From Candidatus Methylomirabilota bacterium (GTDB lineage: Bacteria; Methylomirabilota; Methylomirabilia; Rokubacteriales; CSP1-6), in the NCBI GenBank assembly GCA_035649755.1, contig DASRIY010000474.1, forward strand, positions 1 to 50,530: a stretch of DNA of 50,530 bases. The letters run 5' to 3'. The position numbers were made by a program, and so were the translations under genes. This document shows positions 1 to 50,530 of this stretch, piece after piece; within the stretch, counting starts at the first letter, position 1, and every line of letters begins with the position of its first letter. The notes under the pieces were generated by a model that had not been told where the DNA came from, did no database searches, and saw only the letters and a program-made list of their open reading frames with translations.

Positions 1-461
1 GAGACGAGAATCTGACCGGCACCCGCGGCGGCGCAGATGCGCGCGGCCAGGTTCACGGTGCCGCCGATGTAGTCGCCGTCTTCCTGGCGAATCGGCTCGC
101 CCGTGTTGATGCCGATGCCGATGGCGATGCGGGGACCGGTCTGGTCACGGTTCGCCTGGGCGACGATGCGCTGGATCGCGATGGCGCAGAGGATGGCGCC
201 GCGGGCGGCGCTGAAGGCGACCATGAAGCTGTCGCCCTGGGTCTTGACGACCACCCCGCCGTACGCGTCGATCTGGCTGCGGATGATGATGTCCTGCTCG
301 TGAACGATCCGGGACGCCGCCTCGTCGCCAAACTCCTCCGTGTAGTCGGTGAAGCCCCGGATATCGCTGAAAAAGATGGTGACGGTCCCGCTGAACGGCA
401 CCGGCACCGCTTCGGGTGCGGCCCGGAGACTGCTTCCCTCGCCCTGCGCGTTTTCGTTCAT
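1..461 (-). CDS. Class III adenylate/guanylate cyclase domain protein (3' end runs off the window)
   Basis: Not in ORF track. Manual translation from ATG 461: MNENAQG...TVTIFFSDIRGFTDYTE...VVKTQGDSFMVAF...IGIGINTGE...DYIGGTVNLAARI. Both metal-binding Asp motifs and the NxxxR motif are present; the Lys/Asp specificity residues suggest ATP. Confidence 0.9.
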   Translation of the reverse strand, partial: MNENAQGEGSSLRAAPEAVPVPFSGTVTIFFSDIRGFTDYTEEFGDEAASRIVHEQDIIIRSQIDAYGGVVVKTQGDSFMVAFSAARGAILCAIAIQRIVAQANRDQTGPRIAIGIGINTGEPIRQEDGDYIGGTVNLAARICAAAGAGQILV

Positions 462-542
462 CTGGAGGCGATTCAGGTGGCACTAAAAATAGTAGCCGAT
501 GGGGGGGTAAAACTGAGTGCCTTTCCGGACCGGCGGCGGACG

Positions 543-1808
543 CTATCTTCGAACGACGCGGCGCGCCTTTAGCTCGTAGCGCGGGAGGCTCCGGAGAGGC
601 ACCGCCGTGACCTCGAACCGGATTCCGAGGGTGGCCCGCAGGGCCTCCTGAAGCCGGGAGGCGCCCGCCGCGTCCCCAATCTCGACGAGTACCCGAACCT
701 CGTCGAGCTCCCCCGCACGGAAGACCTCGATCTGGAACTCGTCGATCGTCGGGAAGCGCCTGACTACCCCCTCGATCGCCGCGGGAAAGACGTTCACGCC
801 GCGCACGATGAGCATGTCGTCGAGCCGGCCCAAGATGCCGCCCTCGAGCCGGACGAACGTACGACCGCATGGGCACGGCCTGTCGGCCAGCCTGACGTGA
901 TCGCCGGTCCGGTACCGGATGGCCGGCGAGCCCACCCGCCCGAGATTGGTCAGGACCAGCTCGCCGTCACGCGCGGGGGCAGCCGTCAGCGGGTCGATCA
1001 CCTCGGCGATGAACTCGGACTCGTTGACGTGAAGCCCGCCCCGCTCGGCGCACTCGTAGCCGTAGGCGCCCATCTCGGTCATACCGCCGTGGTCGTACGT
1101 CCTTGCGCCCCAGGCCTCCTCGATACGGGCGCGCACCGCCGGGATCCCTGCCCCCGGCTCGCCCGCGTGCACGGTGATCCGCATCGGCAGCCGGCCGAGG
1201 TCGATGGAGCGCTCGCGGGCGACCTCGGCCAGGTGCAGGGCATAGGACGGCGTGCACACGAGGACCGTCGCGCCGAGGGCCTCCATGGCGGCCAGGCGCG
1301 TCGGCGAGTCCTGGCCCCCGCCGGGAATGGCCAGCGCGCCGAGCGCCCGGGCGCCCTCGAATCCGGCCCAGAACCCGATGAAGAGACCGAACGAGAACGG
1401 GAAAAAGACGCGATCCACGGGCTCCACACCGGCGCCTCTCAGAACGAACCCCCAGCAGCGCGCCCACCACTCCCACGATTCCTGCGTGTCGAGCCATCGG
1501 ATCGGCGCGCCGCTCGTGCCCGATGTCTGGTGCACGCGAACGTAGCGCTCGAGTGGGAACGTGAGATTGGCGCCGAAGGGCGGATTCGCGGCCTGATCGT
1601 CGACCAGCTCCGCCTTTCGCGTCAGGGGCACACGCCGGAAGTCGTCCCAGCTGCGGAGATCGTCGACCGAGGCGATTCCCGCCTCGCGCCACTTGCGCGC
1701 GACGAAGCGGTTCGAGGCGAGAAGCTGGGCCGCCATGGCGCGAAAGCGGCGCCACTGGTGATCGCGCAGAGGATCGGAGCCGAGCGTCTCCAGCGCGCGG
1801 TCGAACAC
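543..1808 (-). CDS. Phenylacetate-CoA ligase (PaaK)-like aryl-CoA ligase
   Basis: HQTSGTSG P-loop, CTPSYALHL, GEPG, YRTGD, GRLDDMLIVRGVNVFP and a C-terminal KARRV. Confidence 0.85.
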   Translation of the reverse strand: MFDRALETLGSDPLRDHQWRRFRAMAAQLLASNRFVARKWREAGIASVDDLRSWDDFRRVPLTRKAELVDDQAANPPFGANLTFPLERYVRVHQTSGTSGAPIRWLDTQESWEWWARCWGFVLRGAGVEPVDRVFFPFSFGLFIGFWAGFEGARALGALAIPGGGQDSPTRLAAMEALGATVLVCTPSYALHLAEVARERSIDLGRLPMRITVHAGEPGAGIPAVRARIEEAWGARTYDHGGMTEMGAYGYECAERGGLHVNESEFIAEVIDPLTAAPARDGELVLTNLGRVGSPAIRYRTGDHVRLADRPCPCGRTFVRLEGGILGRLDDMLIVRGVNVFPAAIEGVVRRFPTIDEFQIEVFRAGELDEVRVLVEIGDAAGASRLQEALRATLGIRFEVTAVPLRSLPRYELKARRVVRR

Positions 1809-1822
1809 CGTCCGCGTGGCCC

Positions 1823-3373
1823 TCAGGCCCTGAGCTTGAACCGCTGGATCTTGCCGGTCGCGGTCTTGGGCAGCTCGGCGACGAAGTCGATCCAGCGGGG
1901 GTACTTGTAGGGAGCGATCTTGTCCTTCACGAAGGCCTTGAGCTCGTCGGCGAGCTTATCGCCGCCGCTCGCCGGCTCCTTGAGGACGACGAAGGCCTGC
2001 GGCTTGACCAGCCGATCGCTGTCCTCACGGCCGACCACCGCCGCCTCCAGCACCGCCGGGTGGCGCACCAGCGTCGCCTCGACCTCCACCGGCGAGACCC
2101 AGATGCCGCCAACCTTCAGCATGTCGTCCGAACGGCCGCAATACCAGAAGTAGCCCTCGGCGTCCTCGTAGTACTTGTCGCCTGTCTGGATCCACGGGCC
2201 GAAGAGCGTCTCCTTGGTCTTGTCGTGCTTGTTCCAGTAGTACGCCATCGTCGAGTCGCCCTTGACGCGCAGGTTGCCGATCTCGCCGCGCGGGACGCGA
2301 TGCCCCTCGTCGTCGACGATCGCGAGCTCGTAGCCGGGCACGGGCATGCCCGACGAGCCGGGCCGCGCGCGCCCCGGGCGATTCGAGATGAAGATGTAGC
2401 CGATCTCGGTGGTGCCGATGCCGTCGATGATCTCCACGCCGAACCGCTCGCGCCAGCGTGTGAAGAGCTCGTCGGGCAAGGCCTCGCCGGCTGACACGCA
2501 GAGCCGGAGCGACGAGGTGTCGAAGCGCTTCTCGGCATCCTTCACCGCCAGCATCCCGGCGTAGAGCGTCGGCACGCCGAAGAACAGCGTCGGCCGGAAC
2601 CGCGCGATGACCTCGAAGACGCCCTCGGGCGTCGGGCGGTGCGGATAGAGCACGGCCTGCGCGCCGACGCTCATCGGAATGAAGCCGGTGGCGCCCAGGC
2701 CGTACGCGAAGAAAAGCTTGGCCGCAGAGAACACGCGGTCGTCCGGGCGGATCCCGAGCACTTGCCTGGCGTAGGTCTCGCAGCACACGACCATGTCGTG
2801 ATGCAGGTGCACCGCGCCCTTGGGAAAGCCCGTCGAGCCGGACGAATACTGCCAGTACGCCGGATCGTCGCGCGAGGTCGGCGCGGCGGCGAGGCTCGTC
2901 GACGCCTTGCCGACGCGGTCCTCGAAGGACATGTAGGGCCCCGGGGCGCCGCCGGCGACCAGCACGTGCTTGAGGTGCCTGGCCTCGGTGAGCGCGGGCC
3001 CCACCTCGGCGAGCAGCGCCGCCGACACGACCGCCACTTTCGCGCGGCTGTCGTTCAGGAAATAGAGATAGTCGGCGGTGCGCATCAGCGTATTGGTGGG
3101 AATCGGCACCGCGCCGATCTTGATGGCGCCCCAGAACGTCCCGATGAACTCCGGCGCGTCGAGGCAGAGCATGAGCACGCGGTTCTCGGGCTCCACGCCG
3201 ATCTCCAGGAGCGCGTTCCCGGTGCGGTTCACCAGCTCCTGGACCTGTCCGTACGTGAGCGTCCGGCCCTCGTACTGGAACGCCGGCGTCGCCCCGCGGC
3301 CCTCGGTGACGTTGCGGTCGACGAACCACGACGCCACGTTGAACTGCGCGGGCAGCGACTCCGACGCGATCAT
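1823..3373 (-). CDS. Benzoate-CoA ligase family protein
   Basis: YSSGSTGFPKG, AAKLFFAYGLG, SAGEALP, GRSDDMLKVGGIWVSP, APYKYPRWI and LPKTATGKIQRFKLR; sits directly downstream of boxB. Confidence 0.9.
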   Translation of the reverse strand: MIASESLPAQFNVASWFVDRNVTEGRGATPAFQYEGRTLTYGQVQELVNRTGNALLEIGVEPENRVLMLCLDAPEFIGTFWGAIKIGAVPIPTNTLMRTADYLYFLNDSRAKVAVVSAALLAEVGPALTEARHLKHVLVAGGAPGPYMSFEDRVGKASTSLAAAPTSRDDPAYWQYSSGSTGFPKGAVHLHHDMVVCCETYARQVLGIRPDDRVFSAAKLFFAYGLGATGFIPMSVGAQAVLYPHRPTPEGVFEVIARFRPTLFFGVPTLYAGMLAVKDAEKRFDTSSLRLCVSAGEALPDELFTRWRERFGVEIIDGIGTTEIGYIFISNRPGRARPGSSGMPVPGYELAIVDDEGHRVPRGEIGNLRVKGDSTMAYYWNKHDKTKETLFGPWIQTGDKYYEDAEGYFWYCGRSDDMLKVGGIWVSPVEVEATLVRHPAVLEAAVVGREDSDRLVKPQAFVVLKEPASGGDKLADELKAFVKDKIAPYKYPRWIDFVAELPKTATGKIQRFKLRA

Positions 3374-3374
3374 G

Positions 3375-4793
3375 TCAGGCCAGGCGGACGTATTCGAAAT
3401 CGACCGGCTGGCTGTTGACGCCGCGCGCGGGCGGCGCGATCCAGCTGGCGAAGCGGCCGCGCTCCGTCACCGGCCGCATCAAGCTCTCGACGTACGCCTG
3501 ATCCGCCTCGGTGGGCAGCCACGCGTGCTTGTTCGAGTCCCATGCGGCTTCGCTGAGCACGAGGCCGTCCGGCGACACCTTGACCTCGGCGAACAGGCCG
3601 ATCGCGCGGCGGAAGCCCCGGTTGGGCAGCCGGAGCTCGAAGTCGATCTCGTGCTTCTTGATGATCTGGTTCCACCGGTCGACCCCGCGCTGGCAATCGG
3701 CGATGTAGTCGTCGCGCAGCCGCTCGTTGAGCGAGGGCAAGGCGGGCGCCTCGCGCGTCGTGATGCGATCGCCGGCGAGCTCGCTCACCGTGTAGGTGGC
3801 ATCCTTGAGCCGGTGGTCGTCCTTCTTCTTCGATTCCTCGAAGCGCCCCTTGAGGCCCATGGTGTAGAAGTTGGCGGCGTTGGTCGAGACCTCGGACCCG
3901 AACAGGTCGAGCGATACCGAGTAGTGGAAGTTGATGTACTTCTGGAGCGTCTCGAGGTCGATCCCGCCCAGCCGCCGGACGTCGTCGGTCTTGCCCTCGC
4001 GCATGAGCTCGCACGTGCGCTGCACGACCCGCCCGATTCCGGTCTCGCCCACGAAGAGATGGTGCGCCTCCTCCGTCAGCATGAAGCGGCAGGTGCGCGA
4101 CAGGGGGTCGAAGCCGCTCTCGGCGAGGCTCGCCAGCTGATACTTGCCGTCGCGATCGGTGAAGTACGTGAACATCAGATACGACAGCCAGTCCGGTGTC
4201 TTCTCGTTGAAGGCGCCGAGGATGCGCGGCTTGTCGCGGTCGCCCGAGCGGCGCTGCAGGAGCGCCTCGGACTCCTCGCGGCCGTCCCGGCCGAAGTAGG
4301 CATCGAGCAGGTAGACCATCGCCCAGAGGTGGCGGCCCTCCTCGACGTTGATCTGGAACAGGTTGCGCAGGTCGTAGAGCGAGGGACAGGTGGCGCCGAG
4401 GTGGCGCTGCTGCTCGACCGAGGCGGGCTCGGTGTCGCCCTGGGTGACGATGAGCCGACGCAGGACGCCGCGGTACTCGCCCGGGACGTCCTGCCAGCAG
4501 GGTGCGCCGAGGTGATCGCCGAACCCGATCGTGCGCCCGGCTTCCGGTTCGGCGAGGAACAGGCCCCAGCGGTACTCCGGCATCCTCACGTAGTCGAACT
4601 GGGCCCACCCCTGCGCGTCGACGCTCACGGCGGTGCGCAGGTAGACGTCCTTCTGCTGGAAGCCGTCGGGCCCCATGCTCATCCACCAGTCGATGAACTT
4701 CGGCTGCCACTCCTCGAGCGCGCGCTGGAGCCGGCGGTTGTCGCCGAGGCTCACGTTGTTCGGGATGCGCTCGCTGTAGTCGATGCCGGCCAT
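3375..4793 (-). CDS. boxB: Benzoyl-CoA 2,3-epoxidase, diiron subunit BoxB
   Basis: Start moved to ATG 4793 (MAGIDYSERIPNNV; 472 aa). QGDTEPASVEQQ, EEGRH and EEAHH diiron motifs, DRDGKYQL; TGATG overlap with boxC. Confidence 0.95.
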   Translation of the reverse strand: MAGIDYSERIPNNVSLGDNRRLQRALEEWQPKFIDWWMSMGPDGFQQKDVYLRTAVSVDAQGWAQFDYVRMPEYRWGLFLAEPEAGRTIGFGDHLGAPCWQDVPGEYRGVLRRLIVTQGDTEPASVEQQRHLGATCPSLYDLRNLFQINVEEGRHLWAMVYLLDAYFGRDGREESEALLQRRSGDRDKPRILGAFNEKTPDWLSYLMFTYFTDRDGKYQLASLAESGFDPLSRTCRFMLTEEAHHLFVGETGIGRVVQRTCELMREGKTDDVRRLGGIDLETLQKYINFHYSVSLDLFGSEVSTNAANFYTMGLKGRFEESKKKDDHRLKDATYTVSELAGDRITTREAPALPSLNERLRDDYIADCQRGVDRWNQIIKKHEIDFELRLPNRGFRRAIGLFAEVKVSPDGLVLSEAAWDSNKHAWLPTEADQAYVESLMRPVTERGRFASWIAPPARGVNSQPVDFEYVRLA

Positions 4794-6466
4794 CACACTC
4801 TCCTCCGGTCGAACTCGCTGCGCCGGCCTGTACCGTACACCTCGAGCGCGCCCTTGGGACCCACCGCGTTCGCCCGCTGGAAGATCCAGTTCTGCCATGC
4901 CGAGAGGCGGCCGAATATCTTGCTCTCGATGGTCTCGGGACCGCCGAACCGGATCGAGGCCTCCATGCCCGTGAGCGCGTCCGGCGAGAAGGCGGCCCGC
5001 TCCTCGAGCGCGATGCGGACCTCGTCCTCCCAGTCGATGTCGTCCGGCGTGAAGGTGACCAGCCCGGCTTCCGCCGCCGCGGCGGCATCGAGATCCTCGC
5101 CGACCCGGGCGCGGAGCTTGTCGACGCGCGCGGGCTCGGCCAGGAAGCGGCTCGCCAAGCGGTTGAGGCCGTTGACCATCGGGTAGGCGCCGAAGTTCAG
5201 CTCGGTGAGCCGGACGGCCGCCGCGGGCCGGGTATCTCCGTCGCGCGTGCCGTCGAGCATGTACGAGCGGTCGGCGGCCAAAGCCAGCTCGAGCAGGGTT
5301 CCGGTGAAGCACGAGCCCGGCTCGATCAGCGCGAAGACCGACCGCGAGGACACCTCGATGCGCTTGAGCGTCCGCTTGAGGAACAGCCGGATCTCGCGCA
5401 CGAGCCAGTCGTCGCGGTGCGCCGCCAGCGTCCGGTCGTATGCCTCGACCAGATCACTCCGGCCCGTCGTCCGGAGCACCCAGACACCGATCGTTTCCTC
5501 GTTGGTGCGCAGGTGCAGGATCAGGTCGTCGAGCTCGCGCGCCATTGCGAGGGGCCAGAACGCGTCGCCGGCGGCGTGAATGCCGCTGGCGTCGGCCGGC
5601 GGCGGCTCGGTCGGCGCGTTCACGGTGATCTCGGCGAGACCGCGCCCCCGATCGATGTCGCACGCGACGTGGCGATAGCGGATACGATCGCCGTCGATCG
5701 ATCGCCCGAGCGGCGTCAGGGCCACACCCCGGGCCGCGGCCGGCCGGTCGGTGCGGGCCGCCAGGCCGCCGGCGCGCCGCTTCACGACCTCGTCGAGCGC
5801 CGAGCGCGGCGCGACCTCGTCGACCAGGCCCCATTCCACCGCGCGCGTGCCCTTGATGCCCTCCTCGACCGTGCAGAAGAAGTCGGCGCGGTCGCGGCGC
5901 ACGCGGCGCTTGTCGACGAGCCGCGTGAGACCGCCGGTCCCGGGCAACACGGCGAGCAGCGGCACCTCCGGGAGCGACACGGCCGTGTTGCCGTCGTCGG
6001 CCATGACGATCCAGTCCGTCGCCAGCGCCAGCTCGTAGCCGCCGCCGGCGCACGGCCCGTTGACGGCGCAGAGGTAAGTCTGGCGCGACTCGGCCGTCGC
6101 CTCCTCGATCGCGTTGCGGGTCTCGTTGGTGAACTTGCAGAAGTTCACCTTCCAGCCGTGGGCCGACTGCGCGAGCATCCGGATGTTGGCGCCCGCGCAG
6201 AACACGCGCTCCTTGCCCGAGGTGATGACGACGGCGCCGATTTCGGGATGCTCGAATCGCAGCCGCTGGATCGCGTCGTACAGCTCGACGTCGACGCCGA
6301 GGTCGTACGAGTTGAGCTTGAGCTCGTAGCCCGGACGGAGCCCGCCGTCTTCTCTCACGTCCATGGTGAGCGTGGCCACCGGGCCGGCGAAGCCGAGCTT
6401 CCAGTGGCGGTACCTGGCGGGCTCCGTCCTGAAGTCGACCTGGATGCGCTCGGCGGTTTCCGCCAC
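4793..6466 (-). CDS. boxC: 2,3-epoxybenzoyl-CoA dihydrolase BoxC
   Basis: Start moved to GTG 6466 (557 aa). LKLNSYDLGVDVEL, KVNFCKFTNETRN, LPEVPLLAVLPGTGGLTR and LSAWQNWIFQR are BoxC-type double-crotonase signatures. Confidence 0.95.
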   Translation of the reverse strand: MAETAERIQVDFRTEPARYRHWKLGFAGPVATLTMDVREDGGLRPGYELKLNSYDLGVDVELYDAIQRLRFEHPEIGAVVITSGKERVFCAGANIRMLAQSAHGWKVNFCKFTNETRNAIEEATAESRQTYLCAVNGPCAGGGYELALATDWIVMADDGNTAVSLPEVPLLAVLPGTGGLTRLVDKRRVRRDRADFFCTVEEGIKGTRAVEWGLVDEVAPRSALDEVVKRRAGGLAARTDRPAAARGVALTPLGRSIDGDRIRYRHVACDIDRGRGLAEITVNAPTEPPPADASGIHAAGDAFWPLAMARELDDLILHLRTNEETIGVWVLRTTGRSDLVEAYDRTLAAHRDDWLVREIRLFLKRTLKRIEVSSRSVFALIEPGSCFTGTLLELALAADRSYMLDGTRDGDTRPAAAVRLTELNFGAYPMVNGLNRLASRFLAEPARVDKLRARVGEDLDAAAAAEAGLVTFTPDDIDWEDEVRIALEERAAFSPDALTGMEASIRFGGPETIESKIFGRLSAWQNWIFQRANAVGPKGALEVYGTGRRSEFDRRRV

Positions 6467-6471
6467 CGTGG

Positions 6472-7020
6472 TTATCCCAGGATGACCCAGAGGGCCTGGG
6501 CCTGCTTCGCGCCGAGATTCTCCCAGCCGTGCGGCACGCCGCCGTCGAGCAGGGCGCTGTCGCCCGCCTCGAGGAGATGTCGGTCGCCGTTGTAGTGGAG
6601 CGCCACCTTGCCCTCGAGCACGTAGAAGAGCTTCATCTGCCCGGGCTTGATGATGACCTTCTCCGTCGTGAACCCGCGCGACTTCGCGCCGAGCGTGGTG
6701 ACCACCGCGCGGATCTTCCCCTGGAAGAGCCCGGCGCCGAGCACGGCCCACCGCTCGGACGATCCGTCGAACGTCACGACCGGGTAGTCGCGCTTGCGCG
6801 AGACGACGATGCTGCCGGCCGGCGTGCCGTCGAAGAGCGCCGCGATCGGCACACCGAACGCGGAGGCGATCTTGCCGAGCGTGTTGAGCGACGGCGACAA
6901 GCGTCCCGACTCGATCTGCGAGACCATGCTCGGAGTCAGGTCCGCCTTCTCCGCGAGCTGCCGCTGCTGCAGCTCGCGTTCGGCGCGCAGATTCTTGATG
7001 CGCTCGCCGAGGGTCGTCAC
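6472..7020 (-). CDS. XRE-family HTH + cupin transcriptional regulator
   Basis: LGERIKNLR...QLAEKADLTPSMVSQIESG HTH, followed by a cupin domain (YVLEG...GDS...PHGWEN). Confidence 0.85.
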   Translation of the reverse strand: MTTLGERIKNLRAERELQQRQLAEKADLTPSMVSQIESGRLSPSLNTLGKIASAFGVPIAALFDGTPAGSIVVSRKRDYPVVTFDGSSERWAVLGAGLFQGKIRAVVTTLGAKSRGFTTEKVIIKPGQMKLFYVLEGKVALHYNGDRHLLEAGDSALLDGGVPHGWENLGAKQAQALWVILG

Positions 7021-8027
7021 GCGATTTCCTCCGACGCGGGCGCATCCTCGAACCCGGCGACGGCGGCGAGTGCCCGCGCGACGTAGACGCGCGCCACGCG
7101 CTTGCGGTACGGATGGCTGAAGTCGGTGTTGTCGAGCGGCTTGGCCGGCCCGGCCGCCAGGTTCGACGCGCGTTCGATCAGCTCGGGCGTGAAGCGCTCG
7201 CCGACGAGAGCCGCGGCCGCCTTCTCGGCCGGCCGCGGTAGCGAGGCCACCGCGCCCAGCACGATCCGCGCGTCACGCACGACCTCGCCGTCCATCCGGA
7301 CCGCCACCGCGACGCCCAGCACCGGGAAGTCGAACGACCCGCGGCGCCGGAGCTTCAGATAGACCGATCGCCAACCCTCAGCAGGCGGCAGCATGATGTC
7401 CGTGACGATCTCCTCCGGTCGCTTGGCGAGATAGTCGATGCCGTCGTCCCGATAGAGCGCTGCCATCGGCACCGTACGCTCGCCGCCGGCGCCGACCAGC
7501 CGCACCCGCGCGCCGAGCGCCCACAGAACCGGGGCGGTGTCCGAGGACGACACGGCCCAGCAGCGTGAGCTCCCGGGCGCCACCAGACAGATGTCGCCGT
7601 CCTTCTTCATGCAGAACCCGATCGCCTTCCGCCATTCGTACGACTGATTGTAATAGTTGCAGCGGGTGTCCACGCACACATTGCCCCCGATAGTACCCAT
7701 ATTCTGGAGCTGAGGCGACGACACCAGCCCGGACGCCGTCGCCAGCGCCGGAAAGTCGCGCGCGATCCCCGGATGCGCGGTGACGGCCGAGAGCGTCGTC
7801 GCGGCGCCGATCGTCCAGCCGTCGGACGAGCCCCGGACCCCCCGCAGCTCGCGGATTCCGCGGATCGCCACCAGGACCTTCGGCTCCATCTGCCGCCGCT
7901 TCATGTTGGGGAAGAGGTCGGTCCCGCCCGCCACGAGCGCCGCGTCACGTCCGTGCTCGGTCAAGAGGCGAGCGGCCGCGTCGACGGTATGCGGCGCGAC
8001 GTACGTGAACTCAGGCAATCGAATCAT
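7017..8027 (-). CDS. hcrB: 4-hydroxybenzoyl-CoA reductase beta-like FAD/[4Fe-4S] subunit
   Basis: AGGTDL and GTIGGN FAD motifs, plus a C-X15-C-X7-C-X8-C insertion (CNYYNQSYEWRKAIGFCMKKDGDICLVAPGSSRC) typical of HcrB. Confidence 0.8.
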   Translation of the reverse strand: MIRLPEFTYVAPHTVDAAARLLTEHGRDAALVAGGTDLFPNMKRRQMEPKVLVAIRGIRELRGVRGSSDGWTIGAATTLSAVTAHPGIARDFPALATASGLVSSPQLQNMGTIGGNVCVDTRCNYYNQSYEWRKAIGFCMKKDGDICLVAPGSSRCWAVSSSDTAPVLWALGARVRLVGAGGERTVPMAALYRDDGIDYLAKRPEEIVTDIMLPPAEGWRSVYLKLRRRGSFDFPVLGVAVAVRMDGEVVRDARIVLGAVASLPRPAEKAAAALVGERFTPELIERASNLAAGPAKPLDNTDFSHPYRKRVARVYVARALAAVAGFEDAPASEEIA

Positions 8028-10465
8028 GAGGTAAATGGCCGCGCGACGACGGCGTCGGCCGGCTGGCCAAACGCCGACTCGACCACGAGCGGCTCCTTGA
8101 AGGTCAAAAGTGGCAGCTTCTGAGGGCCGACGCGGCCAGGCCGGCCCAGCCGCTTTTCCTCCAGCGCCTTGAGAATCTTGTCGGGCGTGATCGGGACCTC
8201 GTCGATCCGGATCCCGAGCGCGTGATGGATCGCGTTCGCGATGGCCGGAATCACCGGGAGCAGCGGCCCCTGCCCCGCTTCCTTGGCGCCGAACGGTCCC
8301 TCCGGATCATCGGTCTCCACGAGGATGGTGTGGATCTCGGGCGTCTCGAGGGTGGTCGGGCTCTTGTAGTCGAGCATCGAGGGGTGCTTGTGCAGATTCT
8401 TCCTGAACACCTGCTCCTCCATCAAGGCCTCGCCGATGCCCATGTAGACCGAGCCTTCCACCTGTCCCTCGACCAGGAGCGGGTTGAGGGCGCGGCCGAC
8501 GTCGTGGGCGATCCACACGTTCTCGAGATCGACCTGCCCGGTTTGCTCGTCGACGCTGAGATCGACGACACACGCCGAGTAGGAGTAGCAGGGGGACGGT
8601 CCGACGCCGCCGCCCTTGAATTTCCCCGCGCGCTTGGGCGGCGCGTACGAGCCCGGGAACGCCAGCACACCGTGCAGGGCCTCGCCGAGCTCGACCGCCC
8701 GCGCGAACGGCACCGCCTTGTCCCAGTCGTCGGACACCCCCACCTTGCGGTCGCGGGCCACGAGCGACGCTGGGCTCACCTCGAGCTTCTTCGCGACCGC
8801 CGTGAAGATGGCAGCGCGGAGGCGCTCGGCCGCCTGGATGGCCGCCATGCCGCACATGAGCGTGACGCGCGACGAGTACGAGCCCAGATCGACGGGGGTC
8901 AGGCTCGTATCAGCGGGATGAACGTGGATGTCCTTCGGATCGATGCCGAGGATTTCGGCCGTCACGTACGCGAGGACGGAATCCGACCCCTGGCCGATGT
9001 CGGTGGCGCCGCACAGCACCGCGACGCCGCCGCTGCGGTCCGCGCGCGTGATCACGCCCGAGTGGGGCATGTCGTTCCAGTAGATCGCGGTGCCGGCGCC
9101 GGTGAGATAGGCCGAGCAGGCGATCCCGACTCCCCGCTTGCGGGGTGATGCCGGCCCCGGCTGCTTCGCCGTGACCCCGAAGCGGGCGCGCTTGTCGCGC
9201 CAGCCCGAGGCCTCGACGACCTTGTCGATGCACTCGCCGAGACCGATCGTGGTGACGGTCAGATGGTTGGCGGTCTTGGTGAACGGCTCAGCGACGATCC
9301 GCCGGCGCAATGCCGCCGGATCGAGCCCGAGCTGCTCGGCCGCCTTATCGATCTGGCACTCGAGCGCGAAGCGGGGCTGGGGCGTGCCGTGACCGCGTTT
9401 GGGGCCGCACGGGGGCTTGTTGGTGAAGATGCGCGCCCCCTCGAACTTGTAAACGGGAATCTTGTAGGTCACCGGATTGATCACGCCCGTGTAGAACGTG
9501 GAGGCGACACCGTACGAGCCGTAGGCGCCGCCGTCCAGCCACGTGCGGAGGTGGCAGCCGGTGATGTCGCCCTGCTTCGTGAATCCCGTTTTGATCCACA
9601 TCAGCACGGGATGGCGGCCGCGGTGAGTGTAGAAGACCTCCTCGCGCGTCAGCGCGATCTTGACGGGCCGGCCGGTGAGCTTCGAGAGCTGGCAGGCCAC
9701 GATCTCGTGGGCGAACGGATCGGTCTTGCCCCCGAAGCCGCCGCCGACCGGCGTCGCGACGACACGCACGTGCGCGGCCGGGATGTCGAGCGTCTTGGCC
9801 AGGAGCCGGTGGACGTAGTGCGGCGTCTGCGTCGAGGACCACAGAGTGACCTTGCCGTCCGATCCCCACTGGGCGACCGCGGCGTGCTGCTCCATCGGCA
9901 GATGATTGTTACCTTCGAAGAAGAAGACGTCCTCGCGAACCAGATCGGCCCGCTCGAAGGCGCTCTCGACGTCGCCGAACTGGAGGGCGACGTTCTTGTG
10001 GACGTTCGGCCCGTCGCCGTAGTCGTGAATGCGGACCTCGGGATGGGTGAGCGAGTCGAAGATGGACATGAGGGCCGGCAAGGGCTCGTAGTCCACGTCG
10101 ATGAGCCGGCAGGCGCGCTCGGCGGTCTCCTCGTCGACGGCCGCCACCGCGGCGATCGGGTCGCCGACCATGCGCACCTTGTCGTTGCACAGGGCTTCCT
10201 CGTCCTGCGAGACCGGCAGGATGCCGAACTTCACGCGCGGCAGGTCGGCGCCGGTGACGACCGCGTAGACTCCGGGCAGGGCAAGGGCCCGCGTCGTGTC
10301 GATGGAGCGGATGCGGGCGTGGGCGTGCGCGCTGCGGAGCAGCTTGCCGTACGCCATGCGCGGCAGGAAGAGATCGTCGGCGTACTTCGTCTCGCCGACC
10401 ACCTTCGCCCACGCGTCGATCTTGGGCAGCGGCTGGCCGATGACCGCGAAGTCGTTCTTGCTCAT
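8024..10465 (-). CDS. hcrA: 4-hydroxybenzoyl-CoA reductase alpha-like molybdopterin subunit (xanthine dehydrogenase family)
   Basis: Start moved to ATG 10465 (MSKNDFAVIGQ; 813 aa). STQTPH, GGGFGGK, RGHG, DIGQGS, GSYSSRVT and GQVEG motifs; the catalytic motif reads GAKEAGQG. Confidence 0.75.
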   Translation of the reverse strand: MSKNDFAVIGQPLPKIDAWAKVVGETKYADDLFLPRMAYGKLLRSAHAHARIRSIDTTRALALPGVYAVVTGADLPRVKFGILPVSQDEEALCNDKVRMVGDPIAAVAAVDEETAERACRLIDVDYEPLPALMSIFDSLTHPEVRIHDYGDGPNVHKNVALQFGDVESAFERADLVREDVFFFEGNNHLPMEQHAAVAQWGSDGKVTLWSSTQTPHYVHRLLAKTLDIPAAHVRVVATPVGGGFGGKTDPFAHEIVACQLSKLTGRPVKIALTREEVFYTHRGRHPVLMWIKTGFTKQGDITGCHLRTWLDGGAYGSYGVASTFYTGVINPVTYKIPVYKFEGARIFTNKPPCGPKRGHGTPQPRFALECQIDKAAEQLGLDPAALRRRIVAEPFTKTANHLTVTTIGLGECIDKVVEASGWRDKRARFGVTAKQPGPASPRKRGVGIACSAYLTGAGTAIYWNDMPHSGVITRADRSGGVAVLCGATDIGQGSDSVLAYVTAEILGIDPKDIHVHPADTSLTPVDLGSYSSRVTLMCGMAAIQAAERLRAAIFTAVAKKLEVSPASLVARDRKVGVSDDWDKAVPFARAVELGEALHGVLAFPGSYAPPKRAGKFKGGGVGPSPCYSYSACVVDLSVDEQTGQVDLENVWIAHDVGRALNPLLVEGQVEGSVYMGIGEALMEEQVFRKNLHKHPSMLDYKSPTTLETPEIHTILVETDDPEGPFGAKEAGQGPLLPVIPAIANAIHHALGIRIDEVPITPDKILKALEEKRLGRPGRVGPQKLPLLTFKEPLVVESAFGQPADAVVARPFTS

Positions 10466-10947
10466 GCGCGGCTCTCCCTGTTTCCCATTCGCAACGCCGC
10501 CAGCTCGACGGCGTCGAGGATCTTCGTGTAGCCGGTGCAACGACACAGGTTGCCGGCGAGCGCCTCTTTCACTTCCTGGCGCGTCGGGCTCGGACGCTCG
10601 GCCAGGAGGGCCGTGGCGGTCAAGAGAATGCCGGGGGTGCAGTATCCGCACTGGGCGGCGCCGAGCTCGGCAAAGGCCTGCTGGAGCGGGTGCAGGCGGC
10701 CCCCCTGCGCCATCCCCTCGACCGTCGTGATGCGGCGCCCCTCGACCTCGACGGGGAGCACGAGGCAGGAGAGCACGGGCTCGCCGTCGACGAGCACGGT
10801 GCAGGTACCGCACTCTCCGAGCTCACAGCCGTGCTTGGTCCCGGTGAGCCCGAGGTCCTCGCGGAGCACCTCCAGGAGGGTCTTGTGGACCGGGGCGAGC
10901 GCCTCGCGGGCCTCGTCGTTGACGGTCAGGGCGATCCGGACCCTCAT
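10462..10947 (-). CDS. hcrC: 2x[2Fe-2S] small subunit (HcrC/CoxS-like)
   Basis: GCELGECGTCTV...SC and QCGYCTPG...LCRCTGY; ATGA overlap with hcrA. Confidence 0.8.
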   Translation of the reverse strand: MRVRIALTVNDEAREALAPVHKTLLEVLREDLGLTGTKHGCELGECGTCTVLVDGEPVLSCLVLPVEVEGRRITTVEGMAQGGRLHPLQQAFAELGAAQCGYCTPGILLTATALLAERPSPTRQEVKEALAGNLCRCTGYTKILDAVELAALRMGNRESRA

Positions 10948-10995
10948 GGGAGCTCCATCACGTCGGGGAGTTTAGCGTGGATGAACGTCGGTTTA

Positions 10996-11025
10996 AAAAT
11001 ACTGAACTGGTCGAAGGCCTGTCAA
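10996..11025 (-). promoter_or_regulatory. Putative sigma-70 promoter of the hcr-box operon
   Basis: Minus strand TTGACA (11025-11020) - 18 nt - TATTTT (11001-10996) in an AT-rich divergent intergenic region. Confidence 0.55.
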
Positions 11026-11071
11026 GTGCGAATCCTTGGGCGAAGAAACCGCGGGCGGCTAAGATACCCCC

Positions 11072-11896
11072 GTGCCGTTCGCCAGGGCCGCCGACAAGGT
11101 CCGGATCTACTACGAGGCGCACGGGAGCGGGACGCCCCTCGTGCTCGCCTACGGCATCGGCGGCAATGCCGAGATGTGGGATGTCAACCGCGACGCCCTG
11201 GCCGCCCGCCACCGGCTGATCCTCTGGGAGCCCCGCGGCCACGCGCGCTCGGACAGTCCCGAAGACCCCGCGAAGTACTCGTTCGAGCGGTGGGTCTTCG
11301 ACCTCAAAGCGGTGCTCGACCGCCTGGGCATCCGGAAGGCGCACGTGGGCGGCCTCTCGCTCGGCGCCGGCATCGCCACTCGGTTCGCGCTCAGGTTCCC
11401 GTCGCGTGTGCGCTCGCTGGTCGTGACGAACTCATCGTCCGCCGCCGGGCTCCCGCTCTCGGTCGAGAACCTCGTGATGCGGGCGCGCTCCATCGAGATC
11501 ACGCTCACCAAGGGCATGGACGCCGTGGCGGAGTACGCGATGGTGGCCAACCCGAACCTCTCCGAGCGGCTCGCGCTCGATCCGGGCGCCCGCGCCGAGT
11601 TCTACGAGGAATACCGGCGCCTCTCCCCGATCGGGTACGCGAACTCGCTCCGCGCCCTCATCGCCATGGACCACATCACCGATCAGCTGCGGCGCCTCAG
11701 GATGCCCGTGCTGCTGATCGGCGCCGACCGCGACCCCTCGCTCGAGCCGATGAAGGTGATGCATCGCCGCGTGCGCGGCTCTCGCCTGGCGGTCCTCTCG
11801 CCGGCGAGTCACTTCGGAAACCGCGATCAGCCCGAGGCGTGGAACCGGACGGTGCTCGAGTTCCTCGCCCGCTGCGATCGCCGGACGCGAGGCTAG
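11072..11896 (+). CDS. Alpha/beta hydrolase (PcaD/lactonase-like)
   Basis: RGHARS, GLSLG nucleophile elbow, GADRDP acid residue and SH catalytic His. Confidence 0.85.
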   Translation: MPFARAADKVRIYYEAHGSGTPLVLAYGIGGNAEMWDVNRDALAARHRLILWEPRGHARSDSPEDPAKYSFERWVFDLKAVLDRLGIRKAHVGGLSLGAGIATRFALRFPSRVRSLVVTNSSSAAGLPLSVENLVMRARSIEITLTKGMDAVAEYAMVANPNLSERLALDPGARAEFYEEYRRLSPIGYANSLRALIAMDHITDQLRRLRMPVLLIGADRDPSLEPMKVMHRRVRGSRLAVLSPASHFGNRDQPEAWNRTVLEFLARCDRRTRG

Positions 11897-11900
11897 GCCC

Positions 11901-13250
11901 ATGGACCATCCGCGCGTCCTGGTCGTCGACGACGACGCCGATGTCGGCGGGCTCCTGCGCGAGGCGCTGAGCCGCTGGGGTTACGACGTCACCCTGGCGA
12001 CGAGCGGCCGCGAAGCGGTCCGGCTGATCAGCCATCAGATCTTCGACGCGGCCCTGGTCGACATCTGGATGCCCGAGATGGACGGCCTGCAGGTGCTCGA
12101 AGAGATCAAGCGGCACGACCCGGCCCTCGAGGTCGTGATGATGACCGGCGACCCGATGGTCGAGACGGCTGTCCAGGCGCTGAAGTCCGGGGCCTACGAC
12201 TACCTCATCAAGCCGCTGAACCTGGACGAGATGCAGGTCCTCATGCAGCAGGTCCTCGAGAAGCGCTTCCTGAGCCGCGAGGTGCACTCGCTGCGAAGCC
12301 GCCTGGCCGACCACCTGGCGGTCAAGGACCTGGTGGGCTCGTCGCTGGGCATGACGAGAGTGAAAGAAGTGATCGCCACCATCGCGGACTCGGACTCGCC
12401 CGTGCTGATCGAGGGCGAGAGCGGGACTGGCAAGGAGCTGGTGGCGGCGGCGATCCATCGCCAATCGCAGCGGTCCAAGGGCCCGTTCGTACCTGTGAAC
12501 TGCAGCGCCATCCCCGCCGACCTCATGGAGTCGGAGTTCTTCGGCCATGTTCGCGGAGCCTTTTCGGGCGCCGTGGCCGACGCCCTCGGTCTCTTTCGCT
12601 CCGCCCACGGCGGCACTCTCTTCCTCGACGAGATCGCCGAGCTGTCACCGGCGCTGCAGGCGAAGCTTTTGCGGGTCCTCCAGGAAAAGGAGATCCGGCC
12701 GGTCGGCTCGACCAAGACCCACGCGGTCAGCGTCCGGATGATTGCTGCGACCAACAAGATCCTCGAGAACGTGGTGCAGGGCGGGAGCTTCCGCCAGGAC
12801 CTCTTCTACCGGCTCAACGTCGTGCGCATCGTGGTGCCGCCCCTCCGCGAGCGGAAGGACGACATTCCGGCGCTCATCACGTACTTCATCCGGAGGTTCA
12901 ACGAGCGGTTCCGGCGCGACGTGAAAGGCATCGCCCCCGATGCGATCGCCGCCCTGACCGCCTACGACTTCCCGGGCAACGTGCGCGAGCTCGAAAACCT
13001 GCTCGAGCGAGCGTACGCCCTCGGCGCGCGCGACGAGATCGAGCGCGCGAGCTTCCCCGAGCTGGCCGCCAGGTCGGATGCGCCGGTCGTGACGGTCGAC
13101 GAGCCGATTCCCACGATCGATCAGGCCGAGCGCGATCTGATCGCGCGCGCCCTCACGCGGTTCAAGAACGATAAGGACCAGGCGGCCCGCGCGCTCGGTC
13201 TCACCGTGCGCACGCTCTATCGCCGCATCAAAAAGTTCGGCCTCGTCTAG
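11901..13250 (+). CDS. Sigma-54-dependent response regulator (NtrC/AtoC family: REC-AAA-HTH)
   Basis: VVDDD/DIWMP receiver, GESGTGKE Walker A, GAFSGA loop, LFLDEI, FRQDLFYRLNV, FPGNVREL and a Fis-type HTH. Confidence 0.93.
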   Translation: MDHPRVLVVDDDADVGGLLREALSRWGYDVTLATSGREAVRLISHQIFDAALVDIWMPEMDGLQVLEEIKRHDPALEVVMMTGDPMVETAVQALKSGAYDYLIKPLNLDEMQVLMQQVLEKRFLSREVHSLRSRLADHLAVKDLVGSSLGMTRVKEVIATIADSDSPVLIEGESGTGKELVAAAIHRQSQRSKGPFVPVNCSAIPADLMESEFFGHVRGAFSGAVADALGLFRSAHGGTLFLDEIAELSPALQAKLLRVLQEKEIRPVGSTKTHAVSVRMIAATNKILENVVQGGSFRQDLFYRLNVVRIVVPPLRERKDDIPALITYFIRRFNERFRRDVKGIAPDAIAALTAYDFPGNVRELENLLERAYALGARDEIERASFPELAARSDAPVVTVDEPIPTIDQAERDLIARALTRFKNDKDQAARALGLTVRTLYRRIKKFGLV

Positions 13251-13317
13251 CCAGTCCTGGCCATCTCGGCGTCAAAATTGTCAAGCTACGGACGGATTGC
13301 TCGGTCGTCGGCGGATG

Positions 13318-13330
13318 CAACTTCTCGATT
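13318..13330 (-). promoter_or_regulatory. Putative IHF site
   Basis: AATCGAGAAGTTG matches WATCAANNNNTTR with one mismatch, just upstream of the -24/-12 element. Confidence 0.4.
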
Positions 13331-13349
13331 TCAAAGCCAGCCCTACCCC

Positions 13350-13365
13350 TGGCACTGAACCTGCT
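13350..13365 (+). promoter_or_regulatory. Sigma-54 (-24/-12) promoter
   Basis: TGGCACTGAACCTGCT with exact GG-N10-GC spacing, directly downstream of an NtrC-family gene. Confidence 0.65.
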
Positions 13366-13378
13366 GTTTCCATTCGTC

Positions 13379-13798
13379 GTGAGCTCGCGCGAGTTGACCG
13401 CCGCCGCTCGATGGATTCTGGTCGCTGATGGGGACGAAGCGGCGGCCAATCGCGTGGCCGGCGCCCTGCTCCAGGCCCGCTTCAGAGCCTATCCGGCCGC
13501 GCGCGGGCTCGACGCGCTGCGGCTCGCCCGGCGACATCGCATCGGCCTGGCGGTCATCGACGTCGATCTGATCGACATGCAGGGGTGCGACCTCGTCCGC
13601 CGGCTCCGCGCGATCGAGCCGGGACTGCCGGTCGTCATGACCACCGGGGACTACCGGCCGGCGACGGAGGTCGAGGCGCGCCAGCTGGGCATCGTGCAAT
13701 ACATACACAAGCCGGTCGATCTGGCCCGGCTCGATCTGGTCGTCGCGCGCATCTTCGCCCAGGAGGCCGAGCTGGCGCCTCCTGGCGTCAGCGGCTAG
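13379..13798 (+). CDS. Single-domain response regulator (receiver)
   Basis: ILVADGD, AVIDVDL phospho-Asp, VMTTG and YIHKP motifs. Start uncertain (GTG 13379 or TTG 13394). Confidence 0.8.
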   Translation: MSSRELTAAARWILVADGDEAAANRVAGALLQARFRAYPAARGLDALRLARRHRIGLAVIDVDLIDMQGCDLVRRLRAIEPGLPVVMTTGDYRPATEVEARQLGIVQYIHKPVDLARLDLVVARIFAQEAELAPPGVSG

Positions 13799-13799
13799 C

Positions 13800-14417
13800 T
13801 CACTTCGGTTTCCGCGCCCGCGCGTGGCTCGACAGCCCGCGCTCCCAGAGGTACTCCTGCTCGCCCAGGTGCTTGCCGACCCAGCGGCCGAGCACGAAGA
13901 AGACGTCGCTCAGGCGGTTGACATACCGGAGCGGCCACTCGCCAATGGGCTCGACGCGCGAGAGCGCCAGGAGCTCGCGCTCGACGCGGCGGCACACGGT
14001 GCGAGCCTGATGCAGGAAGCCTTGTATCCGCCCGCCGCCCGGCAGGATGAACGACTTGAGCGGCGGTAAGTCCTTCTGGCAGCGGTCCATAAGGGCCTCG
14101 AGCTCCTTCACCTCGCCCTCACCCACACGGAACATCCCCTCGTAGACCGCCTCGGGCGGCGTCGCGAGCTCGCTACCGAGGTCGAACAACTGGTTCTGGA
14201 TCTTCCGGAGGACCTCGTCGAGCCAGCGGTGCCGCTCGCCCTCGCCGATGCGCTCCGCGTTGAACACCCGGACCAAGCCGACGACGGCGTTCAGCTCGTC
14301 GACCGAGCCGTAGGCGACGATGCGCGGCGAGTCCTTTGGCACTCGCTTGCCGCCGACCAGGGCGGTCTCCCCTTTGTCGCCGGTTCGGGTGTAGACGCGG
14401 GTGATGCTGATCGGCAT
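13800..14417 (-). CDS. pduO: ATP:cob(I)alamin adenosyltransferase, PduO type
   Basis: VYTRTGDKGET, YGSVDELN, QNQLFDLG, FILPGG, ARTVCRRVER and YVNRLSD; SD GGAGG. Confidence 0.9.
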   Translation of the reverse strand: MPISITRVYTRTGDKGETALVGGKRVPKDSPRIVAYGSVDELNAVVGLVRVFNAERIGEGERHRWLDEVLRKIQNQLFDLGSELATPPEAVYEGMFRVGEGEVKELEALMDRCQKDLPPLKSFILPGGGRIQGFLHQARTVCRRVERELLALSRVEPIGEWPLRYVNRLSDVFFVLGRWVGKHLGEQEYLWERGLSSHARARKPK

Positions 14418-14487
14418 GGGTCCCTCCGTTGAGCGCTTCGCCGGTATTCTACTTGAAGGGGCCGGAGCGCTCGGCGATCATCGGGGC

Positions 14488-15675
14488 GTGAGATCTCGCG
14501 CGCGCGCGGTGCTGGCTACCGCCTGCAGCATCCACTTCGTCCACGACGGGTTCTCCGACATCCTCTACGTCCTGCTGCCGCTGTGGGCGACCGACTTCGG
14601 CCTGACGTTCGCCCAGGTCGGGATGATCCGCACCGCCTACAGCGGCGGGATGGCCGCGTTCCAGATTCCGGCGGGGCTCCTCGCCGAGCGATGGGGCGAG
14701 CGGCGACTGCTGGCGGCAGGCACCGCGATCACCGCGCTTGGATTCATCGCGGTCGGAGCGGTGGGCGGATTCCTCGCGCTCCTGGGTGTGCTGCTTGTGG
14801 CCGGGATCGGCTCCGGCGTCCAGCACCCGCTCTCATCGTCGCTCGTCTCCAAGGCCTACGAGACAGGCCCGCGACGCACCGCGCTCGGGACCTACAACTT
14901 CTCCGGCGACATCGGCAAGGTCGTGGTGCCGGCGGCAGTCGCGCTGGCCGCCACCGTCGTCGGCTGGCGCACGGCGTCGATGGCGTACGGAGTGGTCGGG
15001 GTGCTCGCCGCGCTCGGCATTCTCGGCGTGCTCGCCCGTCTCACGCCCGACCTGCCGGACGTCGGCGACCGGCCGAGGCAGGCGGAGACGGCAATGTCCG
15101 GCTGGGGCATCCGGGACGCGCGCGGCTTCAGCGCCCTGACCGCCATCGGCATGATCGACAACGCGGCCCGCACGGGGTTTCTCACCTTCCTGCCCTTCGC
15201 GCTGATCGCCAAGGGCTCCACGGTGGCCGGCGTCGGCACGGCGCTGGCGCTCGTCTTCGCGGGCGGTGCGGTCGGCAAGTTCGTCTGCGGTGTCGTCGCC
15301 GAGCGGCTCGGCGTCATCCGGACGGTGGTGCTCACGGAGGCCGCGACCACGCTCTGCATCCTCTCCATCGTCGCGGCGCCGCTCCCCGTCGCTCTCGCGA
15401 TCCTGCCGCTGATGGGGGTGGCGCTGAACGGAACGTCCTCGGTGCTCTACGGGACGGTCGCCGACCTCGTCACCGCCGAGCGCCGCTCCCGCGCCTACGG
15501 CCTCTACTACACGACCACGATCGCGGCGTCGGCGCTCTCGCCCTCGCTGTATGGCCTCGTCAGTGACGCCGCCGGAGTCAGTACGACTCTCGTCATCGTC
15601 GCGGTCATGGTCCTCGTCACGATTCCGCTGTGCCTGGCGCTGCGGGCGTCGGTCGCCGAGCCCGCGGTGTCGTGA
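14488..15675 (+). CDS. MFS transporter (Fsr-like)
   Basis: About 12 hydrophobic segments, GLLAERWGERRLL motif A and GSGVQHP. Start moved to GTG 14488 to avoid overlap with pduO. Confidence 0.85.
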   Translation: MRSRARAVLATACSIHFVHDGFSDILYVLLPLWATDFGLTFAQVGMIRTAYSGGMAAFQIPAGLLAERWGERRLLAAGTAITALGFIAVGAVGGFLALLGVLLVAGIGSGVQHPLSSSLVSKAYETGPRRTALGTYNFSGDIGKVVVPAAVALAATVVGWRTASMAYGVVGVLAALGILGVLARLTPDLPDVGDRPRQAETAMSGWGIRDARGFSALTAIGMIDNAARTGFLTFLPFALIAKGSTVAGVGTALALVFAGGAVGKFVCGVVAERLGVIRTVVLTEAATTLCILSIVAAPLPVALAILPLMGVALNGTSSVLYGTVADLVTAERRSRAYGLYYTTTIAASALSPSLYGLVSDAAGVSTTLVIVAVMVLVTIPLCLALRASVAEPAVS

Positions 15676-15693
15676 CAGAGCACTGGTCCGGGA

Positions 15694-16164
15694 TCAGGTG
15701 AGCGCGATCTCCATGAAGCGGGTGCCCGCCACAGGGCTCGCGTAGTAGGGCGCAATCTCGACGAATCCGAGCACTCGATAGAGCGCCTGCGCGTCTTTCA
15801 TCGAGGGCAGCGTGTCGAGCCGCATCCGCGAATACCCGATCGAGCGTGCCTCGCCGATCACCGCCTCGGCCAGGAGGCGGCCGACTCGCTTGCCGCGGGC
15901 GGCGGGGCGCACGTAGAGGCGCTTCATCTCGCAGACTTCGTCGCCGAGCGGGCGAAGCGCCACGCAGCCGGCCGGCGCCGAATCGTCGACGGCGAGCAGC
16001 AAACGTCCCCGCGGCGGCGCGTAGGCGCCGGGAAGGCCAGCCAGCTCCTGCTCGAACCCCTGGTAGCGCAGATCGACGTCGAGCGAGGCCTCGTATTCCC
16101 TGAACAGGCGCCGGGCTTCGGCGACGTCCCCGGCCGACTGCGCCGGACGGACCACCACGGTCAT
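15694..16164 (-). CDS. GNAT family N-acetyltransferase
   Basis: Start ATG 16164 (MTVVVRPA). CEMKRLYVRPAARGKRVG, RLDTLPSM and ALYRVLGF. Confidence 0.88.
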   Translation of the reverse strand: MTVVVRPAQSAGDVAEARRLFREYEASLDVDLRYQGFEQELAGLPGAYAPPRGRLLLAVDDSAPAGCVALRPLGDEVCEMKRLYVRPAARGKRVGRLLAEAVIGEARSIGYSRMRLDTLPSMKDAQALYRVLGFVEIAPYYASPVAGTRFMEIALT

Positions 16165-17276
16165 GTCAGATAGAACGGCCGTGCCGCGTCGGGACGGTAG
16201 GGATAGCGCGCGAGAACCTCGAGATCGGGATCGGCGCCGAGCCCGGGCCGACTCGGCACGGCGACGAAGCCGCCCTCGAAGCGCAGCGGCTCCGCCACGA
16301 GCGGCGCCGCGAGGTCGGTCGCCGGGAACTCGACGTAGGGCACGCCGGGCGTCGAGGCGGCGAAGTGCAGCGTCGCGGCCAGCCCCGGCCCGTAATAGAA
16401 CGAGTGCGGCACCAGCGTCGTGCTCCCGGTGGCGGCGAGCGTCGCGATCTTTTTCATCTCGAGGAGCCCGCCGACCTTCGTCACGCTCGGCTGAGCGATG
16501 TCGGCGGCGCCGTGCCCGATCAGCTCCTTGAACCCGAACACGGTCGCGTCGTTCTCGCCGGCGGCGATCGGGATCGTGAGCGCCGCCCGGACGCGCGCCA
16601 GCCCCGCGTAGTCTTCCGGCGGCCACACGGGTTCCTCCAGCCATCGAAGGTCGAATCGCTCGAGCCGCCGGCCGATGCGAATAGCGTCCTCGACCGACCA
16701 GGGACAGTTCGTGTCCAGCATGAGCTCGACACGCTCGCCGGCCGCCTCGCGCGCGGCGGCGACCGACTCGACGTCGGTCTGATGCAGCTTGATGGCCGTG
16801 TGACCCAGCTTGATCGCGGCCGACACCGCCTGCCGCACCTGCGCCGGCGTGTCGTAGCGCAAGAGGCTCGCGTACGCGCGAGCGCGCGACTGGCAGAGCC
16901 CGCCCAGCAGCTCGTAGACCGGCACACCGCGCGCCTTGCCGACCAGGTCCCACAGGGCGAGCTCGATGCCGCTCACCGCCATCATCGCGAGGCCCCGGCG
17001 CCCCCAGATCATCAGCGCCCGGTGCATCCGGTCGACCACGCTCTCGATCTGCGTGGGATCGTGACCGAGCACGAGCGGCGAGAGCGCGTCGTCGAGGATG
17101 CTGATGACCGCCATCGGCGCGCCGTAGGCGAAGCACTCGCCCCAGCCGGTGAGCCCTTCGTCGGTAGTCACGCGCACGAGAATCTGCTTGCCGGCGCCAG
17201 CCGCCCACGAGGAGGGCGGATCGACCTGGCGCAGCGGGATGGCCAGCGGGAAGGCGCGAACCTCGGTGATCTTCAT
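16161..17276 (-). CDS. Mandelate racemase/muconate-lactonizing (enolase superfamily) enzyme
   Basis: Start ATG 17276 (MKITEVRAF). ELALWDLVGK, MLDTN, WLEEP, AAGEN and PH motifs. Confidence 0.88.
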   Translation of the reverse strand: MKITEVRAFPLAIPLRQVDPPSSWAAGAGKQILVRVTTDEGLTGWGECFAYGAPMAVISILDDALSPLVLGHDPTQIESVVDRMHRALMIWGRRGLAMMAVSGIELALWDLVGKARGVPVYELLGGLCQSRARAYASLLRYDTPAQVRQAVSAAIKLGHTAIKLHQTDVESVAAAREAAGERVELMLDTNCPWSVEDAIRIGRRLERFDLRWLEEPVWPPEDYAGLARVRAALTIPIAAGENDATVFGFKELIGHGAADIAQPSVTKVGGLLEMKKIATLAATGSTTLVPHSFYYGPGLAATLHFAASTPGVPYVEFPATDLAAPLVAEPLRFEGGFVAVPSRPGLGADPDLEVLARYPYRPDAARPFYLT

Positions 17277-17277
17277 C

Positions 17278-18768
17278 TCAGAGATCGCCGAGCCCGAGCT
17301 CCTCCCACCGGGCGCGCACTCGCGCCTCGTCCTCCGGAGCCGGCCGGACGGTCGGCGGGAACCGCTCACCACCCCACTCCTTGCGGCGCTCGAGCTGCCA
17401 CGAGCGGGTCGCGTCGATCAGGACGCGGTTCCAGAGTCCGGTGCCGAGCTGCGCCACGTCCCGGTCCTCGAGCGGCGTGCTCGGGTCGATCGGCGAGCCG
17501 AAGATTCCCGGGAAGACCACGATGCCATCGCGGCCGGCGTTCACGCGGTGGGCGAACGCCCAGTCCACCTGCTCGTACGACGAGGGGTCGATGTCCTCCT
17601 CGACGACGATGACGTGCTTGTAGCGGAACTGCGCCGCGCTCGCGCCCCACAGGGCGGCGGCGATCTGCTTGGGTTGTCCCTGGTAGGCCTTCTTGATCTG
17701 GACCACGATGTTCACGCCGTTCGTGATCGGCGGGACGAAGACGTCGCGAATGCCCGGAATGCCGGCGTTCGTCAGGATGTGCCAGGCGATGGCCGCGCGC
17801 TGCACCGACGACATCACGCTGTTCTCGCTATACGAGCCGGGCAGCGTGCCCTCCAGGCAGCCGCGGAAGATCGGATCGCGGCGGTGCGTGATGCACGTGA
17901 TCTGCATCGTGGGGCGCGGCGTCGGGATGTCGGAGACGTAGCCCGTGAACTCGCCGAACGGCCCTTCGGTCTCGTAGGTCGCCGGGTCGTCGCTGATGAA
18001 CCCCTCGATCACGATCTCGGCGCTCGCCGGCACCTCGAGATCGACGGTCTCGCAGCGGACCAGCTCGGCGGGCTCGCCCCGATAGGCGCCCATCACGTCC
18101 CACTCGCAGACACCCGGCGGAATCGGCGACCCGGCCAGGAAGGGCATGATCGGATCCCAGCCGATGACGCAGGCGACCGGCATGGGCTCACCGCGGGCCG
18201 CGTACTTCAAGAAGTGCTGGCCCCAGTGCTGGCCGCCCTTGATGAGCAGGAACGGCGTCGTGTTCTTCTTGCCGACCATGCCCCGATAGATGCCCACGTT
18301 CATGACGCGCGTCTCGGGATCGCGGGTCACGATGCCCGAGAACGTGTGGATATAGCGGCCGCCCTCGAGGTAGTGCCACTTCGGGACCGGGAACTCCGTC
18401 TGGTCCACATCCTTGCCGCGCACGACCACGTCCTTGACGGGCCCGGTGGCGACGATCCGCGGCGCGATCGTCTGCCGGTTCAGTTTCATGACGTGCTGCA
18501 CCAGGTCGCGATTGGAGATGTCGCGCGGAAACCCGAGGGCCAGCGCCAGGCGGCCGACGCTGCCGAGCCCGCTCACCAGGAGCTTCGTGCACCGCCCGGT
18601 CTCGTAGCCCTTGATGTTCTCGAACAAAAGCGCGGGGCCTTTCTTCTCGAGCACGCGGCGCGCGATGGCGCCGAGCTCGCGGTCCCAGTCGACCGGGGCC
18701 GTAACCCGTCGCAGCTCGCCTTCCTTGTCCAGGCGCGTGATCCACTCGCGGAGGTCGACGAAGCTCAT
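17278..18768 (-). CDS. UbiD-family (prFMN-dependent) decarboxylase
   Basis: Start ATG 18768 (MSFVDLREWI). GPALLFENIKG, NVGIYR, VPASAEIVIEG and EGPFGEFTGY. Confidence 0.9.
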   Translation of the reverse strand: MSFVDLREWITRLDKEGELRRVTAPVDWDRELGAIARRVLEKKGPALLFENIKGYETGRCTKLLVSGLGSVGRLALALGFPRDISNRDLVQHVMKLNRQTIAPRIVATGPVKDVVVRGKDVDQTEFPVPKWHYLEGGRYIHTFSGIVTRDPETRVMNVGIYRGMVGKKNTTPFLLIKGGQHWGQHFLKYAARGEPMPVACVIGWDPIMPFLAGSPIPPGVCEWDVMGAYRGEPAELVRCETVDLEVPASAEIVIEGFISDDPATYETEGPFGEFTGYVSDIPTPRPTMQITCITHRRDPIFRGCLEGTLPGSYSENSVMSSVQRAAIAWHILTNAGIPGIRDVFVPPITNGVNIVVQIKKAYQGQPKQIAAALWGASAAQFRYKHVIVVEEDIDPSSYEQVDWAFAHRVNAGRDGIVVFPGIFGSPIDPSTPLEDRDVAQLGTGLWNRVLIDATRSWQLERRKEWGGERFPPTVRPAPEDEARVRARWEELGLGDL

Positions 18769-19775
18769 CGAAATAACACCGGCGCGACCTCGTTGAGGAA
18801 GCGCTTGAATTGACCCACCTGGTCCCACGAGCCGAAGCGCAGCGCCATGTGGCCGACGCCGGCGTCGAAGTAGGCGCGGAGCTCCTCCACGCATTGCTTG
18901 GGGGCGCCCGAGATGGTCCACTGCTCCACGAACTGGCGCGAGAAGTTCGACGTGTAGTACTTGTCGAGGAACGCCTTCGTCTCCTCGAGCCCCTTCTGGC
19001 GGTCCTCGGTGATGTTGATGTTGTGATAGAGCGCGCTGCCGAGCTTCGCGGGGTCGCGCCCCTCCTCCCGGGTCATGGCCGCGATGCGGCTCCACTGCTG
19101 CCGGAATTCGTCCGGCGTGAGCTTGTTCGTCATCCAGCCGTCGGCGTAGCGCGCGATGCGCCGAAAGGAGCGTTCCACGACCGCGTCGGACGCGGAGGCG
19201 CCGCCCTTCCACGTGAGGCCGGTAGGATTGGACGCGACCCAGATCGGACACGGCTGCTGCACCGGCCGCGGCTCGAGCGTCACGTCCTCGAACGAGTAGA
19301 ACCGGCCCCGATGCGAAACGTTCTTGCCGCCGAAGAGCTTGCGCAAGATGTCGATGCCCTCTTCCAGGCGTCCCACACGCTCGGCGGAGGGGATGCTCAT
19401 GACGCTGTGTTCGGCGGCCTGCGCTTTGTTGGCGTCGCTCGGCCCGCCGAGACACACCGCGAGCAAGGTCCGGCCGCTGGAGAGCACGTCGAGGCTCGCC
19501 CACTGGTGGGCCAGCATGACCGGATGGCGATGAACGAACGTGGCCATGCAGCCGACGCCGAGACGCAGCTTGGTGGTCACGCCGGCGAGCGCGGAGAGCA
19601 GCGTGATCGACTCCAGGCGCGGCTTGGCCAGCAGGCTGTCGCCGGCCCAGACGGCGTCGAAGAAGCCGGAGCGCTCCGCCTGCGCGGTGAGGTCGACGAG
19701 ATCCGCTACCTTGACGGCGCCGAGCACGACTGCGCGATTGGCCACGATCAGTCCGAACGACGGCTTTGCGGCCAC
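18765..19775 (-). CDS. LLM-class (luciferase-like) flavin/F420-dependent oxidoreductase
   Basis: Start GTG 19775. FDAVWAGDS, LDVLSSGR, PRPVQ.PCPIWVA and ARYADGW. Confidence 0.85.
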   Translation of the reverse strand: MAAKPSFGLIVANRAVVLGAVKVADLVDLTAQAERSGFFDAVWAGDSLLAKPRLESITLLSALAGVTTKLRLGVGCMATFVHRHPVMLAHQWASLDVLSSGRTLLAVCLGGPSDANKAQAAEHSVMSIPSAERVGRLEEGIDILRKLFGGKNVSHRGRFYSFEDVTLEPRPVQQPCPIWVASNPTGLTWKGGASASDAVVERSFRRIARYADGWMTNKLTPDEFRQQWSRIAAMTREEGRDPAKLGSALYHNINITEDRQKGLEETKAFLDKYYTSNFSRQFVEQWTISGAPKQCVEELRAYFDAGVGHMALRFGSWDQVGQFKRFLNEVAPVLFR

Positions 19776-19777
19776 GG

Positions 19778-20545
19778 CTACCTCCCTGTGTAGTTCGGCG
19801 GACGCTTCTCGAGGAAGGCGGTCACGCCTTCTGCGTAGTCGTGCGTCGACCGGAGCCATGCGTACGCCTTGCGCTCGAGCTCTAGCGCCGTCTCGAGCGG
19901 CGCCTCGGCGCCCCGGTTGAGTACCATTTTCAGGGTGCGGAGCGCCAGCGGCGCTCGCTCGGCCAGCTCGCCGGCCAGTCCATTGACGGCCTCGTCGAGC
20001 CCCTCGTTCGGCACGGCCCGGGTGATCAGCCCCCAGGCCTCCGCGCGCTCGGCCGAGATGCGCTGGCCGGTCATCATGAAGAGCTTGCCGCGCGTCATGC
20101 CCATGAGCCTGAGCGCGCGCTGGGTGCCGCCGCTGCCGGGGATCATGCCCAGCCGCACCTCCGGAAATGCGAACTCGGACCGGAGCGTGGCCACGCGGAA
20201 GTCGCACGCGACGGCCAGCTCGAGACCGGCCCCCATCGTATACCCGTCGATCGCGGCGATGACCGGCTTCCGGCACCGCTCGGCGGCGGTGAGCGTGTCG
20301 CCCCACAGCTCGAGATCGGCGGGCGCCAGCGTGAGGAACTCGGAGACGTCACCGCCGGCGCTGAAGGCCTTGCCGCCCGCGCCGCGGATGATCACGACGC
20401 GCAGGGACTCGTCCCGCTCGAGCGCGGCGAAGATCGCCGGGAACTCGTTTCGCATGGCGACCGTCATCGTGTTCATCTTCGCCTGGCGGTCGATCCAGAT
20501 GGTCGCGACAGCGCCGGCGCGCTCGACGCGCAGGAACTCGCTCAT
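19778..20545 (-). CDS. Crotonase-family protein resembling 2-oxoglutaroyl-CoA hydrolase HmfE
   Basis: Start ATG 20545. FSAGGD, KPVIAAIDG, GAGLEL, FPEVRLGMIPGSGG and YAWLRSTHDY. The HmfE resemblance is recalled, not searched. Confidence 0.8.
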   Translation of the reverse strand: MSEFLRVERAGAVATIWIDRQAKMNTMTVAMRNEFPAIFAALERDESLRVVIIRGAGGKAFSAGGDVSEFLTLAPADLELWGDTLTAAERCRKPVIAAIDGYTMGAGLELAVACDFRVATLRSEFAFPEVRLGMIPGSGGTQRALRLMGMTRGKLFMMTGQRISAERAEAWGLITRAVPNEGLDEAVNGLAGELAERAPLALRTLKMVLNRGAEAPLETALELERKAYAWLRSTHDYAEGVTAFLEKRPPNYTGR

Positions 20546-22083
20546 GGCCGCACCTCCGTGTACCGGCCGTCGCGCAGCAGCCGGCGAAGTATCTTGCCCG
20601 AGGCCGTCTTCGGAATCTCCGCGACGAAGACGAAGCGCCGCGGGCGTTTGAAGTTGGCGAGATCGCCGCTCGCCCGGCAGTGCCGGTCGAGCGCGTTGGC
20701 GGTGAGCCCCGGGGCCGCCACGACGAACGCCACCACGCGCTCGCCCCATTTCTCGTCAGGCTCGCCGATCACCGCCACGTCCTTCACGCCGTCGTGGCGG
20801 GCGAGGACGTCCTCGATCTCGACGGGATGGATGTTCTCGCCGCCGCTGATGATCATGTCGTCCACCCGGCCGGCGACCCAGAGGTCGCCGTCAACGTCGA
20901 CCCAGCCCATGTCGCCGGTGAAGTACCAGCCCTCGCGCAGCGCGCGGGCGTCGGCGTCGGGGCGATTCCAGTAGCCGGAAAACGCTTCGTCCGACGTGAG
21001 GCTCGCGATGATCTCGCCGCGCTCGCCGGCCGGCACTGCCTCGTCGGGCCCGACACGCCGCTCGGTGCTCGCGACCACGAGCCGGAGCGTCGAGTGGATG
21101 CCGGCCCGCCCCGCGCAGCCGGGCTTGGCCCGGACGTCGGGGAAGATCGAGAACGTGTAGATCTCGGTCGAGCCGTAGTGGTTGACGAAGACATCGGGGT
21201 GGAACGTCTTCGAGCACGCCTCGGTGAGCGGCGCCAGCATCGGCGCGCCGGCGTATGCGAGCTTGCGCACCGAGGCGACGTCCGTGCGCGCCAGCTCGGA
21301 AGTGTGCGTCAGCTCCCAGAAGAGCGTCGGGATCAGGTAGAGCGCGGTCAGTCGCTCGGTCGCGATCAGCTCGAGCGCGGTCCGGCTCGACCAGTCGGGC
21401 TGGCAGACGAAGCAGCCGTTGATCGCCGCCATGCTGGTGAGGGCGTGAATGCCCATCGTGTGATAGAGCGGCATGACGCCCAGCGTGCGCTCGCCCCACT
21501 CGTAGCCGCACTGGATCACGTGCGCCATGGCCCCTGCGTAGTGATTCTTGTGCGTTCTCGGCACGCCCTTGGGCCGCCCGGTCGTCCCCGACGTGTACAG
21601 GATCAGCGAGAGATCGTCCTCGCTCGGCGGCTCGAGCGCGCGCACGCCGGCGGTGCCACGTTCCAGGTCGGCGAACAGGCTCGTCCCCGCCGGCGCGGTG
21701 TCGCCCACGAACACGCGCCGGATCGAGGTCCCGCCGGTCGCGTCGAGCATCGTCGCGGCGGTCGAGTCCTCGTAGAGCGCGACCTTCGCGCCGGAGTCGT
21801 CCAACAGATAGCGAAGCTCGTTGGCGGCCAGGCGGAAGTTGACGGGGACGGCGACCGCGCCGAGCTTCTGGAGCGCCCAGTAGGCCACCACGTGCTCGAG
21901 GCGGTTCTTGAGGGCGAGGAGCACGCGGTCGCCCGGGGCGACGGCGAGCCGGGCGAAACCCAGCGCCACCCTGAGCGCGCGGCGATCCAGCTCGGCGTAG
22001 GTGAGCCGCTGTCCGCCGTCGACGACGGCCTCGGCGTCGGGCCGGCGGAGCGCTGCGCGCCCGAGGAGGTCGCCGAGCGTCAC
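20542..22083 (-). CDS. Acyl/aryl-CoA ligase resembling 2-furoate-CoA ligase HmfD
   Basis: YTSGTTGRPKG, PLYHTMG, VNHYGSTEIYTF, KPGCAGRAG and GRVDDMIISGGENIHP. Confidence 0.85.
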   Translation of the reverse strand: MTLGDLLGRAALRRPDAEAVVDGGQRLTYAELDRRALRVALGFARLAVAPGDRVLLALKNRLEHVVAYWALQKLGAVAVPVNFRLAANELRYLLDDSGAKVALYEDSTAATMLDATGGTSIRRVFVGDTAPAGTSLFADLERGTAGVRALEPPSEDDLSLILYTSGTTGRPKGVPRTHKNHYAGAMAHVIQCGYEWGERTLGVMPLYHTMGIHALTSMAAINGCFVCQPDWSSRTALELIATERLTALYLIPTLFWELTHTSELARTDVASVRKLAYAGAPMLAPLTEACSKTFHPDVFVNHYGSTEIYTFSIFPDVRAKPGCAGRAGIHSTLRLVVASTERRVGPDEAVPAGERGEIIASLTSDEAFSGYWNRPDADARALREGWYFTGDMGWVDVDGDLWVAGRVDDMIISGGENIHPVEIEDVLARHDGVKDVAVIGEPDEKWGERVVAFVVAAPGLTANALDRHCRASGDLANFKRPRRFVFVAEIPKTASGKILRRLLRDGRYTEVRP

Positions 22084-23108
22084 GAGACCAGGAGGACCTT
22101 CCCCTTGTTCTTGCGATCGAGCACGTGCTGCACGGCGGCACGGGCGTCCTTCAGCGGAAACGCGCGGTCAACAACCGGCCGCAGCCGGCCCTGCACCACG
22201 TGATCGAGCACCGTACCGAGCTCGACGATCGAGCCCAGGTTCGTGCCGAGGACGCGGAGATTCTTCGAGTAGACGTGGCGGAGATCGAGCCGGCCCCAGT
22301 GGGTGTCGTGGGAGCCGATCGTGACGAGCTTGCCGAGCCGGGTGAGCGCGTAGACCGACCGCTCGAACGTCTCGCCGCCGATGTGCTCGACGACCACGTC
22401 GACGCCGCGCTTGCCCGTCCACTTGCGCGTCTCCTCGACGAAGTCCTGCGTGCGGTAGTTCACGACCTGCTCGGCGCCCAGCGAGCGGGCGAACTCGATC
22501 TTGTCGTCGGAGCCGACCGTCGTGATGACGCGGGCGCCGCAGAGGCGCGCGATCTGGATCGCCGCGCTCCCGACGCCGCTGCCGGCGGCCTGGACCAGCA
22601 CCGTCTGCCCCGGCCTCACCTCGGCCTGCGCCACCAGCGCGTGCCACGAGGTGAGCATGGCCAGCGGCACCGCGGCGCCCGCTTCGAACGAGATGGCCTC
22701 CGGAAGCGGCAGGACGTTCGCCGCCGGCACCTTCACGAGCTCGGCGTAGCCGCCGTCCTTGTGCGCGCCGAGGTAGCCGTAGCGAACGCACACCGTCCGC
22801 TCGCCGCGCACGCAGTACTCGCAGCTACCGCAGGAGAAGCCGGGAAAGACGATCACCCGCTGACCCTGCTTGAGCCCCGTGCCACCAGGGCCGGTCGCGT
22901 CGATCGTGCCCGTCACCTCACAGCCGTTGACGTGCGGCAGCCCCTCGGGCGGCGGAAAGCGGCCGTCGAGCAGGAGCATGTCGACCTGGTTGAGCGCGCA
23001 CGCCTTCACGCGCACCAGCGCCTCGCCCGGGCCGATCGCCGGGTCGCGGTAGTCCTCGTACAGGATCTTCTCGGCGCCGCCGTGCTCCCGGAAGAGCGCC
23101 GCCTTCAA
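22080..23108 (-). CDS. Zn-binding MDR-family dehydrogenase/reductase
   Basis: TTG start 23108 with SD GGAGG, overlapping the upstream stop. CGSCEYC..C structural Zn motif and AAGSGVG. Confidence 0.87.
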   Translation of the reverse strand: MKAALFREHGGAEKILYEDYRDPAIGPGEALVRVKACALNQVDMLLLDGRFPPPEGLPHVNGCEVTGTIDATGPGGTGLKQGQRVIVFPGFSCGSCEYCVRGERTVCVRYGYLGAHKDGGYAELVKVPAANVLPLPEAISFEAGAAVPLAMLTSWHALVAQAEVRPGQTVLVQAAGSGVGSAAIQIARLCGARVITTVGSDDKIEFARSLGAEQVVNYRTQDFVEETRKWTGKRGVDVVVEHIGGETFERSVYALTRLGKLVTIGSHDTHWGRLDLRHVYSKNLRVLGTNLGSIVELGTVLDHVVQGRLRPVVDRAFPLKDARAAVQHVLDRKNKGKVLLVS

Positions 23109-24430
23109 AACGGCACCTCCGTGCGCTCGTCCTTGACGCGGCGAGCCTTGTGATCCCACCGCGGGAGCGATCCGGGCTCGCCGATCTCGACAGTGACGCG
23201 GATGCCGAGTCCGATCCGGATGTCGTCGGCCAGCTTCGCGCGAAGCCCGTCGCGCTCGCCGAGCGAGAGAGCAGGGGACGGATCGATGCGGATCAGGATG
23301 TCGTCGAGGCCCTCCTGACGCCGGAAGACGATCTGAAACTCGTCGACGTCGGCGTGCGGCCGCACTAGCTCCTCCACGCGCCGCGGGTAGACGATGACGC
23401 CCCGCACCTTCTTCATGTCGTCGAGCCGCGCCAGCACGCCGCCCTCGAACGCCACGAGCGAGCGCCCGCACGGACACCGCCGGTCGGCGAGCTGGACGAG
23501 ATCGCGCGTGCGGTAGCGGATGAGCGGCATCGCTTCCCGATAGAGGCTCGTGAAGACCAGCTCGCCGCGCTCGCCGGGGCGCACCGGCTGATCCTTTTCG
23601 TCGAGGATCTCGGGATAGCAGTAGTCCTCGTTCACGTGGGTGAGCCCGGACCGGGCGTCGCACTCGAAGCCCCACGCCGCGATCTCGGTGAGCCCGGGCA
23701 GGTCGTAGGCCTTCGCGCCGAACGCGGTCTCGATCTTCGCCCGGGTGGCGGGAATGGACGCGCCGGGCTCACCGGTATGCCAGGTGATGCGCACCTTCGT
23801 GTCCTTGGCGAGGTCGACGCCCTTCTTCGTCGCCGCCTCGGCCAGGAAGAGCGCGTACGAGGGGGTGCAGCCCAGCACCGTGATCGGATAATTCAGGAGC
23901 GCGTCGATCCGCTGATCGGTGGAGAGCCCGCCGACCGGGAAGACCAGGCAGCCCAGATCCTGTGCCGCGTAGAAACCCGACCAGTAGCCGATCCACGGCC
24001 CGTACGAGAAGGCCGCCATGACCATATCCGAGCGGCGCACGCCAAAGGCGTGGAGCGCGCGGGCATAGGAGTGATAGAAGCCGTACCAGTCATCGGGTGT
24101 GTCGAGGAACGCGAGCGGCCGGCCCGTCGTGGCCGACGTCATGTGAATGCGCAGCACGTCCGCCAGCGGCACGGCGAGCACGTCGCCCCACGGAGGCCGC
24201 GCAGCCTGGTTCTCCTTCAGCTCGTCCTTGGTCGTGAACGGCAGCGTCCGGAGATCGGCGAGCGTGCGGACGGCCGCCGGCTTGACGCCGGCCGCCTTGA
24301 GCTTCCGCTTGTAGAATGGGCTACAGCTCGCCGCGTGCCCGAGCTGCGCGCGCAGGCGCCGGGTCTGCAGCCGCGTCATGTCGGTCCGTGACGCGCGCTC
24401 CAGCCGCGGCTCGAGGTAGCGAGAGGCCAT
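23105..24430 (-). CDS. Second PaaK-like aryl-CoA ligase
   Basis: Start ATG 24430 (MASRYLEP). LPFTTKDEL, HMTSATTG, CTPSYAL, MPLIRYRTRD and KARRV. Confidence 0.85.
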   Translation of the reverse strand: MASRYLEPRLERASRTDMTRLQTRRLRAQLGHAASCSPFYKRKLKAAGVKPAAVRTLADLRTLPFTTKDELKENQAARPPWGDVLAVPLADVLRIHMTSATTGRPLAFLDTPDDWYGFYHSYARALHAFGVRRSDMVMAAFSYGPWIGYWSGFYAAQDLGCLVFPVGGLSTDQRIDALLNYPITVLGCTPSYALFLAEAATKKGVDLAKDTKVRITWHTGEPGASIPATRAKIETAFGAKAYDLPGLTEIAAWGFECDARSGLTHVNEDYCYPEILDEKDQPVRPGERGELVFTSLYREAMPLIRYRTRDLVQLADRRCPCGRSLVAFEGGVLARLDDMKKVRGVIVYPRRVEELVRPHADVDEFQIVFRRQEGLDDILIRIDPSPALSLGERDGLRAKLADDIRIGLGIRVTVEIGEPGSLPRWDHKARRVKDERTEVPF

Positions 24431-24441
24431 CCGGCGGCGGG

Positions 24442-24882
24442 TCAGGCGGTCGACAGCTGCTCGCTCATCCGGTTGAAGAACTGATCGGCCATCATCTTCG
24501 ACACGCCGCCGAGCATCCGCTGGCCCACGCCGGCGATGAGGCCGCCGACCTGCACGTCGGCGCTGTAGGTGACGCGCGTGCCGCCGTCGATGTCGGCGAG
24601 CGAAATGAGCGTATCGGCCCGCACGAACCCCGGTCCACCGCTGCCGTCGGCGGCCAGACGATAGGAGTCGGAGGGCTTCTTGTCCAAGAGCCGCACCTTG
24701 CCCTCGAACGTCCCCTTGACGGCGGCCACGCCGATCTTCAGCGTCGCCTTGTATTCGTCGGGGCCGATCATCTCGAGCTTCTCGCAGCCGGGAATGGCCT
24801 TCCGGAGCGTTTCCGGATCGAGAAACGCGCTCCACACTTTGTCGCGGGGCGCCTTGACCTCGTAGGAGCCTTCAAGCTTCAT
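24442..24882 (-). CDS. coxG: CoxG/SRPBCC family protein
   Basis: VWSAFLDPETLRKAIPGCE and VGGLIAGVGQRML; SD GGAG. Confidence 0.8.
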   Translation of the reverse strand: MKLEGSYEVKAPRDKVWSAFLDPETLRKAIPGCEKLEMIGPDEYKATLKIGVAAVKGTFEGKVRLLDKKPSDSYRLAADGSGGPGFVRADTLISLADIDGGTRVTYSADVQVGGLIAGVGQRMLGGVSKMMADQFFNRMSEQLSTA

Positions 24883-24894
24883 CGGTGACTCTCC

Positions 24895-24923
24895 TTAGTA
24901 GAGAACGTCGCGCGGGCTGTCAA
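24895..24923 (-). promoter_or_regulatory. Putative sigma-70 promoter of the coxG-UbiD operon
   Basis: TTGACA (24923-24918) - 17 nt - TACTAA (24900-24895). Confidence 0.4.
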
Positions 24924-24937
24924 GCTGCGACCGCCGA

Positions 24938-26137
24938 TCAGGCCAGGCGCGAGAGCGCCGTGGCCATGCGGGCCAGTCCCTCCTGGATGAGCGCTTCGCT
25001 GGTCGCGTACGACAGGCGCACGTGATCGTCGGAACCGAAGTCGACGCCGGGAACGACCGCGACCTTCGCCTCCTCGAGGAGGAACGCGGTGACGTCGACG
25101 GACCCCTTGAGCGTGCGCGGGCCGTCGGCGCTCTTCCACTGCCGGCCGAACAGCTTCGAGACGTTCGCGAACGCGTAGAACGCGCCCTTCGGCGTGACGC
25201 ACGACACGCCGGGCAGCGCGTTGAGGCCCGGCACGATGATCCGGCGCCGCCGGTCGAACTCGCCGGCCATCTTGGCCACCTCGTCCTGAGCCCCGCTGAG
25301 CGCCTCGACGGCGGCCCACTGCGCGATCGACGCCGGGTTCGACGTCACCTGGCTCTGCACGTCGGTCATGGCCCGGATGAGCTCGCGCGGGCCGGCCGCA
25401 AAGCCGATGCGCCAGCCGGTCATCGCGTACGCCTTCGAGCACGTGTTGATGACCAGCGTGCGCGCCTTCACCTCCGGGTCGAGCGCGGCGATCGACACGT
25501 GCCGCCCCTCGAAGGTCAATGCCTCATAGCACTCGTCGGACACGACGAGCAAGTTCCGCTCGACGGCGACCCGCGCGACGGCGGTGAGCGCGGCCGGCGA
25601 GAACACCGCACCCGTCGGATTGTTCGGGCTGTTGAGGATGACCGCCTTCGTCCGCGGCGTGACGGCGGCGCGGAGCCGCTCCGGATCGAGGTCGAACCCG
25701 GTCGCCTCCTGCGTTGGAACGCCGATGGGCACTGCGCCGACGAGCCGCGCCTGCTCCGGGTAGGACACCCAGTACGGGCTCGGCACCAGCACCTCGTCGC
25801 CCGGGTTCAGGAGGGCGACGACCATGTTGAAGAGCGTGTGCTTGGCGCCGCACGAGACCAGGATGTCGGCCGGCTCGTAGTCGAGCCCGTTGTCGCGCTT
25901 GAACTTGCCGCACACCGCCGCCCGCAGCTCGGGGACGCCGCCGACCTCGGTGTACTTCGTTCGCCCACGGCGCATCGCCTCGATCGCGGCGTCCTTGATC
26001 CGGTCCGGGGTGTCGAAGTCCGGCTCGCCCGCGCCGAACGAGATCACGTCGACGCCGCGGCGCCGCAGCTCCTGCGCCTTGGCCTGGACGGCCAGCGTCG
26101 ACGAGGGGGCAAGCGTCTTCAGGCGATCGGCCAGCAC
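24938..26137 (-). CDS. Class I PLP-dependent (aspartate) aminotransferase
   Basis: GTG start 26137. GAGEPDFDTP, NSPNNPTG, SDECYE and SKAYAMTGWRIG. Confidence 0.9.
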   Translation of the reverse strand: MLADRLKTLAPSSTLAVQAKAQELRRRGVDVISFGAGEPDFDTPDRIKDAAIEAMRRGRTKYTEVGGVPELRAAVCGKFKRDNGLDYEPADILVSCGAKHTLFNMVVALLNPGDEVLVPSPYWVSYPEQARLVGAVPIGVPTQEATGFDLDPERLRAAVTPRTKAVILNSPNNPTGAVFSPAALTAVARVAVERNLLVVSDECYEALTFEGRHVSIAALDPEVKARTLVINTCSKAYAMTGWRIGFAAGPRELIRAMTDVQSQVTSNPASIAQWAAVEALSGAQDEVAKMAGEFDRRRRIIVPGLNALPGVSCVTPKGAFYAFANVSKLFGRQWKSADGPRTLKGSVDVTAFLLEEAKVAVVPGVDFGSDDHVRLSYATSEALIQEGLARMATALSRLA

Positions 26138-26169
26138 GGTGGCTCCTTGTTCGGCGGCAGGCCGCCGGG

Positions 26170-26655
26170 CTAACGGGGCGGGTACTTCTCGGCCAGGCGC
26201 TTCTCGGCGATCGGCGGGACCAGACCGGCCACCGACGTCCCGAAGCTCGCCACTTCTTTGATCAGGCGCGACGAGATGTACGTGTACTTCTCGTGCGGCA
26301 TCAAGAAGACCGTCTCGACGGTACTGCGGAGCTTGCGGTTCATCAGCGCCATCTGGAACTCGTACTCGAAGTCCGATACCGCGCGGATGCCGCGCACGAT
26401 GCAATCGGCGCGCTCGCGCGCCACCAGATCGATCAGGAGCCCGTCGAAGGCGACAATCCGGAAATTGCTGAGCTCGGAGGTGGCCTCGTCGATCATTTCG
26501 AGCCGCTCCTTCACCGAGAAGAGCGGCTGCTTCGCCGGATTCGCCACCACCGCGACGATCAGCTCGTCGAAGATCTGCAGGCTGCGCTGAATGACGTCGA
26601 CGTGGCCGTTGTGCACGGGGTCGAACATGCCGGGATAGACCGCTCGCTTGGCCAC
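26170..26655 (-). CDS. coaD: Phosphopantetheine adenylyltransferase
   Basis: YPGMFDPVHNGH, RGIRAVSDFEYE and YISSRLIKE. Confidence 0.95.
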   Translation of the reverse strand: MAKRAVYPGMFDPVHNGHVDVIQRSLQIFDELIVAVVANPAKQPLFSVKERLEMIDEATSELSNFRIVAFDGLLIDLVARERADCIVRGIRAVSDFEYEFQMALMNRKLRSTVETVFLMPHEKYTYISSRLIKEVASFGTSVAGLVPPIAEKRLAEKYPPR

Positions 26656-26664
26656 GGCGGTAGG

Positions 26665-27219
26665 CTACCCTTCGGCTCGAAAGAAAGTCAAGGTCGTCTC
26701 CCCGAATCGGCGCGCGCGAAACGCGCGCAACACTCCGTATTCAGCAGCCGGCGGACGCTTGGTGAAGTGCTGGGCGATGACGACGCCGTCCGCGGCGACG
26801 AGCGCGCCGGCGCCGAGCATGGCGAGCGCCTGCTCGCCGAGGTCCAGCGCGTAGGGCGGATCGAGAAAGACGATCTCGAAACGCCGTCCGCCGCTGGCGA
26901 GCCGCCCGAGCTGGCGGGCGACGTCACCGCGCGCCACGACGGTGCGAGGCTCGACGCCGAGCATCCGGATGTTCTCGTCGAGTGCCTCGACGGCTCGCGG
27001 GTCGCGCTCGACGAAGGTGGCGTGCGCCGCGCCGCGCGAGAGCGCCTCGAGGCCGACGCCGCCCGCGCCCGCGAACAGGTCGAGCACGCGCGCGTCGGGC
27101 AGCCGCGGCCCGAGCGTGTCCATCAGGGCGATCCGCACCTGATCGGCCGTCGGGCGGGTCGTCGCGCCCCGCGGCGTCGAGAGCCGCCGCCCCTTGAACT
27201 CGCCGGCGATTATCCGCAT
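26665..27219 (-). CDS. rsmD: 16S rRNA m2G966 methyltransferase
   Basis: MRIIAGEFKGRRL, TRPT, LDLFAGAG and FLDPPY. Confidence 0.93.
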   Translation of the reverse strand: MRIIAGEFKGRRLSTPRGATTRPTADQVRIALMDTLGPRLPDARVLDLFAGAGGVGLEALSRGAAHATFVERDPRAVEALDENIRMLGVEPRTVVARGDVARQLGRLASGGRRFEIVFLDPPYALDLGEQALAMLGAGALVAADGVVIAQHFTKRPPAAEYGVLRAFRARRFGETTLTFFRAEG

Positions 27220-27249
27220 GCCCTCACGTCGGCGAGGTGGGAAATCGAG

Positions 27250-29340
27250 CTAGCCGGACGTCGCCAGAGCAAGCTTGCCCCGCCAGCGGGCGAGCAGCAG
27301 CGCGCGCAGCGCGCGGTGCGCGGGATCGGTCAGCTCCGGATCGCGCGACACCATCCCGCCGGCCTCGCGCCGCGCGTCCTCCAGGAGCGCCGTGTCGCGC
27401 AGCAGCTCGGCGGCGCGGAACTCGGGGATCCCGGACTGGCGCGTGCCGAAGAACTCACCCGGACCGCGCAGCTCCAGATCGGCCTCGGCGATCCGGAAGC
27501 CGTCGTTGGTCGCCGTCATCGCGTCGATCCGCCGCTGGGCGTCCTCGCCGAGGTTTCCGCCGGTGAGCAAGATACAGTACGACTTCCACTCGCCGCGGCC
27601 GACGCGCCCGCGGAGCTGATGGAGCTGCGAGAGACCGAAGCGCTCGGCGTGCTCGATCAGCATGACGGACGCGTTGGGCACGTCGATGCCGACCTCGATG
27701 ACCGTCGTGGAGACGAGCACGTGGATCTCCCCCGCCTTGAAGCGGCGCATGATCGCGTCCTTCTCCTCGAAGCCGAGGCGCCCGTGCAGGAGTCCGATCG
27801 TGAGCTCGGGAAAGATCTCGTCGGCCAGGCGCCGGGCCATGTCGGTGGCGGCCTTCAGGTCGAGCTTCTCCGACTCCTCGACCAGCGGATAGACGACGTA
27901 GACCTGGCGCCCGGCGCCCACCTGCTCCTTGAGGAACTTGTAGATCTCCCGCCGCTTCGACTCGGTGCGCGCCACCGTGACGACGGGGCGGCGGCCGGGC
28001 GGCAGCTCGTCGAGCACCGAGACGTCGAGGTCACCATAGATGGTCAGCGCGAGCGTGCGCGGGATCGGCGTCGCCGTCATCACCAGGAGATCGGGGTGCT
28101 CGCCCTTGCTCCTGAGCCGCGCGCGCTGCTCGACGCCGAACCGGTGCTGCTCGTCGACCACCACGAGCCCGAGCCGTCGGAACTCGACGCCCTCCTGGAC
28201 CAGCGCGTGGGTGCCCACGACGCACGCGGTGCCGCCTGCCGCCAGCCCGGCCCGGCGGGCGGCCCGCTCCTTCGGCTTGAGCGAGGAGGTCAGGAGCGTC
28301 AGCTCCACGCCGAGCGGCTCCAGGAGCTGGCGAAACGTCATGAAGTGCTGCTCCGCCAGGATCTCCGTCGGCGCCATCACCGCCGCCTGATAGCCGGACT
28401 CGATCGCCGTCAGGACTCCGAGCGCCGCCACGACCGTCTTGCCCGATCCGACATCGCCCTGGAGGAGCCGGTGCATCGGATGCGGCGCCGCCATGTCGCG
28501 CCGGAGCTCTTCCCACACGCGCTCCTGGGCGCCCGTCAGCTTGAAGGGCAGGCTTGCCCGGAGCCGCGCGACGAGATCGCCGCGCGGGTTCATCGAGAGC
28601 CCGCGCTCGCGGGCCACGCGCGAGCGCAGAATGGCCAGGCCGAGCTGCAGCAAGAGCCCCTCGTCGAATGTGAGGCGCCGGCGCGCCGCCGCCAGCGCTC
28701 CGTCCGCCTCCGGGAAGTGCGCGTCGCGCACGGCCTGGGCCAGCCCCACCAGGCCGCGCCGCGCGCGCACGGTCTCGGGGAGCACCTCCTTTACCTCGGC
28801 GCTGAACGTGTCGACGAGCCGCCACATGAGTGAGCGGAGTGCGCGCTGGGGCAGTCCCTCGGTGAGCGAGTAGACCGGCACGAGTCGGCCGGTGTGCAGC
28901 CGCTCGTCCTCGCCGTTCTCGACGATCTCGTAGTCCGGCTGCTGGATGACCATCGCGCCCTTGTAGCGTCCGACGCGCCCGTGCAGGACCAGCCGCTGCC
29001 CGCGCTTGAGCACGCGCGACAGGTAGCGCCAGCCGAACCAGCTGGCGGTGGCGTAGCCGCTGGCGTCGCGCAGCATGACGGTGAACGGAATGCGGAAGCG
29101 GCCGGGCGGCGGCGGGCTCACCCCGACGATGACACCCGAGCACGTCGCGGCTTGCCCCGGCACGAGCGCGTTGAAGGGAGTCAGCCGTGTCCGGTCCTCG
29201 TGGCGCAGGGGAACGAAGAAGAGCGCGTCCTCGACGGTGCGTAGCCCCTTCTTCTCGAGCTGGCGCGCGCGCTGCGGCCCGACGCCCTTGACGAACTGCA
29301 GCGCCATCTGGAGGCCGCCCGGCGTGTCGGTTTGCTTCAA
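27250..29340 (-). CDS. recG: ATP-dependent DNA helicase RecG
   Basis: [26 protein letters not shown] and [12 protein letters not shown]. Start TTG 29340 or ATG 29307. Confidence 0.95.
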
Positions 29341-29405
29341 GGACGCGGGCGTGCTATAGATTCCAGTCGGTCCAGTCCACGAAAACCGGAGTCCAGGGAG
29401 CGTTC

Positions 29406-29597
29406 ATGGCGCAGCGCTGCGATGTTTGCGGGAAGGGTCCCTCTGTCGGTCACAAGATCAGCCACGCGCACAAGCTGACGAAGCGGCGCTGGCTTCCCAA
29501 CCTCGTCTCGATGCGGGCGTTGGTGAGCGGCAAAGCCCGGCGCGTGCGCGTGTGCACCCGTTGCCTCAAGGCCGGTAAGGTCACGAAGGTCATTTAA
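29406..29597 (+). CDS. rpmB: 50S ribosomal protein L28 (Zn-ribbon form)
   Basis: CDVCGK...[14 protein letters not shown]...VCTRCLK; SD GGGAG. Confidence 0.95.
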
Positions 29598-29607
29598 GCA
29601 CATGCAC

Positions 29608-29635
29608 AAACGGGAGGGGGCCGAGCCCCCTCCCG
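29608..29635 (-). terminator. Intrinsic terminator hairpin
   Basis: Perfect 11-bp stem CGGGAGGGGGC-cga-GCCCCCTCCCG with a short U tail (TTTG) on the minus strand, between convergent genes. Confidence 0.6.
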
Positions 29636-29680
29636 AAAGTCTGGTGGGAGGCTGCCACCCCCCACCGTAGAACAGCAGCA

Positions 29681-29713
29681 CTACTTCTTCTTCTTCTTGG
29701 CCTTCTTCTTCAT
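29681..29713 (-). CDS. Poly-lysine micro-ORF 2: MKKKAKKKKK (10 aa)
   Basis: ATG AAG AAG AAG GCC AAG AAG AAG AAG AAG TAG, preceded by SD AGGGGGTGA. Confidence 0.55.
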   Translation of the reverse strand: MKKKAKKKKK

Positions 29714-29758
29714 CGAGCGTCTCACCCCCTTCCCTGGAGAATCTCGCGACCGCTCACG

Positions 29759-29797
29759 CTACTTGCCCTTCTTCTTCTTCGTCGCCTTCTTCTTCAC
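29759..29797 (-). CDS. Poly-lysine micro-ORF 1: MKKKATKKKKGK (12 aa)
   Basis: GTG AAG AAG AAG GCG ACG AAG AAG AAG AAG GGC AAG TAG; start lies 7 nt after the AGGAGG core of a full SD AAGGAGGTGAT. Confidence 0.6.
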   Translation of the reverse strand: MKKKATKKKKGK

Positions 29798-29821
29798 CAA
29801 ATCACCTCCTTCCGCGATCGC

Positions 29822-30871
29822 TCAGTAACCCATCGCTTCGCGCCGCACGTGCTCGGCCTGCTCGGGCCCGCGGCGCTCGTAGTGGATCAAGTCGGCGTAG
29901 AGCTGGGGCAGGCATACCACCTTGAGCCCGCCCTTCTCGTACGCGCCGTGCAGCACGCCCGGGTCGTACGGCTGGAGAATGTGGAGCGTGCCGTCGGCTT
30001 CGGTCGCCGGGCGCAGACCGAGGGCCTGCGCGACCGGCGCGGGATCGCCCTCGAGATAGCAGTGGACGGTCGGCAGCCGGAGGCTCGGGACGAGGAGCGC
30101 CGCGCCCGCGTTGAGCGTGAACGCGTAGGAGCGGCCCGCGGCGAGCGCGGCGCGGGCGATCTCCCCCATGAACTTCCGCGTCACGCGCTCGGGCGCCAGG
30201 TACGACGTGATCCCGTTCGCGCGATACGTATACGACTCGCACCACGCCTCGAGCAAGTCGGCCGGCTTCGACAGGTGGATGCGCTGGTCCGCGTCGCGCT
30301 CGGCCCACGCCAGCTCCTCGAGCCGCTTCACGACGTTGTGCGAGTGCCCGAGGCTCACGCCCGCGGCCTTCCCGAGCTCCTCGAGGCGCCACGTGCGAAC
30401 CGGCTCGATCAGGAGCACCCGGACGACACGGGTCGCGCGGGGCGCGAACAGTGAGCGCAGAGGCCGCGTCGAAGGCCGGACGTTGCGCTTGCCCTCTTTC
30501 TCGATCAGGACGTTCCCGAAGGCCAGATAGCAGTTGCCGGACAGGTCGACGTATCCGAGGCCGTTGTTCTTGAGGATCCGGGCACTCTGCGGGCCGATGT
30601 AGGCGGCCGCCGCGACTGGATGCGCCCCGGGGAGCTCTCTACGAATCTCGTTGAGGCGGGTCACGGAGGCTCGAATCTGCCGGGGCTGGCCGAGTGAGCT
30701 GACCTCAACCACGATCGTATGCTCCTGGCCGCCGAGCTGGAAGCGCGAGACCAAGTCCGCGGTCTGACTGCCGATTCTGGAGTCGGCGCTTTCCTGCCAG
30801 CCCGTTGCCGCAGGGAGAAGCTCCTGCAGCCGCTGCCCAACCTGCTTCCGAACCTCCCCGGATTTCAACAT
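29822..30871 (-). CDS. AbiEi-like (type IV TA antitoxin family) winged-HTH regulator, orphan
   Basis: N-terminal degenerate PD-(D/E)xK-like segment (ADL...VEVSSLGQPR), wHTH (LEELGKAAGVSLGHSHNVVKRL) and C-terminal PQLYADL...RG.EQAE, as recalled for AbiEi_2/DUF2186. Confidence 0.7.
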   Translation of the reverse strand: MLKSGEVRKQVGQRLQELLPAATGWQESADSRIGSQTADLVSRFQLGGQEHTIVVEVSSLGQPRQIRASVTRLNEIRRELPGAHPVAAAAYIGPQSARILKNNGLGYVDLSGNCYLAFGNVLIEKEGKRNVRPSTRPLRSLFAPRATRVVRVLLIEPVRTWRLEELGKAAGVSLGHSHNVVKRLEELAWAERDADQRIHLSKPADLLEAWCESYTYRANGITSYLAPERVTRKFMGEIARAALAAGRSYAFTLNAGAALLVPSLRLPTVHCYLEGDPAPVAQALGLRPATEADGTLHILQPYDPGVLHGAYEKGGLKVVCLPQLYADLIHYERRGPEQAEHVRREAMGY

Positions 30872-30888
30872 GTTTCTCTGACTCCGCT

Positions 30889-30910
30889 TGTTTCAGCATC
30901 TGCTGAAACA
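30889..30910. promoter_or_regulatory. Perfect inverted repeat, probable operator
   Basis: TGTTTCAGCA-TC-TGCTGAAACA (10-bp arms), overlapping the -10 box. Confidence 0.65.
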
Positions 30911-30937
30911 TTACAGACGACTGAAAGAGCCTGTCAA
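30908..30937 (-). promoter_or_regulatory. Sigma-70 promoter of the AbiEi-like gene
   Basis: TTGACA (30937-30932) - 18 nt - TAATGT (30913-30908). Confidence 0.6.
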
Positions 30938-30967
30938 GCCAAAACTTACGAGCAATCGGTAGAAGAG

Positions 30968-32659
30968 TTATCCGGTGATCGAGTCACGAGCCAGAGCCTC
31001 GAGGCTACAGCGCAGGCGAACATGCCCGTCCAGTCGTCGGGCGTAATCCATCTCGCTGGGGCCGCCCTTCGCCCGCATCAGCGCGACGAGCGCGCGGCGC
31101 TGCGCCGACGACCAGGCGCCGAGATCGGGGATGAGCGCCGCGACGAGCGACATCCGGGCGAACGCGCGCCGCTCGGCGGTGGGCCATCCGGTTCTGCGCG
31201 CGGCGCCGAGGATGCCACCGACGCGCTCGGTCGATTCGCGCGTCGCCAGGCTCCGGTCGCCGCCGAACTCGCGCGCGATCATTCGCGCGACGAGCGCCGA
31301 GACGTCGGTCGCGCGCAGGCGCCTCTCGGGAGCCGCCAGGCCGCCCGGCAGCGTCAGGTAGACCTCGTCGGCGGCCAGGCGCTTGAGCACCGGGATCGGC
31401 GAGCGATAGCTCGGGTCGGCGGCGATCTTCGCGCGCTCCTCGGCCAGCACGCGGACGACGCCCGGATCGCGCGGACGGAATCCGAGGCGGTGATAGAAGT
31501 AGAACGAGCCCGAGCGCAGCGCCTCGGTGCTCTCGTGGCCGAGCTGGTAGCGGTCGATGACGACGGTCTTCATGTTGAAGATCCGGCGATACGCCCGCAA
31601 AAGCTGCATCGCGAGGTACGCCGATTCGCCCTGGCGAAACGACGCGAAGATGTTCACCGCGAAGTCGAGCGTGCCGAACAATTCCCACCCGCCTCCGTAG
31701 CTGACGGGCACGCCATTCTTGAGAACGAGAAAGCCGTAATAGCCCTCGAGCGGCAGGCGAAAGTCCGGCGCGATCCCGATGAAGACCAGCGTGAGCCCAC
31801 GGCCGGCGTCGACGAGCAGCACGTCGTCGGGATTCGGATGGGAGAACGCGTGGAGCTCGCGCTGGCGCGTCGCCATCGCCACGCGGGCCGCCTCGATCAG
31901 CGCCTCGGCCCGATCGCGGTGCGCGCGGACGAGCGGCGGCGGCCGCCGGAGCGCTTCGACGAGGTCCCCAGCGCTCCGATCCAGGCCCGCCGGATGAAAA
32001 AACACCTGCCGGCACGGAAGTCGCGCGAGCGTCCGCGACGCGCCGGGGCCGCGCGGGCGCCAGAGAATCGGCAGCGCGACGCTCTCGAACAGCCAGTCGC
32101 GCGTCTCCTCGGGCAGCCCGGTGCGGGCGAACAGCTCGAGCACCACCGCGAGATCGCTCAGCCGGCGGCCGCCCTTCGCCACGCGAAGCCACTGCCGCCA
32201 GCCCATGCCGCCCTCGCTGAACGCGTCGCCTTCCGCCGCGGTCGCCAGCAGCGACAAGGTCTCGTCGAGACGATCGGCGTCGTCGAAGCGGCTCCAGGCG
32301 ATCTCGGTGTCGGGCGGAAAGCGCGCGGCGAGCCATCGGGCCATCGGGTAGCCGAACGGATAGTCGAGCGTGGCGCCGCCGATCCCGGAATCGTGGAGCC
32401 GTCGCGCGGACGGCCCGAGCCGCGCCACCCGGCTCGCGAAGCCCTCGAGTGCCTTGTCGACGAGCTCGAGGACGCGCGCGTCATCCGGGTATGCCTGCAG
32501 AAAGCAGAGCGCCTCGTGGAATCGGCCGAGCGTGCCGGGGTGGCGGATCGCGCAGCGCTCGAGGCCTTCGAGCAGCTGGCACTTCTGCTTTTGATCTTCG
32601 GGCGAGTAGCGGGCGGCGGCCGCCGCCAGGGCCTCGACGAGGCGCCGGCCCCGGCTCAT
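30968..32659 (-). CDS. Hypothetical protein, 563 aa, with possible GNAT-like domain
   Basis: Long ORF with protein-like composition, abutting the upstream zincin gene; contains FASFRQGE and FYHRLGF. Confidence 0.75.
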   Translation of the reverse strand: MSRGRRLVEALAAAAARYSPEDQKQKCQLLEGLERCAIRHPGTLGRFHEALCFLQAYPDDARVLELVDKALEGFASRVARLGPSARRLHDSGIGGATLDYPFGYPMARWLAARFPPDTEIAWSRFDDADRLDETLSLLATAAEGDAFSEGGMGWRQWLRVAKGGRRLSDLAVVLELFARTGLPEETRDWLFESVALPILWRPRGPGASRTLARLPCRQVFFHPAGLDRSAGDLVEALRRPPPLVRAHRDRAEALIEAARVAMATRQRELHAFSHPNPDDVLLVDAGRGLTLVFIGIAPDFRLPLEGYYGFLVLKNGVPVSYGGGWELFGTLDFAVNIFASFRQGESAYLAMQLLRAYRRIFNMKTVVIDRYQLGHESTEALRSGSFYFYHRLGFRPRDPGVVRVLAEERAKIAADPSYRSPIPVLKRLAADEVYLTLPGGLAAPERRLRATDVSALVARMIAREFGGDRSLATRESTERVGGILGAARRTGWPTAERRAFARMSLVAALIPDLGAWSSAQRRALVALMRAKGGPSEMDYARRLDGHVRLRCSLEALARDSITG

Positions 32660-33034
32660 CTAGGGCTCTGAGCCCTCGATACGCTCCATGGTCTCGTCGT
32701 CGAGGCCGAAGTAGTGGCCGAGCTCGTGGATGACCGTGTCGCGGACGAGCTCGGCCATCTCGGCCTCGTCCACGCAGTCCTCCTCGATCGGCCCCTGATA
32801 GATCGTGATCGTGTCGGGCAGGACGTTGCCGTAGCTCGAGTCACGGCGCGTGAGATCGATGCCACGGTACAGGCCGTACAGCGTGTCCGGCGGCTCGATC
32901 CCGACATCGGCCAGCGTCTCGTCGTCCGCCCAGTCCTCCACGACGACGGCGATGTTCGCGATCTTGTCCTTGAACCGCCTGGGCAGGCGCCGGAGCGCCT
33001 TCTCGACGAGCGATTCGAACTGGCGGCGCGTCAC
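32660..33034 (-). CDS. Minimal zincin-like metallopeptidase
   Basis: LYGLYRG, PDTITIYQGPI and HELGHYFGLDD (HExxH). Confidence 0.88.
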   Translation of the reverse strand: MTRRQFESLVEKALRRLPRRFKDKIANIAVVVEDWADDETLADVGIEPPDTLYGLYRGIDLTRRDSSYGNVLPDTITIYQGPIEEDCVDEAEMAELVRDTVIHELGHYFGLDDETMERIEGSEP

Positions 33035-33062
33035 GATCGGCGGTCCGGCCCGCCGGCGGGCA

Positions 33063-35204
33063 CTAGAGCCCTCGCACGCGCTCGACGTTGATGACGTCTC
33101 TGACCTCGCGGATGGACTGGATGATGTCCTGGAGCTGGCGGACGTCGGCGACCTCGACGACGAAGTTGTTGATGCCGCGGCGATCGTCGGTCACGGTCAC
33201 CTCGGCCTTCGTGATGTTGCCGTTGCGCGCCGAGATAGCGCCGGTGATCTCCGAGAGGAGCCCCGGACGGTCCTGGCCGATGTAGACCGCGATGCGAACC
33301 GGGCGCTTGCCGGGCTCGGCTACGTCCCACTCGACGTCGATCAGCCGTTCCCGATCGAGCACGCTCTTGGCGACGGTCAGACAGTCGCGCGCGTGCACCG
33401 TGAGCCCGCGGCCCCGGGTGATGAAGCCCACGATCGGATCGCCCGGCAGCGGATTGCAGCAGCGCGCGAACCGCACCAGGAGGTCGTCCACCCCGCGGAT
33501 CCGCACGCCGTCGGTGGGCGCCGGCCGCGTCTGGTTTGCCTTCGGCCGCTCCGGCGGCTCGAGGAGCGCGTTGGGCGCCAGCTTGTTCAGCACCTGGTGG
33601 ACCGAGCTCTTGCCGTAGCCGATCGCCGCCAGGAGATCGTCGGATCCCGGGAAGCCGAAGTCGGCTGCGACCTTCCTGAGGTCGTCGCCGGCCAGGAGCG
33701 GCGTCGGGTTCAGGCGGTACTTCCGCGCCTCGCGCTCGAACAGCTCGCGGCCAAGCTCGATCGAGCGCGCGCGCTCCTCGACCTTGAGCCACTGGTTGAT
33801 CTTCGCGCGCGCCCGCGTGGACTTGACGATCTTCAGCCAGTCCCGGCTCGGGTGCTGGCTGGGCGAGGTCACAATCTCGACGATGTCGCCCTGGCGCAGC
33901 GTGAAGCGGAGCGGGACGAGCTTGGCGTTCACCTTCGCACCGACACAGTGCTCACCGACCTTGGTGTGCACCGCGTAGGCGAAGTCGAGCGGCGTCGCGC
34001 CTTCCGGGAGCGCCTTGACGTCGCCCTTGGGCGTGAACACGTAGACCTCGTCGGGGAAGAGGTCGACCCGGACGGTGTCCATGAATTCCCGCGGATCCTT
34101 CGTGTCCTGCTGCGTCTCGATCAGCTGGCGCAGCCACACCAGCGACTCGTCGAGCTTGTCCTTGCCCGCCTTGCGCTCCTTGTAGAGCCAGTGCGCGGCA
34201 ATACCCTCCTCGGCGATGCGATGCATCTCGCGCGTGCGGATCTGGATCTCCACCGGATCGCCCTTGGGCCCGATCACCGTCGTGTGGAGCGACTGGTACA
34301 TGTTGACCTTCGGCATCGCGATGAAGTCCTTGAAGCGGCCCGGCACGGGCTTCCACAAGGAATGGATGACGCCGAGGGCACCGTAGCAGTCGCGCACGGA
34401 CGCGGTGATGACGCGGACGGCCGTGAGGTCGTAGATCTCGTCGAACTCCCGGCCCTGGTCGTGCATCTTCTTCCAGATCGAGTAGAAGTGCTTGGGGCGG
34501 CCGCGGATCTGGGAATCGATGCCGACCTCGGAGAGCTTGCGCTGGAGAATCGCGATGACCTGGTTGATGTCCGCCTCGCGCTCGAGACGGCGCTTGGCGA
34601 CGCGCTTCTGGAGATCCAGGTAGTCGCCCGGATTGAGGTTGCGCAGGGCGAGATCCTCGAGCTCCGCCTTCACCTTGGCCATGCCGAGCCGGTGGGCCAG
34701 AGGCGCGTAGATGTCGAGCGTCTCCTGCGCGATCTTCCGGGAACGGTCGGGCGGAAGGTAGTCGAGGGTGCGCATGTTGTGGAGACGATCGGCGAGCTTG
34801 ATCATCAGCACGCGCAGGTCGCGCGCCATCGCCACCAGCATCTTCCGGAAGTTCTCGGCCTGGCGCTCCTCGCGCGACGAGAAGGCGAGCTTGCCGATCT
34901 TCGTGACGCCGTCCACGAGCTCGGCGATCTCGCCGCCGAACTCGCGCTCGAGATCGGCCTTGGTGGCGGTCGTGTCCTCCAGGACGTCGTGGAGGAGGCC
35001 GGCCGTCACCGTGGTCACGTCCATCTTGAAATCGACGAGGAGGGTGGCGACCTCGAGCGGGTGGCTGAGGTACGGCTCGCCGGAGGCGCGCTGCTGACCC
35101 TGGTGCGAGGCGGCGGAGAACTGGTAGGCGCGCGACAGGACGTCGAGATCAGCGCCCGGCTGATATTTCGGAATCGCCTCGATCAGCGTCTCTAGTTGGG
35201 TCAT
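33063..35204 (-). CDS. rel: Bifunctional (p)ppGpp synthetase/hydrolase (long RSH)
   Basis: Intact HDVLEDT hydrolase motif, RFKD and YQSLHT/EIQIRT synthetase motifs, TGS, CC and ACT domains. Confidence 0.95.
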   Translation of the reverse strand: MTQLETLIEAIPKYQPGADLDVLSRAYQFSAASHQGQQRASGEPYLSHPLEVATLLVDFKMDVTTVTAGLLHDVLEDTTATKADLEREFGGEIAELVDGVTKIGKLAFSSREERQAENFRKMLVAMARDLRVLMIKLADRLHNMRTLDYLPPDRSRKIAQETLDIYAPLAHRLGMAKVKAELEDLALRNLNPGDYLDLQKRVAKRRLEREADINQVIAILQRKLSEVGIDSQIRGRPKHFYSIWKKMHDQGREFDEIYDLTAVRVITASVRDCYGALGVIHSLWKPVPGRFKDFIAMPKVNMYQSLHTTVIGPKGDPVEIQIRTREMHRIAEEGIAAHWLYKERKAGKDKLDESLVWLRQLIETQQDTKDPREFMDTVRVDLFPDEVYVFTPKGDVKALPEGATPLDFAYAVHTKVGEHCVGAKVNAKLVPLRFTLRQGDIVEIVTSPSQHPSRDWLKIVKSTRARAKINQWLKVEERARSIELGRELFEREARKYRLNPTPLLAGDDLRKVAADFGFPGSDDLLAAIGYGKSSVHQVLNKLAPNALLEPPERPKANQTRPAPTDGVRIRGVDDLLVRFARCCNPLPGDPIVGFITRGRGLTVHARDCLTVAKSVLDRERLIDVEWDVAEPGKRPVRIAVYIGQDRPGLLSEITGAISARNGNITKAEVTVTDDRRGINNFVVEVADVRQLQDIIQSIREVRDVINVERVRGL

Positions 35205-35209
35205 GGCGC

Positions 35210-35237
35210 CAAAACCATTGGTTAACCACTGATTTTG
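35210..35237. promoter_or_regulatory. AT-rich imperfect palindrome directly upstream of rel
   Basis: CAAAACCATTGGTTAACCACTGATTTTG, 12 of 14 positions paired. Confidence 0.45.
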
Positions 35238-35246
35238 ACACGCTGA

Positions 35247-36185
35247 TCAGGCTTTCGCCACCGCTTTCTTGCCCCGACGCAGCCGCCCCTCGACGTAGTT
35301 GGTCCAGTCGACGACCAGCGCCGCCGCCACGTAGGTCGTGGAGTACGTCCCGGTGATGACGCCGACGAAGAGGACGAACGCGAAGTCCTCGAGCGTCCGG
35401 CCGCCGAAGAAGAGCAGGACGGCCGCCGAGAAGAACGTCGTGAGCGAGGTCAGGATGGTCCGCGACAGGGTCTGGTTGACCGCGTCATTCATCTGCTGGG
35501 CGAAGGTGCGCCCCTTCGGCACGAACTTGCCGCGGTTCTCGCGGAGCCGGTCGTAGGCGACGATCGTGTCGTTGACCGAGTAGCCGATGATCGTCAGGAG
35601 CGCCGCCAGCACCGGGAGCGAGAACTCGCGGTTGGTGAGCGACAGCGCGCCGAGGCAGACGATGACGTCGTGCAGGACCGCGATGACGGCGGCGACGCCG
35701 CCCCGCATATCGAAGCGAAAGGCCAGATAGATCGCGATCCAGATGAGTCCGGCCAGCACGAGGTAGAGCGCCTGAAGCTGCAGCTCGCGCCCCACCTGCG
35801 GGCCCACGAACTCGACGCGCCGGATCTCGAACTTGCCCAGGCTGTCGTTGGCGCCCAGGGCCCCCTGGACGCGCCGCGCGATCTCCTCCGAGCCGACCGC
35901 CGCCAGCGGCAGCCGGATGATGAACTCCTGGGCGTCGCCGAATTGCTGGATGATGCTCTCGCCGAGCTGGATCGTTCCCAGGTTGGTGCGGATCTGCGCG
36001 ATGGTGGGCGCCCGCTCGAAGCGCACCTGGATGAGGGTGCCCCCGGTGAAGTCGATGTCGTAGCGCAGCCCGCCCCGCGCCGCCAGCGAGATCAGCCCGA
36101 TGAGCGTGATGATGATCGAGACGGTATACGCCCACTTGCGCTTGCCGATGAAATCGTAGTTCGGACTCTTGAAGAGCTCGATCAA
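35247..36185 (-). CDS. secF: Protein translocase subunit SecF
   Basis: IDFTGGT, VGPQVG, GYSVNDTIV and QTLSRTILT. Confidence 0.95.
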   Translation of the reverse strand: MIELFKSPNYDFIGKRKWAYTVSIIITLIGLISLAARGGLRYDIDFTGGTLIQVRFERAPTIAQIRTNLGTIQLGESIIQQFGDAQEFIIRLPLAAVGSEEIARRVQGALGANDSLGKFEIRRVEFVGPQVGRELQLQALYLVLAGLIWIAIYLAFRFDMRGGVAAVIAVLHDVIVCLGALSLTNREFSLPVLAALLTIIGYSVNDTIVAYDRLRENRGKFVPKGRTFAQQMNDAVNQTLSRTILTSLTTFFSAAVLLFFGGRTLEDFAFVLFVGVITGTYSTTYVAAALVVDWTNYVEGRLRRGKKAVAKA

Positions 36186-37738
36186 ATCGAGACCTGCTCG
36201 AGCTTGCGCCGCCCCATGTACACGATGTCGAAGAGCAGACGCGTGAAGAAGTACGCGGTGAAGAGGCTCGCCCCCAGACCGATGAACAGCGAGACGCCGA
36301 AGCCTTTGACGGAGCTGGTGCCGAACGACAAGAGAATGATCGCCGTCCCCATGACCGTCAAATGCGTGTCGACGATCGTCCGGAACGCGCGCCGGAATCC
36401 GGACTCGATGGCGGACCGCGGCGACTTGCCGAGCCGCAATTCCTCGCGGATTCGCTCGAAGATCAGGATGTTCGTGTCCACCGCCATCCCGATCGTGAGC
36501 GCGATGCCCGCGAGGCCCGGCAGGGTCAGGGTCGCGCGGATGGCCGCCATGAACGCGAACAGCATCAGGAGGTTCAGGCCAAGCGCGATGTCTGCGATGA
36601 GCCCGGAGAGCCGGTAGTAGACGAGCATGAAGACGAACACGACGACCGCCGAGGCGGTGATGGCGATCAGCCCCTGCCGGATGGAATCGGCGCCGAGCGA
36701 CGGGCCGACCGTGCGCTCCTCGAGGAGCACCACCGGCGCCGGCAGGGCGCCGGCGCGCAGCACGATGGCCAGGTCGCGCGCGTCGTCGACCGTGAAGTGG
36801 CCGGTGATGACCGCGCGGCCGCTCGGGATGCGCTCGTTGATGCGCGGCGCCGAGTACACGTTGCCGTCGAGGATGATCGCCAGACGCTTGCCGACGTTCT
36901 GCTCGGTGAGCTCGCCGAAGATGCGGGTGCCGGCCGAGGTGAACTCGATGGATACCTGCCAGTTGCCGAGCGAGTTCGGATCAGCCTGCACCTCGGCGCG
37001 CGTCAGCTCGGCGCCGGTGAGCAGCGTCCGCTTCTGGACTACGTAGGGCACCTTGCGCTCGACTTTGGTCTGCTTGTCGAGCTCGCGCCCGTACAGAAGC
37101 TCGGAGCTCTCCGGAAGCTGGCCGGCCTGCGCCTGATCGACCGATGTTTGATCGTCGAGCATCTTGAACTCGAGGAGCGCAGTCTTGCCGATGAGGGCCT
37201 TCGCACGCGCCGGATCCTGGATTCCCGGCAGCTGGATCAGGATCTGGTCGGCGCCCTGGCGCGTGATGGTCGGCTCGGCCACGCCGAACTGATCGACGCG
37301 GTTGCGGATCGTCTCGAGCCCCTGGCGGACGGCGTCGTCGCGCAGCTGGGTGATCTGCCGGTCGACCATCACGAGCTTGAAGCGGCCGGCTGCCTGGTTC
37401 TCGTCGCGCCGCGTGAACGTGGAGAACTCGGCCACCGCGGTCAGCGCGTCGTTCCACGACTGCGGGCTGGCCAGCTCCACCTGGATCGTCGAGTTGCCCT
37501 CGCGCGCGACCCGCTGAACGCCGATGCCCTTCCGCTCGAGGGCCTTCTTGATGTCCTCCGCCGTGCGGTCGGTCTGGCTGGCGACGTGCTTGTCCGCCTC
37601 CACGCCGAGCATGAGATGGATGCCGCCCTGCAGGTCGAGACCGAGGTTGAGGGCGTGCTTGAGCGGGTACAGGTACCAGATCGAGACCGCCACCACGAGC
37701 AGGACGAACGCGATCCGCACCCGGAGGTGCCTAGGCAT
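36182..37738 (-). CDS. secD: Protein translocase subunit SecD
   Basis: LGLDLQGG, RVDQFGVAEP, LRAGALPAP and GMAVDTNILIFERI. Confidence 0.95.
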   Translation of the reverse strand: MPRHLRVRIAFVLLVVAVSIWYLYPLKHALNLGLDLQGGIHLMLGVEADKHVASQTDRTAEDIKKALERKGIGVQRVAREGNSTIQVELASPQSWNDALTAVAEFSTFTRRDENQAAGRFKLVMVDRQITQLRDDAVRQGLETIRNRVDQFGVAEPTITRQGADQILIQLPGIQDPARAKALIGKTALLEFKMLDDQTSVDQAQAGQLPESSELLYGRELDKQTKVERKVPYVVQKRTLLTGAELTRAEVQADPNSLGNWQVSIEFTSAGTRIFGELTEQNVGKRLAIILDGNVYSAPRINERIPSGRAVITGHFTVDDARDLAIVLRAGALPAPVVLLEERTVGPSLGADSIRQGLIAITASAVVVFVFMLVYYRLSGLIADIALGLNLLMLFAFMAAIRATLTLPGLAGIALTIGMAVDTNILIFERIREELRLGKSPRSAIESGFRRAFRTIVDTHLTVMGTAIILLSFGTSSVKGFGVSLFIGLGASLFTAYFFTRLLFDIVYMGRRKLEQVSI

Positions 37739-38063
37739 CCTTTTCGCCCTGCCCCGCCACGACGCGGCCGATGGCGGAGCGGTCGAATTCGAGCTTGACC
37801 TGATCGGCCACGCGCAAAACGACGGTGTGCTCGCTCAGCGATGTGACGGTCCCGTGCATCCCGCTGGTCGTCACCACACGGTCGCCACGCTTCATCGCCG
37901 CCAGCATCCGCTCGCGCTCCTGCTTCTGCTTCTGCTGCGGACGGAGCAGGAGAAAGTAGAAGATGGCGAACATCGACGCCACCATGATGATGGTGGGCAG
38001 CATGCTTTGCGCGCCGCCGCCCGGCGGCGCCGAGGCCGCGTAGGCGAGATCAGGAAAGAGCAT
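37731..38063 (-). CDS. yajC: Preprotein translocase subunit YajC
   Basis: FYFLLLRPQQK and GDRVVTTSGMHG; lies between tgt and secD. Confidence 0.93.
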   Translation of the reverse strand: MLFPDLAYAASAPPGGGAQSMLPTIIMVASMFAIFYFLLLRPQQKQKQERERMLAAMKRGDRVVTTSGMHGTVTSLSEHTVVLRVADQVKLEFDRSAIGRVVAGQGEKDA

Positions 38064-38086
38064 CGACTCGGACGCCTCCGGAGACG

Positions 38087-39214
38087 TTAATCGCGCGAAA
38101 CATCAACGGATGATACTGCATAACGCGCGAAAAACCGAGCCTGGAATGCCCCGAAGGCGCCCGCCGCGATCGCCGCGCGCATGTCGCGCACGAGCCGAAG
38201 GAAGAACGTCACGTTGTGGAGCGTGAGCAGCCGATACGCGAGGAGCTCGCTCGACATGAACAGGTGGCGCAGGTACGCGCGCGAGAAGCCGCGGCACGCG
38301 TAGCACGCGCATTCGCCGTCCAGCGGCGCGCTATCCTTCGCGTAGCGCGCCTGCTTGAGCGTCAGGGGCCCGTCGGCGGTGAAGGCCTGGCCGTTTCGCG
38401 CGTTGCGCGTGGGCAGCACGCAGTCGAACATGTCGACGCCGCGCGCCACCGACGCGACGAGATCCTCCGGCTTGCCGACGCCCATGAGATAACGCGGCTG
38501 GTTCGCCGGCAAGAGGCCGGCCAGCAGCGCGGTCAGGTCGTACATCATGGGCTTCGGCTCGCCGACGGCGAGGCCCCCGATGGCGTAGCCGTCGAAGCCG
38601 AGGTCGATGGTGGCGCGCGCCGCCTCCGACCGCAGCGCCTCGTCGGTCCCGCCCTGAACGATGCCGAACAGCGCCTGGCCCGTCGCGCCCGCCGCGTGGG
38701 CCGCCTTCGAGCGCGCGGCCCACGCGAGCGTCAGGGCGAGCGAGCGCTCGGTGGCCTCGCGGGTCGCCGGATACGCGAGGCATTCGTCGAGCGGGTGGAT
38801 GATGTCCGCGCCCAGCGCTTGCTGGACCTCGATGGCGATCTCCGGCGACAGGAAGTGAGTGGAGCCGTCGATGGCGGAGCGGAACTCGGCGCCGGCCTCG
38901 GTGATCTTGCGGAGCTTCGCGAGGCTGAAGACCTGGAATCCACCGGAGTCGGTGAGGATCGCGCCGTCCCAGCCCATGAAGCGATGCAGCCCGCCGAGCT
39001 CCTTCACCAGGTCGTGACCCGGCCGGAGAAAGAGATGGTACGTGTTGGCGAGGACGATCTGGGCGCCGGCCGTGTGGAGGTCGTCCGGCCCCAGCGCCTT
39101 CACGGTCGCGTGCGTGCCCACCGGCATGAACATCGGCGTGTCGACGACGCCGTGGGCGGTCGTGAGCCGGCCGGAGCGCGCGGCCCCGTCGGTGGCGAGG
39201 AGCTCGAACTTCAC
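38087..39214 (-). CDS. tgt: Queuine tRNA-ribosyltransferase
   Basis: TPMFMPVGT, NTYHL, TDSGGFQVFSL, DMFDCVLPTR and the CxCxxC/HN Zn site. Confidence 0.96.
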   Translation of the reverse strand: MKFELLATDGAARSGRLTTAHGVVDTPMFMPVGTHATVKALGPDDLHTAGAQIVLANTYHLFLRPGHDLVKELGGLHRFMGWDGAILTDSGGFQVFSLAKLRKITEAGAEFRSAIDGSTHFLSPEIAIEVQQALGADIIHPLDECLAYPATREATERSLALTLAWAARSKAAHAAGATGQALFGIVQGGTDEALRSEAARATIDLGFDGYAIGGLAVGEPKPMMYDLTALLAGLLPANQPRYLMGVGKPEDLVASVARGVDMFDCVLPTRNARNGQAFTADGPLTLKQARYAKDSAPLDGECACYACRGFSRAYLRHLFMSSELLAYRLLTLHNVTFFLRLVRDMRAAIAAGAFGAFQARFFARYAVSSVDVSRD

Positions 39215-40245
39215 AGGAACAGCGTCGCGTCGCCGTAGGAATAGAAGCGGTAGCCCGCCCGGACCGCGTGACCGTACGCCTTCAAGACCAGTTCGCGGCC
39301 GGCAAGCGCGGCGACCAGCGCCAGGAGCGAGGAGCGCGGCAGGTGGAAGTTCGTCACCAGTCCGTTCACGACGCGCATCCGGTAGCCCGGCGTGATGGTG
39401 AGCGCCGCGGCGGCGTCGAGCACACGCACGCGGCCGTCGGCGCCGGCCGCGCTCTCGAGCGCGCGCGTCGTCGTCGTGCCCACCGCGATCACGCGCCGCC
39501 CCTCGACGCGTGCCCGGTTCACACCGTCGGCGACGTCCGGTGGGATCACGGCGCGCTCCGGCGCCACCACGTGGTCTTCGAAGGTCTCGGTCTTGACGGG
39601 CTGGAACGTACCGGGGCCGACGTGGAGCGTGAGCTCCAGGATTTCCACGCCGCGGAGCCGAAGCGCCCCGAGGACGTCCGGTGTGAAGTGAAGGCCGGCC
39701 GTCGGCGCTGCGATCGATCCGGGCGGGCGGGCGTAGACCGTCTGGTAGCGCTCGCGATCCTCGGCCGATGGCGCGGCGAAGCGGCGGATGTAGGGCGGCA
39801 GCGGCGTCTGCCCGTGCCGATCCAGCAGGCTCTCGATCGTGCCGCCGAGCGGCTCGACGACGCGCAGACCGTCCGCCTCGATGCCCACGACGCGCAGGCG
39901 CGACTCCGGCGCTTCACCGACGGTCAGCTCGACGCCCGGGCGGCACCGCCGGCCGGGCCGCACGAGCGCGCGCCAGCGGCCCTCGGCGAGGGGCGTCGCG
40001 AACAGGAGCTCGATCGATCGCCCGCCGGCGTCCCGCGCCAGGACCCGGGCCGGGATGACGCGCGAGTTGTTGACGACCAAACAGTCGCCCGGCCGCAGGA
40101 GCGCCGGGAGCTCCGCGAACGCACGGTCCTCGAAGGACGCGCGCGCGCGGTCGATCAGGAGGAGCCGGGAGGCGCCGCGCACGCTGCTCGGCGCCTGGGC
40201 GATCAGCTCCGGCGGGAGGTCGTAGTCGAGCTCCGAGAGATCCAC
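39211..40245 (-). CDS. queA: SAM:tRNA ribosyltransferase-isomerase
   Basis: PLPPYI, YQTVYA, AAPTAGLHF, TNFHLP and YRFYSYGDA. Confidence 0.96.
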   Translation of the reverse strand: MDLSELDYDLPPELIAQAPSSVRGASRLLLIDRARASFEDRAFAELPALLRPGDCLVVNNSRVIPARVLARDAGGRSIELLFATPLAEGRWRALVRPGRRCRPGVELTVGEAPESRLRVVGIEADGLRVVEPLGGTIESLLDRHGQTPLPPYIRRFAAPSAEDRERYQTVYARPPGSIAAPTAGLHFTPDVLGALRLRGVEILELTLHVGPGTFQPVKTETFEDHVVAPERAVIPPDVADGVNRARVEGRRVIAVGTTTTRALESAAGADGRVRVLDAAAALTITPGYRMRVVNGLVTNFHLPRSSLLALVAALAGRELVLKAYGHAVRAGYRFYSYGDATLFL

Positions 40246-40260
40246 GACACCCCAGTGTAG

Positions 40261-41172
40261 CTAAACGTTCTTGAGCGCCGTGCGAACCTCCCGCAGTCGC
40301 GCGAGAGAGCCGAGCACCTTCGACTGGTCGTTAATGAGGTGCCGCACGATCACGTCGGTGTACCCGAGCGCCGCCAGCGCGGTGAATCGCTCGGCGACCT
40401 CGTCGACGGTCCCCGCGATCAGGGCCGAGGGCGGTATGCCGCGGTACCCGGATGCCAGAACCCGCCCGACGACGTCCGCGGCGTCGGCGGCCGACTCGCC
40501 CACATAGATGTCGCGGCGGATGGCGACCGCGGTCGGCACGCGGCCGTAGGCCTTGCAGCGCTCGAGATAGAACGACACCTGCTTCGCCGCGTCGTCGAGC
40601 GTGAGCGAGGGTGACGCGAGCCAGCCCTCGGTGAGGCGCGCCGCGCGATCGATCGCCGGCGGCGCGCTGGCGCCCACCCAGAAGTCGACGGTCTCCGCCG
40701 GCCGCAGCGCCACGCGCGCGTCGCGGAAGACGAAGCGCCCCGACGAGCTGACGGTCTCGCCGCGGAGCAGGCGCTGGACGATCGACAGCGATTCCTCGAA
40801 GGCCGACGGACGATACTTGAGCCGCGTCCCCATGGCCGCGAACTGCGCCTCGTCGTAGCCGAGGCCGCACTGGACGATGAACCGGCCGCGCGCGATCGAC
40901 GCGAGGGTCCCGACCTGCTCGGCGACCAGGACCGGATTCCACAGGGGCAGCAGGAACAGGCAGCCGGCCGGCGCGTCGCCCCACTCGGCCAGCAGGCGGC
41001 CGAGGATCGGAACGTTCTGGTAGTAGGGCGCCGGCGTCGCATGATGGTCGCCGACGAAGAGCGAATCGAGGCCCGACTGGCGCGCGGCGGCGGCGCGCTC
41101 GATCATCCAGCGGGCGCCGTCGCGCGGGTCCTTCACGGCGTGATTGCTCGTCAGCGAGATACCGACTCTCAT
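40261..41172 (-). CDS. LLM-class flavin-dependent oxidoreductase
   Basis: ATG 41172 (MRVGISL) with SD GGGAG. DSLFVGDHH, GLGY and AIDRAARL. Confidence 0.85.
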   Translation of the reverse strand: MRVGISLTSNHAVKDPRDGARWMIERAAAARQSGLDSLFVGDHHATPAPYYQNVPILGRLLAEWGDAPAGCLFLLPLWNPVLVAEQVGTLASIARGRFIVQCGLGYDEAQFAAMGTRLKYRPSAFEESLSIVQRLLRGETVSSSGRFVFRDARVALRPAETVDFWVGASAPPAIDRAARLTEGWLASPSLTLDDAAKQVSFYLERCKAYGRVPTAVAIRRDIYVGESAADAADVVGRVLASGYRGIPPSALIAGTVDEVAERFTALAALGYTDVIVRHLINDQSKVLGSLARLREVRTALKNV

Positions 41173-41234
41173 GCCAGGCTCCCTTCCGGCGCAAGATTCG
41201 CGTCCCGCCACGGCGCGGGAGCGCGGCCGAGAGC

Positions 41235-41594
41235 TTAGCCGATCTTCGAGCCCGGCGCGACCGGCGAGTCCGGATGGAGCAGGATGACGTCTCCCGCGGC
41301 GTCGTAGGCGCCCAGCACGAGGACCTCGGAGAGGAACGGGCCGATCTGCTTGGGCGGGAAGTTGACGACCGCGATCACCAGGCGGCCGATCAGCTCGGCG
41401 GGACGGTAGTGCGTCGTGATCTGGGCGCTCGAGCGCTTGACCCCGAGGGGGCCGAAGTCGATCCAGAGCCGGTAGGCGGGGCGCCGCGCCTCGGGGAACT
41501 CGCGGGCGTCGGTGACGACGCCGACGCGCATGTCGACCTTCTCGAAGTCGGCCCACTGAAGCGGAGTCGCTGACCCCGCTCCGCCGCTGGCCAT
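41235..41594 (-). CDS. csaA: CsaA tRNA-binding/export chaperone (OB fold)
   Basis: ATG 41594. FEKVDMRVG, SSAQIT and VNFPPKQIGPFLSEVLVLG. Confidence 0.9.
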   Translation of the reverse strand: MASGGAGSATPLQWADFEKVDMRVGVVTDAREFPEARRPAYRLWIDFGPLGVKRSSAQITTHYRPAELIGRLVIAVVNFPPKQIGPFLSEVLVLGAYDAAGDVILLHPDSPVAPGSKIG

Positions 41595-42727
41595 CAGCGC
41601 GTGCCGATGGAGCCGAGCGTCGTCCCCGGATAGTAGTATTCGAGGATCTTCTCGGCCGTGTACCCCTGCTCCGCCATTCCCTTGGCGCCCCACTGCGACA
41701 TGCCCACGCCGTGGCCGTAGCCGCGGCCGGAGAAGCGCGCGACGCCGGCGCCGAGCGCGACCGCGAAGAGCGTCGACCTCACCGTCTCGTATCCGACCAT
41801 GCGCCGGAAGTCGTTGCCGCGGAGCTGCACCGTGCCGCGCGTCCCGCGAATCCGGAGCGTCGCCACCCGGAGCGAGGGCGTGCGCTCCGTGACCTCGATG
41901 GTCGTGACGCTGCCGACGTCGAGTCCGTTGCGCCGGAGGATCTCCGAGAGATCGGGGAGCCGCAGGTCGAGGTTCCAGTACGAGTACGGCGCGGCCATCG
42001 AGTACTCGTCGCGGATCGCCCGCAGCGCGGGCATGTTCGGCGCGCCGAACACGATGCGCGGGTCCTCCGTGTAGCCACCGCTCGCCGAGTGATAGAAGGC
42101 CGGGAACAGCTCGCCGTCCCAGAGGAGCACCTGACCAACGGTATCGCGCACCGCGGCCCAGAGCGGCGAGGACGCCGGCACCACGCCGGTGTACATCTGG
42201 TGGGCCGTCGAGGCCACGATGTGATAGGGCTTGCCGCCGTTCAGCGAGCGATGGTAGGCGGCGTAGGTCCGCGCGGCGATCGCCTGGGCGCGGAGCGTCT
42301 CGCCCGGCCACTTCTCGTTGGTCTCGGCGCGCAGGACTCCGACCAGATAATCCTCGAGGCGCAGCACGTTGACGATCGCCAGGCCCTCGCCGCTCCGGAC
42401 CACCTCGATGATCGCCGGGTACTCGCGCCCGTTGATCCGGATCGGGGACTCGCTGGCCAGGCGAAAGCCCTGGGCTCCACGCCCCTCGATCTCGACGCCC
42501 TGGCCGGTCAGGGCCGCCTTGACGGCGTCGGTACGCCAGACACGCCCCTGACACGCCGCGCAGCCGAGCTCGCTCACCTCGATGCCGGCGCCGCGGATCT
42601 CTGCCGTGCGCGCGTTCTCGACGATGGCGACGCGGATCGTGTCGCTCGTCGTCGCCACCGTCGCTACCGGCGAAAGCGGCGCGTTGGAGAGCGCCATCAG
42701 CGCCGCCGCCGCGAGGAGGCGGCTCAT
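41594..42727 (-). CDS. SpoIID/LytB domain protein
   Basis: Signal peptide, EDYLVGVL..E, AQAIAARTYA and GRGYGHGVGMSQWGA. Confidence 0.9.
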   Translation of the reverse strand: MSRLLAAAALMALSNAPLSPVATVATTSDTIRVAIVENARTAEIRGAGIEVSELGCAACQGRVWRTDAVKAALTGQGVEIEGRGAQGFRLASESPIRINGREYPAIIEVVRSGEGLAIVNVLRLEDYLVGVLRAETNEKWPGETLRAQAIAARTYAAYHRSLNGGKPYHIVASTAHQMYTGVVPASSPLWAAVRDTVGQVLLWDGELFPAFYHSASGGYTEDPRIVFGAPNMPALRAIRDEYSMAAPYSYWNLDLRLPDLSEILRRNGLDVGSVTTIEVTERTPSLRVATLRIRGTRGTVQLRGNDFRRMVGYETVRSTLFAVALGAGVARFSGRGYGHGVGMSQWGAKGMAEQGYTAEKILEYYYPGTTLGSIGTR

Positions 42728-42945
42728 CGGCGCCCGACGATATAGAGGAGCAGCGTGAGGACGACGCTCAGCACGAGCGACGTCGCGAGCGGAAAGTAGA
42801 AGGAGAAGTTCCCGCGCTCGATGTGGATGTCACCCGGCAGGCGGCCGAGCCACGGCACACGCCCGACGAGCATGATCACGACGCCCGCCAGGGCGATCAG
42901 CAGCCCGAGCGCCACGAGCGCCTTGCCGACGTCGCTGCCGATCAC
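42724..42945 (-). CDS. DUF2905 membrane protein
   Basis: LGRLPGDI and FYFPLATS; usual position downstream of ruvB. Confidence 0.88.
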
Positions 42946-43985
42946 TCGAAGAGTCCCGGCTGACCCGACCCCGCGGCGGGCGGCTGCTTGCCCAGGTGCT
43001 GGTACGCCTCGCGGGTCACTCGCCGGCCGGCGGGCGTCCGCACCACGAAGCCGATCTTCAGGAGATAGGGCTCTACCATCTCCGACAGGGTCTCGGCCTC
43101 GTCGTTGATGGTGGCGGCGATCGCCTCGAGGCCGACCGGCCCGCCGTCGTAGTGGTCGACGATCGCGCCGAGGAAGCGGCGGTCGAGCCGGTCGAGGCCG
43201 CGCGCGTCCACGCCTTCGCTGTCGAGCGCGCCGCGCGCGACGTGCTCGGTGATGGTCCCGTCGCCCTTCACCTGCGCGTAGTCGCGGACGCGGCGGAGCA
43301 GCCGGTTCGCGATGCGCGGCGTTCCGCGCGAGCGGCGGGCGATCTCCCGCGCGCCGCCGGGCTCGATCTTCGCTTCCAGGATGAGCGCCGAGCGCGTCAC
43401 GATCCGGGTCAGCTCACCCTCCGCGTAGAAATCCAGGTGGTGGAAGATGCCGAAGCGCTCGCGGAGCGGCGCCGACAGCATGCCCGGGCGCGTCGTCGCC
43501 GCGACCAGCGTGAAGGGCCGGAGCGAGTACTTCAGCGCGCGCGCGTGGAGGCCCTTGTCGATGACGAAGTTGACCGCGAAGTCCTCCATCGCGGGATAGA
43601 GCAGCTCCTCGACCGTCCGGGGCAGCCGGTGCACCTCGTCGATGAAGAGCACGTCGTTCTCGCCGAGGTTGGTGAGGATCCCCATCAGGTCGCCGCCCCG
43701 CTCGATCGCCGGCCCCGAGGTCGTCACGAGCGTGGTGCCCATCTCGTTGGCGAGGATTCCGGCCAGCGTCGTCTTTCCGAGACCGGGGGGACCGTAGAGC
43801 AGCACGTGGTCGACGCACTCGCGCCGCAGCTTGGCCGCCTCGACCGAGACGCGGAGGCTCGCGACCGCCTGCTCCTGCCCGACGTACTCGTCGAACGTCT
43901 TGGGACGCAGCTGGCGCTCGAACTGCGCCTCCTCGGGCGCCGCCACCCGGCTCAAGATCTTGCCCTCGTCGGCAGCCGCGCTCAC
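42942..43985 (-). CDS. ruvB: Holliday junction helicase RuvB
   Basis: GTG 43985. [29 protein letters not shown] and [11 protein letters not shown]. Confidence 0.96.
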
Positions 43986-44632
43986 TTCTTGTCTCCGCGG
44001 TAGATCTCGTCGAACAGCTCCTCGGGCGACATGATCGACGGACGGCGGCGCAGGGCATCGGTGATCAGCTGCGAGGCCTCGGACGGGCGGTGACCGAGCT
44101 GCTTGACCATGATCTCCCACACCAGCTCGCGCAGGCCGTCGGTGTCGAGAGCGCCCGGCGAGACCTCGACGGGCTCGGCGGCGGCGCCCGCGCGCGCCAG
44201 GGCGAACTTGGCGACCTTGCTCTGGAGCTGCGCCACGATGTTCTTCGCCTTCTGCGGGCCGATGCCGGGCAGGCCGCGCAGGAATTTCTCGTCCTGGCGC
44301 GCGATCGCGTCGGCCAGCTCGGCCACCGGCAGCGCCAGCGCGCGCGCCGCGACCATCGGTCCGATGTCCTTCACGGTGATGAGCTTCTCGAAGAATTCCT
44401 TGTCGAGCTCGGAGGTGAAGCCGATCAGCACCGGCCGCGGCTGATCGCGGGTCGCGTGATAGTAGACGACCAGCTCGAGCTCGCTCCCCTTCTCGCCCGG
44501 CCCCGCCGTGACGTGCTCGGTCTGGCGGAAGGCGATGGGCGGCAGGAACACCTCGTAGCCGATGCCGCCGCATTCGAGGATGATCCGGTCCTCGAGCTTG
44601 CGGCGCAGCCGGCCGGTCAAGGTCGCGATCAT
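43982..44632 (-). CDS. ruvA: Holliday junction DNA-binding protein RuvA
   Basis: MIATLTG, GIGYEV and HhH motifs ([12 protein letters not shown]); lies between ruvC and ruvB. Confidence 0.9.
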
Positions 44633-44642
44633 GACGGGGCAC

Positions 44643-45128
44643 TCATTGGAGCGCGCCGCCCAGGCGCGAGAATCCCGTGAGGGCCAGGGCGAGCGCGTCG
44701 GCCACGTGGGAGGGCGCCGGGAGCGCCTCGAGCTTCAGGAGCCGCCGGACCGCGTGCTGCACCTGATGCTTCGAGGCGGCGCCGTTGGCGGCCACCGCGC
44801 GCTTCACCTCGGCCGGGGCCAGCGCGAGCACGGCGACGTCGCACTGGCGCGCGGCCAGGCAGATGACGCCGCGCGCGTGAGCCATCAGCAGCGCCGTCCG
44901 CGGGAACCGATACTCGGCGTAGAGATCCTCGAGCACGAGCGCGGTCGGCCCGTGCGCGTCCAGCAGGGCGCGCACGCCGTCGTAGATCCGGTGAATCCGC
45001 GCCTCGAGCGGCAGGTCGGCGCTCGTCGAGATGACGCCCCGATCGAGCACCGCGACGCCGCCGGCGCCCGGCTCGATCAGCCCGAAGCCGGTGCCGACCA
45101 GGCCGGGATCGACGCCGAGAACCTTGAG
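44643..45128 (-). CDS. ruvC: Crossover junction endodeoxyribonuclease RuvC (no canonical start codon at the expected position)
   Basis: The frame extends upstream of the ORF-track start as (L)KVLGVDPGLVGTGFG; also VLED, ARG, EVK and ADALALA. Confidence 0.88.
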   Translation of the reverse strand, partial: LKVLGVDPGLVGTGFGLIEPGAGGVAVLDRGVISTSADLPLEARIHRIYDGVRALLDAHGPTALVLEDLYAEYRFPRTALLMAHARGVICLAARQCDVAVLALAPAEVKRAVAANGAASKHQVQHAVRRLLKLEALPAPSHVADALALALTGFSRLGGALQ

Positions 45129-45129
45129 G

Positions 45130-45882
45130 CTAAGCGGCCGAGATGGCCTCGAGAACCTCGTCGGGAATGTCGTAGTTAGCGTAGACGGACTGGACGTCGT
45201 CCAATTCCTCCAGCGCCTCGATCAGGCGCACCACGGAAGTGGCGTCCTTGCCTTCGACCCGCACCGTCGACTGCGGGACGAAGCTCACCTGGCCCTCGAG
45301 CACGGGCACCTTCGCCCGTTGCAACGCCTCGCGAACCGCGTCCATTTCAGCAGGCGCCGTGATGATCTCGAAAGCTTTTTCGGACCGGCGCATGTCGGTC
45401 GCGCCGGCATCCAGCGCCTTCGCGAGCAGGTCGTCCTCGCCGATCTTGCCGGCGTCGACCTGGACGATCCCCTGGCGCTCGAACATCCATGCGACGGCGC
45501 CCGACGAGCCCATGTTGCCGCCGTGCTTCTCGAACACGTGCCGGATCTCGGGGCCGGTGCGATTGCGGTTGTCCGTCAGCACCTGGATGAGGATGGCGAC
45601 GCCTCCCGGCGCGTAGCCCTCGTAGCTGATCTCCTCGTACGATTCTCCCGGGAGCTCACCGGTGCCCTTCTGGACCGCGCGCTTGACGTTGTCCGCCGGC
45701 ATGTTGGCTTCCTTCGCGGACTCCATCGCTGCCTTCAGGCGCATGTTGGCCTTGGGATCGCCGCCGCCGTTCCTGGCCGCCACCGTGATCTCGCGGAGGA
45801 TCTTGGAGAAGAGCTTGCCGCGCTGCACGTCGGTCTTGCCCTTCTTGCGCTTGATCTGAGCCCACCGAGAATGCCCTGACAT
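45130..45882 (-). CDS. yebC: YebC/PmpR family protein
   Basis: MSGHSRWAQIKRKK, YEGYAPGG, TDNRNRT and DDVQSVYAN. Confidence 0.95.
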   Translation of the reverse strand: MSGHSRWAQIKRKKGKTDVQRGKLFSKILREITVAARNGGGDPKANMRLKAAMESAKEANMPADNVKRAVQKGTGELPGESYEEISYEGYAPGGVAILIQVLTDNRNRTGPEIRHVFEKHGGNMGSSGAVAWMFERQGIVQVDAGKIGEDDLLAKALDAGATDMRRSEKAFEIITAPAEMDAVREALQRAKVPVLEGQVSFVPQSTVRVEGKDATSVVRLIEALEELDDVQSVYANYDIPDEVLEAISAA

Positions 45883-45886
45883 CGTC

Positions 45887-46951
45887 CTACCCTCTTTCGT
45901 TGAGCAGCATGGCCTTCAGGCCCTTCACGCGCTCGAGCCGATGCTCGCGCCGGACGAGCGCGGCCTCCCACCGGCGCCGCGCCGCCGCAGTGCCGGGCGT
46001 GTACGGCGGACAGGGCCGCGGGCGCAGGTCGGGTCCGAGATGCACGTAAGTCAGAAACGCGGTGCAGGCATGCCGGACCTCGCCCGTCCACGGTACCTCG
46101 GCCAGCACCTTCACGCCGACCTCGAGCGACGAGGTGCCGGCGTGGTTCAGGCCCGCCTTGAACGTGACGACCTCGTGCGTGAAGATCGGCGTGTAGAAGT
46201 CCATCGCGTCCACGCACGCCGTCATCACGAGCCCCTTGCAGTATCGCATCGAAAGGATCCCGCCCGCCTCGTCGAGCGCCATGAGCATCTTGCCGACGAA
46301 CATGGTGTTGCCGAACAGCGCATCCTCCGGAAGCACGCTTCGCGTGGACTCGAACCGCCAGCCGACGTCCACGTCGCTCGGGTCCTGGTCCTCAATCCAT
46401 CGGCGCGCCTCGGCCGGCGGGGCCCCAGCCCCGCGACGGCCTTCAGCGCGCCCATCCGCGTCGGCACTCTCCGGCAGACGCGCCGCCCGCGCGGCGAAGC
46501 GAGCCAGCCGCTGCTGGCGGCGCGCTCGCGCCGCCTCGACCAGCGCCGCCTCAGCGGCGCCCCGGGGCTCGATGCTCACGCCCACCGGCCGCGGCTTGAT
46601 GTCCTCGCCGACCTTCACGAAGACCAGGTGCGAGTTCAGAGTCACCCGGCGCTCGCCCGTCAGCACGTCCTCCGCGAAGACCCGAACTCCCACCTCGAGC
46701 GAGCTCGTGCCCACGTCCTCGACCTGGGCTCTCAGGATCGCGATCTGGCCCACCTTCACCGGGTGGAGGAAGTCGATGTCGTCCATCGCCCCGAGGACGA
46801 CCGTGCCGCGCGCGACCCGAGAGGCGGCGAGCGTGCCAGCCTTGGTGATCCACTCCATCATCCGGCCGCCGTGAATCTGTCCCGGCCCGCCGGCGTGCTC
46901 CGGGAAGACCCATTCGATCATCTCGACGGTGGTCTCGGTGATCGACGGCAT
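45887..46951 (-). CDS. Double hot-dog acyl-CoA thioesterase
   Basis: Two repeats (GQIHGGRMM...GTSSLEVGV and NTMFVGKML...GTSSLEVGV) joined by a low-complexity linker. Confidence 0.85.
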   Translation of the reverse strand: MPSITETTVEMIEWVFPEHAGGPGQIHGGRMMEWITKAGTLAASRVARGTVVLGAMDDIDFLHPVKVGQIAILRAQVEDVGTSSLEVGVRVFAEDVLTGERRVTLNSHLVFVKVGEDIKPRPVGVSIEPRGAAEAALVEAARARRQQRLARFAARAARLPESADADGRAEGRRGAGAPPAEARRWIEDQDPSDVDVGWRFESTRSVLPEDALFGNTMFVGKMLMALDEAGGILSMRYCKGLVMTACVDAMDFYTPIFTHEVVTFKAGLNHAGTSSLEVGVKVLAEVPWTGEVRHACTAFLTYVHLGPDLRPRPCPPYTPGTAAARRRWEAALVRREHRLERVKGLKAMLLNERG

Positions 46952-46959
46952 CGGTTAGG

Positions 46960-46968
46960 ACTTTAGCA
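46960..46968 (-). promoter_or_regulatory. Extended -10 promoter, probable leaderless or near-leaderless transcript
   Basis: TG-C-TAAAGT 8 nt before ATG 46951, with no SD. Confidence 0.45.
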
Positions 46969-46994
46969 CTGTGGCGGAGGAGTGCCCGATCCGA

Positions 46995-48608
46995 TCAAGG
47001 CGTTGCGCCCGGGGCGGGGGCGCTCTGCGTCGGCAAATCGAGGTTCACCCCATCGAGCCGGTGAATGCCAGTGGGATGCAAGCGGAAGCCCTTCACCTCG
47101 GGGCGCGTCACGGCCCACTGCAGGCGCACGTAGAGCGGAAGCCACGGAAGGTCCTCGGCCAGCATCGCCTGCCCGCGCTGATAGAGCCGCTGGCGCTCCG
47201 TGCGGAACGTGAGCTGGCTCGCGCGGGCCAGAACGTCGTCCAGGCGCGGATTCCGGTAAAAGGAAAAATTCAGCGCGCGCGGCCCCTTGGTGGCCCCCTC
47301 GCTCGTCGAGAGGGGATACAGCAGGAGATGCGGATCACCACCGACGACGGTGGCCTCGGTCAGGGCGAAATCGAACGCGCCCGCCTGCAGAAGCGTACGC
47401 ACGCCCGGCTCGGGCTCGGCCTGCACGTTCAGGAACAGGTCGTCGGAGCCCAGGAGAATCTGGATCGCCTCGGCAAGCTTCGGAAGGTTGAGGGGCGCGG
47501 TTTCCGAGGCGACCAGAAGCGACGGCCTGGCCTCCTTCGGCCAGCGTCCCTCGCTGAGCAGCGCCTTCACCGTCGAGCGGCTCCCGCCAAGGATCGGGGA
47601 GCCCTCACGCCGTGCCCAGACGCCCGGCGGCAGGAACGACTGAAGGGGGACGGCCGCTTTGTTCAGTGTCACGGTGAGAACGGCCGGATCGAGCGCCGCC
47701 GCGATGGCCTTGCGAAGGGACTTCCTGGAGAATGGGTCCTTCTCGGTCTGGAATGCGAGGTATCCGATGCGAAGCCCGGGAGCCGACACCGCCCACTGGC
47801 TGCGACGCGGCGGAGTCGTGGGTAGCCAGATGTCCAGAGATCGCGCGTCGAGCTCGGATTCGGCTTGGTCATCAGCGCTCACGTCCAGGAACACGATGCG
47901 CTCGGCTCTCGGCGCACCACCCCAGTAGCCGGGCGCGGCCTCGAGTGCCAGACGGCCGATCGAGGCGTCCACGATGCGGTAGGGACCGGAACCGATGAAG
48001 CGGCCGCTTCCGTCGGCGGCCGTCGAGTACTTGGCCACCGCGAGAGCAGGGTGGGCCAGCACGGTCAGCAAGGCCGCGTAAGGCTGGATGAGAACGAACT
48101 CGACCGTACGGGTGTTTGGTGCGCGGACTTCCTTGACGACGCCCGGGATGCCACGCAACAGGGCGGACCATGCACGTCCTGCGGCGGGCGCTTCCGGACG
48201 AAGCTGGCGCTCGTAGCTGACGGCCACGTCGAGCGCGGTGAGCGGGCTCCCGTCGTGGAATCTGACGCCCTCGCGCAGCGTGAACGACCATACGAGCCCG
48301 TCCCTGGACGCGGCCCAGCGCGTGGCCAGCGCCGGCTCGATGTCGGTGGTGCCTTCTCGCCAGGCGACCAGAGTGTCGAAGACCTGACGCGCGATGATGG
48401 CATTGATCCCGTCGAGCGCCGCGCCCGGATCGACCACGGCGGGCACATTGGGCGCGCCGATGCGGAGCTCACGGCGAACCGGAGCGGTCGGCGCTGTCGG
48501 CACCTGGGCGAACGAGGTCACGGGCGCCCGCGCAACCACGATCGTCACCAGGATCGTCACCAGGAGAGCCAGAACGGCAGCGACACGTCGAAACGCCGGC
48601 GGGGACAT
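46995..48608 (-). CDS. ABC transporter substrate-binding protein, family 5 (DppA-like)
   Basis: ATG 48608 with signal peptide. IEPALATRW, FTLREGVRFHDGSPLTA and GSGPY; no adjacent permease. Confidence 0.87.
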   Translation of the reverse strand: MSPPAFRRVAAVLALLVTILVTIVVARAPVTSFAQVPTAPTAPVRRELRIGAPNVPAVVDPGAALDGINAIIARQVFDTLVAWREGTTDIEPALATRWAASRDGLVWSFTLREGVRFHDGSPLTALDVAVSYERQLRPEAPAAGRAWSALLRGIPGVVKEVRAPNTRTVEFVLIQPYAALLTVLAHPALAVAKYSTAADGSGRFIGSGPYRIVDASIGRLALEAAPGYWGGAPRAERIVFLDVSADDQAESELDARSLDIWLPTTPPRRSQWAVSAPGLRIGYLAFQTEKDPFSRKSLRKAIAAALDPAVLTVTLNKAAVPLQSFLPPGVWARREGSPILGGSRSTVKALLSEGRWPKEARPSLLVASETAPLNLPKLAEAIQILLGSDDLFLNVQAEPEPGVRTLLQAGAFDFALTEATVVGGDPHLLLYPLSTSEGATKGPRALNFSFYRNPRLDDVLARASQLTFRTERQRLYQRGQAMLAEDLPWLPLYVRLQWAVTRPEVKGFRLHPTGIHRLDGVNLDLPTQSAPAPGATP

Positions 48609-48805
48609 CGGGAACTTTATACGTGGAACCCACTGATCACGCCACTCGTTTCGACGACAGAAGAGGCGCTCCGCCGGGTACAGAACTTGCTCACGATTTG
48701 AAGCGGAGGCGACGGCCGGCTCGCAGCGACGAGTGGCAAGTCGGCGGGTTGGGGAAAAACACAAAAAATTCAGTATGTCAACCGACGGTAAGTTACCTGC
48801 CAACC

Positions 48806-48835
48806 TTGACTTTCTTTTTTACCGCCGCCTATACT
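48806..48835 (+). promoter_or_regulatory. Sigma-70 promoter of arc
   Basis: TTGACT (48806-48811) - 18 nt - TATACT (48830-48835). Confidence 0.6.
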
Positions 48836-48900
48836 TCGAGCACACGATAAATGCTTGTGCTTAAGCGGCGCACAAGGGGTCAAGTGAGAAGGGATGGTCT

Positions 48901-50530
48901 ATGAAGGAGTTCGACAAGAAGAGTAGCCCCAGTAGAGAGGGCTTCTCGAAGTTCCTTCCCGCGTCTATGTCTGATTCGAGCACGCGCCGCCGTCTCACGG
49001 AGTACGAAATCCAGGTTCAGGACCTCCAGGCCTACATCCGGTCGCTCGAGGCGGAGACCGTCCACCTCCGGAAAAAGCTGGAGGACACGCCGAAGGATTT
49101 CATGGTCCTCGAGAACAAGCTCCGTGAAGCGAACCGGCAGCTCGTTCAGGCGTTCAATCAGAACGAGAAGCTCGTAAATGCGCTGTACGAAGCGCGCGAG
49201 CAGATCACCGCGCTCAAGGAAGAGGTCGATAAGCTCTGCGCCCCGCCCTCGACCTACGGCGTCTACCTCGCCGCCAACGAGGACAATACCGTCACCATCC
49301 TGTCCCAGGGCCGCAAGGTGAAGGTCAACCTGCACCCCTCCATCAAGGCCGACACCCTCAAGCCCGGCCAGGAGCTCATCCTCAACGAGGGCCTCAACGT
49401 CATCGAGGCCGCTGCCTATGAGATCCAGGGCGAGGTCGTCATCCTCAAGGAGCAGCTCGATGCCGAGCGCGCCCTCGTCACCCTGCGCGCCGACGAGGAA
49501 AAAGTCGGCATCATCGCCGAACCCCTGCGCACCCTGCGCCTCAAGACCGGCGATCACCTCCTCCTCGACGCCAAGAGCGGCTATCTCCTCGAGAAGCTCC
49601 CCAAGAGCGAGGTCGAGGATCTCACGCTCGAGGAAGTCCCCGATATCGGCTACGACTCCATCGGCGGCCTCGGCGATCAGATCGAGGCCATCAAGGACGC
49701 CGTCGAGCTGCCCTACCTCTATGCCGACTACTACAAGGAGCACAAGCTCACCCCGCCCAAGGGCGTGCTCCTCTACGGCCCTCCCGGCTGCGGCAAGACC
49801 ATGATCGCCAAGGCCGTCGCCAACAACCTCGCCGAGAAGATCTCCGAAAAGCGCGGCGAGAAGATCAAGGGCTTCTTCCTCAACATCAAGGGCCCCGAGC
49901 TCCTCAACAAGTACGTCGGAGAAACCGAGCGAAAGATTCGAGAGATTTTCATCAAGGCCAAAGAGAAAGCCGCCGAGGACGTCCCGGTCATCGTCTTCTT
50001 CGACGAGATGGACGCCCTCTTCCGCACCCGCGGCACCGGTATCTCCTCCGACGTCGAGACCACCATCGTGCCCCAGCTCCTCGCCGAGATCGACGGCGTC
50101 GAGGGCCTCAAGAACGTCATCGTCATCGGCGCCTCCAATCGCCAGGACCTCATCGACCCGGCCATCCTCCGGCCGGGCCGCCTCGACGTGAAGATCAAGA
50201 TCGAGCGCCCCGACCGCGGCTCGGCCGCCGACATCTTCGCCAAGTACCTCACCGCCGACATCCCCTTCGCCGAGTCCGAGACGCGGGGCACCGACGTGCC
50301 CAGCGCGATCACCTCCATGATCGCCACCACCGTCGAGGCCATGTACGCGCTCTCCGAGGAAAACCGCTTCCTCGAGGTCACCTACGCCAACGGCGACAAG
50401 GAAGTCCTCTACTTCAAGGACTTCTCCTCCGGCGCCATGATCGAGTCCGTCGTCCGCCGCGCCAAGAAGCTCGCCCTCAAGCGCTACATCGGCGGCGGCC
50501 AGAAGGGCATCATGGTCGACGACCTCCTCA
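48901..50530 (+). CDS. arc: Proteasome-associated AAA ATPase ARC/Mpa (3' end runs off the window)
   Basis: Not in ORF track. N-terminal coiled coil ending [18 protein letters not shown] region, [37 protein letters not shown] and [20 protein letters not shown]. Confidence 0.93.

Follow-up and report, generated by a model that had tools for sequence, protein, structure and literature searches.

The operon analysed here has its closest described counterparts in well-studied pathways of aromatic degradation. The Box pathway, BoxABC(D), is known from Aromatoleum (Azoarcus) evansii and Burkholderiales, and the usual reductase of its diiron epoxidase BoxB is BoxA. For example, the box cluster of Mycetohabitans rhizoxinica pBRH01 is made up of a ligase gene, a regulator gene, boxC, boxB, and boxA. 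The phenylacetyl-CoA epoxidase PaaABC(D)E is comparable as a diiron CoA-ester epoxidase whose action is followed by crotonase-type ring processing, and BoxB and PaaA are structural homologues, according to the excerpted text of PMC4498308. It differs in its substrate, its subunit make-up, and its reductase, PaaE, which is of the FNR type, a domain not found in the Rokubacteria genome studied here. On the reductive side, the nearest relative is the 4-hydroxybenzoyl-CoA reductase (4-HBCR) of Thauera aromatica, HcrCAB (PDB 1RM6/1SB3). No paper describing the pairing of an Hcr-like enzyme with BoxBC in one operon was found in the literature. The present locus places a relative of an ‘anaerobic’ reductase together with O2-dependent ring opening by BoxB and BoxC.

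The host is an uncultured soil bacterium, represented by a Rokubacteria metagenome-assembled genome (MAG) that is 86% complete. In the window (the whole stretch of DNA analysed, 50,530 nucleotides), positions 543-10947 of the minus strand hold eight densely packed genes: hcrC-, hcrA-, and hcrB-like genes, an XRE-cupin regulator, boxC, boxB, and genes for a benzoate-CoA ligase and a PaaK-like ligase (Table 1). The junctions are either ATGA/GTGA-type overlaps or gaps of 1, 5, and 14 nt, and the sigma-70-like site upstream is the sole one in positions 1-11300 (1 found vs. 0.6 expected from shuffles). A previous sequence-only reading had listed these eight genes, with overlaps or gaps below 15 nt between them, and was right on both counts. 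Its gene names stand as to order and set, but the three Hcr-like subunits all fall below the equivalog cut-offs (TIGR03193-03195), and what it called an XRE gene does have an XRE domain, but is really an XRE-cupin fusion and not a BoxR-type protein.

Table 1. Features of the operon and its divergent neighbours, with the scores supporting their assignment.
Feature	Position	Strand	Evidence
hcrC-like gamma subunit, 161 aa, two [2Fe-2S] domains	10462..10947	-	TIGR03193 188.8 bits (cut-off 257.8); Pfam Fer2 + Fer2_2
hcrA-like molybdopterin subunit, 813 aa	8024..10465	-	TIGR03194 839.2 bits (cut-off 994.55); ATGA start overlap
hcrB-like FAD subunit, 336 aa, Cys-rich [4Fe-4S] insertion	7017..8027	-	TIGR03195 285.8 bits (cut-off 404.55)
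XRE helix-turn-helix + cupin regulator, 182 aa, within operon	6472..7020	-	PuuR-like, 70.7 bits
boxC	4793..6466	-	TIGR03222 917 bits (cut-off 712.3)
boxB, benzoyl-CoA 2,3-epoxidase diiron subunit, 472 aa	3375..4793	-	TIGR03225 851 bits (cut-off 499.1)
Benzoate-CoA ligase family protein, 516 aa	1823..3373	-	TIGR02262 696.2 bits (cut-off 375.25)
PaaK-like aryl-CoA ligase, 421 aa	543..1808	-	Best PaaK models 234.9 / 213.7 bits, far under cut-offs 700 / 646
Sigma-70-like promoter, TTGACA-18 nt spacer-TATTTT, ~50 nt upstream of hcrC-like start	10996..11025	-	Consensus match only
PcaD-like alpha/beta hydrolase, divergent neighbour	11072-11896	+	
Sigma-54 response regulator, divergent neighbour	11901-13250	+	

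The ring-opening part is canonical. BoxB, BoxC, and the Bcl-type ligase all exceed their curated NCBIfam cut-offs (equivalog-level for BoxB and BoxC), the BoxB motifs EEGRH and EEAHH show no variation across 25 sequences, and the protein is 65% identical to Mycetohabitans BoxB. The boxC-boxB order, the benzoate-CoA ligase in the cluster, and an alpha/beta hydrolase nearby are likewise common to both loci. Unlike the Box cluster, the operon opens with a three-subunit Mo enzyme, ends with a second, PaaK-like ligase, has an XRE-cupin regulator instead of the BoxR type, and carries no BoxA gene after boxB.

The missing partners were not recognised elsewhere in the MAG either. The sequence-only reading had noted that the window lacks boxA, boxD, and boxR, and the wider searches agree with it. 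No boxA match over the cut-off was obtained in the MAG by profile search with a model that scores 682 bits on Mycetohabitans BoxA, and tblastn of the MAG with the annotated Mycetohabitans BoxA returned none at E<=1e-3. BoxA was also found in 0/41 relatives and in 0/136 genomes of the phylum with a completeness of at least 90%, 83 of which have BoxB. With NF008868, which we take to be a BoxD/PaaN-type model, the best aldehyde dehydrogenase (ALDH) of the MAG reaches 130 bits, the cut-off being 444, and 0/41 relatives have a match at E<=1e-60; no BoxR/BzdR-type regulator (NF006015) exceeds its cut-off. No FNR-type domain (PF00175) was detected in the MAG or in four of five near-complete relatives; 11/14 control genomes have one. 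Finally, no class-I benzoyl-CoA reductase B subunit over the cut-off is present in the 41 relatives, which leaves Box as the sole recognisable fate of benzoyl-CoA. Since BoxA was found nowhere in the order, the electron source of BoxB in Rokubacteria becomes a testable question.

The arrangement is widely conserved. Of the 58 related loci that could be tested, 54 have canonical boxCB after hcrCAB, in a gene order that spans two families at 62-92% protein identity, and four seeming exceptions proved to be contig ends or frameshifts. Linkage of this Hcr clade to boxBC in genomes without detectable boxA, which the sequence-only reading had proposed to look for, is found almost throughout the order, and the loss of synteny that would have spoken against it did not occur. 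Among the 54 box-linked loci, the XRE-cupin regulator is present in all, the benzoate-CoA ligase family gene in 45, and the PaaK-like ligase in 36. Hcr-like enzymes are, nevertheless, not always box-linked, as a locus of the E-type sister clade P0123 (L133) has no box genes within 10 kb. This locus could be taken to mean that two unrelated gene sets merely lie side by side, but the start/stop overlaps throughout the block, the single promoter-like site, and the order kept across two families make meaningless adjacency extremely improbable.

The Pfam domains of the trimer (MoCoBD_1/2, Ald_Xan_dh_C, Fer2, Fer2_2, FAD_binding_5, and CO_deh_flav_C) give the layout of the xanthine oxidase superfamily, with Moco-binding domains, two [2Fe-2S] domains, and a FAD domain. 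It shares with Thauera HcrCAB the gamma-alpha-beta gene order and the Cys loop for a [4Fe-4S] cluster in the beta subunit. The best structural match of the alpha subunit is 1RM6_A (613 bits, the next being 279), and that of the beta subunit is 1RM6_B (195 bits), aligned across the [4Fe-4S] insertion with all five Cys kept; the Cys of this loop are invariant in 22 orthologues. The alpha subunit falls within the clade holding the true HcrA representative P0138 (1301.7 bits), and has in common with it the RGHG and QxPHY signatures of the active-site region. Unlike the Thauera enzyme, the trimer is encoded beside O2-dependent enzymes, in genomes without a recognisable benzoyl-CoA reductase, and the position of the catalytic Glu is occupied by Gln (motif GAKEAGQG). 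This Gln is found in 78/80 loci, two being unreadable and none having Glu, while Glu is kept in 1RM6_A (Glu726, chain numbering), in P0138, and in 121/133 full-length representatives. Among 66 family-invariant columns, all four Gln-bearing representatives deviate at this one alone, the other 65 being kept by the Gln clade, scattered single deviations aside. As this Glu is described as essential in XDH-family enzymes (PMC11760930, in the extract available), its replacement presumably affects the Mo site, and classical 4-HBCR chemistry is not assured. On sequence grounds, the sub-cut-off scores and the Gln make ‘Hcr’ an overstated name for the trimer. There is precedent for varied substrates among such enzymes, since the portion of PMC7500099 at hand reports that 4-HBCR-like enzymes are also proposed for the deamination of 4-aminobenzoyl-CoA.

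Most likely, the eight genes constitute one aromatic-acid catabolic operon, combining a peripheral reductive step with O2-dependent Box ring opening. In its full form, to which we give a probability of about one half, a substituted benzoyl-CoA would be reduced to benzoyl-CoA and then epoxidised, with both steps fed by ferredoxin-type carriers. The two ligases would form aryl-CoA thioesters, the benzoate-CoA-ligase-family enzyme from benzoate and the PaaK-like ligase from a benzoate with a ring substituent, for which 4-hydroxybenzoate or a close analogue is the most plausible candidate. The Hcr-like Mo/FAD/Fe-S enzyme would remove the substituent reductively to yield benzoyl-CoA, which BoxB would convert with O2 to the epoxide, and BoxC would open the ring by hydrolysis. 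Electrons would be brought by a soluble carrier of the ferredoxin type, whose gene lies elsewhere, to the [4Fe-4S] loop of the Hcr-like enzyme and to the diiron site of BoxB. Such a supply is probable for both enzymes, given an order without BoxA and almost without FNR-type reductases, and ferredoxin-dependent redox chemistry exists in the MAG, as four AFOR-family (ferredoxin-linked) oxidoreductase genes attest.

The modularity of the locus leans towards this hybrid route. In a few relatives, the Hcr-ligase and diiron-crotonase modules are apart: L096 and L102 have hcrCAB with the PaaK-like ligase, without boxCB or any diiron gene, and a different contig of the L102 genome carries genes for a crotonase, a BoxB-like protein, RidA, and a Bcl ligase. 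The operon's Hcr-like clade is also present in 5/5 checked genomes without canonical BoxB, and the signatures shared with true HcrA would suit a reductase; both tend to favour the same route. Against it, a purely peripheral enzyme gives no reason for the near-universal weld of hcrCAB to boxCB in the order, and leaves the absence of both BoxA and BoxD unexplained. The missed equivalog cut-offs, the Gln, and the lack of any ferredoxin or other reductase gene conserved within the operon also count against it. The sequence-only reading had offered either a hybrid route or an Hcr-like replacement of BoxA; the missing boxA and the conserved synteny support that pair of options in part, although the Hcr identity on which it leaned was overstated.

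The replacement of BoxA is, in our view, the less expected of these options. The Hcr-like complex would then be the electron donor of BoxB, whether or not its own substrate reaction is kept. Electrons might, on this unlikely route, be taken up from NAD(P)H by the FAD, or else come in through the Mo site, and leave through the [4Fe-4S] loop at the HcrB surface for the diiron centre of BoxB. The missing BoxA and the rarity of PF00175 speak for it, as does the Hcr-like enzyme being the only redox protein of the conserved operon. HcrB combines FAD with a [4Fe-4S] cluster, and the excerpts of PMC4498308 give BoxA a FAD and two such clusters, and the BoxA-BoxB interaction as only transient. The Glu-to-Gln change is specific to this Hcr-like clade, and hcrCAB adjoins a second, short BoxB-like diiron protein in L083, L100, and L130. 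Conversely, the clade exists without canonical BoxB and in loci without a diiron gene, BoxB-like genes occur with no hcr nearby (L126, L127, L129, and L131), and the otherwise fully conserved Mo-binding scaffold is hard to reconcile with a mere electron carrier of ~1300 residues. It is only with considerable doubt that one may imagine the complex as the physiological BoxB donor of Rokubacteria, and possibly of other BoxA-less lineages, with a [4Fe-4S] exit port and a Mo site remodelled from Glu to Gln, replacing BoxA and perhaps BoxD. If true, a diiron oxygenase would have gained its reductase component through the recruitment of a large ‘anaerobic-type’ molybdoenzyme.

It is very unlikely, though conceivable, that the Hcr-like enzyme acts on an intermediate of the Box pathway and not on a feed substrate. 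It might dehydroxylate hydroxybenzoyl-CoA dead ends, formed by spontaneous rearrangement of the epoxide, back to benzoyl-CoA. Alternatively, it might take over from BoxD the oxidation of 3,4-dehydroadipyl-CoA semialdehyde and pass the two electrons to BoxB, in an NADPH-free redox loop. The FAD subunits of two XO-family aldehyde oxidoreductases, PaoB (5G5G_B) and 5Y6Q_B, both presumably carrying a [4Fe-4S] cluster, match HcrB over the insertion, in a single aligned stretch each. The failure to find BoxA and a BoxD-type ALDH across the order, and the tight linkage of hcr to diiron epoxidase genes, would also fit. A coupled replacement would be chemically neat, since BoxD is NADP+-specific and BoxA NADPH-specific in the canonical pathway (PMC4498308, as far as its excerpts go). 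Nevertheless, Gln in place of the general-base Glu disfavours the oxidation of aldehydes or other hydroxylase-type oxidation, the active-site signatures are those of the reductase clade and not of aldehyde oxidases, and hcrCAB occurs with a ligase and without any box genes. The AFOR-family genes of the MAG, together with its generic ALDHs, might moreover stand in for BoxD.

The alpha/beta hydrolase and the response regulator encoded by the divergent genes at 11072..13250 are possibly linked to the operon, and the hydrolase is present in 29 of the 54 box-linked loci.

The operon consists of eight minus-strand genes (see the table) on contig C474 of the metagenome-assembled genome (MAG; 4.55 Mb in 492 contigs, 86% complete, 69% G+C). 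Successive genes overlap by their start and stop codons or are spaced by 1, 5 and 14 nt, and the sole sigma-70-like site found in 1-11300, a consensus match only, lies about 50 nt upstream of hcrC. BoxB, BoxC and the benzoate-CoA-ligase-family (Bcl-type) enzyme exceed their NCBIfam cut-offs, and the models of 4-hydroxybenzoyl-CoA reductase (4-HBCR) are the best match for all three Hcr-like subunits, each scoring under its cut-off (839.2 vs 994.55, 285.8 vs 404.55 and 188.8 vs 257.8 bits). The sequence-only reading had placed Hcr-like genes and boxC-boxB in one tight operon, which is confirmed by the identities, coordinates and junctions of these eight genes.

Genes of the Hcr-like/BoxCB operon and their positions in the window
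Gene	Coordinates	Strand
hcrC-like	10947-10462	minus
hcrA-like	10465-8024	minus
hcrB-like	8027-7017	minus
XRE-HTH/cupin regulator	7020-6472	minus
boxC	6466-4793	minus
boxB	4793-3375	minus
benzoate-CoA-ligase-family gene (Bcl-type)	3373-1823	minus
PaaK-like ligase	1808-543	minus

Contigs from RNA libraries (4 runs, 3 studies) cover 28 to 30 of 30 operon bins; near-identical pieces fall in hcrA, hcrB, boxB and boxC, and two pieces span the XRE/boxC and boxC/boxB junctions. As contigs of such libraries are no proof of transcription, they hint only weakly that the operon is transcribed. Elsewhere in the window, a second aromatic-acid/CoA group (17278-24835) comprises a UbiD-family decarboxylase, a luciferase-like monooxygenase, an enoyl-CoA hydratase, an AMP-binding ligase, a Zn-dependent alcohol dehydrogenase and a second PaaK-like ligase.

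Conservation was assessed on the best 80 loci retrieved with the Hcr-like alpha subunit from genome contigs, all of them Rokubacteria-like, a few binned under other names. Depositors call the close BoxB and HcrA relatives Candidatus Rokubacteria/Rokuibacteriota or Methylomirabilota. The synteny presumed in the sequence-only reading is conserved: hcrCAB is followed by canonical boxC-boxB in 54 of these 80 loci, while 22 end too early downstream of hcrCAB (9 of them inside boxC). Two others carry a short BoxB-like gene after hcrCAB, and the last two hold no box-like gene despite at least 6.5 kb of downstream sequence. All 54 box-linked loci contain hcrC, hcrB, the XRE-cupin gene and boxC; a Bcl-type ligase is present in 45 and a PaaK-like ligase in 36, and none has a BoxA match. 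In f4, one of the two families of the phylum with BoxB (the other being f1), the order is hcrCAB, nitroreductase-like gene, boxC, boxB, XRE, PhzF-like gene and PaaK-like ligase. Four apparent exceptions to the synteny were ruled out, three being contig ends (G009, G018, G017) and one (G012) a frameshifted long-read assembly holding the whole operon. The Hcr-like/BoxCB operon is real and strongly conserved, and a chance adjacency of the hcr and box genes is highly improbable.

The lack of boxA extends beyond the window. No protein of the MAG (86% complete) passes the boxA-model cut-off, a model that gives 682 bits on the annotated boxC-boxB-boxA cluster of Mycetohabitans rhizoxinica, and a tblastn search of the MAG with the BoxA of that species (E<=1e-3) yields no match. 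BoxA is equally missing from all 41 relatives, down to order level, and from all 136 genomes of a phylum sample chosen for completeness of at least 90%, so that the canonical, co-regulated boxA elsewhere that would have refuted the sequence-only reading was found in none of these genomes. BoxB exceeds its cut-off in 83/136 phylum genomes, all in f1 (68/83) and f4 (14/14) plus the MAG itself; this tally and its breakdown include the unpublished genomes G148 and G149, without which it becomes 81/134.

Other usual partners are also lacking. NF008868, which we take to be the model for BoxD/PaaN-type aldehyde dehydrogenases, has no match in the MAG or in any of the 41 relatives, and no BoxR/BzdR-type regulator was found in the MAG. 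The FNR-type domain PF00175, carried by both BoxA-type and PaaE-type reductases, is absent from the MAG and from 4/5 relatives of 98-100% completeness, and occurs in 11/14 control genomes. In the 41 relatives, the B subunit of class-I benzoyl-CoA reductase never scores above the cut-off. The MAG does hold four genes of the aldehyde:ferredoxin-oxidoreductase (AFOR) family, on contigs C26, C486, C189 and C366 (loci L141-L144), scoring 170-210 bits against a curated AOR cut-off of 868; their products could pass electrons from aldehyde oxidation to ferredoxin and in this way substitute for BoxD. Outside this phylum, a record of the actinomycete Nonomuraea gerenzanensis (L115, >8 Mb) contains a boxB of 64% identity with boxC about 1 kb downstream, and no BoxA match within 10 kb on either side of the pair.

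The sole redox partner encoded in the operon is the Hcr-like relative of 4-HBCR. Among solved structures, its alpha subunit matches Thauera aromatica 4-HBCR (1RM6_A) with 613 bits, the runner-up reaching 279. The beta subunit aligns to 1RM6_B unbroken through the 4-HBCR-specific insertion and retains all five of its cysteines, none of which varies among 22 orthologues. Among 1.84 billion representatives searched, the alpha clade includes a true HcrA (P0138, 1301.7 bits) together with several sub-threshold lineages, and the RGHG and QxPHY signatures are common to the window protein and the P0138 clade. Nevertheless, the glutamate next to the molybdenum cofactor in all other solved family members is a glutamine in the window protein (GAKEAGQG); the Thauera motif is GAKEASEG (Glu726 by chain numbering), and a 'G-E' motif occupies this position in the remaining solved members. 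According to one paper, this glutamate is essential in XDH-family enzymes, and a related reverse-acting dehydroxylase still keeps it (PMC11760930).

The substitution marks the clade. Glutamine is found in 78 of the best 80 loci, the two others being unreadable and none having glutamate, whereas 121/133 full-length representatives carry glutamate and only four (the window protein, P0121, P0124 and P0157) glutamine. Out of 66 family-invariant columns, this one alone deviates in all four. Judged from structure match, clade and signatures on the one hand, and from the sub-cut-off scores and the glutamine on the other, the enzyme is of the 4-HBCR type without being an equivalog, and its catalytic centre bears a specific change. 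P0124, from another lineage, has no match in metagenome contigs, and the plasmid collection offers no close HcrA relative (best match, 37.6% identity).

Some loci and genomes carry one part of the operon without the other. Two loci (L096, L102) combine hcrCAB, with or without XRE, and the PaaK-like ligase, with no boxCB; in the genome of L102, another contig bears a crotonase, a BoxB-like gene, RidA and a Bcl ligase. Canonical BoxB is missing from five genomes bearing the Gln-type Hcr clade, three of which encode a short BoxB-like protein (~373 aa, 36-37% identical to BoxB), and BoxB-like genes are also found without hcr nearby. The E-type sister clade P0123 is represented by 5 loci in metagenome contigs, and the only long one shows no box gene within 10 kb. 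Two modules can thus be told apart, one made of Hcr and the PaaK-like ligase and the other of a diiron enzyme, a crotonase and a Bcl ligase, usually fused in Rokubacteriales and able to live apart.

A 'mini-Box' arrangement was observed at L083:8850-10761, and also at L100/L125, L130 and L131, where a short crotonase (262 aa) and a short BoxB-like diiron protein take the place of boxC-boxB after hcrCAB-XRE, followed by RidA and a Bcl ligase. In one genome this pair is also found, with no hcr, on another contig.

Such separability is expected if a peripheral step feeds a central pathway. A hybrid route, with a reductive step on a substituted benzoate followed by Box epoxidation and opening, is the reading we favour, with a probability of about one half. 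The substituted benzoate would be activated to its CoA thioester, the Hcr-like enzyme would reductively remove the substituent to give benzoyl-CoA, and BoxB and BoxC would then carry out epoxidation and ring opening. A soluble ferredoxin-type carrier would probably feed both Hcr and BoxB, as there is no BoxA or FNR-type reductase and the MAG has four ferredoxin-linked AFOR-family genes.

The Hcr-like complex could itself be the reductase of BoxB, which we consider unlikely. No other candidate exists order-wide, and the clade-specific change at the molybdenum site would fit such a role, but the otherwise intact molybdenum scaffold and the modularity of the Hcr and diiron genes argue against it. 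The cofactors of HcrB (FAD and [4Fe-4S]) resemble those of BoxA, which has FAD and two [4Fe-4S] clusters and contacts BoxB only transiently (PMC4498308). When a complex of BoxB and HcrB was predicted with FAD and a 4Fe-4S cluster, both runs gave a score of 0.00, which speaks neither for nor against binding. Still less probable is an action of Hcr on a Box intermediate, either recycling phenolic dead-end products or replacing BoxD in the oxidation of the semialdehyde; the glutamine and the reductase-type signatures speak against the oxidative version.

A nitroreductase-family flavoprotein gene lies between hcrB and boxC in f4 (L113:13383-14231) and, in two other genomes, immediately follows BoxB-like genes (L128:3997-4764, L130:3167-3751). 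It is possibly a local electron-transfer helper; as a general BoxB reductase it was rejected, since nothing closer than 25.8% identity was found in the MAG and f1 operons lack the gene. The RidA and PhzF-like inserts are not redox proteins.

Textbook accounts make the Box pathway depend on BoxA, and 4-HBCR is known from anaerobic aromatic degradation. Literature searches retrieved no paper connecting Hcr-type enzymes with BoxB. A SAR324 study lists both 4-HBCR genes and a ligase-BoxB-BoxC cluster, but no BoxD, and draws no connection between the two (PMC4782131), and a 2024 survey counts a cluster without BoxA as incomplete (PMC10803450). The operon is a variation on known systems, not a separate kind of system. 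Here, a widespread soil order possesses BoxB and BoxC, lacks BoxA and any BoxD-type dehydrogenase and is nearly devoid of FNR-type reductases, and marker-based annotation would score its Box pathway as incomplete. If true, the hybrid route would represent an unrecognised low-oxygen use of lignin-derived phenolic acids by abundant uncultured soil bacteria. What reduces BoxB in BoxA-less organisms could be tested directly with three or four recombinant proteins; the role of the Glu-to-Gln clade, a natural variant of a Mo-hydroxylase catalytic residue and thus of mechanistic interest, is equally well posed and answerable with a few.

Within the wider Hcr superclade, P0122, P0127, P0129 and P0133 (930-950 aa, alpha match from about residue 175; named Ignavibacteriales and Acidobacteria by depositors) appear from their alignments to be fused gamma-alpha subunits. 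Mo-hydroxylase paralogues are unusually numerous in the MAG, where tblastn finds xanthine-oxidase-family large subunits about 35 times or more, on separate contigs. Second-tier HcrA paralogues (620-650 bits, TIGR03194) were set aside as belonging to unrelated CoA-mutase/thiolase contexts. Three such loci (L120:5472-9360, L121:5867-9747, L122:5802-9664), with no adjoining beta or gamma genes, lie directly after methylmalonyl-CoA-mutase-like genes and have thiolase-like and CoA-transferase-like flanks.

Follow-up and report, generated by a model that had tools for sequence, protein, structure and literature searches.

Glutamine at the catalytic glutamate position of a 4-hydroxybenzoyl-CoA reductase-like enzyme encoded with boxC and boxB in Methylomirabilota

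In those members of the xanthine oxidase family that hydroxylate their substrates, a Glu in the active site acts as the general base. The operon described here, from a Candidatus Methylomirabilota bacterium, encodes an HcrA-like molybdenum subunit with Gln at this site, and the same operon carries boxC and boxB. BoxA is the NADPH-dependent FAD/[4Fe-4S] reductase of benzoyl-CoA 2,3-epoxidase, as in Aromatoleum evansii and Burkholderiales. The locus raises the question whether the Gln-type enzyme is functional, and whether it makes benzoyl-CoA for BoxB and BoxC or takes the place of BoxA. The window analysed is a stretch of 50,530 nucleotides (contig DASRIY010000474.1, assembly GCA_035649755.1), and the relevant features are listed in Table 1. 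Our best reading, a tentative one that falls a little short of an even chance, is that the genes encode a Gln-type reductive aryl-CoA dehydroxylase supplying BoxBC. A literature search for 4-hydroxybenzoyl-CoA reductase together with BoxA, BoxB or the box pathway, and for Rokubacteria together with benzoyl-CoA, returned no description of such a system.

Table 1. Features of the hcr-like and box genes in the window.
Feature	Position	Strand	Basis or remark
PaaK-like aryl-CoA ligase	543..1808	-	Below PaaK cut-offs; syntenic in relatives
Benzoate-CoA ligase family gene	1823..3373	-	TIGR02262, 696.2 bits (cut-off 375.25)
boxB, benzoyl-CoA 2,3-epoxidase diiron subunit	3375..4787	-	TIGR03225, 851 bits (cut-off 499.1)
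Gene between regulator and boxB (boxC by operon order)	4793..6439	-	TIGR03222, 917 bits (cut-off 712.3)
XRE-type HTH regulator (PuuR-like), 182 aa	6472..7020	-	Syntenic in related loci
HcrB-like FAD (beta) subunit, 336 aa	7017..8027	-	1rm6_B, E = 1.3e-56
Cys-rich insertion of beta subunit (C118, C123, C139, C147, C156)	7560..7676	-	Alignment to 1rm6_B
HcrA-like molybdopterin (alpha) subunit, 813 aa	8024..10465	-	1rm6_A, E = 1.4e-183; PF01315, PF02738, PF20256
Active-site loop of Mo subunit, GPFGAKEAGQGPLLP	8256..8300	-	Minus-strand read 8300..8256
CAG codon, Gln732	8270..8272	-	Catalytic Glu position of the xanthine oxidase family
GAA codon, Glu729 (GAKE signature)	8279..8281	-	Second Glu, 3 residues upstream of Gln732
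HcrC-like gamma subunit, two [2Fe-2S] domains, 161 aa	10462..10947	-	Pfam Fer2 and Fer2_2

The operon order in Methylomirabilota is hcrC'A'B'-regulator-boxC-boxB-ligases. In brief, the gamma, alpha and beta subunit genes and the regulator gene are joined by overlaps of 4 bases at each of the three junctions, and most loci have two CoA ligases before or after the Hcr-like enzyme. The closest solved relative is 4-hydroxybenzoyl-CoA reductase (4-HBCR), and the alpha match to 1rm6_A spans residues 8-772. With HcrCAB of Thauera aromatica (PDB 1RM6/1SB3) the complex shares the gene order gamma, alpha, beta, the domains for Moco in alpha, FAD in beta and two [2Fe-2S] clusters in gamma, the GAKE signature and the Cys-rich insertion of the beta subunit. 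This insertion is the counterpart of the loop holding the extra [4Fe-4S] cluster of 4-HBCR; its Cys residues are matched to 1rm6_B, and all five are invariant in 8/8 aligned sequences, one of them from Bacillota. The complex differs from HcrCAB in having Gln where HcrA has Glu (position 726 of the deposited chain), and none of its subunits reaches the NCBIfam equivalog cut-off for 4-HBCR (alpha, TIGR03194, 839.9 against 994.55 bits; beta, TIGR03195, 285.8 against 404.55; gamma, TIGR03193, 188.8 against 257.8). Unlike HcrCAB and HbaBCD of Rhodopseudomonas palustris, the genes lie with O2-dependent boxC-boxB in a soil phylum, and not with genes of anaerobic benzoyl-CoA metabolism. Xanthine dehydrogenase, aldehyde oxidoreductase and the large subunit of CO dehydrogenase have the fold and the Moco-binding domains in common with the alpha subunit, in which MoCoBD_1, MoCoBD_2 and the a/b hammerhead are present, but they carry the general-base Glu and it does not.

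The first-pass annotation, made from the letters alone, had placed a CAG codon at 8272-8270, read it as residue 732 and taken it for a replacement of the catalytic Glu. The position is exact when the minus strand is read from the alpha-subunit ATG at 10465 (MSKNDF...), and the replacement holds as well. In HMMER alignments to solved structures, the column of Gln732 pairs without gaps with the Glu of Thauera HcrA, QorL and CoxL. The motif GAKEAGQG stands opposite GAKEASEG of Thauera HcrA (1rm6_A), GIKGMGES of QorL (1t3q_B) and GAKGIGES of CoxL (8uem_A), and the gap-free pairing with the first of these confirms the KEASEG motif that had been named for Thauera. It had also been considered that the Glu of KEA might itself occupy the catalytic position. 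It does not: in QorL and CoxL the counterpart of E729 is the Gly of GAKG, three residues before the catalytic position. Glu is found in the column of position 729 in 46 of 144 aligned rows and is confined to the HcrA-like branch. Across 55 loci its codon is GAG in 36 and GAA in 19.

A Gln at this position might be a sequencing error or the mark of a decaying, inactive gene, a reading that retains almost no probability. Gln is kept in three sets of independent sequences: FGAKEAGQG is present in 120/120 homologues of at least 88% identity, so that each of these close homologues has Gln and none Glu; the genome loci, which span six groups of family rank in the phylum, have Gln in 20/20 cases; and it is found in 29/32 metagenome loci whose contigs extend 3.7 kb or more upstream of boxB, these loci stemming from a BoxB-alignment scan whose matches are close relatives only (69-96% identity). 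The other three metagenome loci are two non-Hcr contigs and one contig, L092, with an in-frame deletion of approximately 54 residues that removes the active-site loop, the one observation in favour of decay. Both synonymous codons occur among the 55 motif-bearing loci (CAG in 51 and CAA in 4, thus Gln in 55/55). In addition, contigs from two DNA studies and one RNA library span the codon and show no difference among the matches listed.

The protein around the Gln is intact, as had been stated for the other Moco motifs. The three Pfam Moco domains are matched at full length (PF02738, 10-242 of 244; PF20256, 2-283 of 283; PF01315, 2-110 of 110). Only five positions of the alpha subunit deviate from the consensus, at a level of at least 80%, of 34 Glu-type relatives with GAKE, and position 732 is the sole one of the five that is 100% conserved among those relatives. 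Of the 34 paralogues aligned from the same genome, 33 have the Glu, and none of these 33 has GAKE. The conservation counts refute error and decay for practical purposes. They show Gln732 as a replacement, fixed and under selection, of the catalytic Glu of the xanthine oxidase family.

We then asked where else the Glu is lost. An alignment of 140 full-length representatives was used, consisting of 150 listed sequences minus incomplete rows, plus the protein described here and four close homologues. Glu occupies the catalytic column in 124 of them. Among GAKE rows 12/46 are without it (8 Gln, 2 Met, 1 Arg and 1 Ile), compared with 4/94 of the other rows (3 Asp and 1 Met), indicating an association between loss of the Glu and the GAKE branch. 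Of 111 motif-showing relatives of P0161, 23 have Gln, all of them with GAKE. More than one origin of Gln is supported (AU p = 0.0016, delta lnL 118.9). The Gln-type enzyme is also present in Bacillota MAGs and in Dehalococcoidia, and the Glu-type sisters of the Gln enzymes are P0123 (Ignavibacteriales), P0127 and P0131 (Acidobacteria).

It had been proposed to check whether the Gln variant is a clade linked to boxBC. This stands for Methylomirabilota, where the variant forms a well-supported clade (100*) linked to boxC-boxB. It fails outside the phylum, where none of three Bacillota genomes with the Gln-type enzyme has a BoxB match (0/3). Because Gln arose independently in Bacillota MAGs without BoxB, and occurs in Dehalococcoidia too, the comparison does not support a Box-specific adaptation. 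A natural Gln form under selection has thus appeared in three or more lineages, and soil metagenomes contain it in abundance. This suggests that some reactions of the xanthine oxidase fold may not require the Glu. The Gln-type enzyme thereby offers enzymologists a ready-made natural test of the role of the catalytic Glu.

We suggest that the Gln-type enzyme is still active and works reductively. A substrate of the 4-hydroxybenzoyl-CoA type would be supplied by one or other of the operon's CoA ligases. A low-potential donor would reduce the [4Fe-4S] at the surface of the beta subunit, and from there electrons would reach Mo by way of FAD and the pair of [2Fe-2S] clusters. The Mo site would abstract the ring oxygen, and the benzoyl-CoA formed would be handed to BoxB and BoxC, encoded downstream. 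Oxygen removal would not need the general base with which hydroxylases activate Mo-OH, and the invariant E729 of GAKE may carry protons. This would account for Gln being tolerated at position 732, and Arg, Met or Ile in other members of the branch. In this scheme we infer which substrate is used, which way the electrons flow, what E729 does and that benzoyl-CoA is passed on to BoxB.

Several observations point to a reductive dehydroxylase. These are the kinship of alpha and beta with 4-HBCR (E values in Table 1), the invariant Cys loop, the small number of deviations from the Glu-type GAKE consensus, the selection on Gln seen in all three sets of sequences and in both codons, the tie of Glu loss to the GAKE branch together with the multiple origins of Gln, and the two CoA ligases that flank the enzyme in most loci. 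The Bacillota lineage adds to this. There the Gln-type enzyme adjoins a PaaK-like ligase, an ABC transporter and a 2-oxoacid:ferredoxin oxidoreductase, surroundings without BoxB that are as expected for a ferredoxin-driven reductase and not for a partner of BoxB. The PaaK-like ligase is common to this neighbourhood and to the operon described here.

Other observations argue against it. The subunits fall below the 4-HBCR equivalog cut-offs given above. 4-HBCR is oxygen-sensitive and ferredoxin-dependent whereas BoxB requires O2, and the Methylomirabilota operon holds no gene for a ferredoxin or a 2-oxoacid oxidoreductase. Furthermore, a universal and indispensable active-site Glu is ascribed to the xanthine oxidase family, and recent work holds it to be essential in reductive dehydroxylases as well (accessible parts of PMC11760930 and PMC13753352). 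The example described there is the urolithin C 9-dehydroxylase UcdCFO of Enterocloster, which resembles the present enzyme in being a reductive, oxygen-removing member of the family and was modelled on 1RM6 by its authors (accessible part of PMC11760930). It differs in that UcdO keeps the Glu, E741, described in those same parts of the two papers as essential, and in that its substrate is not a CoA thioester.

With regard to the lower pathway, a BamA-type hydrolase (TIGR03200) was above cut-off in 0/5 genomes tested, and there is thus no sign of an anaerobic route in these. A search for a BoxD-type aldehyde dehydrogenase found three ALDH genes in the genome, all of them outside the operon. Two had neither a BoxD- nor a PaaN-type model within the best 25 of the families listed, and the third gave no NCBIfam match at E <= 1e-60 in one frame. 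It should be noted that we know of no BoxD-specific profile model, and the ALDH result is therefore not evidence that BoxD is absent.

The distribution of the box genes brings in a different explanation. BoxB is above cut-off in 116 of 201 Methylomirabilota genomes and BoxA (TIGR03224) in 0/201. The present genome, which is 86% complete, likewise has no BoxA above cut-off. HcrA' is located on the same contig and strand as BoxB, 2.8-4.7 kb away, in 89 of the 116 genomes, and on a different contig in another 21. The remaining six have no listed HcrA', but four of them have hcr fragments at a contig end beside the box genes. Seven genomes that appeared to have BoxB without HcrA', these six and G157 with its partial BoxB only, were dismissed as such, as all seven are cases of contig ends: four carry hcr fragments and three stop short.

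These counts fit a complex that is a non-homologous replacement for the missing BoxA, reducing the diiron centre of BoxB and of short BoxB-like oxygenases. Delivery would be through FAD and the surface [4Fe-4S], the Mo site being either silenced for hydroxylation or the point of electron entry. We consider this rather unlikely. The Hcr-like complex sits where the redox partner of BoxB is missing; in the canonical cluster of Mycetohabitans the order is regulator-boxC-boxB-boxA. The overlaps that join the hcr-like and regulator genes also count in its favour, no other reductase gene is found within the operon, and the gap between boxB and the ligase in relatives holds a RidA-like ORF only. In 6 of 20 fetched loci the Gln trio lies beside a divergent short BoxB-like enzyme (213 bits; cut-off 499), which suits a partner at least as well as a feeder. 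Reductive dehydroxylation, for its part, would leave BoxB without an identified reductase in genomes where BoxA never passes. The beta subunit has FAD and a [4Fe-4S], comparable to the FAD and two [4Fe-4S] of BoxA (accessible part of PMC4498308), although the Hcr subunits are not homologous to BoxA and belong to other families than TIGR03224, a 2x[4Fe-4S] ferredoxin with an FNR-like domain.

Against a BoxA replacement stand the Gln-type enzymes of Bacillota without BoxB and two loci of the phylum, G063 and G168, that carry the trio without adjacent boxBC. We also found boxB-boxC neighbourhoods with neither boxA nor Hcr (contigs L099 and L114 and one Nonomuraea record), and a missing boxA neighbour alone consequently does not demand Hcr. 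Such a module has no evident source of electrons. The redox-relay role proposed in the first-pass annotation fares poorly for a further reason: the Mo subunit of 813 aa is strictly conserved, as is its active-site loop with Gln and its neighbours. A pure relay would have no need of such conservation, which speaks for a working Mo site. A model of BoxB bound to the beta subunit gave no answer (score 0.00, mark 0.32) and weighs neither for nor against binding.

If the complex did replace BoxA, a Mo/FeS/FAD machine of the xanthine oxidase family without the hydroxylase base would have been re-purposed, throughout a soil phylum, as electron supplier to diiron acyl-CoA epoxidases. It might then gain its electrons by oxidizing a donor at the Mo site, and the pathway would need no NADPH-dependent reductase. 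A widespread soil phylum with BoxB and BoxC, no detected BoxA and a coupled Hcr-like enzyme leaves two alternatives: an "anaerobic" dehydroxylase feeds a ring-opening pathway that depends on O2, or a reductase as yet undescribed serves the epoxidase. Both bear on the degradation of plant phenolic acids at low oxygen.

Finally, the enzyme might abstract oxygen within the Box pathway itself, in salvage or detoxification. It would regenerate benzoyl-CoA from 2,3-epoxybenzoyl-CoA, or from hydroxybenzoyl-CoA formed by rearrangement of the epoxide, and again would need no general base. We regard this as improbable, as the argument is one of chemical reasoning and the Gln-type enzymes of Bacillota and Dehalococcoidia have no epoxidase nearby. 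The related oxygenase PaaABCE deoxygenates its epoxide, which counts in favour of such a salvage role, as do the loss of the base at Gln732 and the kinship with an oxygen-abstracting Mo enzyme. The epoxide that BoxB forms acts as an inhibitor of BoxB (accessible part of PMC4498308), and the trio is tightly linked to BoxB and to the BoxB-like epoxidases in both types of cluster.

Residue 732 of the window's Mo (alpha) subunit is a Gln encoded by CAG. The long open reading frame overlaps the upstream gene in a different frame, and the start of the subunit is an ATG that gives a protein of 813 aa beginning with MSKNDF. In a phmmer search against all solved structures the top match, by a wide margin, was 1rm6_A, the alpha subunit of 4-hydroxybenzoyl-CoA reductase (4-HBCR; E = 1.4e-183, residues 8-772), followed by the quinoline oxidoreductase QorL and the CO dehydrogenase CoxL. 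The loop region is without gaps in all three alignments and pairs GAKEAGQG with GAKEASEG (HcrA), GIKGMGES (QorL) and GAKGIGES (CoxL), and thus Gln732 lies exactly at the family Glu, position 726 in the deposited HcrA chain. The other Glu of the motif, E729 of KEA, is three residues before Gln732, opposite the Gly of GAKG and off the catalytic position. The first-pass annotation, which had proposed that Gln replaces the catalytic Glu here, had coordinates, residue number and motif right, and the KEASEG that it gave for Thauera HcrA matches 1rm6_A. The cited papers assign the catalytic Glu the role of conserved base in the hydroxylation half-reaction (PMC10420851) and call it essential in UcdO, a reductive dehydroxylase (PMC11760930, PMC13753352).

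Features of the window around the Gln codon and the two CoA-dependent operons
Feature	Position	Strand	Details
Long open reading frame	10813-8024	minus	
ATG of the Mo subunit	10465	minus	
Motif region	8300-8256	minus	GPFGAKEAGQGPLLP
CAG codon (Gln732)	8272-8270	minus	
Operon with the Mo subunit		minus	in order: hcrC', hcrA', hcrB', XRE regulator, boxC, boxB, benzoate-CoA ligase family gene, PaaK-like ligase
boxC		minus	917 bits
boxB		minus	851 bits
Second CoA-dependent operon	17278-24835	minus	UbiD-family (de)carboxylase, F420/LLM-type oxidoreductase, enoyl-CoA hydratase, acyl-CoA ligase, quinone-oxidoreductase-like gene, another PaaK-like ligase

The Mo subunit gene is flanked by a 2x[2Fe-2S] subunit gene upstream and a FAD subunit gene downstream, with a 4-base overlap to each. 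The FAD subunit shares with 4-HBCR a Cys-rich insertion of about 40 residues, which in 4-HBCR binds an extra [4Fe-4S] cluster. Its Cys are matched in the alignment to 1rm6_B, and five of them are invariant in all eight aligned sequences, one of which is from Bacillota. We also compared the window clade with 34 Glu-type relatives carrying GAKE, the signature with the second Glu, at positions of at least 80% consensus. The clade departs at five positions only (38, 390, 406, 636 and 732), and only at 732 do all three Gln lineages differ from a residue that is 100% conserved among the Glu-type relatives. Judged from these alignments, the protein is a close structural relative of 4-HBCR. It is unlike 4-HBCR in two tested features, the catalytic Glu and the curated NCBIfam equivalog scores, which are below cut-off for all three subunits (839.9 vs 994.55, 285.8 vs 404.55 and 188.8 vs 257.8).

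Among the matches listed, all 120 homologues of at least 88% identity have FGAKEAGQG. Gln is also present in 20/20 loci sampled across six family-level groups of the phylum, at identities down to 58%, as GAKEAGQG, GAKEVGQG and one GAKEAGQV. Through BoxB we found 80 metagenome loci. The sequence upstream of boxB spans 3.7 kb or more in 32, of which 29 carry the Gln motif. Two exceptions (L099 and L114, BoxB identity 73% and 69%) have no Hcr whatever and are probably other taxa. The third, L092, lacks about 54 residues of the alpha subunit through an in-frame deletion that takes out the whole GAKEAGQG loop, and may be either a genuine variant without the loop or an artefact of assembly. Its hcrA' (L092:2397-4646) has the junction SPTT|PITPEK in an otherwise syntenic hcr-box operon. 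The Gln codon is CAG in 51 and CAA in four of 55 motif-bearing loci, so Gln has been kept through synonymous change. The codon is also covered by contigs from two DNA studies and one RNA-library run, the latter no proof of transcription; among the matches listed, none differs there. These three counts and the use of both codons rule out sequencing error and gene decay, and bear out the earlier view that the substitution is not decay. Since Gln732, E729 and the whole loop are strictly conserved and the 4-HBCR sequence is otherwise kept, the pattern speaks for a functional Mo site whose proton handling is altered, and against a vestigial one.

The window's own genome holds more than 30 large-subunit genes of the xanthine oxidase family (32 matches to Pfam PF02738; 34 ORFs aligned at the motif). 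Glu is found in 33 of the 34, and the window copy alone has Gln and alone has GAKE. Two hcrA' matches in other genomes (G120:C217:5143-7530 and G053:C11:34041-36401) have one in-frame TAG stop each, and may be pseudogenes, sequencing errors or cases of read-through.

From a HMMER search of 1.84 billion representatives we took the best 150; dropping incomplete sequences and adding the window protein plus four of its close homologues gave 140 alignment rows. The catalytic-Glu column holds 124 Glu, 8 Gln, 3 Asp, 3 Met, 1 Arg and 1 Ile. Glu has been lost mainly in the GAKE branch, in 12/46 rows (five being near-copies of the window clade) vs 4/94 other rows (3 Asp, 1 Met). On the FastTree tree Gln needs at least three changes, in the Methylomirabilota clade (support 100; the nearest rows, P0123 and P0127, carry Glu) and in the proteins P0125 and P0161. 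An AU test in IQ-TREE, with the group named after the first tree had been seen, rejected monophyly of the Gln sequences (delta lnL 118.9, p = 0.0016). Among the best 120 relatives of P0161, from Dehalococcoidia MAGs, the motif is visible in 111; 23 of these have Gln, all with GAKE. Because Glu was lost repeatedly in the GAKE branch, its characterised members remove oxygen and a second Glu is nearby, the alignments suggest that the hydroxylase base may be dispensable there.

The Dehalococcoidia MAGs also hold pairs of Gln-type HcrA-like paralogues (P0288/P0297, P0294/P0301, P0289/P0302, P0290/P0305 and P0292/P0295), with about 52-55% and 69-80% identity to P0161. The members of a pair match in longest-contig size, which suggests a tandem arrangement on one contig.

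We sampled 201 genomes with source names Rokubacteria or Methylomirabilota. BoxB is over cut-off in 116 of them and BoxA in none, nor did we find BoxA in the window's own genome (86% complete). HcrA' is on the contig and strand of BoxB, 2.8-4.7 kb off, in 89 of the 116; in 21, all fragmented assemblies, the two are on separate contigs, and six have no HcrA' among the matches listed. We inspected the BoxB contigs of these six and of G157, a genome with only a partial BoxB. Four of the seven have hcr fragments at the contig end, and the other three end before the hcr place. In 6/20 fetched loci the Gln-type trio hcrC'A'B' adjoins a BoxB-like diiron protein that is divergent and shorter (213 bits vs cut-off 499). 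With it come a single-domain crotonase and either one or two genes of the benzoate-CoA-ligase type. At two loci (G063 and G168) no box genes adjoin the trio. We found no further reductase genes in these Methylomirabilota operons. A canonical box cluster, in Mycetohabitans, is regulator-boxC-boxB-boxA without Hcr. In a Nonomuraea record with boxB and boxC, the surrounding 10 kb hold no BoxA and no Hcr.

The P0125 lineage consists of Bacillota MAGs and one record titled Brachybacterium, and has Gln in 4/4 loci. Its longest locus encodes an ABC transporter, hcrC'A'B', a PaaK-like ligase, an HMGL-like gene and a three-gene 2-oxoacid:ferredoxin oxidoreductase, a neighbourhood that would be expected of a ferredoxin-driven reductive enzyme. 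No box genes were found within 10 kb of this locus, none of three Bacillota genomes gave a BoxB match at E <= 1e-5, and no BamA-type hydrolase was over cut-off in these three and two Methylomirabilota genomes. The proposed link of the Gln variant, as a clade, to boxBC holds within Methylomirabilota, where the clade is box-linked, and is not supported outside it, as Gln arose repeatedly and the three Bacillota genomes gave no BoxB match.

Given a working Mo site, and a dispensable base in an oxygen-removing branch, we tentatively favour a Gln-type reductive aryl-CoA dehydroxylase, whose complex would carry out reductive dehydroxylation and pass the product to BoxBC. The phylum-wide lack of BoxA, the near-obligate linkage to BoxB and the linkage to the second kind of BoxB-like enzyme support a rival reading, in which the complex stands in for BoxA, as the first-pass annotation had imagined; we consider this less likely, because Gln-type enzymes without BoxB exist, the Mo subunit is conserved and the electron source is not obvious. 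Reductive dehydroxylation and replacement of BoxA are not mutually exclusive. For Box intermediates, a salvage or deoxygenation role of the enzyme is appealing on chemical grounds but seems improbable. In a literature search that left subscription journals largely outside, we found no paper joining 4-HBCR with BoxA/BoxB or the box pathway and no description of a Gln form of the catalytic-Glu site; for Rokubacteria and benzoyl-CoA, titles and abstracts gave nothing relevant.

The second cluster type (L010:5323-7385, and loci L011, L012, L015, L021 and L022) has the BoxB-like protein, of 395 aa, and the single-domain crotonase by the Gln-type trio in place of BoxB and BoxC. In family group f10 it includes two benzoate-CoA-ligase-type genes and a TetR regulator. 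In relatives, boxB is separated from the benzoate-CoA ligase gene by a RidA/YjgF-like ORF of about 150-170 aa (L019:11030-11760, L025:7450-8080 and L121:4150-4760); in the window this ORF is missing and the two genes abut. In L121, imperfect tandem repeats (100-530; translation ...RAPTDM...) also separate the end of hcrB' from the regulator gene. The second CoA-dependent operon of the window may be a further aromatic-acid route.

Follow-up and report, generated by a model that had tools for sequence, protein, structure and literature searches.

The stretch of DNA analysed here (the window, 50,530 nucleotides) carries on its minus strand two very short runs of lysine codons in tandem, placed between a gene for a 349-aa protein and the ribosomal protein gene rpmB. 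They raise the question of whether reading frames of this size are genes at all and, if so, what a peptide consisting mostly of lysine would do. The earlier note on this DNA had described them as tandem polylysine micro-ORFs with strong ribosome-binding sites that are missed by gene callers, and both sequence and conservation agree with this description.

Two short lysine-rich ORFs and their neighbourhood

The first short ORF (sORF1, 29759–29797, minus strand) has a GTG start and 12 codons followed by TAG, and encodes MKKKATKKKKGK (GTG-(AAG)3-GCG-ACG-(AAG)4-GGC-AAG-TAG, ending at 29759). The second (sORF2, 29681–29713, minus strand) has an ATG start (29711–29713) and 10 codons followed by TAG, and encodes MKKKAKKKKK (ATG-(AAG)3-GCC-(AAG)5-TAG, ending at 29681). 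Each peptide contains eight lysines, corresponding to 8 of the 11 sense codons after the start in sORF1 and 8 of 9 in sORF2. Both ORFs have translation signals of their own in the form of near-perfect Shine-Dalgarno (SD) sites: AAGGAGGTGAT at 29801–29811 on the minus strand for sORF1, with 7 nt from GGAGG to GTG, and AAGGGGGTGA at 29722–29731 on the same strand for sORF2, 11 nt from the ATG. The form GGAGGTGA is kept in orthologous loci at the former site and is present in most relatives at the latter. A TTG codon (29798–29800) directly precedes the GTG (29795–29797) behind the SD site of sORF1; GTG 29797 was taken as the start because relatives (e.g. loci L012 and L014) have ATG at this place.

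As had been pointed out before, and as can be read directly from the sequence, every lysine codon of the pair (16/16) is AAG, and TAG is the stop in either ORF. Counted over 1606 long frames with high GC3 from this genome, AAG makes up 19691 of the 20996 lysine codons, so that AAG-only usage amounts to ordinary codon bias. Lysine-rich short ORFs (≥ 55% Lys) were rare across both strands of the whole genome (4.55 Mb), with seven rows representing five distinct ORFs, two of them at this locus. RNA folding predicted the coding stretches to be unpaired and the 3′ tail to be strongly folded. The motif TGAGCG(A/G)TCGCG, which the earlier note had taken as a sign of cassette duplication, is indeed shared by the two units; both copies, however, are intact only in the closest relative, while in L003 the first site reads TGAGCGAACGCG and further loci deviate as well, so that there is no sign of a recent duplication. 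What stands is an old one: on the sequence evidence, sORF1 and sORF2 are paralogues of long standing whose conserved leaders differ.

The 349-aa gene (29822–30871, minus strand, stop TGA at 29822–29824) lies directly upstream and probably shares one transcript with the sORFs. No promoter-like or canonical terminator-like sites were called in 29200–30200, and contigs from RNA libraries of two metatranscriptome studies cover the sORFs and join sORF1 to the 3′ end of the gene (X3 covers 29691–29912 with three differences, X6 covers 29715–29914); these contigs lack strand and ends, DNA carry-over is possible and their depth sums other organisms. For the latter reason a depth of 231 for X2 in 29613–29813, compared to ≤ 35 in adjoining bins, is unusable as an expression level, as are the gaps in contig cover within parts of the 6-kb stretch.

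Residues 200–346 of the 349-aa protein match Pfam family PF09952 (AbiEi_2; E = 2.4e-6, score 28.3 bits, cut-off 21). The best PDB matches of its AlphaFold model (pLDDT 77) were NucS/EndoMS and other PD-(D/E)xK nucleases (E = 1.5e-4), together with winged helix-turn-helix (wHTH) domains of IclR/MarR type. In the predicted fold, a PD-(D/E)xK-nuclease-like domain at the N-terminus is followed by a winged helix in the centre and by AbiEi_2 at the C-terminus. The gene was present in 41/41 genomes of the window's order, and its neighbours did not change among the loci inspected. None of 14 loci with paralogues of the protein (34–38% identity) had sORFs beside them, so the link of the sORFs to this DNA-binding-type protein may be positional only, and a functional tie to its family is unsupported beyond synteny.

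Downstream, a conserved 10-bp hairpin (GGUGGGGGGUGGCAGCCUCCCACC, 29643–29666, minus strand) begins 14 nt after the sORF2 stop. The 87-nt tail containing it folds at −52.8 kcal/mol (z = −4.64), and none of 200 shuffled sequences was as stable. The hairpin sequence occurs once in the genome and is nearly invariant across L001–L020; no compensatory changes were found among the 20 closest loci, which leaves its pairing unproven by covariation. An 11-bp GC-rich hairpin (GGGAGGGGGCUCGGCCCCCUCCC, 29612–29634, not assigned to a strand) lies between the sORFs and rpmB and probably terminates transcription in both directions, although a canonical U-run is missing and it was not called by the terminator scan. 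Convergent rpmB (ribosomal protein L28; 29406–29597, plus strand; Pfam PF00830, E = 2.9e-21) bounds the unit, and the sORFs thus have no same-strand gene downstream.

Conservation in the order and look-alikes beyond it

Orthologous loci within the order (Rokubacteriales) were fetched through the 349-aa protein, that is, without selecting for sORFs. SD-led lysine-rich ORFs were found just 3′ of the 349-aa gene in 20/20 loci with 67–100% identity and in 20/20 loci with 51–81% identity, amounting to 79 sORFs in 40 loci (two in 35 loci, one in three and three in two). The earlier note had proposed to look in relatives for a SD, start, lysine run and stop beside orthologues, and had regarded lack of conservation as the mark of a simple CTT repeat; SD, start, frame and stop were all kept in 40/40 loci. 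The length was 10–13 aa in 76/79 sORFs, the distance from SD to start 7–13 nt, and the starts were ATG (55), GTG (23) and TTG (1).

Variation among these sORFs looks like that of coding sequence. Peptides identical to MKKKAKKKKK were encoded by 16/79 sORFs, with nucleotide variation limited to the third base of the alanine codon and to AAG/AAA exchange. Throughout the set, lysine codons were AAG (583) or AAA (36), the third base of alanine codons could be any, and indels comprised whole codons. Orthologues of sORF1 follow the formula M(A)KKKA(T/A/K)KKKK(K)(GK/SK/K/R), with ATG, GTG or TTG starts and the same whole-codon indels, and in two related loci (L140 and L143) sORF1 is replaced by 23–24-aa versions. 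The sORF stops were TAG (58) and TAA (21) and never TGA (0/79); in the 1606 long frames of the genome TGA accounted for 975 stops (about 61%), TAG for 514 and TAA for 117. Relative to the frame of sORF1, that of sORF2 was offset by 0, 1 and 2 in 15, 11 and 11 loci, respectively, which indicates that each sORF stands alone and that no fused or single antisense protein is conserved. An antisense ORF in the window (29697–29828, plus strand, 43 aa) was rejected as a candidate, the antisense frame being open in 37/37 multi-sORF loci owing to composition. The tandem arrangement and multiple copies suggest selection for dosage.

A third, stand-alone copy in the same genome (G000:C2) has a promoter of its own (TTGACA-17-TAGCAT), a SD, a GTG-started ORF encoding MAKKKATKKKKK and a terminator consisting of a hairpin with a T-run, and is followed by a convergent gene of nrdR type. 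Its promoter layout recurs in loci L033, L037, L043, L056 and L135. The pattern of a SD followed by KKKAxKKKK was present in 78/151 genomes of the phylum (a tally including the unpublished genome G090), compared to 0/151 for the reversed pattern. Genome counts obtained with the strict pattern are lower bounds: it was found in 2/45 genomes of other families of the window's phylum, in 0/18 and 0/12 genomes of two sister families, and in 5/101 genomes of a sampled acidobacterial order (including the unpublished G254). With a distribution this patchy, the sORF does not qualify as a core gene outside the window's order.

A pattern scan with one genome per species yielded 125 matches, spread over 119 loci in named records that belong to other species, and 110 of these matches were complete ORFs ending within 15 codons of the start. 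Look-alikes of 10–14 codons with the core KKKA(A/T/K)KKKK were seen in Rokubacteria, Acidobacteriota, Nitrospirota, Planctomycetota, CPR and others, many of them flanked by their own promoter-like and terminator-like signals. Their neighbours varied from phylum to phylum (MerR in 28 acidobacterial loci, HARE-HTH in three Nitrospirota loci, convergent nrdR in Rokubacteria), which fits a trans-acting product. Peptide length and non-lysine residues, namely a central Ala-(Ala/Thr), MA, MP or MAT N-termini and a C-terminal His in Acidobacteriota, are kept from one phylum to the next, unlike the flanking RNA. Homology is undemonstrable for 10–13 low-complexity residues, and the cross-phylum ‘family’ may therefore be convergent. 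The scan also returned proteins of 41–75 aa that start with the motif and repeat it (L026, L029 and L063).

Searches of family databases and the literature were negative. In the window, no Rfam family covered the sORFs, the output being limited to three sub-threshold chance matches; in 18 related loci, the hits (tRNA, 5S rRNA and a c-di-GMP riboswitch) all lay outside the micro-genes. No Pfam families were matched by the 67- and 75-aa relatives, nor NCBIfam families by the 75-aa one (L026), which had no database relative at E = 0.001 or better. A literature search with peptide strings and keywords found nothing on 10–14-aa oligolysine genes, and the word ‘lysine’ is absent from the sORFdb paper.

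Taken at face value, such low-complexity sequence could be a non-functional AAG/CTT repeat that is open by chance, all the more so as TAG and TAA are one mutation away from AAG and AAA. The conservation data refute this explanation, to which we attach practically no weight: translation signals and frame are kept in every orthologous locus, the reversed pattern is absent where the forward one is frequent, and matches elsewhere are predominantly complete ORFs. The scarcity of such ORFs in the genome, the reversed-pattern control and the share of complete ORFs in other species each place the feature above chance. Judged from these sequence data, sORF1 and sORF2 are very probably genes.

What the peptides may do

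Our preferred reading, at a probability of roughly 45%, is that the products work in trans as abundant oligolysine polycations and bind to nucleic acid, either DNA or rRNA. Translation itself, and with it the stability, abundance and target of the peptides, we infer. The sORFs would be transcribed together with the upstream 349-aa gene, each would be initiated at its own strong SD, and the products would be free peptides of 12 and 10 residues. Selection appears to act on the peptide rather than on the RNA, a view supported by conserved non-lysine features that a mere counter of lysine codons would not need. Acting in trans, the peptide may serve as an abundant small polycation neutralising or compacting nucleic acid; it would then be a counter-ion encoded by a gene, for which the tail of histone H1 or very small basic ribosomal proteins offer a comparison. 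As a target, DNA (the nucleoid) would be slightly favoured over rRNA and the ribosome. The affinity of a free decapeptide with a charge of +9 for nucleic acid is weak at cellular salt, so that binding would call for very high abundance, and such a peptide may be degraded quickly. Bacterial histone-H1-like proteins rich in Lys and Ala include chlamydial Hc1/Hc2, Pseudomonas AlgP and the lysine-rich HU tails of actinobacteria. The sORF peptides share with them a composition of KKKAAKKKK type; however, those are much longer repeat proteins, whereas the peptides measure 10–13 aa, with neither long repeats nor a match to Hc1/Hc2.

A sub-case of the polycation reading, unlikely in our estimation, is that the peptides fill rRNA pockets as the smallest of the tiny, unannotated polycationic ribosomal proteins (bS22, bL37, bTHX, eL41). 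Common to both groups are very small size, a Lys/Arg majority, absence from annotation and possible GUG starts, and the expression signals of the sORFs are strong and constitutive-looking. The locus adjoins rpmB, one CPR locus (L121) lies between a tRNA and 5S rRNA, and the 23–24-aa versions in L140 and L143 occupy the place of sORF1. The known proteins, bL37 and bTHX included, are 24–33 aa long, form defined helices in ribosome structures and belong to recognisable families; the sORF peptides, in contrast, at 10–13 aa are not even half as long as the smallest ribosomal proteins known and fall well short of a single helix of ~24–33 aa, and a 24-aa relative, in L140, matched 0 Pfam and 0 NCBIfam families. 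Copy numbers of one to three per locus and patchy occurrence outside the order are unlike a core ribosomal protein. A role as stand-in for a lost uL30/bL37-type protein was rejected, uL30 being present in 5/5 carriers tested. Precedent comes from Borrelia bS22, a previously unannotated protein with a GUG start and 61% Lys/Arg (10.1101/2023.04.16.537070). The authors of that report expect more species to have such tiny ribosomal proteins, and the bL38 density is described as still lacking an assigned sequence (10.1101/2023.04.16.537070).

Short of a structural role, the peptide might act on the ribosome that has just made it. Oligolysine of 10–13 residues would stay in the negatively charged exit tunnel until release and could plug it once per round of translation, a translation-coupled parking or conditioning of ribosomes in slow-growing bacteria. 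We regard this as a long shot, which would explain the length ceiling across phyla, the very strong SDs and the avoidance of TGA. The matching sensor or rescue arm could be a lysine-rich upstream ORF (uORF) in the same genome, encoding MAKGTGMRKEKKKPKKKK and ending 6 nt before the gene of an ABC-F ATPase. This uORF is kept in 11/21 related loci, with a KKPKKTKK variant in two more, and such conservation indicates that lysine-rich mini-ORFs are used as leaders in the genus.

The same uORF also speaks for a cis-acting translational device, in which ribosome transit over the lysine codons, depending on lysyl-tRNA supply or ribosome state, would set the fate of the transcript through protection of the mRNA 3′ end, a choice between terminating and reading through antisense to rpmB, or the loading of ribosomes, with the peptide as a by-product. 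Leader peptides of transcription attenuators, of hisL, pheL and thrL type, resemble the sORFs in being short ORFs with a one-codon run, a strong ribosome-binding site and hairpins behind, of which there are two at this locus. The sORFs nevertheless differ from them in having no regulated same-strand gene downstream, in standing in tandem, in which a sensor would not be expected, and in the conservation of their length and non-lysine residues. At this locus they close the operon, and the gene beyond them is convergent; the stand-alone copies are followed by a terminator of their own and then by a convergently oriented gene of nrdR type; and it is the peptide, rather than the flanking RNA, that is conserved across phyla. 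A cis-acting role is accordingly improbable to our mind, and the suggestion of Lys-tRNA sensing made in the earlier note found no support, there being nothing downstream to regulate. Its further suggestion of small toxins fared no better. The AbiEi_2 match of the upstream protein would allow a type IV, AbiE-like toxin-antitoxin system with that protein as antitoxin and the polylysine peptides as toxins, and membrane activity is known for polycationic peptides. Yet the peptides contain no hydrophobic segment or signal peptide, and the AbiEii nucleotidyltransferase that partners AbiEi in such systems was not found next to the gene, there being only the sORFs downstream and three long ORFs upstream that matched 0 Pfam families. 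The locus is a syntenic core one throughout the order, unlike mobile toxin-antitoxin modules with their patchy distribution; paralogues of the putative antitoxin lack sORFs, and stand-alone sORF copies lack a partner gene. We consider a toxin very unlikely.

If made, the peptides would be among the products of the shortest conserved protein-coding genes known, and an entire order of abundant soil bacteria (all 40 orthologous loci) would possess gene-encoded oligolysine, with look-alikes in several other phyla. Genes of this kind would escape standard gene callers and protein databases, while conservation of SD, start, frame and stop suffices to find them by sequence alone. For Ribo-seq and top-down peptidomics of ORFs shorter than 15 codons, the locus makes a clear-cut test. 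Again if made, the peptides would offer a concrete type of sequence to consider for small densities still unassigned in structures of ribosomes or nucleoids, and would join polyamines, histone-like tails and tiny ribosomal proteins as a new class of polycation in the cell.

The tandem micro-genes and their conservation at the orthologous locus

The minus-strand gene for a 349-aa protein (29822–30871, stop codon TGA at 29822–29824) is directly followed by two oligolysine micro-genes on the same strand, here termed sORF1 and sORF2. The Shine-Dalgarno (SD) sequence of sORF1, AAGGAGGTGAT (29801–29811), lies 11 bases past this stop codon and is a perfect complement of the usual 16S rRNA 3′ tail. 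sORF1 itself (MKKKATKKKKGK, 29759–29797) reads GTG-(AAG)3-GCG-ACG-(AAG)4-GGC-AAG-TAG, with its GTG start (29797) seven bases from the GGAGG core. A 45-nt spacer separates it from the SD of sORF2, AAGGGGGTGA (minus strand, 29722–29731); the ATG of sORF2 (MKKKAKKKKK, minus strand, 29681–29713, ATG-(AAG)3-GCC-(AAG)5-TAG) follows 8 nt past AAGGGGGTGA and 11 nt past its GGGGG core. For both units, the earlier note was right on the positions, the peptides, the SD sites and the TAG stops. The exclusive use of AAG that it pointed out is real, but corresponds to the normal usage of this genome (4.55 Mb, 492 contigs, 69% GC), where 1606 long high-GC3 frames contain 19691 AAG vs 1305 AAA codons. The motif TGAGCG(A/G)TCGCG, taken there as a sign of cassette duplication, is indeed present at both units, both copies being intact only in the closest relative.

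Beyond sORF2 are a 10-bp hairpin (GGUGGGGGGUGGCAGCCUCCCACC, 29643–29666, starting 14 bases past the micro-gene), an 11-bp GC hairpin (29612–29634) located between the former and the stop codon of rpmB, the convergent L28 gene itself (plus strand, 29406–29597, Pfam E = 2.9e-21) and recG (minus strand, 27250–29340). An 87-nt tail was predicted to fold at −52.8 kcal/mol (z = −4.64), with the lysine codon stretches of the sORFs unpaired. In the hairpin at 29643–29666 one arm is SD-like and the other, with which it pairs, is an anti-SD-like CCUCC; the element is nearly invariant in both stem and loop across the family and occurs once per genome. The 20 closest loci show no compensatory changes in it, so instead of a plain stem it may form a site contacted by a protein or the ribosome. 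On the other side, three overlapping long ORFs at 30719–32671 (650 aa, plus strand; 563 and 443 aa, minus strand) matched no Pfam families.

Orthologous loci were retrieved through the 349-aa protein, independently of the sORFs. SD-led lysine-rich ORFs were found directly downstream in all 20 best loci (67–100% identity; two ORFs in 19, one in the other) and again in 20/20 of the remaining genomes (51–81% identity), where 560–580 bases downstream of the gene were inspected. The possibility that frame, SD and stop are not conserved in relatives is thus clearly contradicted by sORFs in 40/40 loci. Two sORFs were seen in 35 loci, one in three and three in two, giving 79 sORFs with ATG (55), GTG (23) or TTG (1) starts placed 7–13 nt from the SD core. 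Length was 10–13 aa in 76/79, and lysine was encoded by 583 AAG and 36 AAA codons. Variation between loci consisted of changes at third bases of Ala and Lys codons, whole-codon insertions (e.g. MKKKAKAKKKKK, MKKKATKKKKKGK) and start codon swaps. The spacer (45–98 nt) and relative frame (0, 1 and 2 in 15, 11 and 11 loci, respectively) both vary; neither a fused frame nor a single antisense protein is conserved, and each sORF is its own unit. The same gene is followed by a tandem pair in Candidatus Rokubacteria and Rokuibacteriota records (L034, L084). In two loci (L140, positions 55–126, and L143), a 23–24-aa Lys/Arg-rich ORF (e.g. MAKRKKAAKKGGKRRKATKKGKRR), within the size range of bL37/eL41, replaces the 12-mer at the first position.

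The 79 sORFs, drawn from related and hence non-independent loci, terminate with TAG (58) or TAA (21) and never with TGA, the most frequent stop of long frames in the genome (TGA 975, TAG 514, TAA 117). TGA is plainly avoided in sORFs; their ends may shift by Lys-to-stop changes, TAG and TAA being one mutation away from AAG and AAA, or else termination itself may be under selection.

Ten RNA-labelled runs matched part of a 6-kb stretch around the locus, and contigs were placed for four metatranscriptome runs from two studies. Contigs from two runs, X3 (record 22, 29691–29912, three differences) and X6 (record 29, 29715–29914), reach from the end of the 349-aa gene into sORF1. A contig from a third run, X2, joins both lysine runs into a single sORF and so represents a relative's micro-gene; its depth of 84.5 would, as with all these depths, sum other organisms. 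These contigs, which carry no strand, ends or level and could include DNA carry-over, hint that the locus is transcribed.

Further copies in the genome and similar ORFs across phyla

Scanning all contigs of this genome for short ORFs containing ≥55% lysine returned five distinct ORFs (seven rows): sORF1, sORF2 and one each on contigs C2, C177 and C172, the last without SD. The C2 copy (MAKKKATKKKKK, positions 1960–2125 of the contig, corresponding to 461–630 of locus L161; GTG start, TAG stop) is a stand-alone micro-gene, in which a TTGACA-17-TAGCAT promoter (10/12 consensus matches) and a strong SD (GGAGGGAGGTGA) precede the ORF, and an intrinsic terminator (10-bp hairpin plus T-run) follows it. 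It faces a convergent gene, NrdR-like in related loci. The same layout was seen in Rokubacteria records L033, L037, L043, L056 and L135, and several such loci face a convergent NrdR-type gene.

The C177 ORF (minus strand, 18 codons, MAKGTGMRKEKKKPKKKK; locus L160, ~1900–1960, and L162) has its own SD (GGAGGTGA) and a TATAAT upstream, and stops 6 nt ahead of an ABC-F ATPase gene (597 aa, ATG start) without its own SD. This uORF was detected in 11/21 related loci, a KKPKKTKK variant was visible in two more, and three others with upstream sequence shown lacked it. This is a finding separate from the sORFs; the uORF resembles a leader with translational coupling and may sense hard-to-translate polybasic stretches.

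One genome per species was then scanned for GGAGG followed, after a gap of 5–18 nt, by KKKAxKKKK codons, yielding at least 119 loci. Neither start nor stop was demanded by the pattern, so that a complete micro-ORF in 116 of the 125 matches listed (110 of ≤15 codons and six of 16–20) is evidence in itself; five were longer (27–75 aa) and four startless. Stops of the 116 short ORFs were TAA (82), TAG (33) and TGA (1). By the titles of 80 records among the matches listed, 38 were Acidobacteriota (mostly MATKKKAAKKKKH / MPAKKKAAKKKKH), 19 Rokubacteria/Methylomirabilia, three each Nitrospirota, Planctomycetota and CPR, two each Eisenbacteria, Woesearchaeota, Pseudomonadota, Bacteroidota (neither a micro-ORF) and unclassified, and one each Verrucomicrobiia, Binatia, Cloacimonadota and Bdellovibrionales.

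Many of the listed loci have a promoter-like TTGACA/−10 pair on the 5′ side and a hairpin with T-run on the 3′ side, and neighbours vary with phylum. In 28 acidobacterial loci the micro-ORF is followed ~170 nt on by a MerR-family gene, and in three Nitrospirota loci (L044, L047, L094) it is preceded by a coiled-coil plus HARE-HTH gene (157–187 aa, PF05066, E ~2e-9); HARE-HTH is a domain type carried by RNA polymerase delta subunits. Acidobacterial loci such as L022, L030, L040, L041 and L053 also show a leader region ~110 nt upstream of the micro-ORF: a 5′ leader of ~95 nt that separates the SD from a TTGACA/CAATAT promoter, contains conserved blocks and what look like two hairpins, and could be autoregulatory. 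A conserved terminator lies ~50 nt past the stop.

This pattern, a strict one, was found in 78/151 genomes of the phylum (reversed-pattern control 0/151), nearly all in the window's order (families f1 66/93 and f4 9/11; other families 2/45; unpublished genome G090 included), and in 5/101 genomes of the sampled acidobacterial order (unpublished G254 included). Given the strictness of the pattern and relaxed detection in 40/40 loci of the window's order, these are lower bounds. Prevalence is uneven, and we claim no universality outside this order. As 10–13 low-complexity residues cannot prove common descent, convergence between phyla is possible.

The 349-aa neighbour

The 349-aa protein is present in 41/41 genomes of the order, as a core protein encoded next to recG. 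Its sole Pfam match is AbiEi_2 (C-terminal 150 residues), and no NCBIfam model matched. In a structure model built from 16 orthologues (pLDDT 77), the N-terminal part is closest to PD-(D/E)xK nucleases (NucS/EndoMS, E = 1.5e-4) and the middle part resembles IclR/MarR-type winged helices. Orthologues with at least 51% identity were confined to the order (f1 90/93, f4 11/11, f3 1/1), with a few paralogue-level matches (34–38%) elsewhere in the phylum (both including unpublished G065, G090 and G127). None of 14 paralogue loci had a lysine-rich sORF within 600 bases downstream, which ties the association to the syntenic locus, not to the protein family. An AbiE-type toxin-antitoxin system is unsupported: Pfam search of adjacent ORFs found no AbiEii partner, and the locus is core and syntenic. 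The protein has the look of an AbiEi-type DNA-binding protein that was domesticated and has no toxin partner.

Possible function of the micro-genes

The analysis establishes these sequence features, the kept translation signals and frame, the independent promoter and terminator of a paralogue, the multiple copies and the presence in RNA libraries. We put the probability that sORF1 and sORF2 are real, conserved micro-genes at about 90%. We infer that they are translated and that the peptide, rather than the RNA, is the selected product: length and non-lysine positions (a central Ala-Ala/Thr, MA/MP/MAT starts, a C-terminal His in Acidobacteriota) are kept while flanking RNA and neighbours differ, and the units are repeated in tandem. 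No applicable family was found in Rfam, Pfam or NCBIfam; none of about 8.4 million searchable papers and preprints contained the peptide sequences looked for, and topic searches turned up nothing relevant. Within these searches, the micro-genes belong to no described kind, and their nearest counterparts in character are tiny basic ribosomal proteins and tails like those of histone H1.

The ABC-F uORF of this genus leaves some room for a role as regulatory leader peptides, a reading weakened by the position of the sORFs at the 3′ end of an operon with a convergent gene behind, as well as by termination after the stand-alone copies. The product would be a free +9 peptide without hydrophobic residue, for which an abundant polycation binding nucleic acid would be the most economical function; we hold a trans-acting oligolysine of this type at a little under even odds. 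Binding to rRNA or the ribosome, which forms part of this reading, appears unlikely when taken separately; it draws on the adjacent rpmB, on one CPR locus between a tRNA and 5S rRNA, and on the precedent of the unannotated bS22 (10.1101/2023.04.16.537070). Simple replacement of a lost ribosomal protein is not indicated, uL30 being present in 5/5 carriers. Among targets of such a nucleic-acid-binding peptide, DNA or the nucleoid is slightly favoured, because the operon partner of the sORFs here is a nuclease-fold/winged-helix protein beside recG, that of the Nitrospirota copies is a HARE-HTH protein, and longer H1-tail-like proteins (L026, L029, L063) open with the same motif.

Follow-up and report, generated by a model that had tools for sequence, protein, structure and literature searches.

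Organization of the ORF349 locus

The window analyzed here is the entire 50,530-nt stretch of contig DASRIY010000474.1 (assembly GCA_035649755.1) from a Candidatus Methylomirabilota bacterium (Rokubacteriales; CSP1-6). On its minus strand, it encodes a 349-residue protein, referred to here as ORF349, which is followed by two lysine-rich micro-ORFs. In the direction of transcription, the locus comprises the following features:

30941-30949, minus strand: A/T-rich GTAAGTTTT, just upstream of the -35 hexamer, a possible UP element
30932-30937, minus strand: -35 hexamer TTGACA (TTGACA in 70 of 73 loci, TTGACN in 73 of 73)
30922-30926, minus strand: extra TTTCA half-site in the promoter spacer (73 of 73 loci)
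30908-30913, minus strand: -10 hexamer TAATGT, family pattern TAnnGT (72 of 73 loci)
30889-30910, no strand assigned: candidate operator, a perfect 10-2-10 palindrome (core in 73 of 73 loci)
29822-30871, minus strand: ORF349, a three-domain AbiEi_2-type protein of 349 aa (Pfam AbiEi_2, AF2 model, orthologues)
30482-30871, minus strand: PD-(D/E)xK-like N-terminal domain, aa 1-130, catalytic Lys lost (E56-V-S58; fold matches)
30233-30457, minus strand: winged helix-turn-helix domain, aa 139-213 (structural matches)
29825-30190, minus strand: NTase-like C-terminal domain (AbiEi_2 region), aa 228-349 (VIA-align matches)
29759-29797, minus strand: micro-ORF 1, GTG start, MKKKATKKKKGK, preceded by GGAAGGAGGTGA (GGAGG-type Shine-Dalgarno)
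29681-29713, minus strand: micro-ORF 2, ATG start, MKKKAKKKKK, preceded by GGGAAGGGGGTGA (GGAGG-type Shine-Dalgarno)
29604-29666, minus strand: two G+C-rich hairpins, then GUUUGUG, probably a terminator that also serves the convergent rpmB (fold energy)

The gene order relA ... ORF349, rpmB, recG is conserved in Rokubacteriales, and the palindrome sits between relA/spoT and recG. The sample of orthologues consists of 74 loci, 73 of them with upstream sequence and 73 with downstream sequence. A convergent rpmB lies beyond the micro-ORFs in 73 of the 74, followed in 72 by recG, which is on the same strand as ORF349 and 270 nt past the hairpins. The promoter, palindrome, AbiEi-like ORF, two Lys micro-ORFs, and hairpins reported by the first-pass annotation are all found where it placed them, and their sequence conservation over 73 orthologous loci is such that the layout is far beyond chance. 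A 563-aa upstream ORF was considered as a member of the unit and dropped, being present in only 27 of the 74 loci; it has no match in Pfam, NCBIfam, or PADLOC. Rfam searches of positions 29300-31100 gave no match at E ≤ 1.

Domain architecture of ORF349

ORF349, preceded by a GGAG Shine-Dalgarno sequence at 30882-30885, matches the AbiEi_2 family (Pfam ID PF09952) over aa 200-346 with 28.3 bits at a cut-off of 21, which bears out its initial description as AbiEi-like. The same family is matched by 59 of 63 relatives. NCBIfam searches gave no match, and neither did PADLOC at E ≤ 0.001 (best model PDC-M05A, E of 0.005). Orthologues are about 349 aa long and share 52 to 97% identity across the order. 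The AF2 model of ORF349 has a pLDDT of 96.

The N-terminal domain is predicted to adopt a restriction-endonuclease-like fold: its model matches 1y88 (Z score of 10.5) and NucS (2vld; Z score of 9.9), and Foldseek pairs it with EndoMS/NucS (5gke and 2vld) at an E of 1e-4 and a probability of 1.0. Asp39 and Glu56 are retained and position 58 is Ser, which leaves the D...(D/E)xK triad incomplete; the first-pass annotation had correctly read EVS at this motif, where most relatives have E-x-K. Of 66 toxin-linked relatives, 58 have Lys58, compared with 1 of 74 orthologues and none of 12 members of a deeper peptide-linked clade. In these alignments, decay of the catalytic lysine tracks the loss of the toxin.

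In the AF2 model, aa 139-213 superpose on the winged helix-turn-helix (wHTH) domains of the MarR, IclR, CRP, and Fur types (Z scores of 8.3 to 10.2). The Pfam MarR and IclR families are each matched by 10 of 63 relatives, and a search of PDB sequences with the A1 profile returned only weak wHTH matches. VIA-align comparisons relate the C-terminal domain to ANT(2'') (Z score of 10.3), MenT1 (10.1), LnuA (9.8), and the AbiEi structure 6y8q (8.8). With the exception of Gly293, the family-conserved residues of this domain are retained in the toxin-less clade. A complex prediction with two copies of ORF349 (score 0.00, mark 0.42) is uninformative on dimerization.

Toxin partner in relatives and its loss in Rokubacteriales

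Relatives of ORF349 are normally followed by a nucleotidyltransferase gene, as the first-pass annotation had expected from AbiE systems. Related loci were collected with a 9-sequence alignment as the query. In 52 of 80 metagenome loci, the regulator is followed, approximately 10 to 16 nt downstream, by the start of a homologous ORF (about 285 aa) that carries GGW...HxGSxDxD and KDxYD motifs. Of 35 such partners, 16 match AbiEii and 14 match NTP_transf_8 in Pfam (E ≤ 0.1), and an AbiEii-like partner also stands behind 9 of 10 paralogues retrieved from this phylum. PADLOC recognizes the partner only in 4 single-member AbiEii matches, and its profile has no match among PDB sequences at E ≤ 1.

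The reported absence of the toxin from this locus is upheld as well. Downstream of ORF349 lie the micro-ORFs, the hairpins, and the convergent rpmB, with no DUF1814/AbiEii nucleotidyltransferase, and the partner HMM finds nothing at E ≤ 10 in the six-frame ORFs of the 86%-complete genome. Micro-ORF 1 was examined as a leftover of the toxin 5' end and rejected, since it does not resemble the partner N terminus (MPRT..DY..).

A single-copy orthologue of ORF349 is found in 103 of 105 sampled Rokubacteriales genomes, namely, in 91 of 93, 11 of 11, and 1 of 1 members of the three families of the order. Its identity drops with decreasing kinship, and outside the order only paralogues with at most 38% identity are found. 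In the tree, all 30 peptide-linked rows form one clade (SH-like support of 100, stem of 0.69), and a single change of state is enough on this tree. By this tree, the toxin loss is ancient, common to one clade, and no local accident. A simple loss at this one locus, which the first-pass annotation had weighed against its own reading, is therefore inapplicable.

Polylysine micro-ORFs

At least one lysine micro-ORF is found in 73 of 73 loci and a second copy in 62 of them, for a total of 135 ORFs, all of which have a start codon, a stop codon, and a Shine-Dalgarno-like pentamer. In every locus, they begin a few tens of nucleotides past the regulator stop, in the position of the toxin. The consensus is MAKKKA[A/T]KKKKK, and the peptides have 10 to 13 residues, 70 to 80% of them lysine. 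Copies differ in length by whole codons, and they vary at third codon positions and in the choice of a TAA or TAG stop, a pattern that is partly circular as codon evidence because the counted ORFs were chosen by the peptide pattern. Tracts of three or more AAR codons downstream of the orthologues are in frame within a short ORF in 273 of 273 cases; across the whole genome there are 125 AAR runs of this length, (AAG)n tracts being rare at 69% G+C. No lysine micro-ORF was found downstream of the regulator in 68 loci of the non-Rokubacteriales type.

A further copy of the micro-gene stands alone elsewhere in the genome with its own strong promoter. In all 21 such loci examined, the stand-alone copies have a near-consensus promoter and neither an operator nor a neighboring regulator. 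This copy lies beside nrdR-glyA in at least 14 genomes of the family to which the window belongs. The stand-alone copies are followed by a terminator and then by nrdR-glyA-rpiB on the opposite strand; next to the stand-alone copies of the sister family, Pfam identified only a B12/radical-SAM protein. Since the stand-alone copy lacks the operator, the regulator is dispensable for making the peptide, and the adjacency of ORF349 to the micro-gene could be historical, the regulator having landed beside a resident micro-gene. In 5 genomes, a related polybasic uORF, MAKGxGMxKEKKKPKKKK, precedes an ABC-F ATPase gene by 2 to 6 nt. In the main texts of the papers covered, no description of polylysine micro-ORFs or of comparable lysine-rich small proteins was found.

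Hairpins, transcript, and a possible role in cis

The two hairpins (29643-29666 and 29611-29635) have a fold energy of -52.5 kcal/mol (z of -4.7), and none of 200 shuffled sequences was as stable; over 74 loci, the mean for the 90 nt that follow the last micro-ORF is -53 kcal/mol. Their U-tracts are short, and a terminator scanner made no call at the hairpins. The last 180 nt of 74 orthologous coding sequences contain no TTGACA-like motif in the consensus that could serve as an internal promoter for the micro-ORFs, and third-position conservation there (0.71 to 0.75) does not exceed the level elsewhere. Contigs from 4 metatranscriptome runs in 3 studies cover ORF349 and the micro-ORFs, and one 286-nt contig covers both micro-ORFs together with 150 nt of ORF349; such contigs from RNA libraries may include DNA and show neither a single transcript nor its strand. 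Summed depth is higher over the micro-ORFs, but it is confounded by copies from other species or loci and by many loose-ended contigs, and since all four runs are represented by contigs, depth cannot rank the parts of the locus. Positions 30889-31050 are covered by no contig, a gap that does not point to a start site.

The order of elements is that of a leader-peptide attenuator: after a Shine-Dalgarno sequence comes a short ORF in which one codon family predominates, and its stop codon is followed by two strong, terminator-like hairpins. Accordingly, the micro-ORFs might act in cis, sensing the Lys-tRNA supply or polybasic stalling and setting read-through past the hairpins, antisense across rpmB, and into recG, with the peptides as by-products. 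Such read-through is conceivable because recG is co-oriented beyond rpmB, and the uORF of the ABC-F gene indicates that lysine-rich uORFs may serve as sensors in this lineage. However, the ORFs come last in the operon, outside any leader, and no co-oriented gene is located directly downstream: the next gene is the convergent rpmB, and the stand-alone copies, with a terminator and then opposite-strand genes, have nothing to attenuate. A search for an alternative antiterminator pairing found none, the two hairpins folding independently. This explanation has a small chance of being correct, and the micro-ORFs are better viewed as genes for peptides that act in trans.

Promoter and candidate operator

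The -10 hexamer TAATGT shares only 3 of its 6 positions with TATAAT, and a consensus promoter scanner called none at the ORF349 promoter. The spacing between the -35 and -10 hexamers is 18 nt in all 73 loci. GTAAGTTTT itself is found in 31 of 73 loci, with close variants in most of the others and the AAGTTT core at the same place; it may act as an UP element. The palindrome core TTTCAGC-N4-GCTGAAA (30891-30908) overlaps the last bases of the -10 hexamer and the predicted +1, so that the inverted repeat over the promoter described earlier is confirmed. This core is also kept in the deeper peptide-linked clade, where the central 4 nt alone vary. The additional TTTCA half-site is identical in sequence to the first bases of the palindrome arm.

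At up to three mismatches, the 10-2-10 palindrome at 30889-30910 is the sole copy in the 4.55-Mb assembly. The genome-wide scan for the palindrome proposed in the first-pass annotation found no further exact site: operator sites in the same genome comprise 1 exact match, 1 with one mismatch (inside a long ORF), and 6 with two mismatches, versus 6 for a backwards control. The single exact site means that there is no regulon. A site for a global regulator, such as one of the LexA-type box motifs, was considered and rejected, as the site is unique in the genome.

The palindrome might be a site for another regulator or an RNA hairpin in the 5' UTR, ORF349 not being the binder, given that palindromes can form RNA hairpins and that the flanking relA/spoT (stringent response) or recG (repair) could be under other control. 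This is improbable in view of the lack of a regulon. In addition, the arms are invariant in sequence, beyond what pairing would call for, and the unpaired third TTTCA is equally conserved, which is the pattern of a protein site; with the start predicted from the -10 hexamer to lie inside the palindrome, the RNA would lack the left arm. From the behavior of the family and the uniqueness of the site, we infer that ORF349 binds the operator and represses its own promoter. In Streptococcus agalactiae, AbiEi autorepresses via its promoter (PMC3985639).

Proposed origin and function of the unit

ORF349 with its micro-genes is probably a domesticated autorepressor that is cotranscribed with polylysine micro-genes and has no active toxin-antitoxin (TA) or defense function. 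The regulator half of an old AbiE-like pair (AbiEi_2 plus a DUF1814/AbiEii-like nucleotidyltransferase) would have been fixed in the ancestor of Rokubacteriales. The toxin gene would have been lost and the catalytic lysine of the PD-(D/E)xK domain would have decayed alongside, while the winged helix, the NTase-like C-terminal domain, and the promoter with its operator were apparently retained. ORF349 would bind TTTCAGC-N4-GCTGAAA together with the third TTTCA half-site and, as this binding region overlaps the -10 hexamer and the start of its own promoter, would thereby repress its own transcript. The same transcript would carry one or two efficiently translated micro-genes and end at the hairpins shared with rpmB.

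The peptides are likely to be real trans-acting products, as a second conserved locus has the same gene by itself, behind a strong promoter of its own. Having both a regulated and a stand-alone copy, the cell would obtain from the unit a repressible, signal-dependent extra dose of polycation. Our best guess for the role of the peptide is polycation binding to ribosomes, RNA, or DNA; a lysine run of 12 residues offers no fold for structural comparison. Tentatively, the micro-genes might even represent a new class of product, an encoded polycation of 10 to 13 residues present in 2 to 3 copies per genome and acting on ribosomes, RNA, DNA, or polyphosphate, with one locus constitutive and the other under an ex-antitoxin that still senses, through its NTase-like C-terminal domain, the signal formerly shared with its toxin. 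The earlier suggestion of a domesticated regulator of the peptides thus holds as the best reading of the locus, a link between regulator and peptides being suggested by the operon layout.

The other suggestion, a new TA-like or defense module, is unsupported. In that case, the polylysine peptide would have replaced the nucleotidyltransferase as a growth inhibitor repressed by ORF349. Strongly polycationic peptides are plausibly harmful to cells, the micro-ORFs occupy exactly the position of the toxin in 73 of 73 loci, and the predicted operator implies tight promoter control. The same peptide gene nevertheless stands unguarded behind its own strong promoter in all 21 stand-alone loci. Canonical AbiE-type pairs are patchy or mobile, whereas the ORF349 unit is a single-copy core feature, vertically inherited across the order with fixed rpmB/recG synteny and without a PADLOC match. 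We consider a surviving TA or defense function quite unlikely. It is scarcely credible that the conserved element is an RNA whose purine-rich (AAG)n tract is bound by an RNA-binding protein or serves as a sponge, its frames being incidental: such tracts are rare in this genome and A-R-N repeats are a motif of the Hfq distal face, but all 273 tracts are in frame, all 135 ORFs have a Shine-Dalgarno sequence, length varies by whole codons, and Rfam has no match.

Comparison with known systems

The AbiE regulator of S. agalactiae (COG5340 plus DUF1814) resembles ORF349 in combining a wHTH with a C-terminal domain (the C-terminal domain of ORF349 superposes on AbiEi 6y8q with a Z score of 8.8 and an rmsd of 2.8 over 103 residues) and in being the first gene of an operon whose promoter is no more than about 60 bp from the start codon. 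The S. agalactiae promoter is negatively autoregulated (PMC3985639). In contrast, ORF349 has no toxin gene, carries an extra N-terminal PD-(D/E)xK-like domain, and belongs to AbiEi_2 rather than to AbiEi_1/3/4. It is a syntenic core gene, whereas AbiE is mobile or patchy, and its operator consists of one 7-4-7 palindrome and a half-site.

The true relatives of ORF349 are the pairs of an AbiEi_2-type regulator with an AbiEii-like NTase, which share the same three domains with 30 to 50% identity over the full length; the ORF349 clade branches among them. Unlike ORF349, they have the NTase 10 to 16 nt downstream, retain D39...E56-x-K58 and Gly293, and lack lysine micro-ORFs. These are probably the "COG4861-COG4849" pairs of Dy et al. 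(2014) and later papers. The literature covered includes papers on AbiE and MenT but, in the main texts, none on AbiEi_2 core genes without a toxin. MenA/MenT of Mycobacterium tuberculosis falls within the same superfamily, in which NTase toxins are paired with wHTH antitoxins, and the C-terminal domain of ORF349 matches the toxin MenT1 itself (Z score of 10.1). MenT toxins modify tRNA, and the antitoxins work by complex formation or induced phosphorylation (PMC11375011). These mechanisms are inapplicable to ORF349 because there is no toxin.

The peptides can be compared with bTHX, bS22, and bL37, small basic ribosomal proteins of 24 to 33 residues with specific nonrepetitive sequences. Like these, they have short, strongly basic sequences and tiny genes that annotation overlooks, and one of their loci abuts rpmB; unlike these, they have only 10 to 13 residues and are 70 to 80% lysine. 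With the leader peptides of amino acid attenuators, the micro-ORFs share small size, a Shine-Dalgarno sequence, dominance of one amino acid, and the hairpins that follow; they differ in position, closing an operon or standing by themselves and lacking a co-oriented gene immediately downstream.

Implications

The ORF349 locus is a case of antitoxin exaptation that is fixed throughout an order of uncultured soil bacteria. It separates the features of AbiEi_2 proteins that accompany the toxin, namely, the nuclease lysine and Gly293, from those for DNA binding or sensing, which survive without it. The intact triad in the sequences of the toxin-linked relatives suggests that these uncharacterized antitoxins are active nucleases. 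The locus also exposes a conserved micro-gene family, too short for gene callers, in an abundant order of soil bacteria, and it offers a clean combination of operator and regulator for testing in a laboratory host. If the tentative reading of the micro-genes as a new class of polycation is true, the locus would be a stress-tunable polycation supply assembled from the regulatory side of a toxin-antitoxin system.

Organization of the ORF349 locus

The AbiEi-like gene ORF349 and its surroundings are arranged as follows (forward-strand numbering).

Features of the ORF349 locus
27250-29340, minus: recG
29406-29597, convergent with ORF349: rpmB
3' of the micro-ORFs, minus: two G+C-rich hairpins (fold -52.5 kcal/mol, z -4.7)
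29681-29713, minus: micro-ORF 2, MKKKAKKKKK, Shine-Dalgarno-led
29759-29797, minus: micro-ORF 1, MKKKATKKKKGK, Shine-Dalgarno-led
29822-30871, minus: ORF349, 349 aa
after the palindrome, minus: GGAG, 5' of the ORF349 start
30889-30910: perfect 10-2-10 palindrome, covering the end of the -10 box
30908-30913, minus: -10 box TAATGT, 18 nt after the -35 box
30932-30937, minus: -35 box TTGACA
30968-32659, minus: 563-aa ORF, no family match
further minus-strand neighbors: a Zincin_1 protein gene and relA/spoT

On the minus strand of 29600-30960, the sequence agrees throughout with the first-pass annotation. A consensus scanner called neither a promoter nor a terminator at this locus, so the case for both rests on conservation. 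The 563-aa ORF, which has no Pfam, NCBIfam, or PADLOC match, precedes ORF349 in only 27 of the 74 orthologous loci and therefore lies outside the unit; judged by eye, its C-terminal part resembles an acetyltransferase motif.

ORF349 protein and its toxin-linked relatives

Residues 200-346 of ORF349 match the Pfam AbiEi_2 domain (28.3 bits; cut-off, 21), in agreement with the initial assignment; NCBIfam and PADLOC searches return nothing significant. An AlphaFold2 model built from 63 relatives (pLDDT 96, pTM 0.82) consists of three domains. Residues 1-130 have a restriction-endonuclease-like fold (EndoMS/NucS, Foldseek E value of 1e-4; 1y88, Z 10.5; 2vld, Z 9.9), residues 139-213 form a winged helix resembling those of MarR, IclR, or CRP (Z up to 10.2), and residues 228-349 (29825-30190, minus strand) have a nucleotidyltransferase-like fold (ANT(2''), Z 10.3; MenT1, Z 10.1; LnuA, Z 9.8). 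The AbiEi antitoxin 6y8q also matches residues 228-349 (Z 8.8), and the MenT1 toxin matches this domain as well as AbiEi does. In the AbiEi_2 alignment, a conserved Tyr is located on the strand where the DxD motif would sit.

The ORF349 family includes 3293 clusters (50% identity) at E values of ≤0.001 and 349 at ≤1e-30; most members are about 350 aa long and 30 to 40% identical over their full length. Among 80 metagenome loci of distant relatives, sorted by downstream content, 52 have a homologous ORF some 285 aa long, the nucleotidyltransferase (NTase) partner, beginning 10 to 16 nt 3' of the regulator. These downstream ORFs form a single BLAST cluster, share the aligned motifs GGW...HxGSxDxD and KDxYD, and match, at E values of ≤0.1, the Pfam families AbiEii in 16 and NTP_transf_8 in 14 of 35 members. 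Twelve more loci are of the window type, with Lys micro-ORFs in 11 (the twelfth, L135, has just 48 nt of downstream sequence), 7 are without an intact partner (one has a shifted AbiEii-like ORF), and 9 have too little downstream sequence to judge. Among distant paralogues from the same phylum (≤38% identity), the NTase is found directly 3' in 9 of 10 fetched loci, once in two fragments, and is missing from the tenth. As the first pass had stated, then, relatives normally precede an NTase, and this linkage indicates that the family usually supplies the upstream member of an AbiE-like pair, probably the “COG4861-COG4849” pair named by Dy et al. (2014) and later papers. The partner is truncated, shifted, or missing in loci L079, L084, L093, L096, L104, L110, L121, L127, and L228, indicating that toxin decay recurs outside the clade of the window.

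Most aligned relatives have D39...E56-x-K58, where ORF349 reads E-V-S, as the first reading had it. In the toxin-linked loci L076 to L155, this triad of the NucS-like domain is intact (58 of 66 have the K and 61 of 65 the E), suggesting from sequence that these uncharacterized AbiEi_2-type antitoxins may be active nucleases.

A toxin-less clade with core gene status

ORF349 orthologues, 66 to 96% identical, are carried by 74 species-level Rokubacteria/Methylomirabilota genomes. Within a phylum sample of 151 genomes, the three families of Rokubacteriales have them in 91 of 93, 11 of 11, and 1 of 1 genomes; outside this order, the sample contains distant paralogues only. Almost all orthologues reach E values of ≤1e-119, contig ends truncating two of them; more than one copy per genome is rare, and identity drops with kinship. 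A convergent rpmB lies 3' of ORF349 in 73 of 74 loci, followed by recG in 72. Locus L010, titled “Candidatus Binatia,” is of the Rokubacteriales type (83% identity, full synteny), and its label is probably a misfit.

The reported absence of the toxin extends to the 86%-complete source genome, where a search with an HMM built on the NTase partner gives no match at E values of ≤10 and ORF349 is the only family member. A FastTree phylogeny without bootstraps was built from 107 rows: the window, every fourth sequence among 72 orthologues, 12 deeper-clade rows, 65 other metagenome relatives with lengths of 280 aa or more, and 10 paralogues, with 54 orthologues and shorter fragments omitted. All 30 peptide-linked rows fall into one clade (SH-like support 100, stem 0.69), and on this quick, arbitrarily rooted tree one state change explains the distribution of peptide versus toxin linkage. 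The catalytic lysine has decayed in this clade: 58 of 66 toxin-linked relatives have Lys58, versus 1 of 74 orthologues and none of 12 deeper-clade members, which also have Gly at position 56. G293 is replaced by D or E. Other family-invariant residues are kept in the hairpin (D109, G112, N113), the wHTH, and the C-terminal domain.

A conserved and unique putative operator

The palindrome core TTTCAGC-N4-GCTGAAA is present in all 73 orthologous loci that have upstream sequence, as are an 18-nt spacer between the -35 and -10 boxes and an extra TTTCA within it. The -35 box is TTGACA in 70 loci, the -10 box is TAnnGT in 72, and the palindrome starts 37 nt 5' of the ATG in 71. Variation is limited to the central four bases, the deeper clade included, and half-sites are spaced 11 bp apart. 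The proposed genome-wide scan finds a single exact copy of the core in the source genome, one site with one mismatch, within a long ORF, and six with two mismatches, equal to the backwards control. An Rfam search at the locus gave no match. Invariance of sequence rather than pairing, the unpaired third half-site, the 11-bp spacing, and uniqueness are what a dedicated protein operator would show and agree less well with an RNA hairpin or a regulon site. Because AbiEi autoregulation is documented (PMC3985639), ORF349 is the likely binder and would repress its own promoter.

Lysine-rich micro-genes

Lys micro-ORFs follow ORF349 in all 73 loci with downstream sequence (two in 62, one in 11); downstream of the other relatives, none of the 68 metagenome loci has one. 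All 273 runs of at least three AAR codons are in frame within a short ORF, and all 135 micro-ORFs carry a Shine-Dalgarno-like pentamer no more than 20 nt away. The commonest peptides are MAKKKAAKKKKK, MKKKAKKKKK, and MAKKKKAAKKKKK; among micro-ORFs chosen beforehand by a peptide match, only third positions and TAA versus TAG vary. In the deeper clade, the first micro-ORF is longer, MPKRKKAVKKGGKKKATKKGKRK, and is followed by MAKKKKAAKKKKK. Three studies of soil or rhizosphere provide, in four metatranscriptome runs, contigs covering ORF349 and the micro-ORFs, and one 286-nt RNA-library contig (29688-29973) covers both micro-ORFs and 150 nt of ORF349; such contigs indicate presence only, as strand, ends, level, and a single transcript cannot be read from them. 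The micro-ORFs would be carried on the ORF349 transcript and translated.

The source genome has such ORFs at only two other places.

Further micro-ORFs in the source genome
contig C2, about 2037-2075, plus: stand-alone micro-gene MAKKKATKKKKK (locus L177)
contig C177, about 15105-15161, minus: polybasic uORF MAKGTGMRKEKKKPKKKK, containing KEKKKPKKKK (loci L202/L203)

Phylum-wide, the micro-ORF DNA pattern is found in 71 of 93 genomes of one main family of the order, in 10 of 11 of the other, and not in the one genome of the third family; the backwards control gives no matches. Four genomes outside the order match with two mismatches and without a start codon, and these are probably not micro-ORFs. 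In at least 14 genomes from the family of the window, the stand-alone copy occupies a syntenic position, flanked by a B12/radical-SAM gene and by convergent nrdR-glyA-rpiB. All 21 loci examined share TTGACA-17-TAGCAT/TAGAGT, a 5' UTR roughly 45 nt long, GGGAGGTGA, the ORF, and a conserved terminator, and lack the TTTCAGC palindrome. In one genus, this second micro-ORF locus (L191, 2825-2890; L193, 2207-2390) is convergent to an rpmB remnant or frameshifted rpmB copy, which suggests that the micro-ORF-plus-rpmB segment was once duplicated.

The polybasic uORF stops 6 nt 5' of the start of an ABC-F-type ATPase gene; in four more genomes, MAKG..M.KEKKKPKKK is found 2 to 6 nt 5' of the orthologous gene. 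It may be a stalling sensor for a translation factor.

That the stand-alone copy is strongly promoted speaks for a peptide made normally by the cell rather than for a toxin, and a pure leader function is disfavored because no co-oriented gene lies behind this copy. The peptide would act in trans; polycation binding to ribosomes or nucleic acids is the favored role for the 12-residue lysine peptide, though less likely than not. Orphan and domesticated antitoxins are already known in general. In the literature searched, neither an AbiEi_2-type core gene without a toxin nor conserved polylysine micro-genes were found described, and the micro-gene family may be new in its own right.
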